This document shows, one piece after another, positions 1 through 64,000 of a DNA stretch of 64,000 nt (the stretch's first letter is position 1; every line of letters starts with the position of its first letter). The DNA is taken from positions 1,612-65,611 of the forward strand of contig JAOAJH010000005.1 in assembly GCA_026414305.1 (NCBI GenBank). The letters run 5' to 3'. Made by a program: the position numbers and the translations under genes. The notes under the pieces were generated by a model that was not told the DNA's origin, made no database searches, and saw only the letters and a program-made list of their open reading frames with translations. Source of the stretch: Candidatus Aenigmatarchaeota archaeon. GTDB taxonomy: Archaea; Aenigmatarchaeota; Aenigmatarchaeia; CG10238-14.

Positions 1-471
1 ATGAGAGCATTTTATTTGGCATTGACAGTTTTGTTCTTGAATGTTGTTTTTGCTGCAGACTTTGAATTGTGGGCTCAAAGAGGCGGCCTTTTTACAATAG
101 GTGAAAATCAAATAATCAAAGTTTATGTTCTAAACAAGGATTCAAGCCAAAGGGATTATACTATAACATATTCAAAATCAGCAACATACAATACAAATGA
201 TGTTTCGCATCTACTAATTGTCTCATTTCCTTCCAACAGAATTGATGATGTAAAACCAAGCGAAACAAAATCAACAGAGCTGACAGTTCTTATAGCAGCG
301 CCAATAAGCCAGGGTAGCATAACTTTCACAGGAACAGACGACACAGGAACTGTAAGACAGTACACCATCACAGACATAAGAGCAAGTTATCCCCAAAATC
401 TGCCAGAATTTCACATTATATTTCTTTTGCTGTTGTTTATCCTAGCAAGCTGGAAAATTTTAAAAATGTGA
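1..471 (+). CDS. Secreted protein with PEF-CTERM-like C-terminal sorting signal; may be N-terminally truncated by the window edge
   Basis: Hydrophobic N-terminal signal. The protein ends PEF(403-411)-HIIFLLLLFILASW-KILKM, i.e. a PEF tripeptide, a TM helix and a basic tail, as in PEF-CTERM archaeosortase substrates. Stop is TGA. Confidence 0.55.
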   Translation: MRAFYLALTVLFLNVVFAADFELWAQRGGLFTIGENQIIKVYVLNKDSSQRDYTITYSKSATYNTNDVSHLLIVSFPSNRIDDVKPSETKSTELTVLIAAPISQGSITFTGTDDTGTVRQYTITDIRASYPQNLPEFHIIFLLLLFILASWKILKM

Positions 472-487
472 CTTTACTATTTTAATC

Positions 488-1270
488 ATGAAATATTTTA
501 CATTGTTTATTTTTCTTCTCATACCTTCGGCAATGGCGGGTTATATATCAATTACAACATTTGTTGATGTTGATTTTGTAAGAGATAACAATGCTAGCAT
601 TAATGTTACAATAAAAAACTCTGGCACAGATGAAGCAAGAAATGTAAAAGTAAGTTTGATATCAGATCAATTTAAAATGAGCATCGAAGATATTGGAACA
701 ATATACCCAAATTCAGAAAAATCATTAAGATCAACCGTGTTTGTTGAAAACATTAAAAAAGGGTCTTACATAGCAGCTGTCAAAGTTGAATACAGCGACC
801 AATCAGGCAAAAAGTTTTCAGCGATTACCCCTGTAACTATAGTCTACAAGGAGCCTTCTCTAAGTAGAGTCATCATAGACATTGAAAAAATCAAAATAGA
901 AGAGCAATCTTCATCTTCAGCAAAGGTAAAAATAAAAAACAATGATTTTTATGAGAAAAACATAAACGTTAAAATTTTCCTTCCAATGGAATTTTCTGTT
1001 TATCCTTTGGAAATAAACGAAAATATCCAGCCAGGCAAAGAAACGACAAAAAAGTTTTTAATAAGAAACATGGAAGGAATTGATGGAAGCGAGTACGCTA
1101 TTTTTGCAGCGGTTAATTATGATGATGAAAACTATCATTATTCTCAATATAAAATCAGCACTTTGGAAGTTGTTTCCAAAAAAGCTATAAACTTGCCAAT
1201 TTTGATGGCCATATTCCTTTTATTATTAACTTTAACAATATCATATTTATCAAAAAAGAAAAAGAAATGA
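488..1270 (+). CDS. Secreted protein with two CARDB/DUF11-like beta-sandwich repeats and a C-terminal TM anchor plus poly-Lys tail
   Basis: Signal peptide MKYFTLFIFLLIPSAMA. Two CARDB-like repeats: NASINVTIKNSGTDEARNVKVSLIS and SSAKVKIKNNDFYEKNINVKIFL. C-terminus LPILMAIFLLLLTLTISYLSKKKKK. Confidence 0.5.
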   Translation: MKYFTLFIFLLIPSAMAGYISITTFVDVDFVRDNNASINVTIKNSGTDEARNVKVSLISDQFKMSIEDIGTIYPNSEKSLRSTVFVENIKKGSYIAAVKVEYSDQSGKKFSAITPVTIVYKEPSLSRVIIDIEKIKIEEQSSSSAKVKIKNNDFYEKNINVKIFLPMEFSVYPLEINENIQPGKETTKKFLIRNMEGIDGSEYAIFAAVNYDDENYHYSQYKISTLEVVSKKAINLPILMAIFLLLLTLTISYLSKKKKK

Positions 1271-1656
1271 TAGAAATGAAAAAAGGTGGAAAAATGATAG
1301 TGTTGGTTTGGATTGGATTATGCGTAATGCTAGCAGTTATAGGACAGCTATTCATGAAGCTAGGCACAAAGGAAGTGGGTGGCATAACAATAAAAAAGCT
1401 TGCCTCTACAGAGATATTTTCTCTGCTTTTTAACAGATACATATTTTTAGGCATGATCGCATACTTTTCTGGCTGGCTTTTGTGGCTTGTAGTGCTATCT
1501 CAGGCAGAATTAAGCTATGCATATCCATTTTTTGCATTAAGCTATGCAATAATTGCAATAATATCTTGGTTGTTTTTGAAAGAAACAATGACTTTGGTAA
1601 AGGCTTCAGGAATATTGCTTATAATGGTCGGCGCTATACTGCTAAACTTGAAATAG
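1267..1656 (+). CDS. Small 4-TM membrane protein, SMR/EamA (ArnE/ArnF-like) fold; possible polyprenyl-phosphate-sugar flippase subunit
   Basis: 129 aa with four predicted TM helices. It sits directly upstream of, and is coupled to, GT-C-like genes. The functional link is inference from context. Confidence 0.45.
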   Translation: MIEMKKGGKMIVLVWIGLCVMLAVIGQLFMKLGTKEVGGITIKKLASTEIFSLLFNRYIFLGMIAYFSGWLLWLVVLSQAELSYAYPFFALSYAIIAIISWLFLKETMTLVKASGILLIMVGAILLNLK

Positions 1657-1663
1657 ATCTGAT

Positions 1664-3778
1664 ATGAGTTTGATAAAAAAACTGATTGAAAATAGAGAGG
1701 CAGTAATAGATTTTTCAGTATTAGCTTTGATAACTGTTTTTCTTTTTACATATTTCAAACCAGAGTTTATTTTTTCAGACACAGTCATAAGTGCAGGTGA
1801 CACTGTTGGCCATTATTATGGGGCTTATTTTATGAACAAGCATCTTATACCAAGCCTGAAATTAATAGGATGGAGCAATGACTGGTTTTTGGGCTATCCT
1901 GCATTTCAATTTTACTTTCCCGCCATATTTTTTCTTACAGGAATATTAGGCTACTTGATACCATTGAACATCGCATTTAAAATAGGCACAGTTTTAGGCA
2001 CATTTATGCTCCCTTTTTGTGTTTATTTTGCATTCAAGTTGATGAAATTCAAATTTCCTGTACCAGTGATAGCTTCAACGCTTACTCTCATAACATTATT
2101 CATAGAAAGGGTAGATGAAAACCAAATATATTCTATGTGGGGAGGCAATATACCAAGCACGCTTGCAGGTGAATTTTCATATAGCTTTGCGCTTGCCCTG
2201 TCAATGATTTTTATTGGAACTTTTTATAAAGGCATAAAAACAAAAAAACTTTTGATATTAAACTCGATACTTTTCACAGTAATAATGCTATCCCATTTCT
2301 TTTTTGCAATTTTTGCAGCAATATCAACATTTTTCCACATTTTTGGAATTAAAAAATTCAAACAAAACATTAACTATTGCTTGAAGTTTTATTTTCTTTC
2401 ATTTTTACTCTCATCGTTTTGGCTTTTACCAATGCTACTAAAGGTTTACTACACATCATCCCACGTTTGGTATCCTCCCTCATCAATAAAAGAATACATT
2501 AATATGATTATACCAAAGCCTCTTGTGCCATTTTACATTCTTTCTCTAATTTCTGCAATAATAACTATTGCTAAAAGGGAAAATGAGAACATGATCTTTG
2601 CATTCACTGCAGTTTCATCTCTCTTGCTATTCACAATATCCCCAATTTTAAATAAAGTCGGCTTTCATGGTTTTGATCATTTGCAGCTGATAAAGTTTCT
2701 CCCAATGCTTTATATTTCAATTATCCTTAACATACCTGTTGCTTTTTCATATTTGAAATGGAAAAATTATCTGCTTGTTTTACCTGCCATAGCATTGATT
2801 GCATGCTTCTTATGGGTAGAAAGCCATTCAACCTACATAGACTATTGGATATTTTGGAATTATAGTGGATATGAGGACAAGAGTTTGGGAAAAGAATACT
2901 ACAAAGTAAACGAATTTTTAAAGGGTTTGCCATATGGCAGGGTTGCATACGAGTATGATCCAAAGAAATACGAGTCAACTTTGGGCAGTTCTAGGGCGAC
3001 TGAAACAATACCCATTTTCTCAGGAAAGCCAATAACAGAAGGCACTCATTTTCAGTCATCATTCAACGCACCATATATTTATAGCGCACACTGCGAGTAT
3101 TCTATGGCTTGCTCGTGTGTTTTCGGTCACATGGCAGGTAGATGCCCCTCTTTCAATTTTGATATGGGCGTCGAGCATATGAAGATGTTTGGGGTAAGAT
3201 ACTTTTTTGCGTCTTCAGATAACATAAAAAATATTCTAAGGCAAAGAGATGATTTCCAGCTTCTTTACGGCCCATCTGAATTTGAAATATGGGAATTGAA
3301 ATATGATTATAGCATAATCCAAATACCTGAATATGAGCCAGTTGCCGTCAATTCAAATGATTGGAGAAAAATTTCATATGAATGGTTTTTCAACAAAGAT
3401 AAGATGAAAATACCGCTTATATGGACAAACGAAAATGTCGGGTACAAATCTTATTATGATCCAAACATATATGTAATAGATTCTGTAAAGACAGACTATG
3501 AATGCAGAATTGAAAATGTTGTTGTTGAAAACGAGAAAATAGAGTTTGATACTGATTGCATCGGAAAGCCTCACATAATCAAGGTTTCTTATTTCCCAAA
3601 CTGGAAGGTAAAAGGTGCTGAAAAAATATACATGGTTTCACCTGCATTTATGCTCGTCTATCCAACAGAGAACCATGTAAAGCTTTATTATGGAATGACA
3701 TTTATTGATACAATAGGAATTATATTTAGCTTTATGGGAATATTAATAATATTATTTTCAAAGAGGTTTGGTTTATGA
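1664..3778 (+). CDS. Large polytopic membrane protein of about 12 TM with a ~300-aa C-terminal soluble domain; GT-C-fold glycosyltransferase-like (STT3/YfhO/DUF2079-like architecture, not a canonical AglB)
   Basis: Topology from hydrophobicity. No WWDYG motif was found, so AglB is not called. The TGA stop overlaps the ATG of the next gene (ATGA). Confidence 0.45.
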   Translation: MSLIKKLIENREAVIDFSVLALITVFLFTYFKPEFIFSDTVISAGDTVGHYYGAYFMNKHLIPSLKLIGWSNDWFLGYPAFQFYFPAIFFLTGILGYLIPLNIAFKIGTVLGTFMLPFCVYFAFKLMKFKFPVPVIASTLTLITLFIERVDENQIYSMWGGNIPSTLAGEFSYSFALALSMIFIGTFYKGIKTKKLLILNSILFTVIMLSHFFFAIFAAISTFFHIFGIKKFKQNINYCLKFYFLSFLLSSFWLLPMLLKVYYTSSHVWYPPSSIKEYINMIIPKPLVPFYILSLISAIITIAKRENENMIFAFTAVSSLLLFTISPILNKVGFHGFDHLQLIKFLPMLYISIILNIPVAFSYLKWKNYLLVLPAIALIACFLWVESHSTYIDYWIFWNYSGYEDKSLGKEYYKVNEFLKGLPYGRVAYEYDPKKYESTLGSSRATETIPIFSGKPITEGTHFQSSFNAPYIYSAHCEYSMACSCVFGHMAGRCPSFNFDMGVEHMKMFGVRYFFASSDNIKNILRQRDDFQLLYGPSEFEIWELKYDYSIIQIPEYEPVAVNSNDWRKISYEWFFNKDKMKIPLIWTNENVGYKSYYDPNIYVIDSVKTDYECRIENVVVENEKIEFDTDCIGKPHIIKVSYFPNWKVKGAEKIYMVSPAFMLVYPTENHVKLYYGMTFIDTIGIIFSFMGILIILFSKRFGL

Positions 3779-4827
3779 AAAAGCTGTTTGTCTTTACTTT
3801 TATTTTCATAGTTTTCTTGACAGCTTTGCTAAGATTATACAACCTTGACAACAGGCCGGCTCATTTCGACGAAGGTGGCGGACACGCAATTGGTGTGAGA
3901 ACTCTTATAAATGAAGGTAGATACATTTATGACCCTGACTTTCATGGTCCATTCCTTTATCACATAACTGCTTTAGCATTTATTCTGTTTGGAATGTCTG
4001 ACATAACTTTGAGAGTAACTCAAGCAATATTTGGAATATTAACTGTTGGAATACTTTGGCTTTTAAAAGATCATTTGAAAAAAGATGCATTAATAGCAGC
4101 AGCACTCTTATTGGCAATATCACCCTCGCTTGTCTATTACTCAAGATTTGCAGTCCATGACTCGTATTTTGTTTTCTTTTCAATAGCATTTATAGTGTTT
4201 TTGTTTTTGTATTCAAAAGAAAGAAAAGAAAAATACCTTTATCTAACATCAGCATCCCTAGCATTCTTGTTTACCGTAAAAGAAAATGCATATATTTTTC
4301 TAGCTGTTGTTGGCTTTTGTTTTTTTGTTGAATTTGTAATTGAGAGTATAAGAATAAAAGGAAAATTTTCTAAAAAGATAGCTAAAAACCCATATACTGC
4401 TTGGATAAGACATAATACAAAGCAGCTGGCAATAAGTTTTGTTATTTTTATTGTTATATTTGCTACCATATACACATCATTCTTTAGATATCCACAAAAT
4501 TTCATAATAGCCATTTCAGAACCTTTTAATCATTGGTTGAAAAAATCAACCGAACAAAGCGGTTTTGTTCAACCAGTTGAATTTTATTTCCGAATACTCA
4601 GAGAATATGATACAGCCATATTATTTTTTGGCTTACTTGGAATTATAACACCATTTTTTGCAAACAATAGCTACACTAGATTTGCGTCGATATTTGGATT
4701 TTTGAATTTGATCATATATTTGTTAATGCCTTATAAAGAACCGAACAATATTGTTCATGCTGTGTTACCTTTGGCTATAGCATCTCTTTCATTTTTTGAG
4801 CAGTTGAAAAAGAATATAAAAAAATAG
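3775..4827 (+). CDS. TIGR03663-like / PMT(GT39)-like GT-C membrane protein, membrane portion
   Basis: Loop-1 motif HFDEGGGH resembles the FDE(v)HFG motif of protein O-mannosyltransferases. Multiple TM helices. It ends at an in-frame TAG (4825-4827) and the same frame continues into the 4840-5715 ORF. Confidence 0.5.
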   Translation: MKKLFVFTFIFIVFLTALLRLYNLDNRPAHFDEGGGHAIGVRTLINEGRYIYDPDFHGPFLYHITALAFILFGMSDITLRVTQAIFGILTVGILWLLKDHLKKDALIAAALLLAISPSLVYYSRFAVHDSYFVFFSIAFIVFLFLYSKERKEKYLYLTSASLAFLFTVKENAYIFLAVVGFCFFVEFVIESIRIKGKFSKKIAKNPYTAWIRHNTKQLAISFVIFIVIFATIYTSFFRYPQNFIIAISEPFNHWLKKSTEQSGFVQPVEFYFRILREYDTAILFFGLLGIITPFFANNSYTRFASIFGFLNLIIYLLMPYKEPNNIVHAVLPLAIASLSFFEQLKKNIKK

Positions 4828-4839
4828 TTTAGGGGGATT

Positions 4840-5715
4840 TTGGTTTGGTTGTCATGTGATAGCATTTACATGACTTGGCAAACAAGTTTTGTCAGATATT
4901 CTGATGAAAATAATTATCTTGTTTATGTTCAAACTGTTGATGATATAAAGCCTATGCTTAAATTAATTGACAAAATCACAAGTGAAAGAGGAAGAGACAT
5001 ACCTATATTGGTAAACATACCTGAAACAGAATATCCTCTTTCATGGTATTTCAGAGATTATAGCAATGTCAAATACACCTCAGAAAATATTGAAACGCCC
5101 ATTGGGTGGAAAAATATAAGATGGTCTGGGGATGGAAAAATAATATGGGATGAAAGGGAATATAAAAGCGGGAAGAAAAGCGGGAAAATAGATGGCGGCA
5201 ATGGCACTGACGGGGAGTGGAGGCAAAAAATATCTGTGCAAGGCGGGAGATATTATACAATATCAGGTTGGATAAAAACATCAGATTTGCAGCCTATAAC
5301 TGCTGCTAAGTTTGCTCAACTTTACATAAGAACCGATAGAAATGACGAACCTGACATAATAATAGCTGAAACAGAAAGCCTTACAGGAACAAACAACTGG
5401 ACTTTTGTCCAAAAAAGGTTTTATGTTGATCAAAATGTTAATTTTTTGTGGCTTACTATGCCTATAGGAAATTGGGGTCAAACAAAAGGTCAGGTATGGT
5501 TTGATGACATTGAATTAAGAGCAGAAGGTGACTTTCTCAATCTGATTGAAAATCCAGGATTTGAAGACGGTAAAAAGATATCAGACATAAAAGATTATGA
5601 AATAATGATAATTTCTGAAAGCAATGGTCTGAGCTTCAGCAATTTGGACGGCTATACTTTGAGTAGATATGTTCTAAGACCTGGAGTGAATCTTGTAGTT
5701 TACATAAAAAATTAA
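4840..5715 (+). CDS. Extracytoplasmic domain with CBM4/9-like carbohydrate-binding beta-sandwich; probably the C-terminal part of the upstream GT-C protein
   Basis: Same reading frame as 3775-4827, separated only by TAG plus 4 codons. The track uses a TTG start. Motifs YTISGWIKTSD...VWFDDIELR are typical of CBM_4_9-like domains. Confidence 0.4.
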   Translation: MVWLSCDSIYMTWQTSFVRYSDENNYLVYVQTVDDIKPMLKLIDKITSERGRDIPILVNIPETEYPLSWYFRDYSNVKYTSENIETPIGWKNIRWSGDGKIIWDEREYKSGKKSGKIDGGNGTDGEWRQKISVQGGRYYTISGWIKTSDLQPITAAKFAQLYIRTDRNDEPDIIIAETESLTGTNNWTFVQKRFYVDQNVNFLWLTMPIGNWGQTKGQVWFDDIELRAEGDFLNLIENPGFEDGKKISDIKDYEIMIISESNGLSFSNLDGYTLSRYVLRPGVNLVVYIKN

Positions 5716-7997
5716 CCTAAAAACTTGTATATTATTACCCCATTGTCATAAATTTTAACAAAATTATTTTTATCTAATTCAAACTTTTCTAACCCTTCGT
5801 ACAAGTAATTGTCCTTTTCCATTTTGCCTATATATATAAAATCAACATTATTTTCTTTTAATAAATAAATTGATTCATTTATGTCTGTTGTGTTGTATAT
5901 GAGATTAACCTTTTCGGCAATTTTATTGGCGTTTTTTAATGTGACTTGTTCCGCATGACATAACCATTCAACTAACGCACTTAAACCTGTAAAGGTAGAA
6001 GGTCTTGGATAAAATTCATAAGATATTCCAGGATATTCAAGTATTACATGTTTACCTTTGATGTTTTTATTTATCCATACTATTGCATTATATTCCTCAG
6101 GGTAATTTTGTTTTATAAATTCCATTGAATCAATAGTTAAATAATTCCTACCATAATTTGGTTTAAATAGTCCAGTTTCTGTTATTGAAGTCAAAACTAT
6201 ATACATTATTGATGAAGATAGAAAAATAAAAAATATCGATAGAAATATCATAAATTTAGTCTTTTTCATTCTATCTTTAAAGTAAAATAATATCAAAATT
6301 GTTGCAATATTCCAAAAAATCCATACGCTTTGATGCAATTTAAAGACAAAAACATATCTACCATATATATTAAACAATTCAAATATCCAAATCACAACCG
6401 TACCAAATAATATAGATATTATCAAAAATAACTCCTTATTATCTTCATAAATTTTAAAAATTATATAAAAAATACTCAAAATTGTAAAAGGTACTAAGAC
6501 TATTATAATTTGAAAGTCATAAACCACAGATTTTATACTTAACCAGTTAACATTTATTGGCATGTCAAATCTTTTTGGATCTTGAAAATAACTTAAAATA
6601 ACATTTAAGAACAATATAAAGTATGAAATCATTAAAATGATGAAAAACATTTTTAACTTTTTTGAAACTAAATTGTTAAAAATCTTGTATATAAAATAAG
6701 AATATATCATAAGCATCTGTAGCCCATAAAGAACAAAAAAATTAAATAAACTTGTCTTTAAATTTTCAAAAACCAATCCTGATCTGCTATGATTTAATTC
6801 CATCAAATTTTTTATGGGTTCAAAATAAATAACTAAACTAAGAAAAACTATAATTAAAAATGATATTATTAAATAAAATAAAAATTTTATGTTAATTTTA
6901 CCCTCATAATATATTGAAAATAGACATATACCTAAAAAAATAACATAAATTGGATAATTCCATATAAACTGTGGAAATAGATAACCCAATGATATTGATA
7001 TGATCAATATCTTAACTAATATTTCTTTTAAATTTGAACCAAAAACTCCAAATCCTGAAGAATTAGAATTTAAAATATCAAATATCAAATGGACAAAAAC
7101 AAAAATAAATGAATAAGAAACAAAATGTGCATGTAAATCACCCCATAACAAACTAAACCAGGGAAATTCAGTTATAGTCCACGGTATAACCCTTGTTGAC
7201 CACCAGAACAATTGTCCATCATACAAAAATCTTGAAAAAAAGTTTCCATGATTTGAAACTCTATGTTCTGTTATATTAAATTGAATTTCAGGGTTTATAG
7301 AACTTATTAAATGAAATATTGGTAATAGACTAGATCCAAATGTTATGAGAAACATACATAAAAAAGCTACTTTGTAATTTTTTGTTAAATTAAAACCTAT
7401 AGAAAACGATGAAATTCCTACTAATGCAAAGGCTGTTGCCAAAGATAGGATATAGCCTTTTGATGTTTCTATACCTGAAAGTTTTATTATAATCGCATAG
7501 GAAAAATGGCCAAAGTAATAATATACATTTTCTAGATTTATTCCTGACATCCATGGATATTCTGGAGGTAGTTTTTCTGATCTAATCATACTCTGAATAT
7601 ATGCAAAATCCATTGGACCTTCCCCATGATCCAAATCAGGTCTAAAAGATTTGAAAAATAAAGCTAAAAGAAACAAAGACAAGAATATAATTTCAGAAAT
7701 TATAATATGTTTTAAAAAGTCTTGTTTTTTTATTTCAACTTGATTGAATAAATTTTTTAAATTCAATATATACAAAAAAAGTAAAAAAAACAATGAAATT
7801 AAAATTGTATTTAAACTAAAATTTAAGCCTATTATCCTTGTCAAAAAATAAACAATAAAAGATGCTATCAAAAATGAAAAAGCTTTGTTAATTGAATATC
7901 CCCTATCATGCAAGTTTTTGAATACACCAAAGCATATAGGTAGAGTAACTAAATTAATTAATTGAAATATAAAATACCATAAAAATATTTCAAACAT
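5712..7997 (-). CDS. Chlor_Arch_YYY (DUF2298/TIGR03662-like) polytopic GT-C-like membrane protein
   Basis: 761 aa, highly hydrophobic. It carries YYYFGHF, the YYYxG signature of the family, and is paralogous to 10433-12496 (PPEYPWMSGINLENVYYYFGHF versus PPQDPWFSGHNINYYYFGHF). Confidence 0.6.
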   Translation of the reverse strand: MFEIFLWYFIFQLINLVTLPICFGVFKNLHDRGYSINKAFSFLIASFIVYFLTRIIGLNFSLNTILISLFFLLFLYILNLKNLFNQVEIKKQDFLKHIIISEIIFLSLFLLALFFKSFRPDLDHGEGPMDFAYIQSMIRSEKLPPEYPWMSGINLENVYYYFGHFSYAIIIKLSGIETSKGYILSLATAFALVGISSFSIGFNLTKNYKVAFLCMFLITFGSSLLPIFHLISSINPEIQFNITEHRVSNHGNFFSRFLYDGQLFWWSTRVIPWTITEFPWFSLLWGDLHAHFVSYSFIFVFVHLIFDILNSNSSGFGVFGSNLKEILVKILIISISLGYLFPQFIWNYPIYVIFLGICLFSIYYEGKINIKFLFYLIISFLIIVFLSLVIYFEPIKNLMELNHSRSGLVFENLKTSLFNFFVLYGLQMLMIYSYFIYKIFNNLVSKKLKMFFIILMISYFILFLNVILSYFQDPKRFDMPINVNWLSIKSVVYDFQIIIVLVPFTILSIFYIIFKIYEDNKELFLIISILFGTVVIWIFELFNIYGRYVFVFKLHQSVWIFWNIATILILFYFKDRMKKTKFMIFLSIFFIFLSSSIMYIVLTSITETGLFKPNYGRNYLTIDSMEFIKQNYPEEYNAIVWINKNIKGKHVILEYPGISYEFYPRPSTFTGLSALVEWLCHAEQVTLKNANKIAEKVNLIYNTTDINESIYLLKENNVDFIYIGKMEKDNYLYEGLEKFELDKNNFVKIYDNGVIIYKFLG

Positions 7998-8008
7998 TGA
8001 ATAAAAAT

Positions 8009-9763
8009 TTACTTTTTACTAATTAAATAATTTCCTAAAACTAAATATTTCAAACCACTCCTCTCTAATGTAGATATTGCGTCATTTGGTGTACATACTA
8101 TTGGTTCTCCATGTAAATTAAATGAGGTGTTTAATAGTGCTCCAATACCTGTCAATTCTTCAAAAGATTTGATGATTTTATAATAACTTACATTCCAATC
8201 CTTGTCAATAACTTGTGGTCTACATGTTAAATCAAACTGATGGAGTGCTGCAGATATTTCATTCTGGGCCAATTTTGTGCTATCAAACGACAATATCATA
8301 TATTCATCGTCAACCTTTTTATTTTTAATTATATAGTCACTTGTTCTTTCTCTCAAAATCACAGGTGCAAATGGCATCCAAAAGTCTCTTTGTTTTATCT
8401 GTTGATTTATTTCTCTCAACATTTTTAGATCTGAAGGATTTGCTAATATACTTCTATTACCTAAAGCCCTTGCTCCAAATTCCATTCTACCTGAGCATCT
8501 AGCTACTATACCCCCATTTTTTATTATCTTAGCAACTTTGTCTTCTATCTCATCATAAAATTCTATTTTATATTTTGTCTTGCTTAATTTTTTAATTGAA
8601 TTATCTATATCTTCATCAAAATCTGGACCTAAATATAAATCTTTTATTCCCGCAAAATCAGGTTTTATACCGTTTTCTCTGCAAACATCAATGTAGCCTA
8701 ATATAGCAGCACCTATAGCACTGCTTTCATCCCCACAAGAAGGAACTACAAAAAGGCTATTTAGATTAGATAATTCCATTATTCTTTGATTAGCTTTAAC
8801 ATTCATGAAAACGCCACCGCTTAACATAACATCTTTTATTCCATAATATTCAATGTTATTGCTTACCCATTTTGTAAGGATTTCCTCTGTTAATCTTTGA
8901 ATAGAATAAGCTATTGCATCAAATCTGTGTTTATATAAATTTTTCTTTAAAAATAATCCATAAGTGTGTGCCCACTTTCCAGTATTGTTTTTAAATTTTC
9001 TTTTATCCTTTTCATCTATTTTCACCATATTTTTAAAAAAATTCCATGTCTTTTCTGCATGTTTTTCGTCAGAATAAGGTGCCAACCCCATAACCTTGTA
9101 TTCATGTTCCCAAGGTTTAAGACCCAAATACCAAGTTACCTCATTGTACATTTTTCCAATAGAGTGAAAAAATGGTATTGCGATCTGTCTTTTTATATCA
9201 TCGTCGTTACCTATAGACACTGTTGCGCATAAACCGTCACCCTCTCCATCACAAGTAAAAATCAATGTTTTTTTTGGCTTCTCTTTGTTGAAATAATATG
9301 CAGTTGCAGAATGAACTGTGTGATGATCATAAAATATTACTTTTGTTTTTCCTAGCCCAAGCTTTTCAAAATGTTTTTTGTATTGGGAAAAATACCTTTT
9401 CAATTTTATCAATGACCTAAACCTTGAACCTATAATACATAAACTGTCAACAGTTTTTTTAGGTAATATTCCAGACATGTAGGAGAAACCTATTACTGTT
9501 AATCTACTATCGCTTTTTCTTTTGGCCAACTCATTTAAATCAATTGGGTCTATATCTTTAGAACTGAATGCTATCAAATCTATTTCTTCTGGTTTTGTTT
9601 TTGTGTATTTTAGACAATTTTTTATAGATAAAAATGGAAAATTTACAGAATTTTTTATTCTATCAAACCTTTCCTCCATAGCACTGTACACTACTTTGCC
9701 GTTCTTTATCATGCATATAGAAGACGGATGTCCATCATTTATACCTAAAACATTAATATTCAT
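8009..9763 (-). CDS. NodU/CmcH-family carbamoyltransferase
   Basis: N-terminus MNINVLGINDGHPSSICMIKNGKVVYSAMEERFDRIKNS matches the carbamoyltransferase N-terminal consensus. At 584 aa it is a typical length for the family. Confidence 0.7.
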   Translation of the reverse strand: MNINVLGINDGHPSSICMIKNGKVVYSAMEERFDRIKNSVNFPFLSIKNCLKYTKTKPEEIDLIAFSSKDIDPIDLNELAKRKSDSRLTVIGFSYMSGILPKKTVDSLCIIGSRFRSLIKLKRYFSQYKKHFEKLGLGKTKVIFYDHHTVHSATAYYFNKEKPKKTLIFTCDGEGDGLCATVSIGNDDDIKRQIAIPFFHSIGKMYNEVTWYLGLKPWEHEYKVMGLAPYSDEKHAEKTWNFFKNMVKIDEKDKRKFKNNTGKWAHTYGLFLKKNLYKHRFDAIAYSIQRLTEEILTKWVSNNIEYYGIKDVMLSGGVFMNVKANQRIMELSNLNSLFVVPSCGDESSAIGAAILGYIDVCRENGIKPDFAGIKDLYLGPDFDEDIDNSIKKLSKTKYKIEFYDEIEDKVAKIIKNGGIVARCSGRMEFGARALGNRSILANPSDLKMLREINQQIKQRDFWMPFAPVILRERTSDYIIKNKKVDDEYMILSFDSTKLAQNEISAALHQFDLTCRPQVIDKDWNVSYYKIIKSFEELTGIGALLNTSFNLHGEPIVCTPNDAISTLERSGLKYLVLGNYLISKK

Positions 9764-9767
9764 TTAT

Positions 9768-10436
9768 TCACCTCTTAAACCTTATTTTTATTAAAGATAA
9801 AAACATTTTCGGCCCATTTAAAAGATTAAAGGTTGAGTTTTTCTCATGTTTCCACACAACAGGTACTTCTTTTATTTTATAATTTTTCATTTTTGCTAAC
9901 CATAACATTTCAACATCAAATTCAAACCCCTTAGATTTCATGTTTTTAGCCAAGTATTTTGCAACGTTCCTTTTCATCGCCTTACATCCACATTGACTAT
10001 CAGAAATGTTCAAACCAAAAATAAGCCTAACTACTACTAAATTAAATATTAATGAAAATATTACTCTCATTATAGGCTGTCTTATAATTATTCTTGAATT
10101 TTTGTTTCTTCTTGTGGCTATGGACATGTCAGCATGTTCTGATTCATCAAAAACTTTTTTTATATATAAAGGGTTGATAGACTTGTCTGCGTCAACAAAT
10201 CCAATAATATCGCCAATAGCATGAAGTAAGCCTTTCTTTACTGCAAATCCTTTACCTTTGTTTTTTTTATAAGAAACTACCTTTACGCCTTTAGATAGTG
10301 CTATTTCTTTAGTTTTATCTTTTGAACCGTCATCAACAACTATTATTTCATAATTAGAAAAGCTTTTTACAAGTATATCTAAAACTTCCCCTATTCTTTT
10401 TTCCTCATTGTATGCAGGTATGATTAAACTCCTCAC
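9768..10436 (-). CDS. GT2 glycosyltransferase, dolichol/polyprenol-phosphate hexose synthase (DPM1-like)
   Basis: IPAYNEE...VVDDGSKD...DSQCGCKAMK motifs. There is a 4-nt overlap with the upstream YYY gene. Confidence 0.7.
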   Translation of the reverse strand: MRSLIIPAYNEEKRIGEVLDILVKSFSNYEIIVVDDGSKDKTKEIALSKGVKVVSYKKNKGKGFAVKKGLLHAIGDIIGFVDADKSINPLYIKKVFDESEHADMSIATRRNKNSRIIIRQPIMRVIFSLIFNLVVVRLIFGLNISDSQCGCKAMKRNVAKYLAKNMKSKGFEFDVEMLWLAKMKNYKIKEVPVVWKHEKNSTFNLLNGPKMFLSLIKIRFKR

Positions 10437-12496
10437 TGTTTCACCTTGAATATAAAGCTGTCTTCATAAAAATATATGGGGTTACCAAATTTTGTCAAAT
10501 TAGCATTTGGGTATTTTCTTTTCTCAACAGATCCATAAAAAATGTATTTTATATTATATTTATTTATTAGATCGTTTGATAATGTTTCATTGTTTGTTTC
10601 ATATATTATCCTTATATCTTTCATCCTTTCTTCAGGCCATATGCCATGATGGATTCCTACATGATTGTTCCATCCAACCAAAGTTTGCAGACCAGTGTAA
10701 GATGAAAATATAGAAGTATAACTAAAAGCATCACCTGAAGCTTCAAGGATTATCTCATTATTTTTTATATTATTTTTAGCCCATTCAATCAATTTGTAGT
10801 CTTCTATATGATATTCTCTCATATACGATAAACCATCAAGACTAACACCAGAATTTATTCCATAATTTAACCTGTCTATAAATGAAAATATAGTCATAGG
10901 CAAACATAAAATTATTAACAAAATCAGTATTAACATAAATATTCTGTCATTTCTCATATTGTATATTACAAAAACACTCGAGATGGACCAAAAAATCCAT
11001 ATATGATAATAAAATTTGAATACAGTATTATATCTAGAATCTATAAAAAATATTTCTGGTAATAGCATAACCAGAGCTCCGAACAACGTCATAATATGGG
11101 CAAACCTGTTTTTATTGTCTAAAATCAATCTTTTTAATGAAAAAAAAGCTATGGGGAAAATTAAAAATGTAAGCGGGATTCCGCTTAACACGTAAATTAA
11201 GATTGAAAAAATGAAAACAAATATTTTTATTTTAAGGTTTTTTTCAACCTTTAAATAATAATAATAGATTGAAAAAATGAAAATTGGAAAAAGAATCAAC
11301 TCATGAAATATGTTACTTTTTTCATTTGAAAAACCAATCTTTGTAAATTTTGAAACTGTGATTGAGTATGGTAAAGAAAACAACATAAACAAAAGAAATG
11401 TTCCTATTATTGTATAAAAAAGATATGATTTTGATATCCTTTTTTCAAAAAAAACAATAAATACAACAGTTATAAATAATGAAAAATAAACTGGAAAATC
11501 CCAAGAATTTGTTATATAAAGCATTGTTAGAACTAAAGCTACAAAAGCAACATGATTTTTTTCATATTTTTTCATCATAAAAATTGCTAAAAATAAAGAT
11601 ATGGCTAAAATCTGTATAGGTAATGAAATTATATGCGAGTGGACTTCACCGAACATCAAATTTGCAAATGGGAATTCGTTTATTGTATTTGGTATCACTC
11701 TTGTACTGGACCAAACAGGAAATGTAAACAAAAAACTGAAAAAATTTTGATCGGGTTTATGACAACACGTCATTGCATATTCTATGTTGAAATTTTTGCT
11801 AAAAACTTCAACGAGTTTTGGGTTAACAAAAGTAAAAATTTGTAAAAAACCTAAAAGATTAGATAAGAAAATAAACAAGAAAATTCCTATGTAGCTAATT
11901 TTTATACTATTTGTAATGCTGTAGCATATTGTGAAAATACCTACAGCCAAAAGTGAATATATCGTTGCTAAGAAAAGATTGAATGTAATTGTAGATTCTA
12001 AATGACTCATTTTTGTCAAAGTAGCTACAGTGAAATGTCCAAAATAATAATAGTTTATATTATGTCCAGAAAACCATGGGTCTTGTGGTGGCATTTTTTC
12101 GCTTTTTAAAATACCATTTATTAGTGAAATATCAAAAAGCTTTTCCAGACCTTCAACTGCTGGTGTCAATGACCTTATCAAACAAAAAATAATAAATGAA
12201 AGAAGAAAGATTAACTCGATTTTATTAACTATTTTTTTGTCAAAAATAATGTTTACTTTTTTCGCTATGAAGAAATTGACTGATGTAAAAATTATAATTG
12301 AAATTATAATGCTTTTTTCATAACCTATTAGGAAGCTTGAATACCAAGAAACAAAACTTAAAACAAAAATACCAAGTATTTTTGATATTCCATATCCTCT
12401 ATCTTTCAATGATGAAAACAGCACAAATGTTAAAGGAAGAGATATAAAACTGATCAATTCCAACAAAATAAACCAAATCAGCATCTCCAATATCAT
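10433..12496 (-). CDS. Chlor_Arch_YYY (DUF2298-like) polytopic GT-C-like membrane protein, paralog of 5712-7997
   Basis: 687 aa with a YYYFGHF motif. Both ends have 4-nt overlaps with the flanking GT2 genes. Confidence 0.6.
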   Translation of the reverse strand: MILEMLIWFILLELISFISLPLTFVLFSSLKDRGYGISKILGIFVLSFVSWYSSFLIGYEKSIIISIIIFTSVNFFIAKKVNIIFDKKIVNKIELIFLLSFIIFCLIRSLTPAVEGLEKLFDISLINGILKSEKMPPQDPWFSGHNINYYYFGHFTVATLTKMSHLESTITFNLFLATIYSLLAVGIFTICYSITNSIKISYIGIFLFIFLSNLLGFLQIFTFVNPKLVEVFSKNFNIEYAMTCCHKPDQNFFSFLFTFPVWSSTRVIPNTINEFPFANLMFGEVHSHIISLPIQILAISLFLAIFMMKKYEKNHVAFVALVLTMLYITNSWDFPVYFSLFITVVFIVFFEKRISKSYLFYTIIGTFLLFMLFSLPYSITVSKFTKIGFSNEKSNIFHELILFPIFIFSIYYYYLKVEKNLKIKIFVFIFSILIYVLSGIPLTFLIFPIAFFSLKRLILDNKNRFAHIMTLFGALVMLLPEIFFIDSRYNTVFKFYYHIWIFWSISSVFVIYNMRNDRIFMLILILLIILCLPMTIFSFIDRLNYGINSGVSLDGLSYMREYHIEDYKLIEWAKNNIKNNEIILEASGDAFSYTSIFSSYTGLQTLVGWNNHVGIHHGIWPEERMKDIRIIYETNNETLSNDLINKYNIKYIFYGSVEKRKYPNANLTKFGNPIYFYEDSFIFKVKQ

Positions 12497-13191
12497 TGTT
12501 TCAACTCTTTTCTGAGTCTAAAAATGTTTTTCATATAGTTGCTTACGGTCTTCCATATTTTTACAGTCGAGCCTTTGTCTTCAGTCCATTTAACGGGTAT
12601 TTCTTTTAGTTTGTAGCCGAATCTTTGACCCTTGACAAGCAGTTCAGTGTCAAAAAACCATTCGTTGTCTGATATTTTTGGCAAAAGCTCTGTTGCAACT
12701 TTTTTGTTTATAGCCTTGAAACCGCACTGAGCATCCTTGAAATCAACGTTCAAAAATAGCTTCAACAAAAAGTTATAACCTTTTGACAAAACATCTCTTT
12801 TAAAAGACCTTTCTAATTCAGATTCTTTTAGATGTCTTGATCCAAAAGAAATATCATATCCCTTTTCAATTGCATCTGTAAGCTCCTTTAAATGTTTCAA
12901 GTCAGTGGACAAGTCTATATCCATATAGCACATTATATCGGCGTCAGTTGATTGCCAAGCAGTTTTTAGCGCACGGCCTCTTCCCTTTTGTGGTAAATGT
13001 ATATACTTTATCTGTTTGTATTCTTTAGACAGTTTCTTGGCTATATCCAGAGTTGCATCGGTAGAAGCATTGTCTGCTATTAAAATTTCAAAATCCTTGT
13101 AGTTTTTCTTACAAATTTCCAAAACCTTCAAAGCGCTTGATTCAAGCTGTTCTTGCTCATTGTAAACAGGTAAAGTAACGCATACCTTCAT
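12493..13191 (-). CDS. GT2 glycosyltransferase, DPM1-like polyprenol-phosphate hexose synthase
   Basis: LPVYNEQE...ADNASTD...DAQCGFKAINK motifs. Confidence 0.7.
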   Translation of the reverse strand: MKVCVTLPVYNEQEQLESSALKVLEICKKNYKDFEILIADNASTDATLDIAKKLSKEYKQIKYIHLPQKGRGRALKTAWQSTDADIMCYMDIDLSTDLKHLKELTDAIEKGYDISFGSRHLKESELERSFKRDVLSKGYNFLLKLFLNVDFKDAQCGFKAINKKVATELLPKISDNEWFFDTELLVKGQRFGYKLKEIPVKWTEDKGSTVKIWKTVSNYMKNIFRLRKELKQ

Positions 13192-13222
13192 TCAATCAAT
13201 TATATATAAAATAGAAAGATTT

Positions 13223-14521
13223 TTAACTCTTTACATATTTGCTTGCCAGCTCAGCCATTTCAGTACCTATTTTTATGCTCAAGTTTACAGATCTTTCAGG
13301 ATACATGTTAAACAAGCCGCCTATGAAAAATCCTTTAAGGGGGGTTTCATAGTTTAAAAAGTTTTTCTTGAAGCCTTTTTTGTAAATGACGCCTGCATTA
13401 AATCCTTTGAACACTTTGTACCATTTAATGTCGCTTTTTTTGATATCCTGAAATAATTTTTGAAGTTCTGAAAAATATTTCTCCCATATCTGGTCTTCAC
13501 TCATCTGCCATATTGGCGAGTTGTTGCTTGGGTATCTGGCAACATAAAGCAAATACCCATCATAATATTTTAATGGCTGAAAATTTGTATGCTCAATCAG
13601 AGCACCTATCTCAGACTCCTTTACGATGTTTACCCAATAATAATCTGTAAGTTTTCTCTTCATGCTTACAAGTATGCACAAAGATCCTTGATATTCTATT
13701 TTTTCCAACCTTTTGGAGAATTTTTCATCAAACAATCCATAGTTTATGAGGAATTTTGGTGGTATTGTGCTTATTATTGATTTAGATGTTATTGTTTTTT
13801 CACCCATCTTAACAGAATAAAAATTGTTTGACATTGTTATTGCATCAACACTAGAATTAAGAAAAACGTCAACCTTGTTTTTGATAACTCTCTTTTCAAG
13901 TTCATCTAAAAGGACTTTAAAGCCGCCTTTTATGTAACCTAATTTTTCTCCTTTAATGCTTCTTTCACCTCTCATGTTTATTCTTTCTACAAACCATGCA
14001 GCTGATGCTTGCTCTGCCTTGTCGCCAAATTTGCTTTTAAGAAGAGGCTCGAACATTTTTTTGTAAAGACTCCTGCTAGAATTTTTAATTATCCATTCTT
14101 TTGCGGATATGCCGTCAAGCTTTTCATAATCCTTTGAAAGCTTTACAATTATCATAAGCTTTACAAATTGCATTTTCTCTATCATATTCAATGGCTTGAA
14201 AAACAATATGTGCTGAGGCGCAGAAAGCTCGTAAATACCATTGTCAAAAAGAAAGGCTGTTTTGGTGTACTGCCAAACTATCTTTTTTTTCAAGCCAAGC
14301 TCTTTCATTTTCTCCATAAGATAGCTGTCTATTGTAAAAAAGTGATGATAAAATGCTTCTATAAAACTTTTTCCAGACTTTACAGAATACAAAAGGCCGC
14401 CTAAACTAGGACCTTTTTCTATTATAGCTGTTTTTAACCCTTTTTTGGAGCATTCATGAGCTGCCGCAAGCCCTGTAATACCGCCGCCTATGACAATTAC
14501 ATCATAATCCATAAAAATCAA
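13223..14521 (-). CDS. FAD/NAD(P)-binding oxidoreductase (amine-oxidase / phytoene-desaturase-like fold); first gene of the glycosylation operon
   Basis: N-terminal Rossmann motif DVIVIGGGITGLAAA ... IEKGPSLGG. Confidence 0.55.
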   Translation of the reverse strand: MIFMDYDVIVIGGGITGLAAAHECSKKGLKTAIIEKGPSLGGLLYSVKSGKSFIEAFYHHFFTIDSYLMEKMKELGLKKKIVWQYTKTAFLFDNGIYELSAPQHILFFKPLNMIEKMQFVKLMIIVKLSKDYEKLDGISAKEWIIKNSSRSLYKKMFEPLLKSKFGDKAEQASAAWFVERINMRGERSIKGEKLGYIKGGFKVLLDELEKRVIKNKVDVFLNSSVDAITMSNNFYSVKMGEKTITSKSIISTIPPKFLINYGLFDEKFSKRLEKIEYQGSLCILVSMKRKLTDYYWVNIVKESEIGALIEHTNFQPLKYYDGYLLYVARYPSNNSPIWQMSEDQIWEKYFSELQKLFQDIKKSDIKWYKVFKGFNAGVIYKKGFKKNFLNYETPLKGFFIGGLFNMYPERSVNLSIKIGTEMAELASKYVKS

Positions 14522-14541
14522 TAATCGGTTAAATTTATAAA

Positions 14542-15051
14542 CTATTCAAAATTTATATCAACATCAACTTTCATTATCTCGTCTGCAAGATGCTTGAAGA
14601 AATCTGGATCTATTTTTATTATATTTTTGTCTGAAGACGGTATTCTCACTATGTATTTGCTTTTTTCTCCATGATATACAACATTTACGCCTATTATGTT
14701 TATGGGCCTCAATATTTCTTTTGAAAAATCTACAATGTTTGAATCATATGGGGCTACTATGATCTTTTTGGAAATGGATTTTTCAATTTTCTTTGCAACT
14801 ATGCCGTTTTTGCCTATTATTTTGGAAATGTCGTTTTTCTTACAAAATATTACCGCAAAATTGTTGTTTGACAAAACCCTTTTTATTTCAACGTCACCTA
14901 AATGCTTCATGTCCTTTATGGACTTGTGTATTTTTTTGTATGTTTCTATTTCTTCCTTGCTGTAGCCTTTTCTAGACAGATGCTTGCAGCTATCACAAAA
15001 GCTGCCTGATTTCACGCATTTGTTACAAACAGGGAATTTCATGGCCATCAC
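14542..15051 (-). CDS. KH-domain RNA-binding protein with N-terminal Cys4 zinc ribbon
   Basis: CNKC...CDSC near the N-terminus. KH-like IIGKNGIVAKKIEKSISKKIIV. Stop is TAG. Confidence 0.45.
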   Translation of the reverse strand: MMAMKFPVCNKCVKSGSFCDSCKHLSRKGYSKEEIETYKKIHKSIKDMKHLGDVEIKRVLSNNNFAVIFCKKNDISKIIGKNGIVAKKIEKSISKKIIVAPYDSNIVDFSKEILRPINIIGVNVVYHGEKSKYIVRIPSSDKNIIKIDPDFFKHLADEIMKVDVDINFE

Positions 15052-15092
15052 TTGAATACATTAATAAAAAAATTAAAATTTAACTATTTTGT

Positions 15093-16238
15093 ATGGAAAT
15101 AGGCCTCATAGGAAAGCCTTCAAGCGGAAAAAGCAGCTTTTTCAAGGCTGCAACTGACAATGAAGTTGAAATAGACTCCAGACCATTCACAACAATAAAA
15201 CCAAACGTGGGGATTGCATATGTAACAGTGGATTGTGCTGAAAAAAAATTCGATGTAAAATGCAATCCAAGACATGGAAAGTGTATTAATGGAAAGAGAT
15301 ATATACCAGTCAAACTTTGGGACATTGCCGGAATTGTACCTGACGCGCACTTGGGAAAGGGCTTGGGTTTGAAATTTCTCGATGACATAAGACAAGCTGA
15401 TGTTTTAATCCATGTTGTTGATGTATCAGGAAAGACAGATCAAGAAGGCAATCCCACAAGCAGTCATGATCCATTGAAAGATGTGGAATTTGTGGAAAAT
15501 GAAATTGATGAGTGGTTTTTTGACATAATAAACAGAGGTATGGAAAAATACAAAACAAAGTTGAGAACTTCAAAAGTTGAGTTGAAAGATGTTTTATATG
15601 AGCAGCTTTCTGGCTTGAATGTTTCCAAACATGCTATTGAGGATGCAATTAGAATTGCCGGAACGGATAACATAAGAGTTTTTGCCAAAGAATTGAGAAA
15701 ATTATCAAAACCAATAATTGTTGCTGCAAACAAAATTGATGCCAATGGATCTGAGAAAAATTTTCATTCATTGGCTTCAAAATACAAAAATGTTGTTCCT
15801 GTTTCAAGTTTGGCCGAAATAATATTGCATAAATTAATCGGTGAAGGGAAGATTGAACTGGCAGAAGGGAAGATTGGCCTGAAAGGTGAATTGACAGAAA
15901 ATGAAAAAAATGCTGTCAAAATAATAGAAGATATAATATCAAAATATGGGTCTACAGGTGTTCAGGAATGTATAAACAAAGCCGTTTTTGAACTCTTGGG
16001 GTGCATAGTTGTCTATCCGGTTTCCGATATAAATAAGCTTTCAGACAGCAAAAATAATATCTTGCCAGACGCATTAATTATTAAAAAAGGCACGAAATTG
16101 AGGGAGTTTGCATATATGATACATACAGACATAGGTGACAAATTTATAGGTGGTATTGACGCAGTAAAAAAAATAAAGCTGTCTGCAGAATATGAATTAA
16201 AAAACAATGATGTTGTTGAAATACTTGTGAGAAGGTGA
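15093..16238 (+). CDS. Obg-family GTPase, YchF/DRG-like with C-terminal TGS domain
   Basis: G1 GLIGKPSSGKSSFFKA, PFTTIKPNVG, G4 NKID, and a C-terminal TGS-like segment ALIIKKGTKLREFAYMIHTDIGDKFIGG. Confidence 0.7.
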   Translation: MEIGLIGKPSSGKSSFFKAATDNEVEIDSRPFTTIKPNVGIAYVTVDCAEKKFDVKCNPRHGKCINGKRYIPVKLWDIAGIVPDAHLGKGLGLKFLDDIRQADVLIHVVDVSGKTDQEGNPTSSHDPLKDVEFVENEIDEWFFDIINRGMEKYKTKLRTSKVELKDVLYEQLSGLNVSKHAIEDAIRIAGTDNIRVFAKELRKLSKPIIVAANKIDANGSEKNFHSLASKYKNVVPVSSLAEIILHKLIGEGKIELAEGKIGLKGELTENEKNAVKIIEDIISKYGSTGVQECINKAVFELLGCIVVYPVSDINKLSDSKNNILPDALIIKKGTKLREFAYMIHTDIGDKFIGGIDAVKKIKLSAEYELKNNDVVEILVRR

Positions 16239-16242
16239 TTTT

Positions 16243-17361
16243 TTGAGAATAGCGCTTGTTAGTTCAAATTCATTTCATTCTTACGGTGGTATACAAAATC
16301 ATGTGTTGGGTCTTTACAATTATCTTAAAAGCAAAGGTCATTATGTTAAAATAATATCTCCTAAATTCAAAAATGAAAGGCCTGTAAATCATGATCACAT
16401 ATTTGTGGGGCAATCGACTAAAATCAGCATGAATGGTGGCTTGACAGACTTTACAATCCTGACAAAAAAGGATAATTTAAAGCAGCTTTTTGAAAACGAA
16501 AAGTTTGACATAATTCATATACACAACCCCAATCTTATGATATCATTGCAAATTTTGGCAAATTCAAATTCTAAAAATATAATCACCTTTCATGTTTTAC
16601 CTGATCAAAGCTCTTTGTACGGCATTTTTAAGCGTGTGATAAAAGGTCTCAAAAAAATAAAAATTTACAAAAAAATAAACGGTGTAATATATGTTTCAAA
16701 GCCAGTAAAAAAATATTTTGCTAGATACTTTAGATTCAAAAGCCAGATTATACCAAACGGGATTGAAATTGAAAGGTTCAATTCAAATGAAAAAATTGAA
16801 AAGTTCAATGATGGCAAAATAAACCTTCTTTTTTTGAGCAGGATTGAAAAGAGAAAAGGATTGATATATCTTATAAAAGCCTTTGAGATTTTAAGGAAAA
16901 AAAATGATAAAATAAGGCTAATTGTAGCTGGTACAGGCAATCTTGAAAAAGCGTGCAAAAAATATGTTCAAAAAAGAAAAATTCCTGATGTGGAATTTGT
17001 TGGAAGCATAAGCGATGAGGACAAGATAAAGTATTATAACACATGTGACATATTTTGTGCGCCTTCTATATTTGGAGAAAGTTTTGGCATAGTTTTAATT
17101 GAAGCCATGGCAAGTGGAAAGCCCATAGTTGGTTTTGCAAACAAAGGATACAAAACATTGCTTTCTGGTAAAGCAGGAAAGTTTTTGGCAAAACCAAAAA
17201 ATCACAACAGCCTGGCAAGAAAAATAAACATTCTTTTGAAAAACAAAGAATTAAGAGAAGAGATTGGCAAATGGGGAAAAGAGGAAGTGAAAAACTATTC
17301 TTGGAATGTTGTTGGTGAAAAAATAGAAAATTTCTACAGGAGTGTTTTAAATGAAAAATAG
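16243..17361 (+). CDS. GT4 (GT-B fold) glycosyltransferase
   Basis: FGESFGIVLIEAMASGKPIV matches the E-x7-E motif region. Confidence 0.7.
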   Translation: MRIALVSSNSFHSYGGIQNHVLGLYNYLKSKGHYVKIISPKFKNERPVNHDHIFVGQSTKISMNGGLTDFTILTKKDNLKQLFENEKFDIIHIHNPNLMISLQILANSNSKNIITFHVLPDQSSLYGIFKRVIKGLKKIKIYKKINGVIYVSKPVKKYFARYFRFKSQIIPNGIEIERFNSNEKIEKFNDGKINLLFLSRIEKRKGLIYLIKAFEILRKKNDKIRLIVAGTGNLEKACKKYVQKRKIPDVEFVGSISDEDKIKYYNTCDIFCAPSIFGESFGIVLIEAMASGKPIVGFANKGYKTLLSGKAGKFLAKPKNHNSLARKINILLKNKELREEIGKWGKEEVKNYSWNVVGEKIENFYRSVLNEK

Positions 17362-17701
17362 CCTTTTGTTTTTAGCAAGATTTGTTTTTGTATTTCATGT
17401 ATTTTGGGTGCTTTTTGTAATATTTGGTGTGTTTTACAGATACCCAGGCATTTTATGGGATTTGCATCTTTTCATGACATTCGGGCTACTTTTAGGGGTT
17501 TTGCTAAACGAATGCCCTTTGACAACTTTGGAAAGGTATATAAGAAAAAAGGCTGGGCAAAAAAACATTCCAAACAGAGGATCCAGGTTTCTTGAAGTCT
17601 TCAAAGACATTACAGGAATAACTTTACCAAACAACTTGATGAGGGTTCTTGGGTTTGTATACTTTGCTTTGGGCTTGCTGCCCCATTTGGTTAAGTATTA
17701 A
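17351..17701 (+). CDS. Small hypothetical membrane protein
   Basis: 116 aa with 3 TM segments. The start overlaps the stop of the upstream GT4 gene. Confidence 0.3.
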   Translation: MKNSLLFLARFVFVFHVFWVLFVIFGVFYRYPGILWDLHLFMTFGLLLGVLLNECPLTTLERYIRKKAGQKNIPNRGSRFLEVFKDITGITLPNNLMRVLGFVYFALGLLPHLVKY

Positions 17702-17729
17702 AAAAACTAATTTCATAATATTTGTTTGT

Positions 17730-17993
17730 ATGAAAAACCTGAAAATAATATGCTTTGTAGATGATCAAGGGCCTTCGCAAATTCAAAAATCCATAGTGAA
17801 TGATCTACAGAAAGGCTTGAAAAACGTGGAATTTAAAATTGTTGATGTTAAAAGCGATGGAGAAGACATATCAAAGTACAATATAAAAGAATTTCCAAGC
17901 ATAATTATTCAATCTGACAAAGATCATATGAAATTTTCTGGTCTTACGCAGCAGATATTTATAGAAAGGGCAATAGATAAATTGCTCAAATAG
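17730..17993 (+). CDS. Small hypothetical protein, possibly thioredoxin-fold without CxxC
   Basis: In-frame ATG at 17730 (MKNLKIICFVDDQ...) inside the track ORF 17649-17993. Weak call. Confidence 0.25.
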   Translation: MKNLKIICFVDDQGPSQIQKSIVNDLQKGLKNVEFKIVDVKSDGEDISKYNIKEFPSIIIQSDKDHMKFSGLTQQIFIERAIDKLLK

Positions 17994-18005
17994 ATTATTA
18001 TTTTT

Positions 18006-19508
18006 ATGAAAAATCTGTCATATGTTAATTATGAAAAATTCAAGCCAAGGATTTATCAAGAACTTATAGCAAACACAGCAATAAAGAAAAACACGCTTTG
18101 CATACTTCCTACAGGTCTTGGAAAAACATATGTAGCAATTCTGGTAGCTTCTTGGATTCTTGAAAATACAAGAGGCAAGGTTTTGATGATAGCGCCAACA
18201 AGGCCATTGGTGAATCAGCACATGAAAACTTTTTCATCATCTATGAATATTGACAAAAAACTTCTTGTAGCTCTTACAGGCAAAATAAGGCAGGATGACA
18301 GGAAAGAATTGTACAAGATTGGGAAAATATTTTTTGCCACTCCACAAATAATAAAGAATGATGTTGATAGTGGCTTGCTTGACTTGTCTGAATTCAGCTT
18401 ACTTGTGGTTGACGAATGCCATAGATCTGTAAAAAAATATGCTTACACAGAAGTTGCTGAAAGATATTTCAACCAATCATATCACCCTCTTGTTTTGGGA
18501 TTGACAGCATCGCCAGGTGGTATGCAAGATAAGATTGACGAAGTAAAAAAGAAGTTGAGAATAGATGCGATTGAGGTCAGAACAGAAAAGGATGTTGATG
18601 TGCAGCCATATGTCAAGCAGACAAAAATTGAGCAGATTTACGTTGAACTACCTGAAGATTTCATATGGATAAAAAATCTGCTTGAAGATTATTATAGACA
18701 AAGGCTTAACGAGCTTCTAAGAGCTGGCTTGATATTTTCCATGAGAACAAGCAAAAAAGAGCTATTGGATTTGCAAAAAAGAATCGGTAAATTGTATGAT
18801 GAAACAAAAGATAAAAACGCAGCAAGGTTTCTTGTTATATGCTCTCAAGCAATAAAAATCGAACATGCATTATCTTTGATTGAGACACAAGGGATATATT
18901 CTTTGCATAGGTATTTTCTTGAAATGAAAAAAAATGGGACATCTTCTTCAAAATCCATAATAAATGACAAAAGAATCTCAGAGGCATTGAAAAGGATAAA
19001 TGAGCTTTATGTTAAAGGTGTTGAGCATCCAAAAATGCTAAAGCTTGTTGAAATAATAAAAAATGAAGTTGAAATGAAAAAAAACGTGAAAATAATTGTT
19101 TTTGCGAACTTCAGAGACACTGTTAGCCAAATAAGATCATATCTTTCTAAAAGTGGCATAGAGTCAAGAGAATTTATAGGTCAGGCTAAAAAAGGTGGTA
19201 AAGGTTTGTCACAAAAAGAGCAGATACAAATGATAAATGAGTTTGAATACGAAATGTTCAATGTTCTTATTGCAACAAGCATAGGCGAAGAAGGCTTGTC
19301 TATACCCGCTGTTGACATAGTCATATTTTACGAGCCTGTACCCAGCGAGATAAGAACAATACAAAGAAGGGGAAGGACTGGAAGGACAGAATCCGGAAGA
19401 GTCATATTTTTAATAACAAAAAACACAAGGGATGAATGGTATTATTGGAGTGCTTTTAACAAAGAAAAAAGAATGAAAAACATTATAAATGAATTAAAGA
19501 CAAAATGA
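18006..19508 (+). CDS. hef: Hef/FANCM-type SF2 DEAH helicase; helicase part of a split Hef
   Basis: Motif I ILPTGLGKT, motif II LLVVDECH, motif III TASPG and motif VI QRRGRTGR. About 500 aa, the size of the Hef helicase region. Confidence 0.8.
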   Translation: MKNLSYVNYEKFKPRIYQELIANTAIKKNTLCILPTGLGKTYVAILVASWILENTRGKVLMIAPTRPLVNQHMKTFSSSMNIDKKLLVALTGKIRQDDRKELYKIGKIFFATPQIIKNDVDSGLLDLSEFSLLVVDECHRSVKKYAYTEVAERYFNQSYHPLVLGLTASPGGMQDKIDEVKKKLRIDAIEVRTEKDVDVQPYVKQTKIEQIYVELPEDFIWIKNLLEDYYRQRLNELLRAGLIFSMRTSKKELLDLQKRIGKLYDETKDKNAARFLVICSQAIKIEHALSLIETQGIYSLHRYFLEMKKNGTSSSKSIINDKRISEALKRINELYVKGVEHPKMLKLVEIIKNEVEMKKNVKIIVFANFRDTVSQIRSYLSKSGIESREFIGQAKKGGKGLSQKEQIQMINEFEYEMFNVLIATSIGEEGLSIPAVDIVIFYEPVPSEIRTIQRRGRTGRTESGRVIFLITKNTRDEWYYWSAFNKEKRMKNIINELKTK

Positions 19509-19512
19509 TTTT

Positions 19513-20169
19513 ATGCAGTCAACACTTAAAACCAACAATGTTTTTATCCTTGCTGATGACAGGGAAAGCAAAAGTAACGTGTGCTTTTATCTCAAAGAAT
19601 TTGGCGCAAATGTCAGCTTCAAAAGGCTTGAAGTAGGTGATTTTCTTGTTTCTGACAGCATATGCATTGAAAGAAAGTCATCTAATGATTTCATAAATTC
19701 AATAATTGACGGCAGGCTGTTTGAGCAGGCAGAAAACATAAAAAACAATTTCAAGAAAGGAATAATTATGATAGAAGGAAACAATGCTGACGGCAGAATA
19801 ACTGAAAACGCGCTCAAAGCCAGCATAGCAACTGTCATAGTCAATTATGATGTAGATGTTTTAAGAACTGAAAACGAAAAGGAAACGGCCAGAATGATTT
19901 ATTACATAGCCAAAAAAGAACAGGAGCAAGGAAAGTCTGTTGTTATCAAAGGCAAGAGAAAAGGCAAGCAAATAGATGAGCTTCAATTACAGCTTTTGTG
20001 CTCTCTGCCTGGAATTTCAAACGGCCTTTCCAAAAAAATAACTGAAAAGTTTTCAAATATAAAAGAATTTGTAAATGCTGACCAAGACGAAATAAGAAAG
20101 ATAAAAGGTCTTGGCAAGACAAATGCAAAAAAAATATATGAAATATTCAATCAAGAGTGGAAAAAATGA
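19513..20169 (+). CDS. hef: ERCC4/XPF-type nuclease with C-terminal (HhH)2; nuclease part of Hef, encoded as a separate ORF
   Basis: GDFLVSDSICIERKSSNDFINSIIDGRLFEQ (the ERK nuclease motif), plus C-terminal LPGISNGLSKKI...IKGLGKTNAKKIYE helix-hairpin-helix pair. It starts 5 nt after the helicase stop, in a different frame. Confidence 0.75.
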   Translation: MQSTLKTNNVFILADDRESKSNVCFYLKEFGANVSFKRLEVGDFLVSDSICIERKSSNDFINSIIDGRLFEQAENIKNNFKKGIIMIEGNNADGRITENALKASIATVIVNYDVDVLRTENEKETARMIYYIAKKEQEQGKSVVIKGKRKGKQIDELQLQLLCSLPGISNGLSKKITEKFSNIKEFVNADQDEIRKIKGLGKTNAKKIYEIFNQEWKK

Positions 20170-21230
20170 AAGTAGTGATTGTCGGGTTTGATCCTGGAAC
20201 CAGGGCTGGCATTGCAATTTTGGATACATTTGGAAGGGTGATTTTTCTTTCCAGCAAAACAAACGCAGGCATTGCAACATTTTCCAAAATAATAACAAGC
20301 CACGGCAAACCTTTGATTGTTGCTACAGACAGAAAACCTGTTCCAAAAGGCGTTGAAAAGCTTGCAAAATCAGTTGGTGCAAAATTGTTTGTTCCCGAAG
20401 ACTCTATGAGTGTCAAAGAAAAGGAAGAGCTGGTAAGAAGATTTAACATAAAAATAAAAAACGATCATGAAAGAGATGCTCTTGCCGCTGTCGTCAAGGC
20501 ATACAAAAACTATGCAAACCTTCTCAGAAAGATATACATTTCCACTAGCAGCTTGGGTTTGAATGAAAAATACAATGAAATAGTTGAAAACATAATATTT
20601 GGAAGGGCTGACAACATTGATGAGGCAATAAACCTTGCTTTGTCTCCAAAAATTGCCGAGAAAAAAATTGAAAAGCCTACCGAAAAGCCTGTTGCTGCTA
20701 AAAAAGATACATCAAGATTGGAAAAGGATATTGAAATTCTCAAAAGATTCAACCAAAACTTGCTTAAAGAGAATGCACAACTGGTTGAAATGTTAAACAA
20801 GAACAGAGTCAGCAGCAATGACGGTTTGAAAAAGCAAATTGATGAATTGAGAAGATATTTGGATCTTGCTAAAAATTATAGGAGAATGGAGATTGAAAAG
20901 AAAATCCCTTTAATAGAAATTGAAAAAATTGACATAAACCTTTTGGGCAAGCTTGATGAATACATTGATCTTGCTGATAGAGTTGTTTTTGTCAAAAGAC
21001 CTGCTAATTTGCAGGAGCTAAATGAATACAAGATTGGAGCAGCAGTTGTGACTCAAGACGTTGAAAGATCAAAGCTTGATTTCCCAGTTATAATGATAAA
21101 AGAAAGGGACATAAAAGACTCGGGTGGAATAAAATACATTGAAAAGGAATTTTTTGACCAAACAATAAAGGATGCTCGAAAAGAGGGCTTGAAAGAATGG
21201 GTAAAAGAATACAGAAAAAGAAGGATTTGA
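20157..21230 (+). CDS. DUF460-like archaeal protein, predicted RNase H-like/RuvC-like fold
   Basis: N-terminus MKVVIVGFDPGTRAGIAILD resembles the DUF460 N-terminal motif (recollection). It overlaps the hef nuclease ORF by 13 nt. Confidence 0.4.
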   Translation: MEKMKVVIVGFDPGTRAGIAILDTFGRVIFLSSKTNAGIATFSKIITSHGKPLIVATDRKPVPKGVEKLAKSVGAKLFVPEDSMSVKEKEELVRRFNIKIKNDHERDALAAVVKAYKNYANLLRKIYISTSSLGLNEKYNEIVENIIFGRADNIDEAINLALSPKIAEKKIEKPTEKPVAAKKDTSRLEKDIEILKRFNQNLLKENAQLVEMLNKNRVSSNDGLKKQIDELRRYLDLAKNYRRMEIEKKIPLIEIEKIDINLLGKLDEYIDLADRVVFVKRPANLQELNEYKIGAAVVTQDVERSKLDFPVIMIKERDIKDSGGIKYIEKEFFDQTIKDARKEGLKEWVKEYRKRRI

Positions 21231-21730
21231 AATCTGCCTTTTTGTTTTTGTTAAAGCTAAATTTGTTTTTGCTGCCGTTTTACGCTATAATTTATTTTGA
21301 TGTCACATATTATCCTCTTCAGATAGCATTTTCATGGGTTGTACTATTTTTAACCAATCTTATGGGTTTTAATGTAAAAATGGACGGTGCAATGCTCTAC
21401 ATAGGGGAAAGTAATTATCCTGTATACATTTCATTTGATTGCATAGGATGGAAATCTAGCTATTCTTTGATTGCACTTGTTTTGGCCTCTCCGGGTCTTG
21501 TTAGAAAAAAGGCTGCTTTTATTGCAAAATGGGTCCCTGTGATCATAGCAATAAACATAGCAAGAGTTGTCATCGCAATTGGTTCTGGTGTTTTGATAAA
21601 TTTTGAATTCATGAAAGCGCTTCATGATTACATACTGCAGCCTGTAATGATATTAATTGTATTCCTTGTGTGGTCTGGGTATATCAAAAGTCTAAGCAAG
21701 GAGGACAAAATTTATAGTATCAGAAAATAA
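21197..21730 (+). CDS. Short exosortase/archaeosortase-family protein
   Basis: 177 aa, about 5 TM. Candidate catalytic Cys in DCIGWKSS, Arg in LVRKK, and NIARV matching the conserved NxxRV motif of exosortases. His in ALHDY. Confidence 0.5.
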   Translation: MGKRIQKKKDLKSAFLFLLKLNLFLLPFYAIIYFDVTYYPLQIAFSWVVLFLTNLMGFNVKMDGAMLYIGESNYPVYISFDCIGWKSSYSLIALVLASPGLVRKKAAFIAKWVPVIIAINIARVVIAIGSGVLINFEFMKALHDYILQPVMILIVFLVWSGYIKSLSKEDKIYSIRK

Positions 21731-21799
21731 AATATTATAAGGTGGTTTTTTATCAAAGAAACAGAGATAAAAACAAGGATTTTAGAACTTGAAAGAAAG

Positions 21800-22945
21800 A
21801 TGGCTGAACTCAGCCTTGACACAGAAAAATTGAAAAGAGATTTTGATGACGTATGGGGTATTGTCCCTCATATTAAAGGAAAAGTTGAAGACATTGAGCT
21901 AAACACAGATGTTCTTATTTTGGGAGTTAATGATTTGAAGGATGGATTGAGTGAATTAAGTGACAGGGAAAGAGACATTGAAAACAAATTCAAAGAATCC
22001 TCAAAGGAAAATGCTGACAAGTTTCAAACATTGAAAGCTGACATCGGAAAGCTTACTGCAGCCATTGAAAGTAGCAGAACAACATATGAATCGCTGCTTA
22101 AATCAACAGAAGACAAGATTGAAAGTGATGTCAACATTTTAAGAGAAACAATAAACAAGACAAGCGGGCAAGTTGATTTGCTGCAAAAAAACATTGATTC
22201 TATGACAGCAAATGTCAAATCATTGCAAAAAGTAGTGGAAATGACTGACAACACGGCTTTGATGAAACAAATAGACGGATTAAATTTGAAAATAGTAAAC
22301 CTCAATGTTGCTCTCGAGCAATTAAAGGCAGCAATACCAGATACAAGCGTGTTGTCGAAAGACATAAGCACACTGAGCGGAAAAATACAAAACATGCAAA
22401 TGAATTTGATGGATGTGAAGAATGATCTTGCTGAAAAAGAGAAAAGATTGACATTAAGCGAGGTTGAAATTGAAAAGATTAGAACCGCTACAAGAAATAC
22501 CCTTGACCAAATAAATGAAAGGTTAAAAGAGCAGGAGGAAAAATTCATAAAGGCAAAAAACCTTGATGTTCTTGCGACATTTGGCGTTGAGGCGAGAAAG
22601 AGGACAAAGGAAATAGAGTCTGCAAAACTCCAAGTTGAAGCAATGTTCAAAAGCATGCAAAAAATGTATTATGAATTTAACAGAAAGATGTACGAGCTTG
22701 CAAGCCTAAGGGCAGAGGTGATAAAGCTCAAAGAGGACGTAGGCAAGCTGAAATTTTCTTTAGAAAAGACTAGAAAAGATGACAGCATGGAATCATTTGC
22801 TCATTTAATAGAAGACACAAGAAAGGCTATGGCTACTCCTGACAAAGCTCTGGTTGACATAATGGAAAGAATAAAGCTGATAGAGGAAAGAATTGCTCTT
22901 ATGAATGTCTCAAACAACAACCGCACACCCGTTGTAATAGAATGA
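21800..22945 (+). CDS. Long coiled-coil protein
   Basis: 381 aa, rich in heptad-like E/K/L segments. No catalytic motifs seen. Confidence 0.5.
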   Translation: MAELSLDTEKLKRDFDDVWGIVPHIKGKVEDIELNTDVLILGVNDLKDGLSELSDRERDIENKFKESSKENADKFQTLKADIGKLTAAIESSRTTYESLLKSTEDKIESDVNILRETINKTSGQVDLLQKNIDSMTANVKSLQKVVEMTDNTALMKQIDGLNLKIVNLNVALEQLKAAIPDTSVLSKDISTLSGKIQNMQMNLMDVKNDLAEKEKRLTLSEVEIEKIRTATRNTLDQINERLKEQEEKFIKAKNLDVLATFGVEARKRTKEIESAKLQVEAMFKSMQKMYYEFNRKMYELASLRAEVIKLKEDVGKLKFSLEKTRKDDSMESFAHLIEDTRKAMATPDKALVDIMERIKLIEERIALMNVSNNNRTPVVIE

Positions 22946-22966
22946 TTTTAATTTGAAAATTGATTT

Positions 22967-25009
22967 ATGCTTATGAAAGATCAGATTGTGCTATTGGCAG
23001 AAAAGCCGCAGGCTGCTATGAAAATATCGCTTGCTCTTTCTGAAGGAAATGTAAAAAGAAAATACAACAACAACACATATTGGTTTGAGTTTGAAAGAAA
23101 CGGGTTAAAGCACATATGCGTTCCTGCTGTGGGCCATCTTTTTGTTCTAGACACGCCGTCAAAAAAATGGGATTATCCTATTTTTGAGATGAAATGGATA
23201 CCTGCGTTCAAGAAAAAGCACGCAAAATTCACAGAAAGCTATTATAAAAACATTGAATTGTTCAAAGAATGCCCAAATGTAATAGTATGCTGCGACTATG
23301 ACACAGAAGGCGAGGTTATTGGTTACAACATAGTCAGGTTCATTTTTGGATTGAATAATGCTAAAAGGATGAAATTTTCCACTCTCACAAAGCAAGACAT
23401 AATAGAATCTTATGAAAATGTCATGAAAGAAATTGATTTTGGCCAAGCAAATGCAGGATTAGCAAGACATTATCTTGACTTCATGTGGGGCATAAATACA
23501 ACCAGGGCTCTTAGCATGTCAATGAAAAAAGTCAGCAAAGGCTTCAAAGTAATTTCAACTGGAAGAGTCCAAGGTCCTATGCTAGCGATATTGGTTAGAA
23601 GGGAAAAGGAGATAGCATCATTCAAACCAGAGCCGTATTGGGAAATAAAGCTCACTGCACTGAAAAATAAAAATGAAATAAACGCAGAGTATGAAAAGAC
23701 AATATGGAATGGAAATGATGCAAGAGAAATTTATGAAAAGTGCAAAGGTAAAGAAGCTATAGTTGCTGACGTAAAGAAAAAAGTGCAAAAAATACTGCCA
23801 CCTGTACCATTTGACACTACAACGTTACAGACAGAAAGCTACAGATTTTTGGGAATGTCTCCCATGCAAACATTAAGCGTTGCAGAATCTCTTTACACAC
23901 AAGGATACATATCATATCCAAGAACAAGCAGCCAGAAATTACCTGAAAAGATAGGATACAAGCAGATAATAAATGCAATTTCAAAAATTCCCAAATTCAA
24001 AAACGCATTATCGCTTTTACAAACGCCTCTAAAACCTAGAGAAGGTGAAAAAACAGATCCATCTCATCCTGCAATATATCCTACAGCGCAAATTCCTGAC
24101 TTGGGAAAATTAAGCGTACAAGAAAAAAGGCTTTATGAGCTCATCGTCAGCAGATTCCTCGCTGTTTTTGGCGAATCAGCAGAAAGGCAAGTTGTCAAAG
24201 TTGATTTTGATGTTAATGGATACAAATTCATTGCTAACGGCTATAAAACAATGAAACTTGGCTGGATTATATTCTATCCATACTCTCAACTAAAAGAAAT
24301 TGAAATGCCTGAATTGATTATAGGTGAAAAATTAAAGGTGAAAAAGCTTTCATTGGTTGAAAAGCAAACAAAACCTCCTGACAGATATACCCAAGCATCC
24401 ATATTAAAGGAAGCTGAAAAACACAATTTAGGAACAAAGGCTACAAGGGCCCAAATATTACACACGCTTTATGAGAGAGGTTATATTGTCGGCAGCAGTA
24501 TCAAAGTCACAGAATTGGGAATGGCTGTTGTTGATGCTTTGGAAAAGTATTGCCCAGAAATAATTGACGTAAATCTTACTGCAAAATTCGAGCAGGAAAT
24601 GGAATCTATAAGGGAAGGTGGAAAAAGTGTTGATGAAGTTGTTGATGAAGCAAAAGAATATTTGGATAAAATCTTTGACGAATTCAAAAAAAATGAGGAA
24701 AGCATTGGAAAAGTGCTTTTAGATGCAAACAAAAATTTTGAGGAAGAAAAAAGGACTGTTGGTGAATGCCCTCTGTGCAAAAACAAGCTGAAAATAATAT
24801 TTTCAAGAAAAACAGGCAAAAGGTTCATAGGTTGCTCTAATTACAGCAAAGGTTGCACTTTTTCAGCACCATTGCCTCAAAAAGGCGATGTTTATGTTAG
24901 CGATAAGACATGCAAGGAATGCTCATATCCAATGGTAGTGCTGAAATTCAAAGGCAGAAAGCCTGTATATTCTTGCATAAACATGCAGTGCAAAACAAAA
25001 TCAACATGA
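22967..25009 (+). CDS. topA: Type IA DNA topoisomerase (TopA / topo III-like) with C-terminal zinc ribbons
   Basis: Toprim LLAEKP. Active-site Tyr region GYISYPRTSS, compare E. coli GYITYMRTDS. C-terminal Cys clusters CPLCKNKL...C..C and CKECSYP...CINMQC. Confidence 0.8.
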   Translation: MLMKDQIVLLAEKPQAAMKISLALSEGNVKRKYNNNTYWFEFERNGLKHICVPAVGHLFVLDTPSKKWDYPIFEMKWIPAFKKKHAKFTESYYKNIELFKECPNVIVCCDYDTEGEVIGYNIVRFIFGLNNAKRMKFSTLTKQDIIESYENVMKEIDFGQANAGLARHYLDFMWGINTTRALSMSMKKVSKGFKVISTGRVQGPMLAILVRREKEIASFKPEPYWEIKLTALKNKNEINAEYEKTIWNGNDAREIYEKCKGKEAIVADVKKKVQKILPPVPFDTTTLQTESYRFLGMSPMQTLSVAESLYTQGYISYPRTSSQKLPEKIGYKQIINAISKIPKFKNALSLLQTPLKPREGEKTDPSHPAIYPTAQIPDLGKLSVQEKRLYELIVSRFLAVFGESAERQVVKVDFDVNGYKFIANGYKTMKLGWIIFYPYSQLKEIEMPELIIGEKLKVKKLSLVEKQTKPPDRYTQASILKEAEKHNLGTKATRAQILHTLYERGYIVGSSIKVTELGMAVVDALEKYCPEIIDVNLTAKFEQEMESIREGGKSVDEVVDEAKEYLDKIFDEFKKNEESIGKVLLDANKNFEEEKRTVGECPLCKNKLKIIFSRKTGKRFIGCSNYSKGCTFSAPLPQKGDVYVSDKTCKECSYPMVVLKFKGRKPVYSCINMQCKTKST

Positions 25010-25621
25010 AAATTCTGATGCGCCTGAAACTGTGTTGTTAAAGCATGTGACTATGTTGTTTGAAAATGTGTAGTATGTCTTTGATGATGTTGTGTTTCTA
25101 AATCTCAAGCAGCAATAGTCTCTTACATAGTTTGTTATGTAATTTGTCTTCAACTGATCAAAGTTTGACTGAATGTTGTTTCTGTCGTTTGTTGTCCTGC
25201 TTAGATCATCCTTGCATTTGTCATACTTGTCTGACATGCTTGAGTATTTTGATTCCAAATCGCTGTATTGATCCTCACATTTTGACAGATCCCTAGAGCA
25301 TATTGTCAATCTGCTATCTAAAGCAGTTTTATCGCTTTGGCATGTGTTTAAACTTGAAACTTTGTTTTGCAAATTCAAGTTGCACGTTTCAAGATCAGAA
25401 TTGAATTGCTGTCTGTCATTTATACAGTTTTGAAGGTTTGTTGACAAAGCAGTAACATTGTTTTCAAGAACTTTGGCATAATTGCCTGTTTTCACTGAAA
25501 CGCCGACTAGGCCTATTATTAGAATTATCAAAGCTGTAACAAGAACCCACACATTCATAAACCTTGAAATAGGATTATCGCTGCTATACATGCCCCAGTA
25601 ATTTTTCCATTGTCTCAGCAT
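25001..25621 (-). CDS. Hypothetical membrane-anchored coiled-coil, Cys-containing protein
   Basis: N-terminal TM VWVLVTALIILIIGLVGV, then a coiled coil with spaced Cys residues. Confidence 0.35.
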   Translation of the reverse strand: MLRQWKNYWGMYSSDNPISRFMNVWVLVTALIILIIGLVGVSVKTGNYAKVLENNVTALSTNLQNCINDRQQFNSDLETCNLNLQNKVSSLNTCQSDKTALDSRLTICSRDLSKCEDQYSDLESKYSSMSDKYDKCKDDLSRTTNDRNNIQSNFDQLKTNYITNYVRDYCCLRFRNTTSSKTYYTFSNNIVTCFNNTVSGASEFSC

Positions 25622-25645
25622 TTCATCACTTCTATTTTATATTAA

Positions 25646-25975
25646 TTATTTTTCCGATTTAAAGCTAATTTTTACTTCTGGCGGATGTGGTGGAGTGTTC
25701 ATTATATCCATGGCATATTCTATTGCTTTTGATCCTCTTAATGTTAGCACATAAGAGTTTCCTTTTTTTGTTATAAAACCGTTTTCTAACAAACAGTTTA
25801 TGTGCTTGTATACTTCGCTGCTGCCTATTGGTATTCCTGCCCTGTCAAACCATTTTGTTATCATTGTATAACCCATTGGTTCGCTTTGTAAAATAAACAA
25901 CAACAAAAGTCTTTTTCCTGAGGCAAATGTTTGGCTCACATCAAAAATGTCCTGAATTGTTTTTTCGTTCATCAT
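25646..25975 (-). CDS. Small winged-helix DNA-binding protein (putative transcriptional regulator)
   Basis: wHTH-like YKHINCLLENGFITKKGNSYVLTLRGSKAIEY. Confidence 0.4.
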   Translation of the reverse strand: MMNEKTIQDIFDVSQTFASGKRLLLLFILQSEPMGYTMITKWFDRAGIPIGSSEVYKHINCLLENGFITKKGNSYVLTLRGSKAIEYAMDIMNTPPHPPEVKISFKSEK

Positions 25976-26044
25976 AATAATTACTTTTATGTAAATAAAG
26001 TTTATAACCTTTTAGTAGAAAAGAATTTAAATTAATTTAAAATT

Positions 26045-26782
26045 TTATTGAACCGGTAAGCACCGGTTATCATACCAATAGCAATATCCTACTACACCAT
26101 TACATGTAAATCTATCAGTAAATGAACTACATCTAATACAACAACAATCCTGAAATATGCTACATTGGGTTTGGGAATAACCCAAACTACAACCGCCTTG
26201 ATCAGTACACATACCAAAATCATAATTTATAGATTTACAATATGAATCACATTCCGAATCTAATATTGTGGTTGGAGTTACAATTGTTGTTCTTGTCGCG
26301 GTTCGAGTGGTTGTAGGGCCAGTTGGTGTTGATGTTGTTAATGATGGTGTTGATGTTGTGGTTCTTGTTGTTGTTGGAGTTCGAGTGGTTGTTGTTGTGG
26401 TTATAGTATAGTCAGGATAATGATAAAAAACAATAGATGTTGATGTTCCTTTGCCAATGACAGTCATTCTATAATCTCCTTCTGGTAAGCTTGTCAAATC
26501 AATATTTATCACACCTGATTTAAACGGCTCTATTTGTCCACCCTCAACTGTAGCAGGATACTGTTGCCCATTAACCAAAACTTTTAGATCTTGGCTTGAA
26601 AGCGGCTTGTCACCATTATTTGAAACGATTATCTTGTTAGGCAAAACATCATGAATCTCAATATTTCCAGAAGTTTTTACATCAACAACATTCCTAAAAA
26701 AATTATATCCAACTGCTGCCAAGCTTATTGTTATTGTAACAAGAAGCAAGCTTGCTATTACAGTAGAAATGCCTTTCATCAA
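26045..26782 (-). CDS. Secreted protein with a beta domain, poly-Thr linker and Cys-rich C-terminal domain; possible class III (type IV pilin-like) signal peptide
   Basis: N-terminus MMKGISTVIASLLLVTITISLAAV resembles KG|(S/A/I) prepilin-type signals. Thr-rich stretch TTTTTRTPTTTRTTTSTPS, and the C-terminus carries 14 Cys. Confidence 0.5.
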   Translation of the reverse strand: MMKGISTVIASLLLVTITISLAAVGYNFFRNVVDVKTSGNIEIHDVLPNKIIVSNNGDKPLSSQDLKVLVNGQQYPATVEGGQIEPFKSGVINIDLTSLPEGDYRMTVIGKGTSTSIVFYHYPDYTITTTTTTRTPTTTRTTTSTPSLTTSTPTGPTTTRTATRTTIVTPTTILDSECDSYCKSINYDFGMCTDQGGCSLGYSQTQCSIFQDCCCIRCSSFTDRFTCNGVVGYCYWYDNRCLPVQ

Positions 26783-26897
26783 AACTAATTTTAATTTTTT
26801 AATATTTAATTTTTTGTAGAAGAAAAAATGCTATTTCTAAGTGATAAATATTTAAAATTAACATTTAAATATTTGTTATCAAATTAAAAGTGATTGT

Positions 26898-27983
26898 ATG
26901 GCTATAAGATATGATACAAAACAGTCAAGGACAAAAAAAATTGATGAAGAATTAAAACAGCTTTTGGATTCTAAATTGAGCAAAATAAAAATAATTGGTT
27001 GCGGTGGCTCTGGCAATAATACTATAACAAGATTGATGGAAGCTGGAGTTGATGGCGCTGAAACAATTATAATAAACACAGACGCACAAGATTTGCTTTA
27101 TTCTGATGCTCATACAAAGATTTTGATTGGAAAAAATCTGACAAAAGGATTAGGTGCTGGTGGTGATCCGCAAGTTGGCATGGAAGCTGCAAAGGAAAAC
27201 AGAGAAGATATAAAAAAAGCTTTGGAAGGAAGCGACATGATATTCATAACATGTGGTTTAGGAGGCGGCACAGGCACAGGATCTGCACCAGTTGTGGCTG
27301 AAATTGCAAAATCAATGAACATCCTAACAGTCGGCGTTGTCACATTGCCATTCAGCATGGAAGGCCAAGTTAGAATGAGAAATGCTTTGCAAGGTTTGAA
27401 GCAGTTAAGAAATAATGTTGACACTCTTGTAATAATTCCTAATGACAAACTGCTTGAAGTTTTGCCTGATGTTTCAATTCACAAAGCATTTTATGCACTT
27501 GATGAAATTTTGGTAAATGCTGTCAAAGGAACAGTTGAATTGATAACAAAACCAGGCCTAGTCAATCTTGACTTTGCTGATGTTAAAAGTGTTATGAGAA
27601 ATGCTGGCTTAGCAATGATAGGTTTAGGTGAAAGTCATTCAGAGTCAAGAGCAATTGAATCTGTTACAAAAGCTATGAATTCGCCTTTCTTGCCTGTTGA
27701 AATAAATGGAGCATCAGGCGCTTTGATCAGCATAGTAGGTGGCCCTAACTTGACATTAAGCGAAGCAAATGAAATTGTAAAAGAAGTCGCTGAAAAGCTT
27801 GAAGAAGACGCAAAGATCATATGGGGTGCAAAGCTTGAGGATACGATGAAGGACAAAGTAAGGACAATGATAATAATAACAGGTGTAAAGGAAAAGGAAG
27901 TGTACGGACAAATAAACATGGTTCAGGCTTTGACAAAAACAAACAGATTGCAAGAGATTTTAGACATAAAGTTTGTTAGCTGA
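26898..27983 (+). CDS. ftsZ: Cell division GTPase FtsZ
   Basis: Tubulin signature GLGGGTGTGSAPVVAEIAK and N-terminal IKIIGCGGSGNN. Confidence 0.85.
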   Translation: MAIRYDTKQSRTKKIDEELKQLLDSKLSKIKIIGCGGSGNNTITRLMEAGVDGAETIIINTDAQDLLYSDAHTKILIGKNLTKGLGAGGDPQVGMEAAKENREDIKKALEGSDMIFITCGLGGGTGTGSAPVVAEIAKSMNILTVGVVTLPFSMEGQVRMRNALQGLKQLRNNVDTLVIIPNDKLLEVLPDVSIHKAFYALDEILVNAVKGTVELITKPGLVNLDFADVKSVMRNAGLAMIGLGESHSESRAIESVTKAMNSPFLPVEINGASGALISIVGGPNLTLSEANEIVKEVAEKLEEDAKIIWGAKLEDTMKDKVRTMIIITGVKEKEVYGQINMVQALTKTNRLQEILDIKFVS

Positions 27984-28047
27984 TTGTACAATAAGCATTT
28001 TTACAAATTCTTGATTTTATATTATATTCAAATATCTTGAAAAAAGA

Positions 28048-29919
28048 TCAGCTCTTTCTCTTTTTGCTACCTTTCCACCCTTTGCCAGGAATCCAACCAG
28101 TCTTTTTCAACTTTGGATAATAAAACCAAAGTGCTATTGCTATCATAACAGCTGCTATTGCAACAGCAACCCATTTAAGCATAGGAAGCAGGCTCAACCC
28201 CGTCATTGGTTGCTTTTGCGGTAGCGTAGTCGTTGTCACAGTAGGTTCTATTGGTTGTTTTTCTTTTTCCTTTATTTGCAGATACATTGTTCTGCTATAA
28301 GTTCTTGTTCCAAAGTCAGAACTTGATGCAAATTTTAAGACAACCCTGTATGTGTATATGTTCGCATTTTCAGGTATTGTAAAGTGCAAACGGAAGTTTT
28401 TAGTCTGGTTTGATTCTAGCAATGATATTTCTTTTGGCTCTATTCTATACCAGTTAACATTCAAGCCGTCTGCCTCTATTATTGGTGTGATCGAATATAT
28501 TGGATAATTCAAAGGATTGTAAAGGCTTATGTCAACAGAAACGCTTTCCCCCTGCAAAAGCTCTATCTTTTCAGCAACAGTTATGTTAATGTCGCCTTGC
28601 TGCCTGACTATATGCTCTAATGTTGTTGACGTAGAGCTACCTGACCCTGTGTTTTGAGATGGTAATGATTGGTAAGATAAAACATATGTTTTTGTCAACT
28701 GATTATTGGTTTCATCCCTTTCAAACACAACGTCATTTGAATCTGCAAATACTTTTATTTCATGTTGACCTTTTAGTATGTTGATTATTTTTATATCAAA
28801 AGAGTATTCTTGATTCTGATCAAGCGATTGAACTGTCCTTTCGCTCAACAAAACTGAATCAAAGTATGTAGATATTTTGAAATTTCTAGCAACAAAATTG
28901 CCTGCATTTTGCACTGTTATTTTCACATCAAGATCTTTTCCCTCTTCCAAATCATTCAGAAATCTTATTTCCTTGACAACTAAATCTGGCATTCCTCTTA
29001 GCATACCATTGTCATAAATATAATCATATTTGCCATCAGCATCAACATCAATTGCATAAACATTGCCGCCAAGGTTTCTAAGATTTGTAATTATTCCTCG
29101 CGATGTGTCCCAGAATTTTTCATAGATGCCGTCTCTGCCTAAATCTACTAGAAACTGCCTTGTGCCGTCGCCATATATGCTTATTTCAAGCAAGCTGTAA
29201 TCCCCTGTGAATGTCTGGCTAGGCGCATCTATCAAGCTATTGTACAAAACCCAATTAACAGCATTCTTGAATGCCAACTCAGCTTCATCTGTCCAGTAAA
29301 GCGGCTCTGTTATTCCGAAAAAGACGATTCTTGATGATGTAACTTGATTGTTAAGCAATACAGTTCCTGGCTCTGCCGTTGCTATAACAGCATATGTAGG
29401 CGAACTCACAGATGCTGTTGCGTTTAGCACAGATCTTGTCATTTCAACATTCAGCACAGGCTTGCCTTCAATGATGTGCGTTCTCACTCTGCTGTTTATG
29501 TCATATTTGTAAAATACATTTTGGTTGTCTAAAACCTGCACATACAAGGGTCTGCTTGAAAATACAGTGCCAATTGCGCCTGGCTGAATCCAACCAAAAT
29601 CATCTGGATAAGCAGAATCAATTACGACCGATGGCTTGTTATTTACAGGCAAGCTTGCAACAAAGCTGTCCAAGTGTTGATAGCTATAAACATTTGATGG
29701 CCTTCCTGCTATGACAATTGCGTCAAACGAATTCATGTTGTAGTTTTGATAATTGCTTCCGTCAATCAAAACAACATTATGTCCCATTGAAAGTAGGACA
29801 CGATTGACTCTGTGCTCATGAACATAATCAACATCAGCCGCATTTTTCACTATCAATGCTATGTTTGCCGCGCTTGACATTGGTATTAGCATTAACAGCA
29901 ATAAAACATACCATCTCAT
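28048..29919 (-). CDS. Large secreted beta-rich protein with CARDB-like segment and C-terminal TM anchor plus basic tail
   Basis: Signal peptide. DLDVKITVQNAGNFVARNFKI CARDB-like segment. C-terminus LSLLPMLKWVAVAIAAVMIAIALWFYYPKLKK. Confidence 0.55.
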   Translation of the reverse strand: MRWYVLLLLMLIPMSSAANIALIVKNAADVDYVHEHRVNRVLLSMGHNVVLIDGSNYQNYNMNSFDAIVIAGRPSNVYSYQHLDSFVASLPVNNKPSVVIDSAYPDDFGWIQPGAIGTVFSSRPLYVQVLDNQNVFYKYDINSRVRTHIIEGKPVLNVEMTRSVLNATASVSSPTYAVIATAEPGTVLLNNQVTSSRIVFFGITEPLYWTDEAELAFKNAVNWVLYNSLIDAPSQTFTGDYSLLEISIYGDGTRQFLVDLGRDGIYEKFWDTSRGIITNLRNLGGNVYAIDVDADGKYDYIYDNGMLRGMPDLVVKEIRFLNDLEEGKDLDVKITVQNAGNFVARNFKISTYFDSVLLSERTVQSLDQNQEYSFDIKIINILKGQHEIKVFADSNDVVFERDETNNQLTKTYVLSYQSLPSQNTGSGSSTSTTLEHIVRQQGDINITVAEKIELLQGESVSVDISLYNPLNYPIYSITPIIEADGLNVNWYRIEPKEISLLESNQTKNFRLHFTIPENANIYTYRVVLKFASSSDFGTRTYSRTMYLQIKEKEKQPIEPTVTTTTLPQKQPMTGLSLLPMLKWVAVAIAAVMIAIALWFYYPKLKKTGWIPGKGWKGSKKRKS

Positions 29920-30398
29920 TTTCTATACCTCTTTATTAGCAATGCTATTAAAGCAAGCAAAGCAAAAACAATTGGAATTGCATAAATATAATTTGTTTGC
30001 TTTTTCTCTGTGCCTGAAACTATCATTGTTATCTCAGACTGCAAAGCTATTGGAACTGTGCCTTCGGCTTGATAAGCTGCGATTATTGCTCCATTGTATA
30101 CACCCGGTTTGTTTGTAGTGAGAGTGAAATTAACCTGCTCTGTCTGGTTTGGCTCAAGTTGAATCCTGTTAATTATATTTATTTTGTCAGTGATGTTTCC
30201 TGTTGTTGTGAATGTTACATTTACAGTAAAATTGTTTGTGTTCCTTACCTCAACAAATCCGTTCCATACGCTTGTCTCTGTTAAGTTGATTCTTGCTATC
30301 ATCCTTGGTGGTCTTATGTAAACGTCAAAAGCATAAACAGCAGTAATTGTAAGCAGCAAAAATGCAAGCAAAAATATCTTTGTTTTCATACACTTCAC
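29916..30398 (-). CDS. Small secreted protein with C-terminal TM plus basic tail (sorting-signal-like)
   Basis: Signal peptide. Ends AIPIVFALLALIALLIKRYRK. Coupled to the upstream gene by a 4-nt overlap. Confidence 0.5.
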   Translation of the reverse strand: MKCMKTKIFLLAFLLLTITAVYAFDVYIRPPRMIARINLTETSVWNGFVEVRNTNNFTVNVTFTTTGNITDKINIINRIQLEPNQTEQVNFTLTTNKPGVYNGAIIAAYQAEGTVPIALQSEITMIVSGTEKKQTNYIYAIPIVFALLALIALLIKRYRK

Positions 30399-30512
30399 AA
30401 CTGAAGTATAGTAACAAAATTAAAGATTTAAATTTTAGTTGTGAAAATCTAATAGAAAATGATTTTCTATTTAGTTCAAACAAAATATATTTTTCAAAAT
30501 TAAATTTGTTTT

Positions 30513-30977
30513 ATGTCAAAAATTTTTGAAAAGCTTATTGATCTACTCTTAGAGAAAAGGGTAGATTTTGAAGTGATGGCTCATCAGCCTGTTGAAACAT
30601 CTGAGCAGGCTGCTTTGGTGAGAGGAACTAGTTTGGAAAGCGGCGCAAAGGCAATTGTAGCAAAGCTCGATGATTTTGTAATGCTTGTTTTGCCCTCTAA
30701 TTTAAAATTGGATTCATCAAAAATCAAAAAATTGTTTAAAACAAAAAATTTCAGGTTTGCTGATGATGATGAATTGTTAAAGCTGACTGGGTGCAAAAAA
30801 GGTGCAGTCCCGCCTTTCGGCATGCTGTTTGGGCTGGAAACTGTTGTTGATGAAAAGTTGCTTGATCAAAAAGAAATCAATTTTAATGCGGGAGCAAACG
30901 ACAAATCAATAAAAATGAATACGAAAGACTATGTAAAAATATTAAAACCAAAAATAGAAAAAATAAGCCAAGATTAA
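30513..30977 (+). CDS. ybaK: YbaK/ProX-type aminoacyl-tRNA deacylase domain protein
   Basis: 154 aa. HQPVETSEQAALVRG...GAKAIVAKL...GAVPPFG matches the YbaK editing domain pattern. Confidence 0.6.
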   Translation: MSKIFEKLIDLLLEKRVDFEVMAHQPVETSEQAALVRGTSLESGAKAIVAKLDDFVMLVLPSNLKLDSSKIKKLFKTKNFRFADDDELLKLTGCKKGAVPPFGMLFGLETVVDEKLLDQKEINFNAGANDKSIKMNTKDYVKILKPKIEKISQD

Positions 30978-32470
30978 TATCTTTTTTTGCTGTCTTTTAG
31001 TGCCCTTTCCCTTATTTCCTTGATGACCTTGTTTCTTATTTTGTAATTATCTTGCTTTGGCTGCTGCTCGACTTGCTTTACTTCAGGCTCTTTTAGCTTT
31101 ATCTCAACATGATCCTGCTTGTAATCATACTCGCTTTCCTCGACTGCATAAGCTGTCCCTTTTTTTCTTGCGTATTTGCTGTCATTCAACAAAGGTAATG
31201 TTACCAATGCTATTATCAGCACAACAGGTATTGCCAATGCGTACCAATATGTTTTTGCCAAGTCCAAAGCTGAAACAAAAAATCCTGTAGGCTTTGTTTC
31301 CTGCGTCATCGTTGTTGTTGTTACAGGTGTTGTTACAGGTGCTTCAACTTTTTCTGTAACTGCCAATGTCAATGCCTTTTCATAATTTACATTTGTCTTT
31401 GCTACAAGTTTTAGCACATATGAATCTTGCTTTGCATTTTCAGGCACTTTTATTGTTATTGTCAAATTAACTGTTTCTCCTTTTGCAATAGTTTGCATGC
31501 TGCTTGGTTGAATAACAAACCAGTTGGCATCAACATCAGCAACTTGGAATCTTACATCTGTCAGATCCTTTGCTGCATAAAATGATGCTTTGATCTGTTT
31601 TTCGCCGTTTGCTGGAACTTGGACAAACGAAGGCACATCATAAAACCCTGTTGATTTTCCTGAGCTGTCACCGGATGAACTGCCTGAGCTGCCGCTTGAG
31701 CTGCCACCGGATGAACTTCCTGAGCTGCCGCTTGAGCTGCCACCGGATGAGCCACCGCTTGATGGATTACTTTGAATTGTTGTGGTCGTGGTTGTTGTAG
31801 TTGCTGTAACTGTTGTTGTGGTTGAAGAAACTGATCTACAATAACCTGTTGTCGGACTGCCTACCCATTCGCAACCTGGGACCATAGGACATGTTGTAAA
31901 GCTTCTTCCTGTACAAGATGATTGTAGGGTTGTTGTTGTCACAGTAAATGGTGTTGTTGTGGTTGTTTGCTGCTGCGATGTTGTTTCAACTGTTGTTGTG
32001 GTCACTGTTGAACCTGAACCAGTACAGTAACCGCTTAAACCTATTGTTATCCATGTACATCCAGCTGATCTACATGCAGAAGAGCTTGTGTAAGATGAAC
32101 AGCTGCCTGAAGACTGTGTTGTCGTTGTTGTATAGCCACCTGAGCTGCCACTTGATGCAAACATTGGGCATTCAATGCTTGCTGAAAAATTATTAACTGT
32201 GTCAGTGTATGTCACAAACAATCTTATATAAGTGTCTGTTGGTGCTCTTAGCTGAACTATCTGTTCGCCACCAACTGGAATTGTAAAGCCGTTTGGTGAT
32301 GCTGAAACAGATGTTCCTGCTGTATTGATGAATACTCTAACAGGTATTGCGTCAAAGTTTCTAAATCTATAATCACCTGGTGCTACAGGTGAACCGCAAC
32401 TTGCTGTTACTGCTAATACTGGGTTAACTAAAATCAAAACCAATACTGCAAATAGCAAATATTTTTGCAT
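30974..32470 (-). CDS. Membrane-anchored surface protein: beta domain, two four-Cys CxW[VI]G modules, poly-Thr and Ser/Gly linkers, second beta domain, TM and cytoplasmic tail
   Basis: Modules CSSYTSSSACRSAGCTWITIGLSGYC and CTGRSFTTCPMVPGCEWVGSPTTGYC. Poly-T stretches. TM YWYALAIPVVLIIALVTLPLL. Confidence 0.55.
   Translation of the reverse strand: MQKYLLFAVLVLILVNPVLAVTASCGSPVAPGDYRFRNFDAIPVRVFINTAGTSVSASPNGFTIPVGGEQIVQLRAPTDTYIRLFVTYTDTVNNFSASIECPMFASSGSSGGYTTTTTQSSGSCSSYTSSSACRSAGCTWITIGLSGYCTGSGSTVTTTTVETTSQQQTTTTTPFTVTTTTLQSSCTGRSFTTCPMVPGCEWVGSPTTGYCRSVSSTTTTVTATTTTTTTTIQSNPSSGGSSGGSSSGSSGSSSGGSSSGSSGSSSGDSSGKSTGFYDVPSFVQVPANGEKQIKASFYAAKDLTDVRFQVADVDANWFVIQPSSMQTIAKGETVNLTITIKVPENAKQDSYVLKLVAKTNVNYEKALTLAVTEKVEAPVTTPVTTTTMTQETKPTGFFVSALDLAKTYWYALAIPVVLIIALVTLPLLNDSKYARKKGTAYAVEESEYDYKQDHVEIKLKEPEVKQVEQQPKQDNYKIRNKVIKEIRERALKDSKKRY
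31659..31752. repeat. 36-bp tandem repeat (about 2.6 copies) inside the Ser/Gly linker of the 30974-32470 gene
   Basis: cctgagctgccgcttgagctgccaccggatgaactt at 31683-31718, again from 31719, with a partial copy upstream. It encodes SSGGSSSGSSGS repeats. Confidence 0.55.
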
Positions 32471-32591
32471 GTTTTCACCGTTCTTTTATCACTTTAAAGA
32501 AATAAAGATTTATATTTTGTTTAAAAATTTAATAGAAAAGTTTTTTATAAAAAAAGAAAAAAAAGAAAAAAGCTATTTAGTTCTAGCGTCT

Positions 32592-33683
32592 CTAGATTGC
32601 TTTACCGAATACCAAGATTTGGCCATTTGTGAATGTACCAACACATGGCATTGGGTAAGTCAATTTGAACTCAACTTCTGCAAGTCCACCATTTGTCAAA
32701 GCATTGTCCCATGCACCTGGTGAAGATACATGATCACCGTTGCCGACAAATGTCAATGGACTACCACCATAGCATGTGTTTTGGCTGAAATCAATTGCGC
32801 AAAGTGCATTCTGGTTGTATTCTGTCATTTGTCTCCAACCTTCTTCACCTTGCCATTGTGTTCCAGACCAACCTCTGTATTTCATCCATTGCTCGATGTC
32901 AATCTTGTTTGTTACTGGACATTTTGAAGCGCCGTTTGGATCATATAGGTCTGTACCAGCGATATAGACCCACATGTTAACGCCGCCTTCAGCAATGTTT
33001 CTTACTTGCAGTCTGTTCAATGAGTGAACAGTTCTTTCTTCTTCTGTATCTGCGCCATAAGGCATTTGTTCAAATCTTATTGGTTGTCCATCATTTGTGG
33101 AAACACTCAATGCGAGAGATGGGTTGAAAAACCATGTCTCTACGTGTGTTCCATCTGTTGGAACGTTTGCAGAGTTGTATGCTGTCAATTTGACTTCCAT
33201 TGGGCCATACCATTGTGGCTCAACAGTTATCAAGCAGTGGAAAGCCTTGTCTGTTGCTTGATCGCCGTATAGGCTCAACTCACCCATACCATTGCAAGAG
33301 GAAACCTCTGGATATGATACTGGGTTACACAAGACTTCTGGACTGCCGCCAACTCTTGCTTTTAGGAAGCCAATGTCCAATGCACCGTTAGGATCTCTGA
33401 CTACTGCATAAAATTCTATTTGCTCGCCTGTAAAGGCATATGAGCTGACTCTGTAGTCAAATGGATTTATGCTTGCGCCAGATCCTATTTGTGCATCTGT
33501 TCCTAGTATTATGTTTCTGTCATAAACACAGACTCTAGGTGTTTGATCACCTGGGCCTGCGCCTGCACCTACTGAACCAACTGCAACATCTGCTGCAACT
33601 AATCCTAGAGACATTGTAGCTAGAACCAAAGATAGTACAATTGTTGTCAAGTACTTCATTCTTTGGTACACCTCCAATGTCAT
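32592..33683 (-). CDS. Secreted hypothetical protein (beta-rich)
   Basis: N-terminal signal/TM. 363 aa with no recognised catalytic motif. Confidence 0.45.
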   Translation of the reverse strand: MTLEVYQRMKYLTTIVLSLVLATMSLGLVAADVAVGSVGAGAGPGDQTPRVCVYDRNIILGTDAQIGSGASINPFDYRVSSYAFTGEQIEFYAVVRDPNGALDIGFLKARVGGSPEVLCNPVSYPEVSSCNGMGELSLYGDQATDKAFHCLITVEPQWYGPMEVKLTAYNSANVPTDGTHVETWFFNPSLALSVSTNDGQPIRFEQMPYGADTEEERTVHSLNRLQVRNIAEGGVNMWVYIAGTDLYDPNGASKCPVTNKIDIEQWMKYRGWSGTQWQGEEGWRQMTEYNQNALCAIDFSQNTCYGGSPLTFVGNGDHVSSPGAWDNALTNGGLAEVEFKLTYPMPCVGTFTNGQILVFGKAI

Positions 33684-33872
33684 TAGAAAATAGTTAATTA
33701 ATTAATTATTTAAGCTTAATTCGGCAGAAAATAAAAGATTTTATCTATTAAAGTAAGAAAAATTCTTTTCTTAATTAAATAAACATTTTTTTCACTTTTT
33801 ATTAATTATTTTTCTATATTTTACTGCTTTTATTTCTCATTTTATGAAAAATTCATAATCACTCTTTGATGA

Positions 33873-34520
33873 TTAACTGCATCTACCAGCATAAGCATTG
33901 AACAAGCAGATGCCAAAAACAGAGCTTATGCATCTTCTCTCGCAAAAGCCGCTGCAGCAATCTTGATTGGCTTGGCATGCATCGCCTCTTGTTTTGCATT
34001 GCTGTGAAAATATTGTTGTTGTGGCTGTCTGCGTTGTTTGCAATGTTGTTGTCAAAGTTGTTTGCATGTTATCGCTGCAATATCCTGACAATGGGTTGCC
34101 TATCCAAAAACAGTTTGGCAACGAAGTGCATGTCATAAAAGGTCTGTTTCTGCAGCTGATCAAAGTCGTCGTAGTTTCTGAAGCGGTCGTCGCGGTTGTT
34201 GTTGTAGTGGTCGTCGTTTCGCCTTGAATTATTTTAAAGCCTTTAAACAAACCGGCGCCTAAAGAAACATCGCCTGGTAAAAATCTAAAGCCAAATGATG
34301 CGTTTACATGATTTTCATATCTGCATATGCCTGGCGAGCATTCTTTGATAAACTTTGGTGGATCTATTTCTCTGTTCATTGAATCTACGTATTGATACAA
34401 CTCACATTTTATAGCATCATTAGGGCATACAAAAGTCGGTGTTGTTGTGTAAGCAGAATACATTTCAACTTGCAAAGCCATTACTGCTGGAAATATAAAC
34501 AAAAGCAATATCCATCTCAT
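33873..34520 (-). CDS. Secreted protein with poly-Thr linker, one CxWIG four-Cys module and a knottin-like Cys-rich C-terminus
   Basis: CRNRPFMTCTSLPNCFWIGNPLSGYC. Two Thr stretches (TTTTTTTATTASETTTT). C-terminus CKTRGDACQANQDCCSGFCERRC. Confidence 0.5.
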   Translation of the reverse strand: MRWILLLFIFPAVMALQVEMYSAYTTTPTFVCPNDAIKCELYQYVDSMNREIDPPKFIKECSPGICRYENHVNASFGFRFLPGDVSLGAGLFKGFKIIQGETTTTTTTTATTASETTTTLISCRNRPFMTCTSLPNCFWIGNPLSGYCSDNMQTTLTTTLQTTQTATTTIFSQQCKTRGDACQANQDCCSGFCERRCISSVFGICLFNAYAGRCS

Positions 34521-34630
34521 GTTTTAGTTTATGTAATGTTAATGATTTATTGAAGTATGGAAATTTAATAGAAAACAAATCAATATACATAATTTTGTCA
34601 ACAAATCTAAATTTAATTAATATTTAATGT

Positions 34631-34725
34631 GTTTCTGGTCCAAAAACGGATTCTCTTGGAGTTTCTCTTTGACGGATTGTATCATAAGGCATTAAATTTG
34701 TTTCTGGTCCAAAAACGGATTCTCT
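34631..34725. repeat. Two copies of a 26-27-bp direct repeat (GTTTCTGGTCCAAAAACGGATTCTCT) separated by about 43 bp, intergenic
   Basis: Copies at 34631-34657 and 34700-34725. Flanking similarity extends a few bases (atttaatgtg / attaaatttg). Confidence 0.5.
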
Positions 34726-34817
34726 AACCATAAAAATGATTCACCTCTAAATGCTTTATGTTTATAAAATATTTAGAAAAAACAAAAATATATAATACTT
34801 ATTAATTTTAGTATAAT

Positions 34818-35729
34818 TTATAGAACACAAACTGTTTCCCAATCTAAACAAACAAGTCTCAGCCATCTTTTACAAATATTTGAACAAACTGTTGTGGTGG
34901 TTGGAGTTATTTGTGTGGTTGTGGTGGTTGTTGATGTAGTGGTTGTGGTGGTTGGATTTTCTGGTTTTGCAGCACAATAACCAATTCTCATATCACCCAC
35001 CCATCTACAATTTGAATTTGAATTGCATTGCCACAAGTTGAGATTTCTACAAATATCTATACTTGGTGTTTGAATTGTGGTGGTTGGAGTTGTGGTTGTT
35101 GATGTCGTGGTTGGAGTTATTTGTGTAGTTGTGACGGTTGTGGTGGTTGGAGTTGTGGTTTGTGTTGTTGTTGGTGTGGTTGACGTGGTTAATGTAGTGG
35201 TTGTTGATGTCGTGGTTGGATTTGGAGTTTGATAAATTGATCTACAATAACCGCTAAACATATTTCCTACCCACTCACATCCTGACAAAGAAACACATGT
35301 GATAAATCCTTTTCCAGTACAATTTGCATATGGCACAATAGTTGTTGTTGTGACAGGTGGTTGAGTTGTATCTACCGGTATGTATCCACCTTCAGGCAAA
35401 GCATAATAGTTACATATCAAAACAGATGAAAAACCGTTTGACAAATCTGTAGAAGTCACGCTTAGCCTGTCATAAACAGCTGTGTAAGCCCTGAATGATA
35501 TTACCATGCTCTGACCAGGTTCTAGATAAAATGTGTTTGACGGATAAATAGAAATAAGAGAAAATCTGTTGTCAATGTAATATCTATATCTTGCGGTTTC
35601 ATTATTTGTGAAAATGTAATCCCCCGTAAATACACCATATGGCATATGTGGACGACCGCATGTTACCGTAACAGCAGAAACAGATGAAATCATCAGCATG
35701 ATCAATAGCAAAGCATAAACATATCTCAT
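34818..35729 (-). CDS. Secreted protein with two CxWVG four-Cys modules separated by poly-Thr linkers
   Basis: CTGKGFITCVSLSGCEWVGNMFSGYC and CRNLNLWQCNSNSNCRWVGDMRIGYC. Confidence 0.5.
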   Translation of the reverse strand: MRYVYALLLIMLMISSVSAVTVTCGRPHMPYGVFTGDYIFTNNETARYRYYIDNRFSLISIYPSNTFYLEPGQSMVISFRAYTAVYDRLSVTSTDLSNGFSSVLICNYYALPEGGYIPVDTTQPPVTTTTIVPYANCTGKGFITCVSLSGCEWVGNMFSGYCRSIYQTPNPTTTSTTTTLTTSTTPTTTQTTTPTTTTVTTTQITPTTTSTTTTPTTTIQTPSIDICRNLNLWQCNSNSNCRWVGDMRIGYCAAKPENPTTTTTTSTTTTTTQITPTTTTVCSNICKRWLRLVCLDWETVCVL

Positions 35730-36106
35730 AATTCAAAATTAAAATTAAACTATTTAAACAGAGATAATGTTACTTGAAGGTAGATTTGATTTTTTCTATT
35801 TCAATAAACATTAATTATCATTTGATATAAGATTAAAATGGCTTAAAATTTTTTATTTCAAAAAAAACAGAAATCTAAATCAATCTTTCAATTTCAATGC
35901 ATTAACTAGAATCTCTATATCAATCTTTTTCTGGCAGTGAGGGCATGTCAAATCCCAAAACACATCAAGCTGTTTTTGCATTTATATTACCTTTTTAATA
36001 ATTGGAATTATTCTTGGCTTAAAGATTAATGGAATTTTAATAGAAAAAAATTTAATGTTTTAATTATTTGATAAAATTTAAAAAAATTATTAAAGTAAGA
36101 TAAATC

Positions 36107-36901
36107 ATGAGGAGTGTTTTAATACTTCCAACAAAAAATCCTATAATTGATGAAAACTCTAAAATAAGCTTTTGTGAAAAAATGATCAACTTGATAAAAT
36201 ATTTCAAAGATAAAAAAATGGATATATCTATAATAGACAATCAAAGCAACGATTTGTCAAAAAAAACTTTCAATGAATTTAAAGAAATGTTGTACATCTA
36301 TAGCGTAGACTTTGGTGATAATCCATCAATTCTTGATATTTTAAGAAGAAATTTTGAAAAAGGTAAATTTGCTACAGTCAGATATGGTTTTAACTTGTTT
36401 AGTGATCGTGATTTTATCTTTTTCAGTGATGGTGATTTATCATATTTGTCAGATACGTCGGTCATTGACAGATCTTTAGAAATACTTGAGAAAGGTGATA
36501 CAAAAATAGTCAAAGGTAACAGAAACACTGGGGGTTACAATTCAAAAAGAAGTTTTTCAAGAAAATTAATAACTTTGGCAAGAATATACACATTATTACT
36601 TGTTACTAAAGTTCCCGACACACAATGTGGTTTTTTTGGATTCAAAAATGAACCTTATATAAAAAGATTGTATTTGTATAGAAATGATGAAAAGGAGATT
36701 CAACTAAAAAGATTATGGTCTGGTTTATGTGGAGATTGGAAATTTTTTTCAATATCTGAAAAACTAGGATATAAAATAGAAAATATACCTATATATCACT
36801 ATAATACTGGAAGCGCATCTAACATAAATTTATTAAGAGATATACCTGTTTTTATTTATGAAATTTTAAATTTTTTAAAATCAAAAGGGGATTATTTATG
36901 A
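36107..36901 (+). CDS. Divergent GT2-like glycosyltransferase
   Basis: DGDLSY (DxD-like) and DTQCGFFGFK resembling the D-x-Q-C-G-F-K of DPM1-like GT2. Confidence 0.4.
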   Translation: MRSVLILPTKNPIIDENSKISFCEKMINLIKYFKDKKMDISIIDNQSNDLSKKTFNEFKEMLYIYSVDFGDNPSILDILRRNFEKGKFATVRYGFNLFSDRDFIFFSDGDLSYLSDTSVIDRSLEILEKGDTKIVKGNRNTGGYNSKRSFSRKLITLARIYTLLLVTKVPDTQCGFFGFKNEPYIKRLYLYRNDEKEIQLKRLWSGLCGDWKFFSISEKLGYKIENIPIYHYNTGSASNINLLRDIPVFIYEILNFLKSKGDYL

Positions 36902-37557
36902 ATAAAAATATGTTTTTCAGCAAAGATATTTTTTGTGAACACTACAATGGTGGAGGAAAACTAATAGTATTTTTTCCAGGATTTCCAAGCATGCCAACAA
37001 CACCAGAATTCATAAATAACAGGATTAACATAATAATGCCAAGGTATCCAGGTAGCTGGGAAAGCAATGGAAAGTTTTCACATAAGAATAATATAAAGCA
37101 AATGATAAATTTGTGCAAATCACTTGAAAATAAAATAATTATTTTATCATGCAGCTACGGCTCTCTTGTTGCCTCAGAAGTTATAAAAAAAATAGGAAAA
37201 ATAGTTGACGTTCATATAATGGTTACGCCTTTTCTTGGATGTAAATTTGATTTGTCAAAGGAAAAAAGCAAAGTTGAAAAATACATGAAAAATGTATATA
37301 GATTTGAAAAATCTTTTGATGACTTTGAAAGAGAAATAACCAATGCTAATGTTAAAATTAGTGGAAAAAATTATGTAATATTATGTTCTCAAGATCAAGA
37401 AATAAACGAATGTTTTTATGATGTTATGAATAAGAGTGATGCTGATATTAAAGTTGATATTGTTCAGGCAAAGCATGGGTATGATGCTAACATTAAATCA
37501 ATGCCACTTATATTGAGGTTTTTGAATGAGTATCAAGGAGATCAAAAAGTTGATTAA
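36898..37557 (+). CDS. Putative alpha/beta-hydrolase-fold protein
   Basis: Possible nucleophile elbow LSCSYGSLVA. Weak call. Confidence 0.3.
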   Translation: MNKNMFFSKDIFCEHYNGGGKLIVFFPGFPSMPTTPEFINNRINIIMPRYPGSWESNGKFSHKNNIKQMINLCKSLENKIIILSCSYGSLVASEVIKKIGKIVDVHIMVTPFLGCKFDLSKEKSKVEKYMKNVYRFEKSFDDFEREITNANVKISGKNYVILCSQDQEINECFYDVMNKSDADIKVDIVQAKHGYDANIKSMPLILRFLNEYQGDQKVD

Positions 37558-38965
37558 AATAAAAAAAATATCAAGAATGAGATCAAGGACAATTTTTAAA
37601 TTATCTGAACTTATCGGATGTGATAGTGAAAATCTAATCACAACAAGTTTTCATCCACGAGCATCAGTAACTAATTCTCATATTACAGAAGTTCTGATTT
37701 TAAATTTAATTTACCAATACACTAACTTAGAGCCAACATTATTTGGTTTTACATTTGACACACCTTATAAAACAGGAGAAAGAAAAGATAGATCTCCCGT
37801 GATAATTCCTTTCGACAATTATTATATAACTTTGAGGTCCCCTAACAAAATAGGAGGTTTTCCTATATCGCTATCTGCATCTTTAACGGAAAATGAAATA
37901 AGCAGAATTAATTTGGAAACCAAAAGAATAATTAGTGAAAATGGGAAATTGTTACAAAAATATCTAGACAATATACAGTTCGGGCATGTTCTGTTTGACT
38001 TGAGAAGACATGGAACGAAAAAACTAATTGAAAAATCTTGTCAGCGATCAGATATAATAAAAAAGATTTATCTCGATTCAGCAAAAAATAGTACAAATTT
38101 GGGTGATTCTATAACCAAAATTAATTTAGGGCTTCTTCATTTCAATAATTTTAGAATTTATGGCATGCCATTTGATTTGATTATTAAAAATTTTCCTGAA
38201 ATAGCAATTAGTTCAGTAAAAATGTATCCTGAACTGTTTCAGCATATATGTTCAGATGCAAAAAGGTATCCGATATATCTATATTCAAACACAATAAAAT
38301 CAGAATGCCCCAATGGTTGCGTTTTTTCAACCGATAATTTTTTGGAAAGCATAGGGAATAATTTTGTTCCAACAGGTCTCATGTGTCTTGTTTTTTTATC
38401 AATATTTTCGGACCACACAATATGTGGGTCATTCATGAAAGATTATTACATTCAAAATTTACCAAAAGCTAGAGAAATAGCTAGAAACCTTGGTTATGAT
38501 ACTGATTTAAAGATAATAACATTTGAAAGAAATAGATGCGTTCAAGCATACGGAACTTATGACATAGTTTCATTTTTAAATACAATGAGCAATTTAGGAA
38601 GAAACTTTTACCTTAACGGATATATTACAATACCAGAGGATGTAGAAGAGCATCAAAAGTGGATTGAAAGCTATATAAAAGAAAAGAAAATAACTGAAAG
38701 AATAAACGATTTTGAAAGAGATAGTGAATTGACAAGACATTTTTTAGGTTTATTCAATAGGTCTATTTCAAGACCAACGCTTTATGAAATGAGCGTATTT
38801 GGTATAAAACCATATTATGATGGTAATATAATAGTTTCTCAAAAAGGCGAATATTGGACATGTAACATTGAAACTGAAAACAAAGCTATCAGTCAAGGTA
38901 AGTATTATTCATATGATACATCGATAATGCAACCTTGTTATTTTCCTCTAGAATTACAAATTTAA
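37526..38965 (+). CDS. Hypothetical protein, 479 aa
   Basis: Long ORF with coding-like composition. No motif recognised. Confidence 0.35.
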   Translation: MSIKEIKKLIKIKKISRMRSRTIFKLSELIGCDSENLITTSFHPRASVTNSHITEVLILNLIYQYTNLEPTLFGFTFDTPYKTGERKDRSPVIIPFDNYYITLRSPNKIGGFPISLSASLTENEISRINLETKRIISENGKLLQKYLDNIQFGHVLFDLRRHGTKKLIEKSCQRSDIIKKIYLDSAKNSTNLGDSITKINLGLLHFNNFRIYGMPFDLIIKNFPEIAISSVKMYPELFQHICSDAKRYPIYLYSNTIKSECPNGCVFSTDNFLESIGNNFVPTGLMCLVFLSIFSDHTICGSFMKDYYIQNLPKAREIARNLGYDTDLKIITFERNRCVQAYGTYDIVSFLNTMSNLGRNFYLNGYITIPEDVEEHQKWIESYIKEKKITERINDFERDSELTRHFLGLFNRSISRPTLYEMSVFGIKPYYDGNIIVSQKGEYWTCNIETENKAISQGKYYSYDTSIMQPCYFPLELQI

Positions 38966-40947
38966 GTAACCAACCAATTCAACAATCTGTTTAAAATTAT
39001 ATTTCCATCTCCTGTTAGCTTTTCAGCTGAGCTTGCGCCAAACCATCCAACATAAGCATAATTTTCAGAAACAAACAAAGTTGATGATGAATGTTGCCCA
39101 GAATCGGCCAAATCTTTCACAGCTGACGAAAGTTGATAGTCAGGTATAACATTGAATTTTGCGTTTGTTATCACATTGACGCTGCCTGAATAGCCTGATG
39201 TTATTTGATCTGCTGTTGTGACATACATGGATTCTGATCTTGTCATTCCAACAAAGCTTCTTGTGTAGCCAAATCTGAATGATGCTTGAGCATAAGGCTG
39301 ATCAGCTATTTCCAAAAATGGAATGCCTTTTTTGTGAGCTGAAAAGGCAGGATGCGAGCCGTCTATTCTACACGCCTTTAATTCATCAGCACATACAATC
39401 AGCTTGTAATTAAGCAGCTCTTGCTCATTCCAAGACCAATAGCCTTTTGACTGCACAGTCCATCCTCTGCTCTCAATCCACTTTATCATGCTGTTTTCTA
39501 TTCCATAATTGCATGAATCATCCCTGCAGATGAATGCAATGTCTTTGTATATTGGAAGGTTTATTGAAAATGTGTATGCATATGTGCTCATTTCATTTCC
39601 ATACATATCCCTGCACTTGACATAAACATAATAAGTTCCGTTTGCCATTTCATAATTGATTTGATATTTGTGCAAAGGCTCATTGTCACTGAAAGCATAT
39701 TCCATTTCATTGAAAGGTTTGTCCTGATTTATTGAAAATCTGCAATAAGACTTTTCGTCTGTAGTTACCACCATAACAGGTCTTCGTGTGTTTATGCTGC
39801 CTTTTGGATAAACAGACAAAACTTGCGGTGGTTGCGAATCGACTTTGTCAGGCGTGCAGCTTGTTGTTCCGCATGCAAGCCAGTGAATTACTCTGTTTGC
39901 TATTATTGATCCTGCATCTGTCAATTCGCTAAAAGTTTTGTCATTAAACCAGCCGATGTAAGCATATCTGTTAGGTTGAGCTATGAACAAGTTTGCATTC
40001 CCATTTGTTGACAGTATTTTCACAGATGATGTAAGCTGATGGTCAGGTATTGCATTGAATCTCGATCCAATCAAAATCTTTTCATTGCTAAAACCATGAG
40101 TTATTTCATCATGAACTGCATTGAATTCATCGCTCGTTGTTGTTCCGATAAAGCTTCTTGTGTAGCCAAATCTGAATGCTGCTTGAGCATATGGGTGGTC
40201 TGCTATTTCCAAAAATGGAATGCCTTTTTTGTGAGCTGAAAAGGCAGGATGCGAGCCGTCTATTCTGCACGACATCAGCTCATCTGCGCATGCAATCAAC
40301 TTGTAATTAAGCAGCTCCTGCTCTGTCCAAGACCAATAGCCTTTTGCGTTCACAACCCATCCGTTTTCAGTTAAAAATTTGATTATTGACTGCTCCAAAC
40401 CATAGTTGCATTGATCTGTTCTGCATATAAAGGCAATGTTTCCAAACCTTTGCCCTCCTTTGAATGTCAAGGTTGTTGAATAAGCGGGATTTCTTCCAAA
40501 CAAATCTTGCTTTGTTATTGCAGAAACGTTCAATGTGTAAACGCCCTCTGGCCAGTCATACAGCCATCTTATTTTTACCGTCATAATTCCAGAAGTGAAA
40601 CCGTATCCATAACCCCAGTTGTTGCCATTGTCATGCATATAGCCGTAGCTTTGATCCAGCTGCGAAAGCTCAACTGAAATGAATCTGCTGTCCTGGCAAA
40701 CTGGGTTGCTGATATCAAACTCGCATGAAGATTGCTCACCGTTGCCAAATATTGTTATGTTTATTTTCTCTATAGGAACCAATTCATCCCCTATGTTTAT
40801 TGCTGTGTTAATGGTTACAACTTCGTTCGGAAAATAAATGTTCTTGTTTGTCCTTGCTTCAATTTCCAAAGCTTTTGAATTTGAAGAAAAAACTAATAGC
40901 AATATTAAAACAGCTGTAAGCGTTAGTGTAAAAGAATTTTTGTTCAT
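38962..40947 (-). CDS. Secreted protein with an N-terminal GYGYG-containing domain and two tandem ~300-aa repeats
   Basis: Signal peptide. Internal duplication IAFICR(T/D)D(Q/S)CNYG(L/I)E...SHPAFSAHKKGIPFLEIAD...RFGYTRSF appears twice. The N-terminal domain is homologous to that of 59668-60939. Confidence 0.55.
   Translation of the reverse strand: MNKNSFTLTLTAVLILLLVFSSNSKALEIEARTNKNIYFPNEVVTINTAINIGDELVPIEKINITIFGNGEQSSCEFDISNPVCQDSRFISVELSQLDQSYGYMHDNGNNWGYGYGFTSGIMTVKIRWLYDWPEGVYTLNVSAITKQDLFGRNPAYSTTLTFKGGQRFGNIAFICRTDQCNYGLEQSIIKFLTENGWVVNAKGYWSWTEQELLNYKLIACADELMSCRIDGSHPAFSAHKKGIPFLEIADHPYAQAAFRFGYTRSFIGTTTSDEFNAVHDEITHGFSNEKILIGSRFNAIPDHQLTSSVKILSTNGNANLFIAQPNRYAYIGWFNDKTFSELTDAGSIIANRVIHWLACGTTSCTPDKVDSQPPQVLSVYPKGSINTRRPVMVVTTDEKSYCRFSINQDKPFNEMEYAFSDNEPLHKYQINYEMANGTYYVYVKCRDMYGNEMSTYAYTFSINLPIYKDIAFICRDDSCNYGIENSMIKWIESRGWTVQSKGYWSWNEQELLNYKLIVCADELKACRIDGSHPAFSAHKKGIPFLEIADQPYAQASFRFGYTRSFVGMTRSESMYVTTADQITSGYSGSVNVITNAKFNVIPDYQLSSAVKDLADSGQHSSSTLFVSENYAYVGWFGASSAEKLTGDGNIILNRLLNWLVT
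39250..39475. repeat. Near-identical DNA core of the intragenic duplication (copy A)
   Basis: About 220 bp almost identical to 40150-40372, e.g. ccaaaaatggaatgccttttttgtgagctgaaaaggcaggatgcgagccgtctattct. Confidence 0.6.
40150..40372. repeat. Near-identical DNA core of the intragenic duplication (copy B)
   Basis: See copy A. The offset is about 900 bp. Confidence 0.6.
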
Positions 40948-41085
40948 TCAGGTCACTTCTGCCGCAACAGAATAATAATATTTGTCTTTTCTTGAATAAA
41001 AATCATTATAAGACTACTTTGAAATAATTCTAATCTGTTATATCAGTAAATTTTCTATAAGATATACATTGGGTTTTTTGTGAAT

Positions 41086-41847
41086 CTATTTTACTTTGAT
41101 TACCTGATAATATCTACTTTGATCTATTTCACCATATAAAACATAAAAATTTAGATTATTCCCCCTATGAGCAACTCTTTCGCCATGTGATTTTCCATAT
41201 TGGGCTGAGATGTGACCTATTTTTATTATTTCACGAACACCGTCTTTTTCCACAATTGCGTAAACAGGCATGCCGCTGTCACCCATACCAAAATAATTGT
41301 ATCTTTTTTCTATGACAATCTTTTTTGCTTTGCCGGTTAACTCTGGTACATGAAAGCCGACATAGGTTTCATTTCCTTTTTTTGCCAAAAAAGCCGCATT
41401 CATCCTTTTGAAAAAAGAGTTTTCATTTATCCTGTATGGAGTTGGGATTTCAATTGAAAACACGCTCAAGTCACTTAAATCCAGATTATCAATTTCATAT
41501 ATTGGGTTTGTGTAGCTGAAAACTCCTATTATATTGTCTGAAAGCTCCTCTATTTGGGGTAACTCCAATCTCTGCAGCTCTCCATTATAAAAACTAACTG
41601 AATAATCTATTATTGCAGCTTCTGAAAAGCAGTGCCTTATTGTTTGCAGTTGTCCATCAACTAATTCCCCAGAACATATCCTGTCTCCTGAAACAAAAAT
41701 GGTCACAACATCATTCTGTGCTGTAATTGGTATTGCTTCTGATGATGGTGCTTGGAGCAAATATAAAGAGTAACCTAGCACGCACGTTGCAAAAAACATT
41801 CTCAATCCTTTTGATACCATTTTTACCTGTTTTATATGAAATAGCAA
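41086..41847 (-). CDS. Secreted trypsin-like (S1 family) serine peptidase
   Basis: Signal peptide. GDSGMPV (GDSGxP serine motif), HCFSEAA histidine region and a candidate Asp. Confidence 0.5.
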   Translation of the reverse strand: MLFHIKQVKMVSKGLRMFFATCVLGYSLYLLQAPSSEAIPITAQNDVVTIFVSGDRICSGELVDGQLQTIRHCFSEAAIIDYSVSFYNGELQRLELPQIEELSDNIIGVFSYTNPIYEIDNLDLSDLSVFSIEIPTPYRINENSFFKRMNAAFLAKKGNETYVGFHVPELTGKAKKIVIEKRYNYFGMGDSGMPVYAIVEKDGVREIIKIGHISAQYGKSHGERVAHRGNNLNFYVLYGEIDQSRYYQVIKVK

Positions 41848-41981
41848 ATTTTTTATACTATTCGGTTTACAGAAATCAAAGGTTGAAAAAGATGAAATTT
41901 ATGATTTGAGATGGTTTTATGATGCTTTTTCATGATTCGGCTGGCATAAAAATTTAAAAATCATGAAGATTATTTTGATTT

Positions 41982-42875
41982 ATGAATCGATTTTATGCCA
42001 TTGTGCTTGTTGCTTTTTTGATTATGCCTTTTGCATATGCTGCAGAAGAGGTTTATACAAGCCTTTACATGCTCAACCTTGGCAGGTTTGACATATCAAC
42101 AGGCTCTTTCACTGCTGATTTTTACTTGACATTGGAATGCGAGAAAAGCTGCCCGAAAATTGACTTTGAGTTCATGAACGGCAGGGCCAGTAGCTTTGAA
42201 AAGCTCATAGACCAGCCTGGGTTGAAGTCATACAGAATTCAAGCCAACCTTGTGAGCCCAATAGACTTGAAGAAATTCCCTTTTGACAACCAGACTTTGT
42301 AGATAATAATTGAAGATAAGGAAAAGACAAGGGATGAGATAATATTTGTGCCAAAGTTAAACGAAAGCGGAATAGATCCTTCAATAGTTTTTATTGGATG
42401 GGAGATGGGAGGATGGAATGCTTATGAAAAGGAGCATTATTATGATGTATATGACGAAAGCTATTCCCAATATGTGTTTGAAATTCCCATACACAGAATA
42501 AAAATAAACGCGATTTTCAAGACATTTCTGCCCATAACATTCATAGTGCTTATAATGCTCTCAAGCTTTGTTCTTGATCCTGACAAGATAACAACAAGGC
42601 TTGCAATGGTCGGCTCTGCCTTGGTTGCCTCTGTTATGTTCCACGCCTCTATTTCAAAACAGATTCCGCCTGTAAGCTATCTCACTTTCATTGACAAGTT
42701 CATGATACTGACGTATTTCATAACACTGATGAGCTTTGTGTTCAATGTTTTCATGCTTGAGATGCACGAGGAGAAAAAGGAAAAGGTTGTGGCAAGGCTT
42801 CACAAATACACAGAATTCACAATGTTTCTGCTAGTGCCGTTGCTTTATGCGCTTTTGTTTTTGCTGTTTTTGTGA
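41982..42875 (+). pseudogene. Prokaryotic pentameric ligand-gated ion channel (Cys-loop superfamily, GLIC/ELIC-like) interrupted by one in-frame TAG
   Basis: FPFDNQTL-TAG(42300-42302)-IIIEDKEK lies exactly where GLIC has YPFDSQTLHIYLIV. Downstream in the same frame are M1 with Pro (FLPITFIVLI), M2 and the post-M2 IPPVSYLTFIDKFM matching LPkVSYvkaiDiwm, then M3 and M4. Confidence 0.6.
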
Positions 42876-42933
42876 AATGCAGAAATAGTTTGAAAATTAT
42901 AAATTATATAAATCTTATTTTTATATAGGGATT

Positions 42934-43179
42934 ATGGTTGAGGCTGAATTTGCTTCGTTTAGCGATGACGCAAAATGGTTTTATGAAAATTTTGAAGCAA
43001 TACAAAAAAAGTATTCTGGAAAATTTGTTGCTGTTTTAAAAGAGAATGAAAATAGGTTAATAGAGGCGGAAAGCAGCTTTGAAATGTTGCTTAAAAAACT
43101 AAAGAAAAAAGGCATTGATCCAGCAAAAACATTCATAGAGTTTGTTCATAAAAAAGGGGCTAGAATTATATTGTATTGA
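42934..43179 (+). CDS. Small hypothetical protein (81 aa)
   Basis: Coupled by a 4-nt overlap to the retropepsin-like gene. Confidence 0.35.
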   Translation: MVEAEFASFSDDAKWFYENFEAIQKKYSGKFVAVLKENENRLIEAESSFEMLLKKLKKKGIDPAKTFIEFVHKKGARIILY

Positions 43180-43637
43180 CGTGGTTTTTGATGAGGATTC
43201 GTCTTGAAACAGATGAATTTTTAATGCCATCATTAATTGGTACCATTAGATCAAAAAAATACCACATTTATGGTTTTGTAAAGTTTATTGTCGACACAGG
43301 CAGCAACTACACTGATATAGGTGAAAGAGATGCTTTAAGATTGAACATACCATTCAACAGGATAAAGAAGCTCGAAGAAAGTACAAGACTAGGTGGCACA
43401 AAATGGAATGACTATGAACTTAAAGATGTTTCTTTGGTTGTAAAAGATGAAAACGGAAATAGGGTGGAATTGACATTTGATAGCATAGGTGTTAGGAAAT
43501 GCAGTAAGAGCAAAAATGTAGAAATGGAAAGAGCAATGGAAATGCCATCTATAATTGGCAATGATTTTCTTCATAAAAACAAATTAGCCCTTTATCATGA
43601 CCCTTTTCGCAAGGTTTCATATTTGGAAAGAATTTGA
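43176..43637 (+). CDS. Retropepsin-like (clan AA) aspartic peptidase
   Basis: FIVDTGSNYTDIG carries the DTG(S/A) catalytic motif, and the C-terminal IIGNDFL matches the retropepsin ILGxDFL motif. Confidence 0.5.
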   Translation: MTWFLMRIRLETDEFLMPSLIGTIRSKKYHIYGFVKFIVDTGSNYTDIGERDALRLNIPFNRIKKLEESTRLGGTKWNDYELKDVSLVVKDENGNRVELTFDSIGVRKCSKSKNVEMERAMEMPSIIGNDFLHKNKLALYHDPFRKVSYLERI

Positions 43638-44156
43638 TATATTTACTACTAAATAGTAATATTTATATATAAAAAACATATAATTATTATGCCTATAAGA
43701 GATTCATCATCCATCTTGAAAGATGGACCAAAAAAAGGTGACATATACACCGAAAATGTTATTGATGAAGTTAAAAGAAATAACCCAAATCTAGTTTTAC
43801 TGATGTTTCAATATATAGCAACAGGTGCTGCAGAAATATATTCATTACCAGGAACTATCACAACAGCTTAAGTTATCATTGCGTTCAATAGCATGCAGAA
43901 GTGGTTTGAATCCAAGTGAAACAGATTTGGAAGTCGCTGCTGCAGGTGTAATTAAAAAAGAAAATGTCGAAAGTTATGATAGAGATATAAATTTCACCCT
44001 TTTTAAATATTATCTCGGGCTTGGCTTCAGAGGTAGTTTATCTACGGCCATATATTATGGCCTAAATCTTTTGACAGATGGAAGGTTGTCAGCGCAAGTT
44101 AGTAGCATCCTAAACAACATAGGGATTTATATACGTTAATTTAATTTTTTACTGGT

Positions 44157-44837
44157 ATGAAATTTCCGAGAACTCCACATGTATATGCTGAATATTCTGG
44201 ACTTGATGTAGACGATTTAAGATATTCTTCTGAAGAGTCGGATGAGATGCTTAGAGGAAAATATGTTGTTTTAACTGAAAAAATTGATGGAACAAATGTA
44301 AGTATAAAAACCTTGCCGGAATTAGAAATAAAATTTAGAGGAAATCCGACAGAGGGCTATGAATTCTCGCTTCTTAAAAATTGGTTTTACACGAATCTTG
44401 ATAATCTGAAACAACATTTAGGTGAACTTGTTGCCTTTGGTGAATGGGTATATCTTGTACATACTATAAAATACACAAAACTACCGCATTATCTGATAAT
44501 GTTCGACCTTTTTGATAATGATAGGGGTTTTCTTTCATATGATAAAGTTATAGAAATGGCAAACAATCTAAATCTTCCTTATGCACCAATATTATACGAG
44601 GGTATATATCCTGGATTTGAATTTTTACAAAGTTTGCTTAAAAGAAAATCTGAATATGGTGACGAAAACATAGAAGGTGTTTATGGGAGAATACAGGAAA
44701 ATGGATTGACAACATTTAGGTTCAAGTTTGTAAATCCCAAATTTAGAGAAGCTGTAAATAAAAGTACTCATTGGAAAAAAAGGCAACCTGAAGTTCAAGG
44801 ATTGAAAATAAGCTTGGACGAATTGTTTAAGATATAA
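44157..44837 (+). CDS. Compact ATP-dependent RNA/DNA ligase-like nucleotidyltransferase
   Basis: Motif I EKIDGTN (KxDG), motif III-like FGEWVY, motif IV-like EGVYGRI and motif V-like RFKFVNPKF. Confidence 0.45.
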   Translation: MKFPRTPHVYAEYSGLDVDDLRYSSEESDEMLRGKYVVLTEKIDGTNVSIKTLPELEIKFRGNPTEGYEFSLLKNWFYTNLDNLKQHLGELVAFGEWVYLVHTIKYTKLPHYLIMFDLFDNDRGFLSYDKVIEMANNLNLPYAPILYEGIYPGFEFLQSLLKRKSEYGDENIEGVYGRIQENGLTTFRFKFVNPKFREAVNKSTHWKKRQPEVQGLKISLDELFKI

Positions 44838-44843
44838 TAAAAT

Positions 44844-45143
44844 TTATTTCTTGAATTTTTGTCTTTTGAAAATTTTTTCCCTGTTTATTATGATTAATGG
44901 GATTGATGTTAGCAGGATTATCAGTAATGACACATTCAGTATGTTTATCTTCATCTTGAAAAGGAAATTGAAATAGAAAACAACCAAAGGAACAAGGGCT
45001 ATTGATAAACCAAATGACAATGCTACCCTCTCCAAAGCATCTATTTCATTTTTCTTGAAAAACACATATGACCATGCAAAGCCTGGCAAGAACAAAACAA
45101 AAATGCTACCAAAAATTATTCTCGCTATTTCTATTATTTCCAT
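44844..45143 (-). CDS. Small hypothetical membrane protein (99 aa, 3 TM)
   Basis: Hydrophobic segments. Convergent with the ligase-like gene. Confidence 0.3.
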   Translation of the reverse strand: MEIIEIARIIFGSIFVLFLPGFAWSYVFFKKNEIDALERVALSFGLSIALVPLVVFYFNFLFKMKINILNVSLLIILLTSIPLIIINREKIFKRQKFKK

Positions 45144-45185
45144 GAATTAAAATATTCCAGAAAGTTTTTAAATGTTTGCGAAAAA

Positions 45186-48089
45186 TCAGCACACATATTC
45201 CATGACTCGGTGAAAATCATCTTCATATGCAGATGCAAAGCAGCTGTTGTTAAATTTTTCCATGTTTTGTATGTTGTTTCTTTGCTTTGCTATGAAAACA
45301 TACAATGGTTTTTCATAAACATCCAAAAGAGGTTTTATCTCGTCAAAGCTGGATGCTGACCAGTATTTTTGCCACTGATCAAAATACCATTTATTGTGCT
45401 CAAATATGCCAGGTGCTATTGCTTTTCTGTCTGAATAGCCTAAAATCCATGGAGAATAATAGCTTGATGGAATAATTATATAGCTGTCTTTCTTTGTTGA
45501 TGCCGAAGCAGTTTTTATTGAATTTATTTCATTTTCATTCAGCAAAGGATTTAATGATGATGCATAACTGAAAGCAAGCCATGCGGATGACAAAATCAAT
45601 ATAATAATTATAAACAATTTCAAGTGATATTGCTTTATTGACAAGATGCTGTGGTAAATGCCTGCTGCGGCCAATATTGTTATTGCGAGATCAAAGTTTG
45701 TGAGAAAGCGGTTGAAGAAAAACAATTCTGCGAATATTATTATGCCTGAAACAAACGCCCATATAAACAGCAGGTTAATTTTCTTCTGCTTAATCATATA
45801 GTGAAAGGCAAATGGCAAATATGCTAGCGAAACGATCCTGAAATATGTTGGAGAGAAAAATGTTCCGCCCGCTGTTGGCGAGGAAATGTTTTTTATCAAT
45901 GATGAAAATGTGTCAATTATTATCATGTTGAATCTCGGCAAGTAAATAATCGTCAATAGAAATGATGTTGTTATCATGCTTTTCAGATAAAATCTTTTTG
46001 TTGCAATGCTGTTTACAATCCACACTATTGCTAAAATGAGAAAGGTCGGTCTGTGATAAAATCCTGTTGCTGTCGCAAAAATAACAGCAAGAAATTGGTT
46101 TTTGTCTATGAAAACAAAAAACAAAAGCATTGTTGTTATTGCTATGATGTTTTTGTAATACATGTAGCTGAATGTTGCCAGCTGTGTGTATGACAATGAG
46201 AATATGATGCATGCTATGGCTGCTATTGTTGGGTTGAAATGTTTTTTTGCAAGCATGTATATTGGGAATATTGAAAGAGATGAGAAAAGGATTAAAAGTG
46301 GGATTAAAAGATGTTCGGTTGAAAAGCCGAAAATGTATAGCAAGTCAGCAAGCACAAACAACCCTTGCTCGTGTGATGACCTTATCCATTTTTCAAGCTG
46401 TTGTTCTGGAATGTCAGGAAGGCTTGCCATGTATTTTTCAAAGACATATTTGTATATGCCTGTGTCATATCCTAGCGGTATGTGGTTGCTAATATAAGGA
46501 ATTGATCTTAATGCTATTGCTATGAAAAATGAGATTGCAACTAGCGCGTAAACATGACCTTTGGATAAATTGAATTTGGATTTTTCATTGAATAATATCA
46601 ATCCTGCTGCAACAGCGGGGATGAAGATTAGCGCAAATATGTTTTGAAATATTTTTGGTGAAAGTATTGATGCTAGCAAAACTGCTGCTGCGTAAAGCAA
46701 CAAAACAATCTTTGCAGCAATTTGTAAATTGATTTTTGGAGGTTTTGGGATGTTAAAAATTTTCAGCCATATCAAAACGCCAAAGTATGCTGTTAAAGCT
46801 ATTCCATATTTTACAGGCAGCAACAGCAAATCTACTTTGATGATCAATGATAATGAAAGCATAAGTGCTGAAGCGACTAAAAATTTAAAGAAAAGATTAA
46901 GACTGAATATTTTGTAAAGCTTTCTTGTTGATGCAAAGCTTGCGGCAAAACCGAACAATGCTGAAAGTAGTGTTGCAAAAGCTGCACCTTTTATGTCATA
47001 TATTGGTATTAGCAAGTGATTCAGCAACACAGACAAAAGTATGATTGCTATTCCTATCAGTGCTGTTGTCTTTTGCTTGTAAACAGCGTTCAGTATTGTG
47101 TTGAAAAATGCGAACAATGTGAAGATGCTGTAAGCCAATATCAATATTGCCAAAGGCTGCGATGCCTGCTGGTAGGAAGATGGATAAAACACTTTCACTA
47201 TTGATGATGCGTCTGCAAATATTGCTATTGTTATCGGTATCAGAATGATCATCAGATATTTAAGAGATTTTTTTATGTGGGTTTCGCTCTGCTTGTCGTT
47301 TGAAGAAACCAAAGGAAAGATGACTGTGCTAAAGCCTGCTAGCAGAAAAGTTGGTATTTTTGCTATGTTCAAAGCCGCTGTGTAATATCCTGCTTTTGCT
47401 GGATCCTGAGTTATTCTTTGAAGCAACAGCAAATCAACTGACTGGAAAAGAGTTATAAGCAAGCTGTAAATTGTTATTGGTATTGCATATTCAATTATTC
47501 TTTTCATTGGAGTGTTGCCTTTGTTTGAGATTGATCTGGAAGCTATGGCTATGCCAGCTAAAGCTGCAATGGCATATCCTATTATAGCGCCTTTCAAGGA
47601 AAAGAAAAAGGCTAGGGCAAAAACAGATGCTATTTTTGCTATTGAGTATGCGATTGAGGCAAAAGATTGCTGCTTGAAAAGCTTTCTTCCGTTCAAATGG
47701 GATGTTGTTACTGCGTAAACAGCATACAAAGGAAAGACTAGGGCAGATATTGGTATGTATGCCTTCAGTTGATCGTTTTTAAGGAATGATGATATCTGGC
47801 TTGACAAGGCTATGTATAATGCTGAAATTATTATTGAGATGGAAAGCTGGAATAGAATTATCTTTTTTATTGCTATCTGCTTTTCTGAGGTGAATTTTGA
47901 TGTCGCAGCGGCTATGCCTGATGTCAGCAGAATGTTGATGGTTGACTGGAAAGCGAGTATTATGCCCAGCATACCATAAAGGCTTGGGTCAAGCATTCTT
48001 GCCAAGCCAAAGTGGATGACATAGCCTGAAAGAATGAAGACTATTTGGGCTATTGTTATGTAAGCAGTGTTTTTTATGAGATCGTTCAT
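45186..48089 (-). CDS. 967-aa fusion of an N-terminal MOP/Wzx-like oligosaccharide flippase domain (about 12 TM) and a C-terminal polytopic membrane domain (polymerase- or GT-C-like)
   Basis: The N-terminal ~480 aa has Wzx-like topology and composition. A second block of about 10 TM helices plus a soluble C-terminus follows. Confidence 0.55.
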   Translation of the reverse strand: MNDLIKNTAYITIAQIVFILSGYVIHFGLARMLDPSLYGMLGIILAFQSTINILLTSGIAAATSKFTSEKQIAIKKIILFQLSISIIISALYIALSSQISSFLKNDQLKAYIPISALVFPLYAVYAVTTSHLNGRKLFKQQSFASIAYSIAKIASVFALAFFFSLKGAIIGYAIAALAGIAIASRSISNKGNTPMKRIIEYAIPITIYSLLITLFQSVDLLLLQRITQDPAKAGYYTAALNIAKIPTFLLAGFSTVIFPLVSSNDKQSETHIKKSLKYLMIILIPITIAIFADASSIVKVFYPSSYQQASQPLAILILAYSIFTLFAFFNTILNAVYKQKTTALIGIAIILLSVLLNHLLIPIYDIKGAAFATLLSALFGFAASFASTRKLYKIFSLNLFFKFLVASALMLSLSLIIKVDLLLLPVKYGIALTAYFGVLIWLKIFNIPKPPKINLQIAAKIVLLLYAAAVLLASILSPKIFQNIFALIFIPAVAAGLILFNEKSKFNLSKGHVYALVAISFFIAIALRSIPYISNHIPLGYDTGIYKYVFEKYMASLPDIPEQQLEKWIRSSHEQGLFVLADLLYIFGFSTEHLLIPLLILFSSLSIFPIYMLAKKHFNPTIAAIACIIFSLSYTQLATFSYMYYKNIIAITTMLLFFVFIDKNQFLAVIFATATGFYHRPTFLILAIVWIVNSIATKRFYLKSMITTSFLLTIIYLPRFNMIIIDTFSSLIKNISSPTAGGTFFSPTYFRIVSLAYLPFAFHYMIKQKKINLLFIWAFVSGIIIFAELFFFNRFLTNFDLAITILAAAGIYHSILSIKQYHLKLFIIIILILSSAWLAFSYASSLNPLLNENEINSIKTASASTKKDSYIIIPSSYYSPWILGYSDRKAIAPGIFEHNKWYFDQWQKYWSASSFDEIKPLLDVYEKPLYVFIAKQRNNIQNMEKFNNSCFASAYEDDFHRVMEYVC

Positions 48090-48177
48090 TTTACCCTGAA
48101 ATTTAGTATTTGAGAATAGATTTAAAAGAGTGATTGGGTTTGCTTATATGGAATTGGTTTAAAAGTGTTTGTGTTAA

Positions 48178-48639
48178 TTGTTTTTCATGAAAGCTTTGGA
48201 TTTGGGAACAGGTGACGGAAGATATCTGCTTGAGCTGGCTAGGCTAGGATACTATGCAATAGGTGTTGACAAGAGAAGCTGGCCTGTTGATGATGATGTG
48301 GCTAGATCAATCAGCGATGGTAGGATAAAAATAGAGGTTGCCGATGCACTTGATTATTTGAGGTCTTGTACTGATAGATTTGACCTTGTCAGCGTTAGAT
48401 ATCCGGACGAGCTTGGATATTACATTTATTTTACCAGTCTGACAGACTCTTTTGAATTTTTGAATCAGGTTTACAGGGTTTTGAAAAATGATGGGATCTT
48501 CCTAGTTGTTTCCAGGCAAGATGATTATCCTTATGATGATGTTGTAAAGGCTGTTGAATGGACTGGACTTTTCAGGAAGGATGAATTGAAGGTTGATGAA
48601 TTGAGAAATTATGAGTTAAGATTTAAAAAATGCGTTTAG
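48178..48639 (+). CDS. Class I SAM-dependent methyltransferase (small)
   Basis: Motif I ALDLGTGDGRYLLELARLGYYAIGVDK. Confidence 0.6.
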   Translation: MFFMKALDLGTGDGRYLLELARLGYYAIGVDKRSWPVDDDVARSISDGRIKIEVADALDYLRSCTDRFDLVSVRYPDELGYYIYFTSLTDSFEFLNQVYRVLKNDGIFLVVSRQDDYPYDDVVKAVEWTGLFRKDELKVDELRNYELRFKKCV

Positions 48640-48687
48640 GAAGGATGGTTTCTATAGATATTGCAAGGTTGTATTGGGTTTACTTTT

Positions 48688-49010
48688 TGCTCAAATATCG
48701 GGAAAAAGCGTATATAGATAATTTGTGCGATATCGAGTAGAAAGCGAATATATGTGTGATTTGCTCAAATAGCGGGAAAATACGTATATGCGTAATTTGC
48801 TCAAAATCAAGCAATAATGCGATAGGATATTCGTTTTTTGCTCAAATAGCGGGAAAATGTGCATATAGATAATTCGATTAAAATCTGAGTAAAAGGCGTA
48901 TATACAGAATTTGCTCAGAATTGAATAGAAAGCGTATATTCGTGATTTGCTCAAATAGCGGGAAAAAGCGTATATATATAATTTCCTCAATTTACGCAAA
49001 AACCCGAATA
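48688..49010. repeat. Array of about 9 degenerate ~37-bp tandem repeats (consensus ATTTGCTCAAATAGCGGGAAAAAGCGTATATAGATA)
   Basis: Four well-conserved copies (48688, 48763, 48839, 48946) alternate with degenerate copies. The region is GC-richer than its surroundings and intergenic. The 156-aa minus-strand ORF 48691-49161 lies over it and is probably spurious. Confidence 0.6.
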
Positions 49011-49057
49011 GCAGATTTATAATCAGTTTAAAAACCTTTTTACCAATAATTTTTTTA

Positions 49058-50080
49058 ATGGCATACAAGTACAAGCCTAAAACGCAAACAAACAAAGCTG
49101 TTTTAATTGGTATTGCTATCACTGCTTTTGTTATTGGATTGCTGCTTTTGCTTCCTGGCAAAGATGAAAGGCCTCTGGAAGTAAGGTTGCAAGAGTATTT
49201 GATGAAAAAAGTTCCTAGGAATGCTACTGTTGCTGTTGAAGGTGTTGATCCTGCTGTACTTGATAAAATTGAAAGGCCGATTGTTTGGCTTGCTAATTAT
49301 ACACCTTCGAAAGAACCGATTGATTTGAATGTCACTATAAGAGGCAGCCATAAATTATGGGTATATTTGGCTGATGGTGAAGATTTGGAATTGAATTTGT
49401 CAAAACAGGACTTGAATTGGTATAATGGAACTGATGTTTTGAGGATTGAAGTTTACAATCCGGATTTGAAGTTGGTTTATAATTATAGCATTGAGGATGA
49501 TGGTATTGATGTTGTTGAAAAGCAGTTTGATCCAAAGATGCTTGGAAAAGAGCAGTTTCATAGGGTTTTTGTAAAGAATAAAGGGCAAGGGGCATATAAA
49601 ATATTGTTGATTTCTCAAGCTAAAGGAGATGATTTTTATATTCATTTAAAGTCGACAATGCAGAATAAGATGGTATTTCAGGATAAAATTTATATTTATC
49701 TCTATGATAATTTTTGGTTTAATTGTTTAAAATATAATTGTAATCTAAATTTTATGACTTATCATAATAGTAGTTTACAAAATTTTAATATAATATGTAC
49801 AAAAAACAATTATACAATAAGTTTAAATCAAACTAACAAAATTTTCAATTTTACCACAAAAAATGATGAAAATAATTGTAAATTTTCTAAAATTGAAAAC
49901 CACAAATCATCAGAAAAACAAAAAACAAGTTTAATTTTTAGTTCAAATAAAATTTCTTTTTTTATATATCAAAATTCATTTTTCTATCCATATTCTATAG
50001 TTAACAAAAATTCTGATTATTTGGTTATTTTTAAAGAAAATAAAATTTTTCAGGTGAAAAATATTGAAAAAAAATATTGA
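49058..50080 (+). CDS. Membrane-anchored protein whose ORF runs across a compositional junction; the C-terminal third is a low-complexity Asn/Lys/Ile tail
   Basis: Residues 1-210 have normal composition (signal/TM, beta-rich). From about nt 49685 the DNA becomes extremely AT-rich and the translation is low-complexity. The real gene probably ended or was truncated near 49685. Confidence 0.4.
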   Translation: MAYKYKPKTQTNKAVLIGIAITAFVIGLLLLLPGKDERPLEVRLQEYLMKKVPRNATVAVEGVDPAVLDKIERPIVWLANYTPSKEPIDLNVTIRGSHKLWVYLADGEDLELNLSKQDLNWYNGTDVLRIEVYNPDLKLVYNYSIEDDGIDVVEKQFDPKMLGKEQFHRVFVKNKGQGAYKILLISQAKGDDFYIHLKSTMQNKMVFQDKIYIYLYDNFWFNCLKYNCNLNFMTYHNSSLQNFNIICTKNNYTISLNQTNKIFNFTTKNDENNCKFSKIENHKSSEKQKTSLIFSSNKISFFIYQNSFFYPYSIVNKNSDYLVIFKENKIFQVKNIEKKY

Positions 50081-51683
50081 ATTTAAAAATGCGGAAAAAA
50101 TTTTTTTATTCATACTTATAATGACAATATCTATATATATTTATTTAATTAATCCTTATAAAAATACAAAATTATTTTTTACACCGGATGAATATTCATT
50201 CTTTTTTTATTCTCAAAAAATATTAAAAAATAATTTCTTTTTGAATGAAAATATTTTAAACAATAAGTATTCAACAACCGCTTTTTCTCCATATTTTTCT
50301 TCATACTCAGACAAAGGCGATTTGTTAAAAGACCATTTTGGTTATGTTATATTCCTTTCATTATTATCATTGTTTATAAAAATAACAAATATACCGGTTA
50401 TTATTACAATATTTAATTTATTTTGTTTTTTTTTAATATCTGTTTCATTTTTGAAGAAAAGTATTTCATTTGTCTCCTTATTAATATTTTCATTATTCCC
50501 AGTATTTTTACATTTTTATCCACTATTATTTTCTGACAACTTAGGTTTGATTTTTTTCTGTCTATGGTTCTACAGCACTAGAAAAATTGAATATTCTAAT
50601 TGGAAAATAATGTCCATAATTTTTTCTTCTTTCCTAACATTAATAAGATATGTAAATGTCATTTTTTTAATTTTTACTATTTTAATTTTAATTTACAAAA
50701 AAAACATTAGAATATTATTGACTATATTTCCATTAATTATTATTTTTATGTTATTTCCAATCATATTAATTAATATTATATACTATGGAAACCCTTTTGT
50801 TTACCCACAATTTGAAAATTCAAAAAGTGTACTAGATATTAACAAATATCCATATAAAAAATATGATATTCAAAGCAATATAAACAAATCCTCTTTTTTA
50901 TCTTATATAAAAGAGTATTTTGACATAAATTCAATATTATTATCATTTAAATATCTAATTTTTTTTAGCCCTCTAGCTCCATTGTCTATAATAGGTATTT
51001 TTTTATTAATAAAAGAGTTATTTATCTTTGGAGATAAAATAACAATATCTATAATGATTCTTCTACTCATTTACATGATTTTTATGTTTAGTATAAAAGA
51101 CATATTTAGAGTTAGTAATGTACCTTCACTACATGACTCTTTATCAAGATACTTAATTCCTGTATTTTCATTTATTATAATCTTGATATCAAAATCATTA
51201 TATTATAAAAAAAATAGTCAATATTTAGTATCGATTTTGATTTTTTTAATAATAACAATATCGATTTTAAATTTATACAATGTAACTATTGAGGATCCGC
51301 TCAATTATATTGTAATAAAAGAAAAAATCATGTACTACCAGAAAATACATGATAAAGTAATTTCTAATACGGAAAATAATTCGATAATTATAACATCTGT
51401 ATGGGAAAAAATAATATATCCAGAAAGAAATGTACTAGTTTATATAAGAATACCAGAAGAAATAAGACTTGATGAAATAAACAGAATTGTCAAAGAGTTA
51501 AAAAATGATTCTTATGATGTATATATTTTAGTTACTAATACTGAACTTAAATATTATAAAGATACTTCTGACAAAAAAATAAAATTTTATGATGTAATTA
51601 ATAATTTAAATGATAAATTCAAAACAGAAATGATTTTATCAGATAATGATTTAGATTTAATAAAAATTGGTGAACTAAAATGA
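50064..51683 (+). CDS. Polytopic GT-C-like membrane glycosyltransferase (ArnT/PMT-like)
   Basis: 539 aa, more than 12 TM. Loop-1 TPDEYSFFF has a DE motif as in ArnT/PMT families. Very low GC. Confidence 0.45.
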   Translation: MKKNIEFKNAEKIFLFILIMTISIYIYLINPYKNTKLFFTPDEYSFFFYSQKILKNNFFLNENILNNKYSTTAFSPYFSSYSDKGDLLKDHFGYVIFLSLLSLFIKITNIPVIITIFNLFCFFLISVSFLKKSISFVSLLIFSLFPVFLHFYPLLFSDNLGLIFFCLWFYSTRKIEYSNWKIMSIIFSSFLTLIRYVNVIFLIFTILILIYKKNIRILLTIFPLIIIFMLFPIILINIIYYGNPFVYPQFENSKSVLDINKYPYKKYDIQSNINKSSFLSYIKEYFDINSILLSFKYLIFFSPLAPLSIIGIFLLIKELFIFGDKITISIMILLLIYMIFMFSIKDIFRVSNVPSLHDSLSRYLIPVFSFIIILISKSLYYKKNSQYLVSILIFLIITISILNLYNVTIEDPLNYIVIKEKIMYYQKIHDKVISNTENNSIIITSVWEKIIYPERNVLVYIRIPEEIRLDEINRIVKELKNDSYDVYILVTNTELKYYKDTSDKKIKFYDVINNLNDKFKTEMILSDNDLDLIKIGELK

Positions 51684-52864
51684 TAATATTAGATTGTGTA
51701 CCTGCAGGTGTCATACCACCAAAGGGGGGTGGGACAAAAAGAATACATAATATAAATTTGTTTCTATCAAAATACTATAAAATATTAATGTTTTCTCACG
51801 GTATTAGAAAGTTTGAATTTAAACTTCCATTGAATTCATGGGTAAAAAAAATAAATTATAATTACTATGAAGTAAGATATATTGATCCATATTTTATAAT
51901 TTCATCTTATCTTTTAAATAAACTTTATAATATTGGTCCGATATTTTCAAGTAACTTTTTATTTATAAACAACCCAAATTTTGTAAAAAATCTAATTAAT
52001 AGTTCTGATATAATAAAAATTGAACATCCATGGCAGTTTAAATATTTTCATAATATGAATAAGAAAAAGGTTCCAATTATTTTAACCTTACACGATATTG
52101 GAATCGAACTAGCTTTACAGACAATTAAAAATGGTTTTCTGAAAAAAAAATTAATTAAAATAATTAGTACAATGGAAGATTTTGCAATAAAAAATGCCGA
52201 CAAAATAATAGTTGTTTCTGAGGATGACAAAAAAAGGTTGAAAGAAATATATGGAACAGAAAATAAAAAAGTAGTTGTTGTTCCAAACGGTGTAAACACG
52301 AAAGAATTTAAATCAACATCAAATAAAGAAGAAATAAAGAAGAAATATGGTATGGAAAATAAAAAAGTAGTTATTTTTTCTGGATGGAAACACATACCAA
52401 ACCTACATGCTGTGAATCAAATAATAAAAATATCAAAAGATTTAAACGAAAAAAATGTTGTTTTTATAATAATTGGAAGTGTTGGTGAATTTTTTAAAAA
52501 AATCAAATCAAATAATATTATATTTACTGGTTATGTTGATAAAGTAGACGATTATTTTGCTATGGCTGACCTGGCATTAAATCCGATGATTTCTGGTACC
52601 GGTACAAATATAAAGATATTGGAATATTTGTCATATGGAATACCTACCATAACTACTAAAAAAGGGTGTCGGGGTTATAACTTAATTAACCGCAAAGAAG
52701 CATTAATATGTGATTTAAAAGAATTTCCTGAAAAAATATCATACTTACTCAACAACGATATTATGAGAAATAAGCTTTCATTTTATGGAAAAAAATTTGC
52801 AAAAAAATATGATTGGAACAATATAGCTAAAATAGAAAAAAAAATATATGATGATATTATATGA
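51680..52864 (+). CDS. GT4 glycosyltransferase
   Basis: GT-B architecture. C-terminal ALNPMISGTGTNIKILEYLSYGIPTI region. 4-nt overlaps with neighbouring genes. Confidence 0.6.
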   Translation: MIILDCVPAGVIPPKGGGTKRIHNINLFLSKYYKILMFSHGIRKFEFKLPLNSWVKKINYNYYEVRYIDPYFIISSYLLNKLYNIGPIFSSNFLFINNPNFVKNLINSSDIIKIEHPWQFKYFHNMNKKKVPIILTLHDIGIELALQTIKNGFLKKKLIKIISTMEDFAIKNADKIIVVSEDDKKRLKEIYGTENKKVVVVPNGVNTKEFKSTSNKEEIKKKYGMENKKVVIFSGWKHIPNLHAVNQIIKISKDLNEKNVVFIIIGSVGEFFKKIKSNNIIFTGYVDKVDDYFAMADLALNPMISGTGTNIKILEYLSYGIPTITTKKGCRGYNLINRKEALICDLKEFPEKISYLLNNDIMRNKLSFYGKKFAKKYDWNNIAKIEKKIYDDII

Positions 52865-54012
52865 AAAAAATAATTTTAATTTCCTTCGAATATTTTCCAT
52901 ACAAAGATGGTGGCTTGTCTAGATATTCTTACGAACTAACAAGAGAATTTTTTAAACTAAAAAATATAAAGTTTAAATTGATTATAGGGTTTCCAAAAAA
53001 TCATAAAAAACCAAAAGAAAATTATATAATTCCCATTGAAGTTGAATTTTATAATAATAAAATTCTTTCATATTTATTTTTTTCATGGAAAGTTTACTTT
53101 AAACTCATCTTTATGAAAAACAAAGAAAATTTTATTATTCATGCACTCAATCCTTGGAGTTATTTCTTTATTCCAAAAATTAAAAAAGTAAAATTTGTAC
53201 TTACAGAACACAATATAATTTCAAAGCAAATTAATATGGCATATGGATCATCAATACTCGATAAAATTTTAAGATATATTTTTTATATTTTTTTCTCTTT
53301 TTGGGAAAGGCATCTTTGCCAAACAGCTGATAAAATAATAGCTGTAAGTAAATCTACTAAAAATGACTTGATGAGATTTTATAATATACCTAATAAAAAA
53401 ATTGAAGTGATTTATAATGGTATTAATTTTAAAAATTTTTCTCCGGTTAAAATAAGATTCAATAAAAAAAGAAGAAATCTTTTATTTGTTGGTAGAATTG
53501 TCCCAAGAAAAGGTTTAGAATATTTGGTTGAAACTATATTCTTAATTAAAAAAGAAATATCTGATATAAAACTTTATATAGTTGGTAAAGGAGAAAATGA
53601 TTATTTAATTAAATTGAAAAAAATGATAAAAAAAATGAATCTCGAAAAAAATATTAAATTTTTGGGTTTTATTGAAGATAAAAAATTAAATAAAGTTTAT
53701 TCTATGACAGATATTTTTGTTTTTCCAAGTTTAGTTGAAGGTTTTGGATTAGTCCTTTTAGAAGCTATGACTAAAGGTAAACCAATAGTTGCCACTAATA
53801 TAGGTGGTGTCAATGAGGTTATTATCAATGGTAGAGATGGTATTTTAGTAGAGCCAAAAAAACCAAAAAAAATGGCTGAAGCAATTATTAAACTAATAAA
53901 TGACGATAAATTATATAATAAATTTTCTCAAAATGCAATAAAAAGTGTAAAAAACTTTTCATGGAAAAAATCAGCAAAAAAAGTTTATGAAATATATAAT
54001 CATTTAAGTTAA
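52861..54012 (+). CDS. GT4 glycosyltransferase
   Basis: FPSLVEGFGLVLLEAMTKGKPIVATNIGG (E-x7-E motif). Confidence 0.7.
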   Translation: MKKIILISFEYFPYKDGGLSRYSYELTREFFKLKNIKFKLIIGFPKNHKKPKENYIIPIEVEFYNNKILSYLFFSWKVYFKLIFMKNKENFIIHALNPWSYFFIPKIKKVKFVLTEHNIISKQINMAYGSSILDKILRYIFYIFFSFWERHLCQTADKIIAVSKSTKNDLMRFYNIPNKKIEVIYNGINFKNFSPVKIRFNKKRRNLLFVGRIVPRKGLEYLVETIFLIKKEISDIKLYIVGKGENDYLIKLKKMIKKMNLEKNIKFLGFIEDKKLNKVYSMTDIFVFPSLVEGFGLVLLEAMTKGKPIVATNIGGVNEVIINGRDGILVEPKKPKKMAEAIIKLINDDKLYNKFSQNAIKSVKNFSWKKSAKKVYEIYNHLS

Positions 54013-55224
54013 AATAAGATTTATATAATTTTTGGATATTTTTTTCAAGCTAAATTTATTTGAATATATAAAATTATTTGTCTGAATTTTATAAATATTT
54101 CTTTTTGAATTAATTACATTCAAAATGGTTCTATTTAACTTTTCAATATCTTTACTTTTAATTAAAAGACCACTTTTTCCATTGTTTATTATATCAGAAA
54201 CCCCACCAACATCACTAGCAACTATGGGTAAACCAGCAGCCATACCTTCCATAATAACAACGGGCATACCTTCAGTATCACCAGTTTCATCAACTATAGA
54301 AGGAACAACCAGAATATCAGCAAGATTAAAAAATTCCACTTTCTTTCTACCAACAATATAACCAGTAAACAAAACATTTTTCTCTATTCCTAGTTTTTTT
54401 GTGAGATCAATCATTTCACCCATTAAAGGACCGCTACCACAAACAATCAGACCTACGTCCTTTCTTTCCTCTATTATTTTCGGCATTGCTTCAAGTAAAT
54501 ACCTTAATCCTTTCTTTTCAGCAATTCTTCCAACAAAAAGTAATACATGTTCCCAAGTTATATTATGTTTTTTTCTCAATTCTTTCTTACTTTGTTTTAA
54601 TCTAAATTGCTCAACATTTACCCCCATAGGAATTATAGAAATTTTTTTCTCAATCTCGTTATCATAAAAGATTTTCAAAAAGCGGTTTTTTACAAAGGTA
54701 CTAACAAAAGTTATATTATCTGAATTTTTAACACAAAATTCGGCAATTTTTGATTTGAAAGGTAATTTATCAAGACCTGACAATCCAGCAGCATGTTCAG
54801 TCATAATATGTTTAATATTAAACAATTTCTTGCAAACAGCTCCAACAAAACCAGACGGAATAATCCAGTGAGAATGAATAACATCTATTTTTTCTTTTTT
54901 AACTAATTTGATAGCATATATTAATTCAGCCAATACCAAAAAAGGAACTTGTATCTTTGCCAAAAAACTTCTTTTTAAATTACCCATTATGCCTCCTTCA
55001 TAACACAATCTTTGAAGTTTTTCTGGCAAAAAATAGCTAAATCTGTATACTTTCATACCGTCCATTATTTCAAATTTTTTTGCTCCATAATGATGTGGAG
55101 CTAAAACCACAATATCTACATGTTTGTTTAACTCTTTAGAAAGATCATAAACAAAAGCAGGCGTAGAATCATCCTTCCATCTAGGAAAAGTAGTCGTTAA
55201 AACCAAAACTTTTTTTCTTTTCAT
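54004..55224 (-). CDS. GT4 glycosyltransferase
   Basis: VPSIVDETGDTEGMPVVIMEGMAAGLPIVASDVGG. Confidence 0.7.
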   Translation of the reverse strand: MKRKKVLVLTTTFPRWKDDSTPAFVYDLSKELNKHVDIVVLAPHHYGAKKFEIMDGMKVYRFSYFLPEKLQRLCYEGGIMGNLKRSFLAKIQVPFLVLAELIYAIKLVKKEKIDVIHSHWIIPSGFVGAVCKKLFNIKHIMTEHAAGLSGLDKLPFKSKIAEFCVKNSDNITFVSTFVKNRFLKIFYDNEIEKKISIIPMGVNVEQFRLKQSKKELRKKHNITWEHVLLFVGRIAEKKGLRYLLEAMPKIIEERKDVGLIVCGSGPLMGEMIDLTKKLGIEKNVLFTGYIVGRKKVEFFNLADILVVPSIVDETGDTEGMPVVIMEGMAAGLPIVASDVGGVSDIINNGKSGLLIKSKDIEKLNRTILNVINSKRNIYKIQTNNFIYSNKFSLKKISKNYINLILT

Positions 55225-55285
55225 TCATTCTCTAACAAAAAAACCTTTCTTAAACTTTAAATCTCTTTCTATCAGACATTAATTA

Positions 55286-55660
55286 ATGGAAATCCCCCAA
55301 ACAATCAAAGAATCAGTCATCCAATCATTCAATTACTTGCTAATCCTATTCCTGCTATTCTTGCTAATAGAGGAAATATGGCCAAACACTCTAAAAAGAT
55401 ATATAAATCCAGATTATTTCATGATAGCAGTAATAGCAGTGGGCATACCTGCTGTTTTATGGCATGAAGACAAGCCAAAGCCAAAGGAAGAGATAACAAA
55501 AAAGGATTATCTGCTCATAGCATTGCTAAGCATAGCAGGCTTTGGAATTCTGTATTACAAGCTGAAAGCATTCCCATTAGGCATCTTCATCTCAATAATA
55601 GGCGGCATACTCATCTTCCTGCTGAGCTATCTTGTTTTGACAGAAGATGATCAAGATTAA
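55286..55660 (+). CDS. Small hypothetical membrane protein (3 TM)
   Basis: Hydrophobic segments and an acidic C-terminus. Confidence 0.35.
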   Translation: MEIPQTIKESVIQSFNYLLILFLLFLLIEEIWPNTLKRYINPDYFMIAVIAVGIPAVLWHEDKPKPKEEITKKDYLLIALLSIAGFGILYYKLKAFPLGIFISIIGGILIFLLSYLVLTEDDQD

Positions 55661-55699
55661 TACAAATCATTATAAATCACTTTTTCTCAAAATTGTTTT

Positions 55700-56026
55700 A
55701 TGGAAATATTTCTAGTTGAATCATTAAAAGAAAAGCTATCAAAACCTAGATTTAAACCTCACTATCAAACCATAAAATCCTTAATAAGAAAGCTAAAAGA
55801 GCAAGGCAAAAATTCGCTAAAATTCCTTGACATTCAAGATCAATATATTTTAGGTGAAATGAAAGTTAAAGAACCGCCCTACAGGCTTTATGTAATCTTG
55901 AACCAAAAAGTTGACGCATATTATATAGTTGATTGGTCTCACAAAGATGAGCAAGCAAGAACAATAAAAAGTTTAAAGGAAAAACTAAAAGAGGCTATAT
56001 CCATAGGAATAGAAAATATATTCTAA
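55700..56026 (+). CDS. Small hypothetical protein, weak resemblance to RelE/ParE-type toxins
   Basis: PYRLYVILNQKVDAYYIVDWSHKDE loosely resembles the YRiiYrv...vyilrighR region. No obvious antitoxin partner. Confidence 0.25.
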   Translation: MEIFLVESLKEKLSKPRFKPHYQTIKSLIRKLKEQGKNSLKFLDIQDQYILGEMKVKEPPYRLYVILNQKVDAYYIVDWSHKDEQARTIKSLKEKLKEAISIGIENIF

Positions 56027-56316
56027 CATTTATCTAAAAAATCTTCAATTTCTTTGTTTTTAAGCGCTTTTTTCCTTCCTTTTTCTATTTCGTTTATTTC
56101 TGGAAGATATTTCAAAAAAACGAATTTATAGTACATTTTTTTGGCAAGATCGTCTGCCATAGATTCTATAATTTTTTCAGTTTTTAATTCAGCATTCATG
56201 TTTCTGCTCATTTAAATACACCGACCAAACTTGTATATTAAATTATTTGGGTAATCTTTATAAAATATACTACACTTTGAATAAGATATAAAATAAATTA
56301 TATATGTTACAATATA

Positions 56317-57258
56317 CTATTTAGATCTCTTTCTCAGCATATAAATTATCTCTTCCTGCAAATCCCTTTGAGTCCTTAACATGTCAGCAAGCAAGCCAAA
56401 AGTGAAGACTATCACTCCTGTAATGAAAAACATTGCAGAAAGCAAGCCTCTTCCAGTATATCCTGTGAACATGCCAGTAGCAAAGTAATGCTGCAGGACA
56501 GGAATAGCAACCAATGCAGAGAGCAAGAAGAACGCAAAAGATATTGGCAAAAACACTTTCAGAGGATCATAATCTCTCATACTTCTTATCATCGTCAAAC
56601 CAGCCATCCTAGCATACTTGAATATATTTGCTATAAGCCTTGACTTGCCTTCTCTTTTCCTAAACTCAACAGGCACTTGCTCTATGACCAAGCCCTTGTG
56701 CTTTGCCTGTATTAATGTTTCCTGAACATATGTGTACCTGCCAAACAAATTCAATTTCATCACAGCATCGCTGCTAAGCGCTCTAAAACCAGTTTGCGCA
56801 TCTTTTATCGGCAATCCAGACATCAACCGAGTGAAAAAAGTTGCAATCTTGTTGCCTATTTTTTTCTGCAAAGGCATGTGATCAAGCTTGTCAATGTCTC
56901 TCCATCCCAAAACAATGTCTGCATTTCCATCAATTATCGGCTTTACAAGCTTTGCTATTTCTTTTGCATTATACTGACCATCAGCGTCTATGTTCACTAC
57001 AATATCAGCATCCATGTCCAAAGCTTCATTCAATCCTTTTTTGAAAGAAATTCCCAAACCCATGTTTTTTCTGTTTGAAACAATCCTGTCAGCACCTGCC
57101 TTTCTAGCAACCTCAACAGTCTTGTCGCTAGATCCATCATTAATTACAAGAATTTCGACTTTGCTTATGCCTTCAATCTTTCTTGGTATTTCTTTGATTA
57201 CGCTTGCTATTGTCTTCTCTTCGTTATATGCTGGAATCATTACAACTAGCTTTGTCAT
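56317..57258 (-). CDS. GT2 polyprenol-phosphate hexose synthase-like glycosyltransferase with C-terminal TM helices (AglD/AglJ/DPM1-like)
   Basis: MIPAYNEE...VINDGSSDKT...DADGQ...DAQTGFR. Two C-terminal TM segments. Confidence 0.7.
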   Translation of the reverse strand: MTKLVVMIPAYNEEKTIASVIKEIPRKIEGISKVEILVINDGSSDKTVEVARKAGADRIVSNRKNMGLGISFKKGLNEALDMDADIVVNIDADGQYNAKEIAKLVKPIIDGNADIVLGWRDIDKLDHMPLQKKIGNKIATFFTRLMSGLPIKDAQTGFRALSSDAVMKLNLFGRYTYVQETLIQAKHKGLVIEQVPVEFRKREGKSRLIANIFKYARMAGLTMIRSMRDYDPLKVFLPISFAFFLLSALVAIPVLQHYFATGMFTGYTGRGLLSAMFFITGVIVFTFGLLADMLRTQRDLQEEIIYMLRKRSK

Positions 57259-57465
57259 ATAATCCTTACTTTGATAATAAGAATAAAGTTTAAAAATATT
57301 AAAGTTGGCCTATGTTCATTTTTTACCAAAATAGCAGCAAAAATACGAATATATTGGTTAATCTTTATAATTCGCTTTTTTCTCTAAACATAAGTAAAAT
57401 ACGGATATAATTAAACACAAAACATTTATGATAAATTTAAAACATGTTTTTATAAAATATATAAA

Positions 57466-58361
57466 GTGGTTGAGCAAACTCTGGCTTTTGTAGCAGGCAT
57501 AATAATAGGAATTTTGGTTTTTGCCTTGGCTTATCGTCTTTTGAGTGTTTCAATAAACCAAGCCTAAAATCAGGCAGCAATACAGAATTTTAACAAGCTT
57601 TACTCGCAAGTTCAGGCAGTGTGCAAACAGGAGACTGGCAGCAAGATGACAGTAAAGCTTCAGATACCTGTGACAATAAGAGCAGTGTATTTCAGTGACG
57701 ATAATGTGAATCCACTGCCGACTGTTGTTGATTTGATATAGACGGACTCACAAAGCAAAGGAAGCTATCTTTGCATGCAATTCAAAAAAGAGCAGGAATT
57801 GAGGTGCGAAAAGGTAAGTTGCAACGGCCAGATGCCTTATATAGGTGCATTAGAAGATTACAATGATTTGCAATTAGCAGTGAGCAAAATTCTAGGGAAA
57901 AGCATAATAAAACATTATTACCTTTCTATTAAAAAAGACCTTAATAGCAATGTTGACATAAAAATTACGACAGCTTCATCCACGACAACGACAACCGTCA
58001 CAACCGTCACAACTACACAAACAACCACGACAAGGACATTAATTACAACGACTCATGCTACAACGACAACATATCAAAAAATAAACTCCAAAGTTTTATT
58101 GATTATTTACAATCCGATAATAGAGTCTCAAAATAGCGAGAAATTAACTAACGTTATGAAATGGAACGATCCTATACATTTAACTGACTTGTTTATTCAA
58201 AGGATCAAAGAGTCAAGCCATGATATTGTCCATTATGATATTGTAGAAACAATAGAAATTGATGAAATACCAGTGAAATTAGATGGTTTCAAATATACCG
58301 ATGAAGAATATATCAATTGTGCGACAAATAACGCTAATTGCCACTTTCCAGATGGCGTAGA
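57466..58361 (+). pseudogene. Decayed Thr-rich surface-protein gene: hydrophobic N-terminus, two in-frame stops (TAA 57565, TAG 57739), poly-Thr linker, 3' region occupied by IS200 tnpA
   Basis: Frame 1 reads VVEQTLAFVAGIIIGILVFALAYRLL..-TAA-..60 codons..-TAG-..MQFKKEQ...TTASSTTTTTVTTVTTTQTTTTRT (track ORF 57775-58572). It lacks the C-terminal Cys modules of its paralog 59668-60939. Confidence 0.35.
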
Positions 58362-58900
58362 CTATATGTCAATGACATCCTCTGCGGACTTTAGTCCGCA
58401 GTTTCCTACTGATTTAGTAAAAACATCTAATTGCAATTGCTGTTCACGAACATATTTCCTAGCAACTTCTATTGTTATCCGACCAATAGTATCCTTGAAA
58501 TTTCCCTTTGACCAAAAACTTCCTCTAGGATATCTTAATCTGAAATTTTGTATTAGTCTGAATAACTCATAAGATGATGCTCCTTTTAGCAATTGAACAG
58601 CTTTAGATTGAGACATGTATGGCGGCAACTGAGCTATGACATGCACATGATCTTCCATCACAGCTAACTCTAATATCTGTATGTGATGTTTTCTGGCTAC
58701 CATATACAAAATATCTTTGCAATATTCTCTCAGTCTTTCTTTTCTAAACATTTTGTATCTATATTTAGTGCACCATTCAAGATGGTGGATATTATTGCCA
58801 ATGCTATGGCTAAAGCTATTGAATTGTTGCTCCATAAAAACACCTCGTAAAGCTTTAAGTAAACAGAACTCCATAGCTAAAGCTAGATATTTATCGATTT
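58340..58900 (-). mobile_element. IS200-type insertion sequence (tnpA only); boundaries approximate
   Basis: Solo tnpA with no tnpB. Partly repeated GGCTAAAGCTA motifs sit at 58804 and 58876 near the tnpA 5' end. The ends were not mapped. Confidence 0.4.
58362..58874 (-). CDS. tnpA: IS200/IS605-family Y1 (HuH) transposase TnpA
   Basis: HLEWCTKYRYKMF matches H.vWcpKYRR. HuH motif EDHVHVIAQLPP. LLKGASSYEL, FWSKGNF...TIG and C-terminal KYVREQQ carrying the catalytic Tyr. The likely true start is the internal Met at 58835. Confidence 0.8.
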   Translation of the reverse strand: MEFCLLKALRGVFMEQQFNSFSHSIGNNIHHLEWCTKYRYKMFRKERLREYCKDILYMVARKHHIQILELAVMEDHVHVIAQLPPYMSQSKAVQLLKGASSYELFRLIQNFRLRYPRGSFWSKGNFKDTIGRITIEVARKYVREQQLQLDVFTKSVGNCGLKSAEDVIDI

Positions 58901-59033
58901 ATGGAGCTCTGCTCCTATTTTTTATTTTTGATTTCATAATAGAAGAAGGCAACCAATTCATCTACGGGCTAAAGCCCACAGATTTCTTGGTTGGATATTA
59001 AAAATTTAATCCTATTTTTTACAATAAAATCTC

Positions 59034-59318
59034 TTAATAGACAAAGCTTGGAAAAATCTTCTGGCTTTTTCCTGCCTCCATAATAGCATAAAACAATTTG
59101 CCTTGAAAGGTCGCAAAGATGCTGCCAAACACTGTTCTTAACAGATTCTGTAAAATTCCGTCATAATAAAGCTGCATTGCCATTAGCATGTATTCTTTCA
59201 AGGCAAAAACATCATCTTCATCATATATTGTCCTTATTATCTCATTCATTTGAAGGCATGGTTGATGCTTAGTCATTTTAATCACGAATTTGAAATTTAA
59301 TTTAAAAATTACAGTCAA
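59034..59318 (-). CDS. Small hypothetical protein (94 aa)
   Basis: ORF with normal composition. No motif recognised. Confidence 0.25.
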   Translation of the reverse strand: MTVIFKLNFKFVIKMTKHQPCLQMNEIIRTIYDEDDVFALKEYMLMAMQLYYDGILQNLLRTVFGSIFATFQGKLFYAIMEAGKSQKIFPSFVY

Positions 59319-59595
59319 TTATTTAAATTTTGGTTTAATTCTAAATCTTATGTGCTTGAATACATCAAATCACTACATAAGGATAACTGGCAGACGAAGC
59401 GTAAGTGAAATTTCAGAGACGTTTAGATCAAGAGGGATTTACGAAGCACAAATGGATGGAGTGACTGTAAAATTCGGTAAAGACTTCATTCAAATAATTC
59501 CAGAAAATCAAGGAGTTGCACATGATCTTTCTAAGGAAGGGCTTTACAGAATTAGAACAGTAGATGAAAAATATATCATTAAAAAATTAAAATGA
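59290..59595 (+). CDS. Small hypothetical protein (101 aa)
   Basis: ORF only. Confidence 0.25.
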   Translation: MKFNLKITVNYLNFGLILNLMCLNTSNHYIRITGRRSVSEISETFRSRGIYEAQMDGVTVKFGKDFIQIIPENQGVAHDLSKEGLYRIRTVDEKYIIKKLK

Positions 59596-59667
59596 GGCAT
59601 AAACAAATTTTATACTTTTTATACAACAAAAAATTTAATATTGAAAATCGCTTTATTATAAGATAAA

Positions 59668-60939
59668 ATGAAATCGCCTAGGCTTTTTTCTATACTTTTG
59701 TCAGGTCTTTTAATAGCGTTGATTGTGCTTTCAGGCCCGGGCTATGGCATTGACATATTCATCAACGGCTTGTCACTGCACAATCAAAACCAAAAGGTGC
59801 CTTTTAGCGTGATTGCTGACATAAGGCAGGACGAGCTAATTCCTATAAATTATGTCAACATAACTTTGACATTTCCCAATTCCACACAAGCCAGATGTCA
59901 AATATATCCAAATGGCACTGTAGTGGGATGCAATTTCATTGAATTCAACCAGATAGCATTCTCTGGAAGCTACGGATATGGCTACGGATATGGATATGAA
60001 AACACAACAAGATATGAGCTTGGTTATGGTTATGGATATAGCAACGGCATAATGGATTTGAAGCTTTATTTGAACACATCATTCCTACCCATAGGAAACC
60101 ATAAAATAAAGGCAGAAATATATGCAGGCACATCTAATGCGAGGTTGTTTTCTTCGCCAACGTCTGAATTCTTCATATCTCCTTTCATCATAACTACGAC
60201 TATGGTTACAACAACTCCAACTACGACAACCACAGCAGCTACAACTACACCTGTGACGACTACAACGACGGCTTTGCCTACAACTACGACAACGGCTCCT
60301 GTTACAACGACAATTTTGACAACCACTACGACACCAACTACAACTACAACAATTACAACCACTCCTGTGACCACGACAGCTGTGATAACGACTACAACGA
60401 TACCTGTGACAACAACCACTGTACCTACTACGATGACGACGACTACAACGACGGCTTTGCCTACAACTACTACAACCACGACAACTATACCTAGCATCTG
60501 CAATGGAAAGGCCTTTGCTAACTGTCTGTTTTATGAACAATGCCAATGGGTTGGGGACACAAGGCTGGGAAAATGCGTTGAAAAGCAGATTGCAACAACT
60601 ACTGTGGTGACGACAACAACAGAAGCAGTTACGACGACAATAATGTCAACAACTACATTTATCACACCAACCACAACAACAATTGCAACCGTTTGCGACG
60701 GCAAAGGTTTTGTAAACTGCATATTAATGAGCCAATGCAGATGGGTAGGTGATACAAAAACAGGAAAATGCATGATTGATCCAAGCTATTTACCTACAAC
60801 AACAACCACAGAATCAACTGTAACTACAACAACCTTGATGCCTGTAAATTGCTATTCAAAACCGCTTTTCAGCTGTCTGATGAATTCTGAATGCAGGTGG
60901 GTCGGCGATTTAAGATTAGGATCTTGCCATCCAAAATAA
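59668..60939 (+). CDS. Secreted protein: N-terminal GYGYG-motif beta domain, long poly-Thr linker, three C-terminal CxWVG four-Cys modules
   Basis: Signal peptide. GSYGYGYGYGYENTTRYELGYGYGYSNGIMDLKLY. About 110-residue T/P/V linker. Modules CNGKAFANCLFYEQCQWVGDTRLGKC, CDGKGFVNCILMSQCRWVGDTKTGKC and CYSKPLFSCLMNSECRWVGDLRLGSC. Confidence 0.55.
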   Translation: MKSPRLFSILLSGLLIALIVLSGPGYGIDIFINGLSLHNQNQKVPFSVIADIRQDELIPINYVNITLTFPNSTQARCQIYPNGTVVGCNFIEFNQIAFSGSYGYGYGYGYENTTRYELGYGYGYSNGIMDLKLYLNTSFLPIGNHKIKAEIYAGTSNARLFSSPTSEFFISPFIITTTMVTTTPTTTTTAATTTPVTTTTTALPTTTTTAPVTTTILTTTTTPTTTTTITTTPVTTTAVITTTTIPVTTTTVPTTMTTTTTTALPTTTTTTTTIPSICNGKAFANCLFYEQCQWVGDTRLGKCVEKQIATTTVVTTTTEAVTTTIMSTTTFITPTTTTIATVCDGKGFVNCILMSQCRWVGDTKTGKCMIDPSYLPTTTTTESTVTTTTLMPVNCYSKPLFSCLMNSECRWVGDLRLGSCHPK

Positions 60940-61306
60940 TTTTCTATTTTGTATAAAATCAAATAAAAAGCAACTAATTACCCCTACAGAAAGTTTTTGA
61001 TAAATTACTGATTTCATCTTGATTTTTTCTGAAGCCTTTGTTGTGCTTCAAATTCTTCTAAAATTAAAGATGCTTCTTGAGCACCGTATTGTTTTGTCAA
61101 GTACCTTGCAAATTCGTCATATGGCTTGAACTCATTTTTCTGTGATTTTGCTTTATATTGTTGTCTTTCTTCTTGTTTGTCTTTATACTCGGTTCCATTC
61201 ATCAATAAATAATATTATGATAAAGAATTTAAGTAAATTTGTTGTATGATTTATCCGAAAACATAAAAAGTAAAACCATTAAATTTATGAAACCCTTAAA
61301 ATTTTC

Positions 61307-62491
61307 ATGCTTTTCCATGCAATAATTGCAAGCGCGGCAACATTCCTGGCAATGCTGATAAACTATTTTTTCCACTTTACAATGACAAGGATGCTTTCGC
61401 CTGACATTTATGGCGAGTTGTCTATACTTATAGCCCTGCTAAGCTATGTGATCATTCCATCAACTGTGCTGCAGGTTTATTTCACAAGGGAAATGGCAAA
61501 ATCAAAAACAGACAAGCTTTTCAAAGGATATCTGAAATTCTCTCTCTTGATGGGATTGGCAATATCCATAATAATCTTTGGCGCATCGGCATACATATCA
61601 AACAAGCTCAATGACGTAAATTTAACCATGCCGATAAGAATAATTGCTTTGGGAATACCTTTTGCTTTCATGTTATCATCAGTCAGGTCATACCATCAGG
61701 CAAAGGAAAATTCAAACCTAATATCTTTTTTGATAGTCCTTGATCCGTTGATAAAAATATTAGCTGCAGTTGCTCTTGTCTACATGGGATTCGGCCTTGT
61801 GGGCGCATCAATGTCTCTTGTGCTGCCAGCAATCATAATATTTTTTGTATTCATAAAACTTTATTTCAAAAAAGGCAACTCTGAGTTTGACATAAAGATC
61901 ATAAAGCCTATAGCAATGCTGCTGCTTTTGCAAGTCCTGCTTGCAGTTGTGTTTTACATTGACCTTTTCTTTGTTAGATATTATCTTGGGCCTGAGCAAG
62001 CAGGCTATTACAATGCCGTTTCTATAACTTCAAAGGTGATAGCATATTCAATAGGTGGCATAAGCATTGTCACTTATCCAAAATACGCAAAAATAGACAT
62101 GAAAAAAGACATGAAAAAGGCAAAGGACATGATGCTAAAGTCAATAGCTTTTGTAATACCTATTTTCATAATCTTTGTTTTAATGCCTGAATTCATAATA
62201 AAGACTCTTTACACTGAAAAGTATGTCGTGGCAGCAGGCGCATTTGTCATACTTTGCTTTGGCATGCTTTTCAACACAATATTCAGAATAATAATGGATT
62301 TCATGATATCGCAAAGAATGGAAAAGTCAATAATAGCAATGGGCGCAATAGCAGTAATTATCGACATTGTTCTCTTGAGCATGCTGGTTCCATCAAGAGG
62401 AATATCAGGAGCTGCAATAGCAACATCAGCAACATTTCTTCTGCTTTTGTTGATGTCGCTTGCAATAATTACAAAAAATTTAAAAAAATAA
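61307..62491 (+). CDS. MOP-superfamily (Wzx-like) polysaccharide/oligosaccharide flippase
   Basis: 394 aa, 10-12 TM, with composition and loop pattern typical of polysaccharide biosynthesis proteins. Confidence 0.55.
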   Translation: MLFHAIIASAATFLAMLINYFFHFTMTRMLSPDIYGELSILIALLSYVIIPSTVLQVYFTREMAKSKTDKLFKGYLKFSLLMGLAISIIIFGASAYISNKLNDVNLTMPIRIIALGIPFAFMLSSVRSYHQAKENSNLISFLIVLDPLIKILAAVALVYMGFGLVGASMSLVLPAIIIFFVFIKLYFKKGNSEFDIKIIKPIAMLLLLQVLLAVVFYIDLFFVRYYLGPEQAGYYNAVSITSKVIAYSIGGISIVTYPKYAKIDMKKDMKKAKDMMLKSIAFVIPIFIIFVLMPEFIIKTLYTEKYVVAAGAFVILCFGMLFNTIFRIIMDFMISQRMEKSIIAMGAIAVIIDIVLLSMLVPSRGISGAAIATSATFLLLLLMSLAIITKNLKK

Positions 62492-62507
62492 AGCATTTGT
62501 ATTAATT

Positions 62508-62864
62508 ATGGATTATTATGAACAGACTGTTTGCATCTACAAAAGCTCAAAAGGAAACTATTGGTTGTTTGAAAGACCTGGCGACTTTTTAAGGCTATTG
62601 AGAAAAGGAGAATGGTTCGGCATTTTTGCTGACTTAAAACCTTTTCATGTCAACGATTTGAAAAATTACATGATGAGAAATGGCTTTTTTGAAGTTCAGG
62701 CAAATGACATTTATAGTAGAGTGGAAGAGATGGGCGAATGCGCAATTTTTTTAATATACAAAGGTGCTTGCTATTCAAAAAAACTAGAAAGGATGAAAAT
62801 TTTCGAAAGTGCTGAAAGAATAGTTGCAATAATGCCTATAAGCGATCATCGATCCCACCAATAA
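62508..62864 (+). CDS. Hypothetical protein (118 aa)
   Basis: ORF only. Confidence 0.3.
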   Translation: MDYYEQTVCIYKSSKGNYWLFERPGDFLRLLRKGEWFGIFADLKPFHVNDLKNYMMRNGFFEVQANDIYSRVEEMGECAIFLIYKGACYSKKLERMKIFESAERIVAIMPISDHRSHQ

Positions 62865-63580
62865 TCCAGATCCATCCCATGAAAAATCTCTTCAATTAAT
62901 TTTATTCTTTTTCCATCAAGCTTTGTCTTGTCATGGCAGTAATACTGGACAGAGTATGCCAAATCCTCAAATGGATTGAGTATTTTTCCTATGTCAAAAA
63001 CCCTGCAATATTCGCCTTCATAAGACCATCTTCCTTTTGAAAAAACCCATCCAGTGTGCTTTGCCCATTTGTAAACAACATCAAAATTTTCTGGCTCATA
63101 GCTGTAAGCATGAACAAATTCATGCAAAAGCACTGATCTTACCAATGGGTGTTGAAATATCTCCCTGTCCAAATTCAACACGATCGATTCTCCAGGAAGC
63201 AAAACAGGAATTGCGCCATTGCATCCATAAAATCTTGAAAATTTGCTGTAAAAACCTGAAACAGAATCTTTCCTATTTTTCGCCAATATTATTTCAGAAT
63301 CTTTCATGTAATTTCTGAATTCTTCTGGAACCAAATCAATAGCCTCTTTTACTCTGTCCATTTCTTCTTGTGTCATATTTGTATTCGGATAAAGTTCATG
63401 CTGGCACCAAGAAAAAGGATTCCACATATTTTCAGTCATCACTTCTGCCCTAGGGTATGAATTTGCCTGAATTATGTGTATGTCTTTATGAGCAATTCTG
63501 CTGCTAACTGGAGACAAGCTTTCCAATGCAAAAAACACCAAAGCAGCTGTCGCAAAAATTTTTTTCAAATCAAATTTCAT
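62846..63580 (-). CDS. Secreted HExxH zinc metallopeptidase-like protein
   Basis: Signal peptide MKFDLKKIFATAALVFFALESLS. VLLHEFVHAYSYE contains HExxH. Confidence 0.45.
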   Translation of the reverse strand: MKFDLKKIFATAALVFFALESLSPVSSRIAHKDIHIIQANSYPRAEVMTENMWNPFSWCQHELYPNTNMTQEEMDRVKEAIDLVPEEFRNYMKDSEIILAKNRKDSVSGFYSKFSRFYGCNGAIPVLLPGESIVLNLDREIFQHPLVRSVLLHEFVHAYSYEPENFDVVYKWAKHTGWVFSKGRWSYEGEYCRVFDIGKILNPFEDLAYSVQYYCHDKTKLDGKRIKLIEEIFHGMDLDYWWDR

Positions 63581-63652
63581 GAATTTTAAATAAAAGTTAC
63601 GTTTTTAAGGTTTCAGCAAAAGTTTAAATGCTTCACATTTTCAGATAATTTA

Positions 63653-64000
63653 TGGTAAGAGGAAACACAAATTTTTGGAAAGATTACAACCAGGCAGTCC
63701 CAGAGCCAATGATATTTCACAAAATGAATCATGGTTGGCTTGAATGCAAATGCACAGACCCTGAATTTACAGACTCTGCTGTTCTTCATAGCGGAAATAA
63801 CTTGAGAATTCTAATATCCAAATATTTCGGAAAAGAAATTGATTTGGACGGATATGGATACGGCTCTGTTGTTGCTTTCATACCAAATCAAAACAATGGA
63901 TATGAAAAACTTATCCGAGAGTTTAGTCAAAAAAAACCTGTTGCAAAAAGCCCATCCTACACGCTTTACATAATAGAAAATGAGCAAGATGAAATAACTT
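63653..64000 (+). CDS. Partial ORF running off the window end; contains a DGYGYGS motif like the GYGYG surface-protein domain
   Basis: ATG at 63653 and no stop before 64000. MVRGNTNFWKDYNQ...DLDGYGYGSVVAF. Confidence 0.25.

Follow-up and report, generated by a model that had tools for sequence, protein, structure and literature searches.

A locus-specific minisatellite of variable copy number upstream of a glycosyltransferase operon in a Candidatus Aenigmarchaeota genome

DPANN archaea spend their lives on the surface of host cells, and very little is known of their regulation. The systems closest to the repeat array described here differ from it in several features. MIRU-type units sit at many loci of one genome, and classical iterons are 17-22 bp long. 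The tandem direct repeats of Borgs (Methanoperedens) are intergenic and A-rich on the coding strand, change fast in unit number and often have a flanking partial unit (PMC9879509). They are perfect or near-perfect, recent, pervasive on the element and hardly ever present on host chromosomes; they have no known function and a regulatory role has been suggested for them (PMC9879509).

We analyzed a 64-kb stretch of DNA (the window) from a Candidatus Aenigmarchaeota MAG; the exact 150-aa methyltransferase encoded beside the array is recorded under this name in NCBI. Unlike Borg repeats, the array found there is chromosomal, solitary, old and degenerate, with units 51-94% identical. The array is a real, locus-specific, non-coding minisatellite of variable copy number. 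Its unit size lies in the range of minisatellites and VNTRs (approximately 10-100 bp), its copy number varies and its variant units are mosaic. An earlier note on this DNA had offered "degenerate satellite" as one possible name, which is correct as a description; relatives differ in copy number.

Anatomy of the array and variation among its units

The array consists of nine head-to-tail units of 36-41 bp each, without gaps, and spans positions 48686-49018 of the plus strand (333 bp). Unit boundaries were read by hand and then confirmed with a script. TRF detected tandem repetition at two levels, with 8.2 copies of period 36 at 48686-48990 (score 152, 64% matches) and, at a higher order, 2.5 copies of period 74 at 48686-48874 (score 210, 75% matches). 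Among the intergenic tandem repeats that TRF found in the 64-kb window, it is the only one of this size. The approximately nine degenerate 37-bp repeats described in the earlier note were therefore confirmed by both TRF and the unit-by-unit reading. The units follow the order A B A D A E F A Z, so that conserved and diverged copies do alternate, as had been claimed, but imperfectly.

Unit A1 (48686-48721, 36 bp) carries the core with one mismatch, G13T, and has as its ortholog the one conserved unit of two related genomes (89% identity with unit 1 of L059, 81% with unit 1 of L058). Units A2 (48760-48795), A3 (48837-48872) and A4 (48946-48981), each of 36 bp, contain the exact 21-nt core TTTGCTCAAATAGCGGGAAAA. 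The diverged units, likewise on the plus strand, are B (48722-48759, 38 bp, nhmmer E=1e-4), which is 81% identical to unit 2 of L059; D (48796-48836, 41 bp), with an insertion of 4-5 nt and a T6 run at its end; E (48873-48909, 37 bp); F (48910-48945, 36 bp), which is kin to B and to L059 unit 2; and the terminal, most degenerate unit Z (48982-49018, 37 bp, nhmmer E=4e-3). An exact 25-nt junction (GTGA and the core) is common to the F/A4 boundary, at A4, and the B/A2 boundary.

Pairwise identity is 83-94% among A1-A4, which differ at no more than 6 positions as full units, and 51-74% for the five other units, both among themselves and against the A units. The 21-mer is exact in three A units and off by one base in the fourth; with at most one mismatch it occurs 4 times in the window, while 0.00 occurrences were expected (100 shuffles), and with at most three mismatches it occurs nowhere else in the 64 kb. 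The consensus had been said to recur four times nearly perfectly, which is true of the 5' 21-22 nt but not of the full units. The intact cores lie 74, 77 and 109 bp apart, with decayed units between them. The core starts with the dyad TTTG-CT-CAAA, and this 4+2+4 dyad (TTTGCTCAAA) is the only symmetry of the unit.

GC content of the array is 33%, the same as that of the window (32.6%) and of coding DNA (33.2%), and higher than that of other intergenic DNA (27.9%) and of the downstream genes (19-28%). The array is therefore the GC-richer block that had been described only in relation to the latter two. Purines prevail on its plus strand (A 37%, G 20%), which has a T5 run at 48684 and a T6 run at 48832; on the minus strand, T5 runs lie opposite GGGAAAAAGCG in A1 and A4.

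Conservation within the A units was uneven. Variable sites among A1-A4 amounted to 1 of 21 positions in the core versus 7 of 15 in the 3' part (Fisher test, p = 0.0047), and such core-sparing variation fits selection or gene conversion acting on the 21-bp core. C5 and C14 are common to the A units of the window, while both relatives have T5 and T14; the pattern TTTG[CT]TCAAATAG[CT]GGGAAAA spans both variants. The cores of the A units thus evolve in concert. Different pairs of units have exact patches in common (14, 18, 22 and 25 nt, with differing boundaries), and such a mosaic is typical of recombination or conversion among repeats. The dyad TTTGnnCAAA was retained in 86% of unit cells and in 83% in shuffles (29 of 500 as high). 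Therefore a palindrome is not supported beyond plain sequence conservation. The dyad showed one compensatory change, not above shuffles, and TTTGNNCAAA was not enriched outside the array.

An open reading frame of 156 aa runs through the array on the minus strand (48691..49161) and overlaps the start of the following 340-aa gene by 104 nt. It had no match in Pfam and 0 matches in 1.84 billion representative proteins, it was absent from a collection of 15 billion proteins and it is unannotated in NCBI. Its codon log-odds was -0.06 (-0.32 in the array part), compared with 0.30 +/- 0.08 and a minimum of 0.11 for real genes. The frame is an artefact, as the earlier note had judged probable. The periodic peptide of this frame is LSIYAFSRYLSK; the peptide FAQIAGK, which had been ascribed to it, belongs instead to a plus-strand frame with a stop in every unit (FAQISGKSVYR-stop).

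Flanking genes, related genomes and the replaced island

Directly upstream of the array lies a class I SAM-dependent methyltransferase gene (48187..48639, plus strand, 150 aa, MCX8178924.1; Pfam Methyltransf_31/11/25), with a BRE/TATA-like GGTTTAAAAG approximately 29 nt before its ATG at 48187. The accessions of the two genes flanking the array, MCX8178924.1 and MCX8178925.1, are consecutive and belong to proteins of the source MAG. Downstream there is an operon (49058..54012, plus strand, GC 19-25%; Pfam GT4), the ORFs of which overlap or abut. Its products are a 340-aa protein, a 539-aa protein and two GT4 glycosyltransferases. The 340-aa protein had no family match in Pfam and apparently has a hydrophobic N-terminal segment, while the 539-aa protein reads as a multi-pass membrane protein, both judged from the translations. 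The methyltransferase match and the apparently hydrophobic N-terminus of the 340-aa protein are in line with the flanking genes proposed earlier. The surroundings are chromosomal and include FtsZ, a topoisomerase and a DEAD/DEAH-type helicase adjoining an ERCC4-domain nuclease. We did not observe DNA-binding domain matches in small ORFs near the array or in the relatives, nor a transcription-factor gene that adjoined the array or was conserved with it.

Unit 1 has at its 5' edge a T5 run (48684..48688, plus strand) that is conserved in all three genomes compared, and TTTACTTTTTG is invariant across the window, L058 and L059. Oligo-T tracts terminate archaeal RNA polymerase, and the T5 run is probably the intrinsic terminator of the methyltransferase transcript. 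On the other side, 8 bp separate the array end at 49018 from the probable BRE/TATA of the operon. The candidate TATA box GTTTAAAAAC (49026..49035, plus strand) was found by eye, outside the array and approximately 28 nt before the ATG. It is similar, also by eye, to TTTAAA-type boxes located approximately 25-40 nt before other start codons in the window, and the motif obtained by EM from the upstream regions of window genes has the same TTTAAA-type consensus. The best EM site for the 340-aa gene was weaker and lay a few bases downstream of GTTTAAAAAC (5.0 bits), and there was no plus-strand EM site above 6 bits in 48600-49060. Since the scan preferred the weaker site and none passed 6 bits, the assignment of GTTTAAAAAC as the probable TATA box of the downstream operon rests on inspection.

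We compared three genomes, namely the window, L058 and L059. Both relatives carry the element at the orthologous place, next to a methyltransferase gene with a product 85-87% identical. There are 9 units in the window, at least 3 in L059, where the contig ends inside the array, and one clear and one weak unit in L058. Therefore copy number varies at the orthologous locus. The layout in L059 is A-B-x, without a second A, and its unit 2 shows 81% identity to window units B and F, so an array of several units was probably already present before the lineages of the window and L059 separated.

The spacer between the methyltransferase stop and the array (48640..48683, plus strand) is unusually diverged between relatives. 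In the comparison of the window with L059, 15 of its 43 aligned columns were identical (35%), while the values were 69/80 for adjacent coding DNA and 39/44 for unit 1. Identity of unit 1 between genomes is approximately 81-89%, and other intergenic DNA of the same genome pair reaches 74-98% per 100-nt bin. It is therefore the spacer that is anomalous, not unit 1, and purifying selection on unit 1 was not demonstrated. Constraint on unit 1, as suggested by 89% against 35% in the spacer, was dropped in view of this background. Another genome, L024, has a 51%-identical homolog of the 340-aa gene without the array upstream; taken together with the one or two units of L058, this indicates that the array is dispensable.

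In blastn, L058 positions 1-817 corresponded to window 47905-48724 and positions 2383-5565 to window 59052-62260. Homology to L058 stops exactly after unit 1 (48724). The next 10.3 kb (48725..59051), with the array as left edge, have no counterpart in L058, which has 1.56 kb of different genes in their place. The 10.3-kb segment includes the glycosyltransferase operon, which is low in GC, together with the tnpA gene of an IS200 transposase and a PRTase gene that is truncated. The locus documents island replacement in Aenigmarchaeota.

Searching the 64-kb window with an nhmmer profile of 13 units, we found no unit copy outside 48686-49018 at E<0.5. A solo unit at 57320-57360, convincing by eye, was rejected, as 40 of 500 shuffles scored as high and other windows scored higher. 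Three further matches lie in coding DNA and were at chance level (20/21 at approximately 8.5 kb, 28/38 at 53.9 kb and a 12-mer at 17982). Derivation of the unit from the 3' end of the methyltransferase gene was also rejected; AAAAAATGCGTTTAG and GAAAAAGCGTATATAG are loosely alike, and the profile search found nothing there. Exact-seed scans of GTDB genomes, JGI metagenomes and IMG/VR revealed no other array, only single hits in unrelated bacteria; the seed was an 18-base pattern with C5/C14 of the window, for which approximately 17 chance hits were expected in the genome collection by a hand estimate. BLAST against phage and plasmid records gave no similarity to the array. The earlier note would have abandoned a local array had the unit proved to be a dispersed MITE-like repeat. 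We observed no dispersed copies in the window, neither terminal inverted repeats nor a stable hairpin per unit of the MITE or REP/BIME kind, and no other array in the public scans.

Possible explanations of the array

We give a probability of roughly 40% to the view that the array is an old minisatellite which acts, if at all, as DNA, as a putative protein-binding or spacing array upstream of the operon promoter. As for its formation, we infer that a sequence of approximately 36 bp starting at the T5 run, just 3' of the methyltransferase gene, gave rise to head-to-tail copies through replication slippage or unequal recombination. These copies would then have diverged, and some would have been re-homogenised in patches, leaving four units with an intact 21-bp core. 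The array yields no protein and probably no stable RNA, so that any action would be as DNA. Its most likely activity would be that of a putative operator or upstream-element array for a sequence-specific, probably dimeric DNA-binding protein, and gain or loss of units would alter the number and spacing of the putative sites. Several results speak against binding. There is no gene for a binding protein among those near the array, gene conversion alone can explain the homogeneous core, the dyad was not above shuffles and TTTGNNCAAA showed no enrichment outside the array. Moreover, L024 lacks the array, L058 has one or two units only, and unit 1 is not above intergenic conservation, with three genomes in all.

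Nearly as likely as a DNA-acting array is a neutral VNTR, that is, a functionless repeat left by slippage or unequal recombination at an island junction that is prone to recombination, in which the cores would be recent conversion patches. Copy numbers of 1-2, at least 3 and 9 among relatives, the decay of 5 of the 9 units and exact patches with different boundaries between unit pairs are consistent with this possibility. So are the ordinary conservation of unit 1, the L024 homolog without the array, the lack of a partner protein and the presence of the motif at no other place in the window. On the other hand, 333 bp of units diverged by 26-49% must be old and have persisted in two lineages, in an archaeal group whose genomes are expected to be small and compact. 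Variation in the A units avoids the 21-nt core (p = 0.005), and conversion alone would have to stop at much the same position in three units.

We consider it unlikely that the array is a transcribed repeat, either the template of a regulatory RNA or a series of tandem promoters in which a weak BRE/TATA in each unit (GAAAAAGCGTATATAG) would feed the operon. The purine-rich plus strand and the fold of the whole array on that strand (z=-2.26, 0 of 100 shuffles as stable) would agree with transcription, and GAAAAAGCGTATATA is loosely like a generic archaeal BRE+TATA. A regulatory-RNA role has also been suggested for intergenic Borg tandem repeats (PMC9879509). However, there was no Rfam family at gathering score and only chance-level matches in E-value mode (E 1.5-3.6), RNAalifold gave zero conserved pairs over 14 units, the folds of single units (-1.7 to -5.9 kcal/mol) were not more stable than those of shuffles, and the minus-strand fold had z=-0.80. 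Within the array, no plus-strand site of the promoter motif AAAnnTTTAAAtt, obtained by EM on 33 upstream regions of the window (real-gene median 8.5 bits), exceeded 6 bits, and one minus-strand site reached 6.5 bits. The T5 and T6 runs on both strands would terminate archaeal transcription within the array and thus argue against a long transcript. A scan for sigma-70 promoters was discarded as irrelevant for an archaeon. With no family, no consensus fold and T runs on both strands, the structured-RNA template suggested earlier is disfavoured, and tandem promoters lack motif sites.

It is rather improbable that the putative binding array forms an archaeal "contingency locus", with a variable number of putative regulator sites before the promoter of a swapped surface-glycosylation operon. 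Slippage of the 36-bp unit would then switch or tune the surface glycans of a symbiotic DPANN archaeon. To our knowledge, repeat-mediated phase variation of surface glycans has not been described in archaea.

There is still less reason to regard the unit as a recombination site, the crossover for swaps of glycosylation cassettes, with tandem copies as scars of exchange. The role of the unit would be comparable to that of conserved sequences flanking variable polysaccharide loci, and homology to L058 does end after unit 1, the next 10.3 kb being different. However, no unit copy is present at the right junction (59052) or elsewhere in the window, and serial integration does not leave head-to-tail copies without intervening DNA. 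The nearest recombinase-type gene, that of the IS200 Y1 transposase, is 9.4 kb away and the ends of its element are unlike the unit; a link to the IS200/IS605 transposase was rejected, as the IS region does not resemble the unit.

An origin or partition array, comparable to archaeal ORB elements, plasmid iterons or centromere repeats, is very improbable. Tandem direct repeats in which a G-run comes after a short dyad (TTTGCTCAAA..GGG) are similar in outline to an ORB element, a dyad with a G-string. Among approximately 55 ORFs, Pfam revealed no orc1/cdc6, rep, parA/segA, plasmid or virus gene, and no integrase or par genes were present in the ORFs of the 64-kb window scanned in this way. All units are direct, without an AT-rich unwinding element between inverted sites, and the sole AT-rich flank of the array is the 39-nt promoter region. 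The context is chromosomal, and phage and plasmid records were not similar in BLAST. The check for a plasmid or virus origin proposed earlier thus revealed no replication initiator, plasmid or virus gene in 64 kb, and therefore a strict replication iteron is not supported.

Finally, a degenerate or orphan CRISPR (36-bp repeats with "spacers" of 38-41 bp) or a protein-coding repeat is rejected, as the earlier note had already judged in the case of CRISPR, in spite of CRISPR-like spacing of conserved units and a minus strand open for 156 codons, because the "spacers" can be recognized as divergent forms of the repeat (nhmmer E 2e-5 to 3e-3, values inflated by the presence of the scored units in the profile), A4 abuts Z, E and F form a doublet, L059 lacks a second A, no Cas domain was found in window ORFs of at least 120 aa and no CRISPR-DR match in Rfam, and the open frame has no homolog, non-coding codon usage, no annotation and an overlap with the next gene.

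Significance and comparison with known systems

A minisatellite and nothing more would be a minor curiosity. It would serve as a strain marker in an archaeal phylum of which little is known, and as a repeat that breaks assemblies at the margin of a variable glycosylation island. If the intact cores are true binding sites and their number changes by slippage, the locus would be a case in which repeats drive variation in the expression of surface glycans of a DPANN archaeon.

With CRISPR the array has in common an archaeal genome and conserved 36-bp units every 74-77 bp approximately, but it lacks unique spacers, cas genes, a leader and a repeat-family match. With iterons and operator arrays it has in common direct repeats, a conserved core, a position immediately upstream of a promoter and concerted evolution of the core within the genome. 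The unit spacing of approximately 36.5 bp corresponds to about 3.5 helical turns, and the 74-77 bp between intact cores to about 7 turns. Unlike iterons, the array has no cognate initiator or regulator gene and no origin features, and its units of 36-41 bp, which are putative binding sites, exceed classical iterons in length.

Unlike MIRU, the array occupies one locus in 64 kb and, in the public sequences scanned, was found only at the orthologous site of two relatives, and its units are much more diverged (51-94% identity). In other respects it is like prokaryotic VNTR loci such as mycobacterial MIRU-VNTR. The units measure tens of bp, follow one another head-to-tail and lie between co-directional genes, copy number differs between genomes and variant units carry mosaic patches.

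Anatomy and setting of the array

Tandem Repeats Finder detected a period of 36 (8.2 copies, 64% matches) at 48686-48990 and a higher-order period of 74 (75% matches) at 48686-48874; the array is the sole intergenic repeat of such size within the 64 kb window. We set unit borders by reading the sequence and then cutting it in register. This yielded nine units that directly abut one another in plus-strand orientation, A1 (from 48686, 36 bp), B (from 48722, 38 bp), A2 (from 48760, 36 bp), D (from 48796, 41 bp), A3 (from 48837, 36 bp), E (from 48873, 37 bp), F (from 48910, 36 bp), A4 (from 48946, 36 bp) and Z (48982-49018, 37 bp), so the tandem array reported in the earlier note is real. Conserved and diverged copies are interleaved as that note described, but the order A B A D A E F A Z makes the alternation imperfect. 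Identity was 83-94% among the four A units and 51-74% for every other pair. The 21-mer TTTGCTCAAATAGCGGGAAAA occurred four times at no more than 1 mismatch (0 in shuffles) and was not found elsewhere in the window even with 3 mismatches allowed. The near-perfect recurrence of the consensus is exact only over the 5' 21-22 nt. At 33% GC the supposedly GC-richer block exceeds other intergenic DNA (27.9%) and the downstream genes (19-28%), but it equals the window average.

The proteins encoded on either side match MCX8178924.1 and MCX8178925.1 exactly (NCBI, Candidatus Aenigmarchaeota archaeon MAG). Upstream lies the gene of a 150-aa class I SAM methyltransferase (48187-48639, Pfam), divergent from the gene for a 967-aa polysaccharide-biosynthesis (flippase-like) protein. 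Downstream, GC drops to 19-25% in a four-gene operon (49058-54012, plus strand) encoding a 340-aa protein of no family, a 539-aa protein and two GT4 glycosyltransferases. Read by eye from the translations, the 340-aa protein appears to have a hydrophobic N-terminus and the 539-aa protein appears to be a multi-pass membrane protein. The remaining window is chromosomal with many surface and glycan genes; it encodes FtsZ, a topoisomerase, DUF2298 proteins, GT2/GT4 enzymes and CARDB proteins, and a DEAD/DEAH-type helicase gene adjoins an ERCC4-domain nuclease gene. A 175-aa ORF (42348-42875, plus strand) resembles the transmembrane region of pentameric ligand-gated ion channels (Pfam Neur_chan_memb 28.1 bits, exactly at cutoff; NCBIfam LGIC_1 E=1.4e-13, far below its cutoff) and looks like a truncated archaeal pLGIC-like gene.

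Copy number and conservation in relatives

Homologs of the methyltransferase led us to two related contigs, L058 (GCA_039001075.1; 87% protein identity) and L059 (Logan SRR27215045; 85%). In L058 one clear unit (TTTGTTCAAATAGTGGGAAAAGGCGAATACAGACAA) lies 47 nt past the stop codon and is followed by a weak second unit and a convergent gene, while L059 carries three units and ends inside the array. L059 unit 2 is 81% identical to B and to F, so the array probably already had several units before the window and L059 lineages separated. Copy number has changed since, with 1-2 units in L058, at least 3 in L059 and 9 in the window. The first unit of L059 is 89% identical to A1/A4, and all three genomes share the motif TTTAC-TTTTTG unchanged at the unit 1 5' edge. 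A more distant relative, L024, has a 51%-identical homolog of the 340-aa gene with only 16 nt upstream and no array there. L059 also holds an extra 117-aa ORF of no family (1588-1941, minus strand) between the flippase-like and methyltransferase genes; about 376 nt are missing from the window at 48136-48158.

Among A1-A4, 1 of 21 sites varied in the core (the first 21 nt of the unit) vs 7 of 15 in the rest (Fisher p=0.0047). All four carry C5 and C14, where both relatives have T, a case of concerted evolution of the core. Exact patches of 14, 18, 22 and 25 nt common to unit pairs have differing boundaries, the product expected of gene conversion. Between genomes unit 1 was 82-89% identical and the preceding 44-nt spacer only 33-35%. 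Since identity elsewhere in the intergenic DNA of that genome pair is 74-98%, it is the spacer that is anomalous and not unit 1 that is specially conserved. This spacer (48640-48683 vs L058 731-777 and L059 2446-2494; both flanks 82-89% identical) looks replaced, not gradually diverged. The core opens with the dyad TTTG-CT-CAAA, retained in 86% of cells; one change is compensatory (TTCG..CGAA, L059 unit 3). Such retention was not above that in column-preserving shuffles (83%), and the pattern was not enriched outside the array.

We favour, with a probability of roughly 0.4, an old, locus-specific minisatellite which, if active, acts as DNA. A sequence of about 36 bp starting at the probable oligo-T terminator of the methyltransferase gene would have been amplified in tandem, presumably by slippage, and its copies later eroded and in part re-homogenised by conversion. 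The array makes no protein. A stable RNA is also improbable, since archaeal transcription terminates at oligo-T and the T5/T6 runs, present on both strands, would be expected to stop archaeal RNA polymerase. The four intact 21-bp cores are spaced by 74, 77 and 109 bp and the array ends 8 bp before the putative BRE/TATA of the operon, a layout that would suit an operator or upstream-element array for a putative dimeric DNA-binding protein. Gain or loss of units would then alter site number and spacing, and possibly expression. A neutral VNTR with conversion patches is nearly as likely: the patches are consistent with it, and the low variability of the core speaks against it.

Transcription, recombination and coding

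That the array is a transcribed repeat or a set of tandem weak promoters seems unlikely. Folding of the whole array gave z=-2.26 for the plus and z=-0.80 for the minus strand; the centroid was unstable. Rfam returned nothing at gathering score and only chance-level matches at E>1, single-unit folds were no better than shuffles, and RNAalifold found no conserved pair across 14 units. The array is not a known or evidently structured RNA, and these results disfavour the earlier suggestion of an RNA template. From 33 upstream regions of the window we learned a promoter motif (AAAnnTTTAAAtt, mostly 25-58 nt before ATG). The array is no set of canonical promoters: none of its plus-strand sites exceeded 6 bits, and its minus strand had one site of 6.5 bits (real-gene median 8.5 bits). 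By inspection, a candidate TTTAAA-type box for the operon (GTTTAAAAAC) lies just outside, at 49026-49035; the motif scan did not pick it out.

A crossover site used in island swapping is quite improbable, although the array does sit at a breakpoint. By blastn, L058 1-817 corresponds to window 47905-48724, ending just past unit 1, and L058 2383-5565 to window 59052-62260. Synteny resumes on both flanks, so the junctions are real and not an assembly chimera. The stretch between them spans 10.3 kb in the window, where it comprises the other eight units, the low-GC operon with more glycosyltransferases after it, an IS200/IS605 transposase and a PRTase 5' remnant; L058 has 1.56 kb of different genes in this place. 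The Y1 transposase gene (58362-58874, minus strand) scores 98.7 bits against Pfam Y1_Tnp and 103 bits against NCBIfam transpos_IS200. It overlaps a Thr-rich ORF (57775-58572, plus strand) at the 3' end of that ORF and adjoins the remnant (59034-59318, minus strand) of the PRTase gene, a gene that is intact in L058; homology resumes at 59052, the right edge of the segment. Glycosyltransferase genes at 50064-55224, inside the segment absent from L058, are of very low GC (19-28% vs about 33% for the window). In L024 the homologs of the 340-aa gene (49058) and a GT2 gene (56317-57258) are directly adjacent, suggesting insertion of the low-GC genes between the two. Beyond the edge, orthologous Thr-tandem-repeat ORFs (59668-60939, plus strand, and L058 2993-4243; TTTPTTTT-type peptide, units such as ACAACTACA) are 69-80% identical in the repeat vs about 90-97% in the flanks. 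This coding repeat is thus also fast-evolving; the proteins are, at a guess, secreted or surface proteins.

Origin or partition iterons are very improbable: tandem layout apart, domain searches of the window found no orc1/cdc6, rep, par or integrase genes, and BLAST against phage and plasmid records gave no match to the array, so the check for a plasmid or virus origin was negative within the window. Nor did a unit profile search of the window find the further copies expected of a dispersed MITE-like repeat; a similar stretch at 57.3 kb and a handful of further candidates were at chance level. Exact-seed scans of genome, metagenome and viral collections, with a seed carrying the window's C5/C14, gave only single matches in unrelated organisms. 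An exact 12-mer of the core (TTGCTCAAATAG) at 17982-17993 (plus strand), about 12 nt ahead of the helicase gene, which starts at 18006, was judged chance (1.0 expected at no more than 1 mismatch). It reads in frame ..K L L K stop, like the end of a putative short upstream coding sequence.

A CRISPR remnant or coding repeat has next to no probability: the "spacers" between A units are diverged units (nhmmer E 2e-5 to 3e-3, inflated since the scored units were in the profile), A4 abuts Z, E and F form a doublet, Rfam CRISPR-DR had no match and the window has no cas genes, which bears out the earlier exclusion of CRISPR, and every unit has stops in each of the three plus-strand frames. The "FAQIAGK" peptide ascribed to a 156-aa minus-strand ORF belongs to a plus-strand frame. 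That ORF was rightly suspected to be an artefact: it had no Pfam match and 0 matches among 1.84 billion representative proteins, is absent from a 15-billion protein collection and overlaps the following gene at that gene's start, and the genes on either side of the array carry consecutive NCBI accessions. Its codon log-odds were -0.06 (array part -0.32) vs 0.30 +/- 0.08 in real genes, and it stays open only because the A unit is free of stops in two of its three minus-strand frames. A coding 36-nt tandem repeat (31661-31750, 2.5 copies, 96% identical, in ORF 30974-32470, minus strand) shares the unit length, and its sequence (TGAGCTGCCACCGGATGAACTGCC...) is unrelated.

Comparison with known repeats

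The odd point is that a 21-bp core has been selectively preserved beside a variable glycosylation island. One meaning would be that this DPANN archaeon controls its surface glycosylation through repeat number, though we regard it as a long shot. The array lacks the defining features of CRISPR, ORB origins, MITE/REP elements, Rfam RNAs and coding repeats, and its likeness to iterons and operator arrays is confined to layout. Borg elements (PMC9879509) have intergenic tandem repeats that are likewise archaeal, A-rich and variable in unit number, whereas the array here is degenerate, old, solitary and chromosomal. It showed every minisatellite/VNTR property that we tested, and is a genuine but modest feature, a further example of an intergenic minisatellite.

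What the first reader, a model, noticed from the sequence alone, without database searches (positions are those of the whole stretch)
49685..55260. Very low-GC island carrying a GT-C-like membrane protein and three GT4 glycosyltransferases, with its left junction inside ORF 49058-50080
Composition drops abruptly at about 49685, e.g. tttttttattcatacttataatgacaatatctatatatatttatttaatt, and returns to background just past 55230. Inside are four glycan-assembly genes, 50064-55224, all coupled. The upstream gene is GC-normal for about 210 codons and then continues as Asn/Lys/Ile-rich low-complexity into the island. That suggests the island inserted into, or replaced, the 3' end of that gene. The soluble GT4 enzymes share the extreme AT bias, so it is not just membrane-protein composition.
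Basis: seen in the sequence. Interest (0 to 1): 0.6.

Follow-up and report, generated by a model that had tools for sequence, protein, structure and literature searches.

The report
Low-GC variable core of glycan cluster
A 4.5-kb very AT-rich stretch in this small archaeon's genome is the swappable, sugar-specific middle part of a conserved cell-surface glycan gene cluster, the same mosaic pattern long known from bacterial O-antigen clusters, and it is not a mobile element that broke a gene.

Summary
The GC trough is real, but its coordinates need correcting. GC falls to 15-27% from about 49,670 to about 54,150, against 32.6% for the window. It is the deepest trough in the 64 kb.

The right edge is not 55,230. 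The fourth GT4 gene (54004-55224) lies on the minus strand and converges on the others. Only its last ~50 codons are AT-rich.

Both edges fall inside intact genes. The AT-rich 3' part of ORF 49058-50080 encodes a real second beta-rich domain, homologous to the C-terminal part of other members of a family with about 1,500 representatives.

All genes from 44844 to 57258 form one rearranged copy of a cluster conserved across archaea and bacteria. Its parts are a GT2, GT4s, a PMT_2-type GT-C, a Wzx flippase, the KQDLNWY-motif protein and a DUF1616 protein.

The closest relatives (three metagenome contigs) show the same GC step at the same codon of the same gene. Downstream they carry different genes: a divergent GT-C, a GT2 and an epimerase.

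No integrase, tRNA or flanking repeats were found.

Best reading: this is a low-GC specificity cassette exchanged by recombination within a conserved frame. It is a new member of a known kind, and interest is modest.

The parts
49058..49672 (+). Conserved 5' part of the KQDLNWY-family gene ('ORF340', NCBI tag N3D75_03800): a TM anchor (residues 11-31) plus beta domain 1 (residues 88-214). GC is normal (0.35-0.40).
   Evidence: 69% aa and 74% nt identity to relatives L001/L026/L027. AF2 pLDDT is 80-88 for residues 88-214. GC1/2/3 = 0.47/0.28/0.32.
49673..50080 (+). Variable, low-GC 3' part of the same gene, encoding beta domain 2 (residues ~219-302). This is the left junction of the cassette.
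   Evidence: GC1/2/3 = 0.18/0.19/0.11. 24% identity to the relative. Open for 135 codons, against 0 of 200,000 shuffles. Aligns to family C-termini. AF2 strands span 219-302.
50064..51683 (+). 539-aa polytopic membrane protein: a divergent PMT_2-type (GT-C superfamily) glycosyltransferase candidate with a ~120-aa C-terminal soluble domain. GC 0.197.
   Evidence: No Pfam hit of its own. Its homologs exceed the PMT_2 cut-off of 26.1 bits: L027 MEM517 46 bits, L020 51.7, L014 29.5, P0009 33.7, L018 26.5. P41-D42 in the first loop is invariant. The AF2 model failed, pLDDT 43.
51680..52864 (+). GT4 glycosyltransferase 'GT4a', the least conserved of the three, with no clear counterpart in other copies of the cluster. 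GC 0.246.
   Evidence: Pfam Glyco_trans_1_4 8e-17 and Glyco_transf_4 2e-14. Only 22-31% tblastn matches, and these overlap GT4b-like genes. 27% identical to GT4b.
52861..54012 (+). GT4 glycosyltransferase 'GT4b'. GC 0.220, GC3 0.141.
   Evidence: Pfam Glycos_transf_1 1.8e-49. 41% identical to the L025 gene that lies next to a homolog of the membrane protein.
54004..54156 (-). AT-rich last ~50 codons of GT4c. This is the right junction of the low-GC block.
   Evidence: GC1 drops from 0.43 to 0.10 at codon ~356-361. The tail aligns colinearly with GT4c homologs; K358 and I367 are invariant and the F-S-x-x-K-I-S-x-x-Y end motif is shared.
54157..55224 (-). Body of GT4 glycosyltransferase 'GT4c'. 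It is a conserved frame gene of the cluster, convergent with GT4b. GC 0.29-0.36, GC3 0.20 (intermediate).
   Evidence: Pfam Glycos_transf_1 2.6e-39. 40% identity to the L025 and L020 counterparts, which sit next to a GT2.
55286..55660 (+). Small membrane protein ('sm124'), a conserved cluster member.
   Evidence: tblastn hits of 29-40% identity next to ORF340 homologs in 10 of the 23 genome loci (L002, L008-L011, L015, L017, L020, L021 among them).
56317..57258 (-). GT2 polyprenyl-phosphate glycosyltransferase (AglJ/DPM1-like), a conserved frame gene. GC 0.389.
   Evidence: Pfam Glycos_transf_2 2e-24. NCBIfam AglJ 137 bits, below the 325-bit cut-off. 38-58% identical counterparts in 12 genome loci and 59.6% in relative L026.
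45186..48089 (-). Fusion of a Wzx-type flippase (residues 1-~445) with a second GT-C-like membrane domain (residues ~480-967), a conserved frame gene. GC 0.359.
   Evidence: Pfam Polysacc_synt_3 3e-28. The two halves are separate genes in other loci. The L020 counterpart of the C-terminal half hits PMT_2 at 2.9e-8 and Dpy19.
44844..45143 (-). DUF1616-type small membrane protein, a conserved frame gene.
   Evidence: Pfam DUF1616 1.3e-14. 39-62% identity in 17 genome loci.
48686..48990 (.). Degenerate 36-nt tandem repeat, about 8 copies, in the 418-nt gap upstream of ORF340. It sits at a synteny breakpoint relative to the relatives. It may hold the cassette operon's promoter (inferred).
   Evidence: TRF: period 36, 8.2 copies. 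The unit occurs nowhere else in the window. In L026/L027 the GT2 gene abuts the ORF340 homolog instead. No Rfam match.

Best explanation
WHAT IT IS
- The window is from a Candidatus Aenigmarchaeota (DPANN archaeon) metagenome-assembled genome.
- Genes 44844-57258 are one rearranged copy of a surface-glycan assembly cluster conserved across archaea and bacteria.
- The AT-rich block at about 49,670-54,150 is its variable, sugar-specific core. It comprises the C-terminal domain of the KQDLNWY-family protein, a PMT_2-type GT-C membrane enzyme, two GT4 enzymes, and the last ~50 codons of a third GT4.

HOW IT GOT THERE
- The core was most likely exchanged or replaced by homologous recombination.
- The crossovers lay in the conserved frame: the 5' two-thirds of the KQDLNWY gene on one side, and GT4c on the other.
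- The source would be a lower-GC pool of alleles.
- This is the same mosaic seen in bacterial O-antigen and capsule clusters. It is not a mobile-element insertion, and no gene is broken.

HOW IT LIKELY WORKS (inferred from family knowledge)
1. The GT2 loads a sugar onto a polyprenyl phosphate.
2. The GT4s extend a lipid-linked glycan on the cytoplasmic face.
3. Wzx flips the lipid-linked glycan.
4. The two GT-C enzymes transfer sugars outside the membrane.
5. The membrane-anchored two-domain KQDLNWY protein works with the flippase. Its second domain is matched to the cassette's glycan.

SHOWN VERSUS INFERRED
- Shown: the composition steps, intact genes, the conserved frame, different cassette content in the relatives, and natural fusions with Wzx.
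- Inferred: recombination as the process, the lower-GC donor pool, and all biochemical roles.
For: 1. Step-like composition changes lie inside two intact genes.
2. A synonymous codon shift is present, not only an amino-acid shift: GC3 is 0.155 against 0.296 expected. The block (GC ~0.22) is more AT-rich than the window's intergenic DNA (0.282), so simple neutral drift of native DNA fits poorly.
3. A conserved frame lies on both sides. tblastn of window proteins against 23 genome loci finds the GT2, GT4c-like, GT4b-like, PMT_2 membrane protein, Wzx, ORF340 family, sm124, second GT-C and DUF1616 genes clustered. The organisms include methanogens, DPANN, Dehalococcoidia, Patescibacteria, Gammaproteobacteria and Eisenbacteria.
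4. The closest relatives come from three independent metagenomes (L001, L026, L027). Their GT2 is 59.6% identical and ORF340 residues 1-205 are 69% identical by alignment with P0002 (64-66% by tblastn).
   - They show the same step at the same codon (0.40 to 0.25) and at least 2.9 kb of low-GC DNA.
   - Their downstream genes differ: a convergent PMT_2 protein, a GT2 and a UDP-GlcNAc 2-epimerase-like gene.
5. Similarity is incongruent.
   - The window's membrane protein is closer to that of the unrelated contig L025 (36.7%, score 679) than to that of the close relative (25.9%, score 301).
   - The GT2 C-terminus shows the opposite order: 46.6% to the relative against 40% to L025.
6. About 40 distant family loci show no such step within the gene (N-part and C-part GC differ by at most 0.07). 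The step is therefore not intrinsic to the protein family.
7. The pattern recurs elsewhere.
   - In Ca. Methanoperedens (L011) the same cluster has GT2 at GC 0.51, then a 4.4-kb core of GT4s plus an unknown gene at 0.29-0.34, then Wzx at 0.47.
   - A milder version occurs in L014.
8. The GC step coincides with the predicted boundary between the two beta domains of ORF340. Some family members are natural fusions with Wzx flippases (P0033, P0046).
9. Published analogues exist.
   - Haloferax agl clusters are variable, with within-gene recombination (PMC5867893).
Against: - Only one relative lineage is available, and it is distant (74% nt identity in the conserved part). No recombination event is observed directly, and no donor is identified. 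The best database match to the membrane protein is only 35% identical.
- At strictly four-fold degenerate sites the block (GC4 0.144) is no lower than several native genes: 0.088-0.149 for 36898-37557, 29916-30398, 8009-9763, 10433-12496 and GT4c.
- Against L025, GT4b (41%) and the membrane protein (35%) are about as similar as the non-island GT4c (40%). That is compatible with co-inheritance.
- Other glycan genes in the window show a partial AT shift. Part of the signal could therefore be a general property of such genes in this genome.
- The shared junction could be ancestral rather than a recurrent crossover site.
- The window is a metagenome-assembled contig, and read support across the junctions was not checked.
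Confidence: 0.6

Rival explanations
1. In-situ evolution. The block is native and vertically inherited. Its genes are weakly constrained, fast-evolving or lowly expressed. In an AT-biased, reduced genome they have drifted to extreme AT-richness. The steps mark boundaries of protein constraint (a domain boundary in ORF340, the C-terminal helices of GT4c), not crossovers.
For: - The block's genes are components of the conserved cluster.
- The step coincides with a domain boundary. The AT-rich parts are the least conserved parts of both junction genes.
- GC4 of the block lies within the range of some native genes.
- Other glycan genes in the window are partly AT-shifted.
- The relative shows the same step, which is compatible with an old, inherited state.
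- Identities to L025 are similar for island and non-island genes.
Against: - Gene content and orientation of the block differ between the window and its relative: GT4a and GT4b co-directional against GT2 and epimerase convergent.
- The membrane protein's similarity is incongruent with the frame genes.
- The block is more AT-rich than intergenic DNA.
- About 40 other family loci, and L020, show no comparable drop.
- The change is step-like within about 200 nt rather than graded.
Confidence: 0.25
2. Assembly artefact. The contig is a chimera. The assembler joined a co-occurring, lower-GC relative's version of the cluster into this genome's contig at shared conserved sequences.
For: - The window is a MAG contig.
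- Both junctions lie next to conserved coding sequence, which is where assemblers can switch strains.
- No read data were available.
Against: - Three independently assembled contigs from other metagenomes show the same step at the same codon.
- Both junction genes keep an open, colinear, full-length reading frame.
- Frame genes of a single cluster lie on both sides.
Confidence: 0.06
3. Mobile genomic island. A mobile element carrying glycan genes integrated into, and truncated, ORF 49058-50080.
For: - The boundary is sharp and the composition foreign-looking.
- An IS200-type transposase lies at 58362-58874.
Against: - The gene is not truncated.
- There is no integrase, tRNA or flanking direct or inverted repeat.
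- The transposase is about 4 kb outside the block, beyond normal-GC genes.
- The relative has the same junction.
- No close relatives were found on viral contigs.
Confidence: 0.03
4. Composition artefact of membrane proteins. The trough simply reflects Ile/Phe/Leu/Lys/Asn-rich membrane and glycan proteins.
For: The block's proteins are enriched in K, N, I, F and Y. The DUF2298 membrane proteins are also low-GC.
Against: - Synonymous sites are shifted too.
- The soluble GT4a and GT4b have GC 0.22-0.25.
- Other membrane proteins have normal GC: Wzx fusion 0.359, 61307-62491 0.362, 1664-3778 0.334.
Confidence: 0.02

Closest known systems
Bacterial O-antigen and capsule gene clusters with a low-GC serotype-specific centre (for example Salmonella rfb; PMC3715488)
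   Same: - A conserved frame surrounds a central set of GT, flippase and membrane-enzyme genes of much lower GC than the genome.
- GC and divergence change inside conserved pathway genes next to the specific genes.
- Different gene sets occupy the same locus in relatives.
- No mobile-element hallmarks are present.
   Different: - The host is an archaeon (DPANN) with a 33% GC genome, so the core reaches 15-25% GC.
- The frame genes differ: no galF/gnd or rml genes, and no Wzy was identified.
- Two PMT_2-type GT-C enzymes and a KQDLNWY-family protein are present instead.
- One junction lies at a domain boundary inside a protein whose second domain travels with the cassette.
- Only one relative lineage was compared, and the glycan is unknown.
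Variable N-glycosylation (agl) clusters of Haloferax and other archaea (PMC5867893)
   Same: - These are archaeal surface-glycan clusters.
- An AglJ-like GT2 is comparatively conserved.
- Other GTs vary between related strains.
- Exchange is attributed to homologous recombination, including within-gene events.
   Different: - No AglB oligosaccharyltransferase was seen in the cluster here.
- The GT2 scores well below the AglJ equivalog cut-off (137 against 325 bits).
- The cluster is shared with bacteria, so it is not an agl cluster in the strict sense.
PMT_2 / GT-C superfamily membrane glycosyltransferases (PF13231; the ArnT and protein O-mannosyltransferase type)
   Same: - Homologs of the 539-aa membrane protein pass the PMT_2 cut-off over profile positions ~10-159.
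- The protein is polytopic.
- A conserved Asp lies in the first extracytoplasmic loop (P41-D42).
- It is encoded next to a polyprenyl-phosphate GT2.
   Different: - The window protein itself gives no Pfam hit.
- A profile search against the PDB found nothing.
- hhalign against the window's own PMT_2 protein is weak: E 0.0055, probability 6.6%.
- The structure model failed.
- It carries an extra C-terminal alpha/beta domain.

Membership tests
GT4 glycosyltransferases (GT-B fold; Pfam Glyco_transf_4 plus Glycos_transf_1) | Both the N-terminal GT4 domain and the C-terminal Glycos_transf_1 domain score above Pfam gathering cut-offs | tested here: met
   51680-52864: 54.3 and 52.6 bits. 52861-54012: 71 and 168 bits. 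54004-55224: 61.2 and 134.9 bits. Cut-offs are 28.5 and 26.4 bits.
GT-C superfamily / PMT_2 (PF13231), for ORF 50064-51683 | Direct match of the protein to the family model above the cut-off | tested here: not met
   No PMT_2 hit for the window protein at E <= 1. The only weak NCBIfam hit is to the LA_3751/LA_3752 putative GT family, at 18 bits against a cut-off of 200.
GT-C superfamily / PMT_2 (PF13231), for ORF 50064-51683 | Transitive homology: full-length alignable homologs that match the family above the cut-off | tested here: met
   L027 MEM517 46 bits, L020:5743-7392 51.7, P0009 33.7, L014:5437-7056 29.5, L018:5364-7151 26.5; the cut-off is 26.1. These homologs align with or match the window protein.
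GT-C superfamily / PMT_2 (PF13231), for ORF 50064-51683 | Acidic catalytic residue in the first extracytoplasmic loop after TM1 | tested here: met
   P41-D42 (motif FTPDE) is invariant in the 4-sequence alignment. Its catalytic role is inferred.
GT-C superfamily / PMT_2 (PF13231), for ORF 50064-51683 | GT-C fold | tested here: inconclusive
   AF2 with 3 sequences gave pLDDT 42.8, so no fold search was run. A profile search against PDB sequences gave 0 hits.
Mobile genomic island / integrative element | Integrase or transposase inside or at the edge, a tRNA or other attachment site, and flanking direct repeats | tested here: not met
   No tRNA in the 64 kb. Only AT-rich chance repeats at the edges. 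All four block ORFs are glycan genes. The IS200 transposase lies 4 kb away.
Mobile genomic island / integrative element | The target gene is disrupted, and an empty site exists in relatives | tested here: not met
   The ORF is intact and colinear with its family. The relatives show the same junction, not an empty site.
Variable (serotype-type) glycan cassette within a conserved cluster | Conserved frame genes on both sides, shared with relatives | tested here: met
   Cluster synteny in 23 genome loci. In the relatives the GT2 is 59.6% and ORF340 residues 1-205 are 64-69% identical.
Variable (serotype-type) glycan cassette within a conserved cluster | Different gene content at the same position in related genomes | tested here: met
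   Window: PMT_2-like protein, GT4a and GT4b, co-directional. L027: convergent PMT_2 protein (25.9% identical), GT2 and Epimerase_2. Only one relative lineage was available.
Variable (serotype-type) glycan cassette within a conserved cluster | Atypical (lower) GC and codon usage of the specific genes | tested here: met
   The pattern recurs in L011 and L014.
Variable (serotype-type) glycan cassette within a conserved cluster | Demonstrated exchange: strain-level polymorphism or incongruent phylogeny | tested here: inconclusive
   Pairwise similarity is incongruent. There were too few sequences for trees, and no strain-level data.
AglJ (S-layer N-glycosyltransferase equivalog, TIGR04182), for 56317-57258 | Score above the equivalog cut-off | tested here: not met
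   137.2 bits against a cut-off of 325. The protein is a GT2 of the polyprenyl-phosphate hexose synthase type only in a general sense (Pfam GT2 86.7 bits).

The most novel reading that the evidence does not exclude
The KQDLNWY-family protein has about 1,500 representatives at 50% identity, no Pfam or NCBIfam model, and is sometimes fused to Wzx. It may be a previously unrecognised extracytoplasmic partner of the flippase and GT-C machinery in a glycan system shared by archaea and bacteria. Its second beta domain would be glycan-specific and would be swapped together with the GT-C and GT4 genes. The junction inside the gene would then be a built-in modular switch point for surface-glycan type in DPANN archaea and others.
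Probability: 0.2. Interest if true: 0.55.

Novelty: new member of a known kind. Interest (0 to 1): 0.33.

Why it matters
Surface glycans are what viruses, hosts and partners see first. Episymbiotic DPANN archaea live attached to other cells. A conserved glycan cluster with a swappable low-GC core would therefore be a plausible source of surface variation in them, as O-antigen clusters are in bacteria.

The practical value here is mostly corrective. The block is not a mobile element and no gene is broken. It should be annotated as the specific core of a glycan cluster.

The by-product may be more useful than the trough itself. It consists of a widely conserved inter-domain cluster and an unmodelled family of about 1,500 representatives linked to Wzx.

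Tried and rejected
- Exact look-up of ORF340 in the contig index found nothing. Homology search then identified the source MAG.
- AF2 of the membrane protein with 3 sequences failed (pLDDT 43), so no fold search was run on it.
- A profile of the membrane-protein family against PDB sequences gave 0 hits.
- hhalign of that profile gave weak or no signal: against the window's own PMT_2 protein, E 0.0055 and probability 6.6%; against the C-terminal half of the Wzx fusion, nothing.
- Foldseek of the ORF340 model against the PDB gave only generic beta-sandwich and CBM-like matches (TM on query at most 0.22). No fold assignment was made.
- The search for flanking direct or inverted repeats, and for inverted repeats at the ends of a possible 7.3-kb inversion, found only AT-rich chance matches.
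- No tRNA and no Rfam family in 44-59 kb.
- Viral contig scans with GT4b and the membrane-protein family gave one generic 26% GT4 hit and nothing else. A viral origin was dropped.
- A first codon-usage run used two wrong frames. It was discarded and redone.
- The A8 run in the ORF340/membrane-gene overlap was considered as a phase-variation site. It was set aside because A8 and T8 runs are common in the block.
- GT4a, GT4b and GT4c are old paralogs (27-28% identity), not recent duplicates.

Full report
**1. Source and observation**

The window comes from a Candidatus Aenigmarchaeota MAG. ORF 49058-50080 is identical to NCBI N3D75_03800, on a 73-kb contig. Window GC is 32.6%.

A trough with 200-nt GC of 0.15-0.27 runs from about 49,670 to about 54,150. 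It is the lowest-GC 4.5-kb stretch of the window, at 0.218. It also has the most deviant dinucleotide signature: delta* 196, against a median of 72 and a 95th percentile of 137. Its tetranucleotide correlation with the rest of the window is low (0.34 against a median of 0.52), though the 5-10 kb region is lower still.

Several details of the finding need correction:
- The right edge is ~54,150, not 55,230.
- The fourth GT4 gene (54004-55224) is on the minus strand, convergent, and overlaps the third by 9 nt. Only its last ~50 codons are AT-rich.
- The quoted string lies at ~50,103, not 49,685.

**2. Nature of the bias**

The block's proteins are rich in K, N, I, F and Y. Synonymous sites are shifted as well. 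GC3 is 0.155, against 0.296 expected from the block's own amino acids with the window's codon preferences. AAG makes up 6.6% of Lys codons against 26.7% (p = 6e-11), and Asn, Leu, Ser and Gly shift in the same direction.

The block is more AT-rich than intergenic DNA, which has GC 0.282. Membrane-protein composition is not the cause:
- The soluble GT4a and GT4b have GC 0.22-0.25.
- The neighbouring 967-aa membrane protein has GC 0.36.

There are two caveats. At four-fold degenerate sites the block (0.144) is matched by several native genes. Other glycan genes are partly AT-shifted: the DUF2298 proteins at 5712-7997 and 10433-12496, a carbamoyltransferase, and 36107-38965.

**3. Both junction genes are intact**

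In ORF340 the step lies at codons ~205-211, where GC1 goes from 0.47 to 0.18 and GC3 from 0.32 to 0.11. Three results show that the AT-rich 3' part is real coding sequence:
- It stays open for 135 codons where shuffles average 14 stops; 0 of 200,000 shuffles were open.
- It aligns with the C-terminal part of family members; H236, F309 and P311 are invariant or nearly so.
- In an AF2 model (13 sequences, pLDDT 67.5) it forms a second beta-rich domain (residues 219-302). That domain follows a TM helix (11-31) and a well-predicted first beta domain (88-214).

The GC step therefore coincides with a domain boundary.

The AT-rich tail of GT4c aligns colinearly with the C-terminal helices of homologs. 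The 'insertion into a gene' reading fails on this evidence.

**4. The block sits inside a conserved cluster**

A scan of species-representative genomes with the ORF340 family motif KQDLNWY gave 23 loci. The organisms include methanogens, Methanoperedens, DPANN, Dehalococcoidia, Patescibacteria, Gammaproteobacteria and Eisenbacteria.

tblastn of the window's proteins against these loci shows a recurrent set of neighbours:
- an AglJ/DPM-like GT2 (38-58% identity);
- GT4c-like and GT4b-like GT4s;
- a PMT_2 membrane protein homologous to ORF 50064-51683 (L014, L020, L018);
- a Wzx flippase;
- the ORF340 family protein;
- a small membrane protein (window 55286-55660);
- a second GT-C-like membrane protein, which is the C-terminal half of window 45186-48089;
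- a DUF1616 protein (window 44844-45143).

Window genes 44844-57258 are thus one rearranged copy of this cluster, with frame genes on both sides of the trough. A Logan contig (L025) carries GT2, a methyltransferase, GT4c (40%), GT4b (41%) and the membrane protein (35%) at uniform GC of about 0.29.

**5. The relatives**

The only close relatives found are three contigs from different metagenomes: L001 from ENA, and L026 and L027 from JGI. Between the window and these relatives the GT2 is 59.6% identical. ORF340 residues 1-205 are 69% identical by alignment with P0002 (64-66% by tblastn) and 74% at the nucleotide level.

All three show the same step inside the ORF340 homolog, from GC 0.40 to 0.25 at about codon 200. 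Identity to the window collapses from 69% to 24% at the same point.

Downstream, L027 has at least 2.9 kb of GC 0.20-0.27 with different content:
- a convergent PMT_2 membrane protein, 25.9% identical to the window's;
- a GT2;
- a UDP-GlcNAc 2-epimerase-like gene.

The window's membrane protein is closer to L025's (36.7%, score 679) than to the close relative's (score 301). The GT2 C-terminus shows the opposite order.

In about 40 distant family loci the N-part and C-part GC differ by at most 0.07. The step is therefore lineage-specific, not a property of the protein family.

**6. Recurrence**

In Ca. Methanoperedens (L011) the same cluster has GT2 at GC 0.51, then a 4.4-kb core of GT4s plus an unknown 493-aa protein at 0.29-0.34, then Wzx at 0.47. 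L014 shows a milder version (0.38 falling to 0.26-0.28). L020 shows none.

**7. No mobility signals**

- No tRNA genes were found.
- No meaningful flanking repeats were found.
- No integrase is present. The IS200 transposase lies 4 kb outside the block.
- No close viral relatives were found.

**8. Interpretation**

The best-supported reading (confidence about 0.6) is a variable, specificity-determining core of a conserved glycan cluster. It would be replaced or exchanged by homologous recombination, with crossovers in the conserved 5' part of ORF340 and in GT4c.

This matches the published picture for Salmonella O-antigen clusters. [quoted passage not shown] GC and divergence grade across the rml genes toward the specific genes (PMC3715488). 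It also matches the variable Haloferax agl clusters, which show within-gene recombination (PMC5867893).

The main rival (about 0.25) is in-situ AT drift of weakly constrained native genes. In its favour are the domain-boundary coincidence, the GC4 values and the similar identities to L025. Against it are the different gene content in the relative, the incongruent similarities and the comparison with intergenic DNA.

Assembly chimera (about 0.06), mobile island (about 0.03) and membrane composition (about 0.02) are unlikely.

**9. Function (inferred)**

1. The GT2 makes a polyprenyl-phosphate sugar.
2. The GT4s extend a lipid-linked glycan on the cytoplasmic face.
3. Wzx flips it.
4. The two PMT_2-type GT-C enzymes act outside the membrane.

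The ORF340 family has 1,511 representatives at E <= 1e-3 and no Pfam or NCBIfam model. Some members are natural fusions with Wzx flippases (P0033, P0046). This suggests an extracytoplasmic partner of the flippase. A cassette-matched second domain would explain why the junction sits at its domain boundary.

The 'GT-C-like' label for ORF 50064-51683 rests on three points: homologs that pass the PMT_2 cut-off, the invariant P41-D42, and the genomic context. The protein itself gives no hit, and its structure model failed.

**10. Verdict**

Noticed in passing
window 48686-48990: A degenerate 36-nt tandem repeat of about 8 copies (unit TTTGCTCAAATAGCGGGAAAATGCGTATATACGTAA) fills the 418-nt gap upstream of ORF340. 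It is unique in the window and has no Rfam match. In relatives L026 and L027 the GT2 gene abuts the ORF340 homolog, so the array sits at a synteny breakpoint. It may carry TATA-like promoter elements.
   Followed up: partly
window 44844-57258; loci L002-L024: A gene cluster is conserved across archaea and bacteria: an AglJ/DPM-like GT2, GT4s, a PMT_2 GT-C, Wzx, a KQDLNWY-motif protein, a small membrane protein, a second GT-C and DUF1616. The KQDLNWY family has about 1,500 representatives at 50% identity and no Pfam or NCBIfam model. Some members are fused to Wzx flippases. Methanosarcinales loci L003 and L005 carry four tandem paralogs.
   Followed up: partly
window 45186-48089 (-): This 967-aa protein is a fusion of a Wzx-type flippase with a second GT-C-like membrane domain. 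The two are separate genes in most other loci. The L020 counterpart of the C-terminal half hits PMT_2 and Dpy19.
   Followed up: partly
window 49040-56310 versus L026/L027: Relative to the close relatives (GT2 followed directly by ORF340 on one strand), a single inversion of about 7.3 kb would restore the adjacency. This segment contains the low-GC block plus normal-GC genes. No inverted repeats were found at its ends.
   Followed up: partly
window 5712-12496: A second, shallower low-GC glycan patch holds two DUF2298 membrane proteins (GC 0.24 and 0.26, GC3 0.19-0.24), a carbamoyltransferase and a GT2. This region has the lowest tetranucleotide correlation with the rest of the window (0.22).
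   Followed up: no
window 36107-38965: Three co-directional ORFs (264, 219 and 479 aa) have no Pfam hit and low GC (0.26-0.29, GC3 0.20-0.23). This is another compositionally deviant patch of unknown function.
   Followed up: no
window 57775-60939: An IS200-type Y1 transposase (58362-58874, minus strand) overlaps the 3' end of a Thr-rich ORF (57775-58572). Nearby, a 423-aa protein (59668-60939) has long poly-Thr linkers and three copies of a Cys motif (C..K.F..C......C.WVGD...G.C). It is probably a heavily glycosylated surface protein.
   Followed up: no
window 50067-50074: An A8 run lies in the 17-nt overlap between the ORF340 stop and the start of the membrane-protein gene. A 1-nt length change would fuse the two frames. 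A8 and T8 runs are common in the block (11 of the 32 homopolymer runs counted in the window), so this may mean nothing.
   Followed up: partly
L011 1640-6036 (Ca. Methanoperedens nitroreducens): The same cluster in a distant archaeon has a 4.4-kb low-GC core (0.29-0.34, GC3 0.22-0.28) between GT2 (0.51) and Wzx (0.47). The core includes an unannotated 493-aa protein with no Pfam hit.
   Followed up: partly
L027 3820-4563: The epimerase-like gene at the far end of the relative's cassette matches only positions 90-301 of the 347-position Epimerase_2 profile. An upstream in-frame stop lies within the contig, so the gene may be truncated or frameshifted. Its GC rises toward its 5' end (0.36-0.38), mirroring the GT4c gradient in the window.
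   Followed up: no
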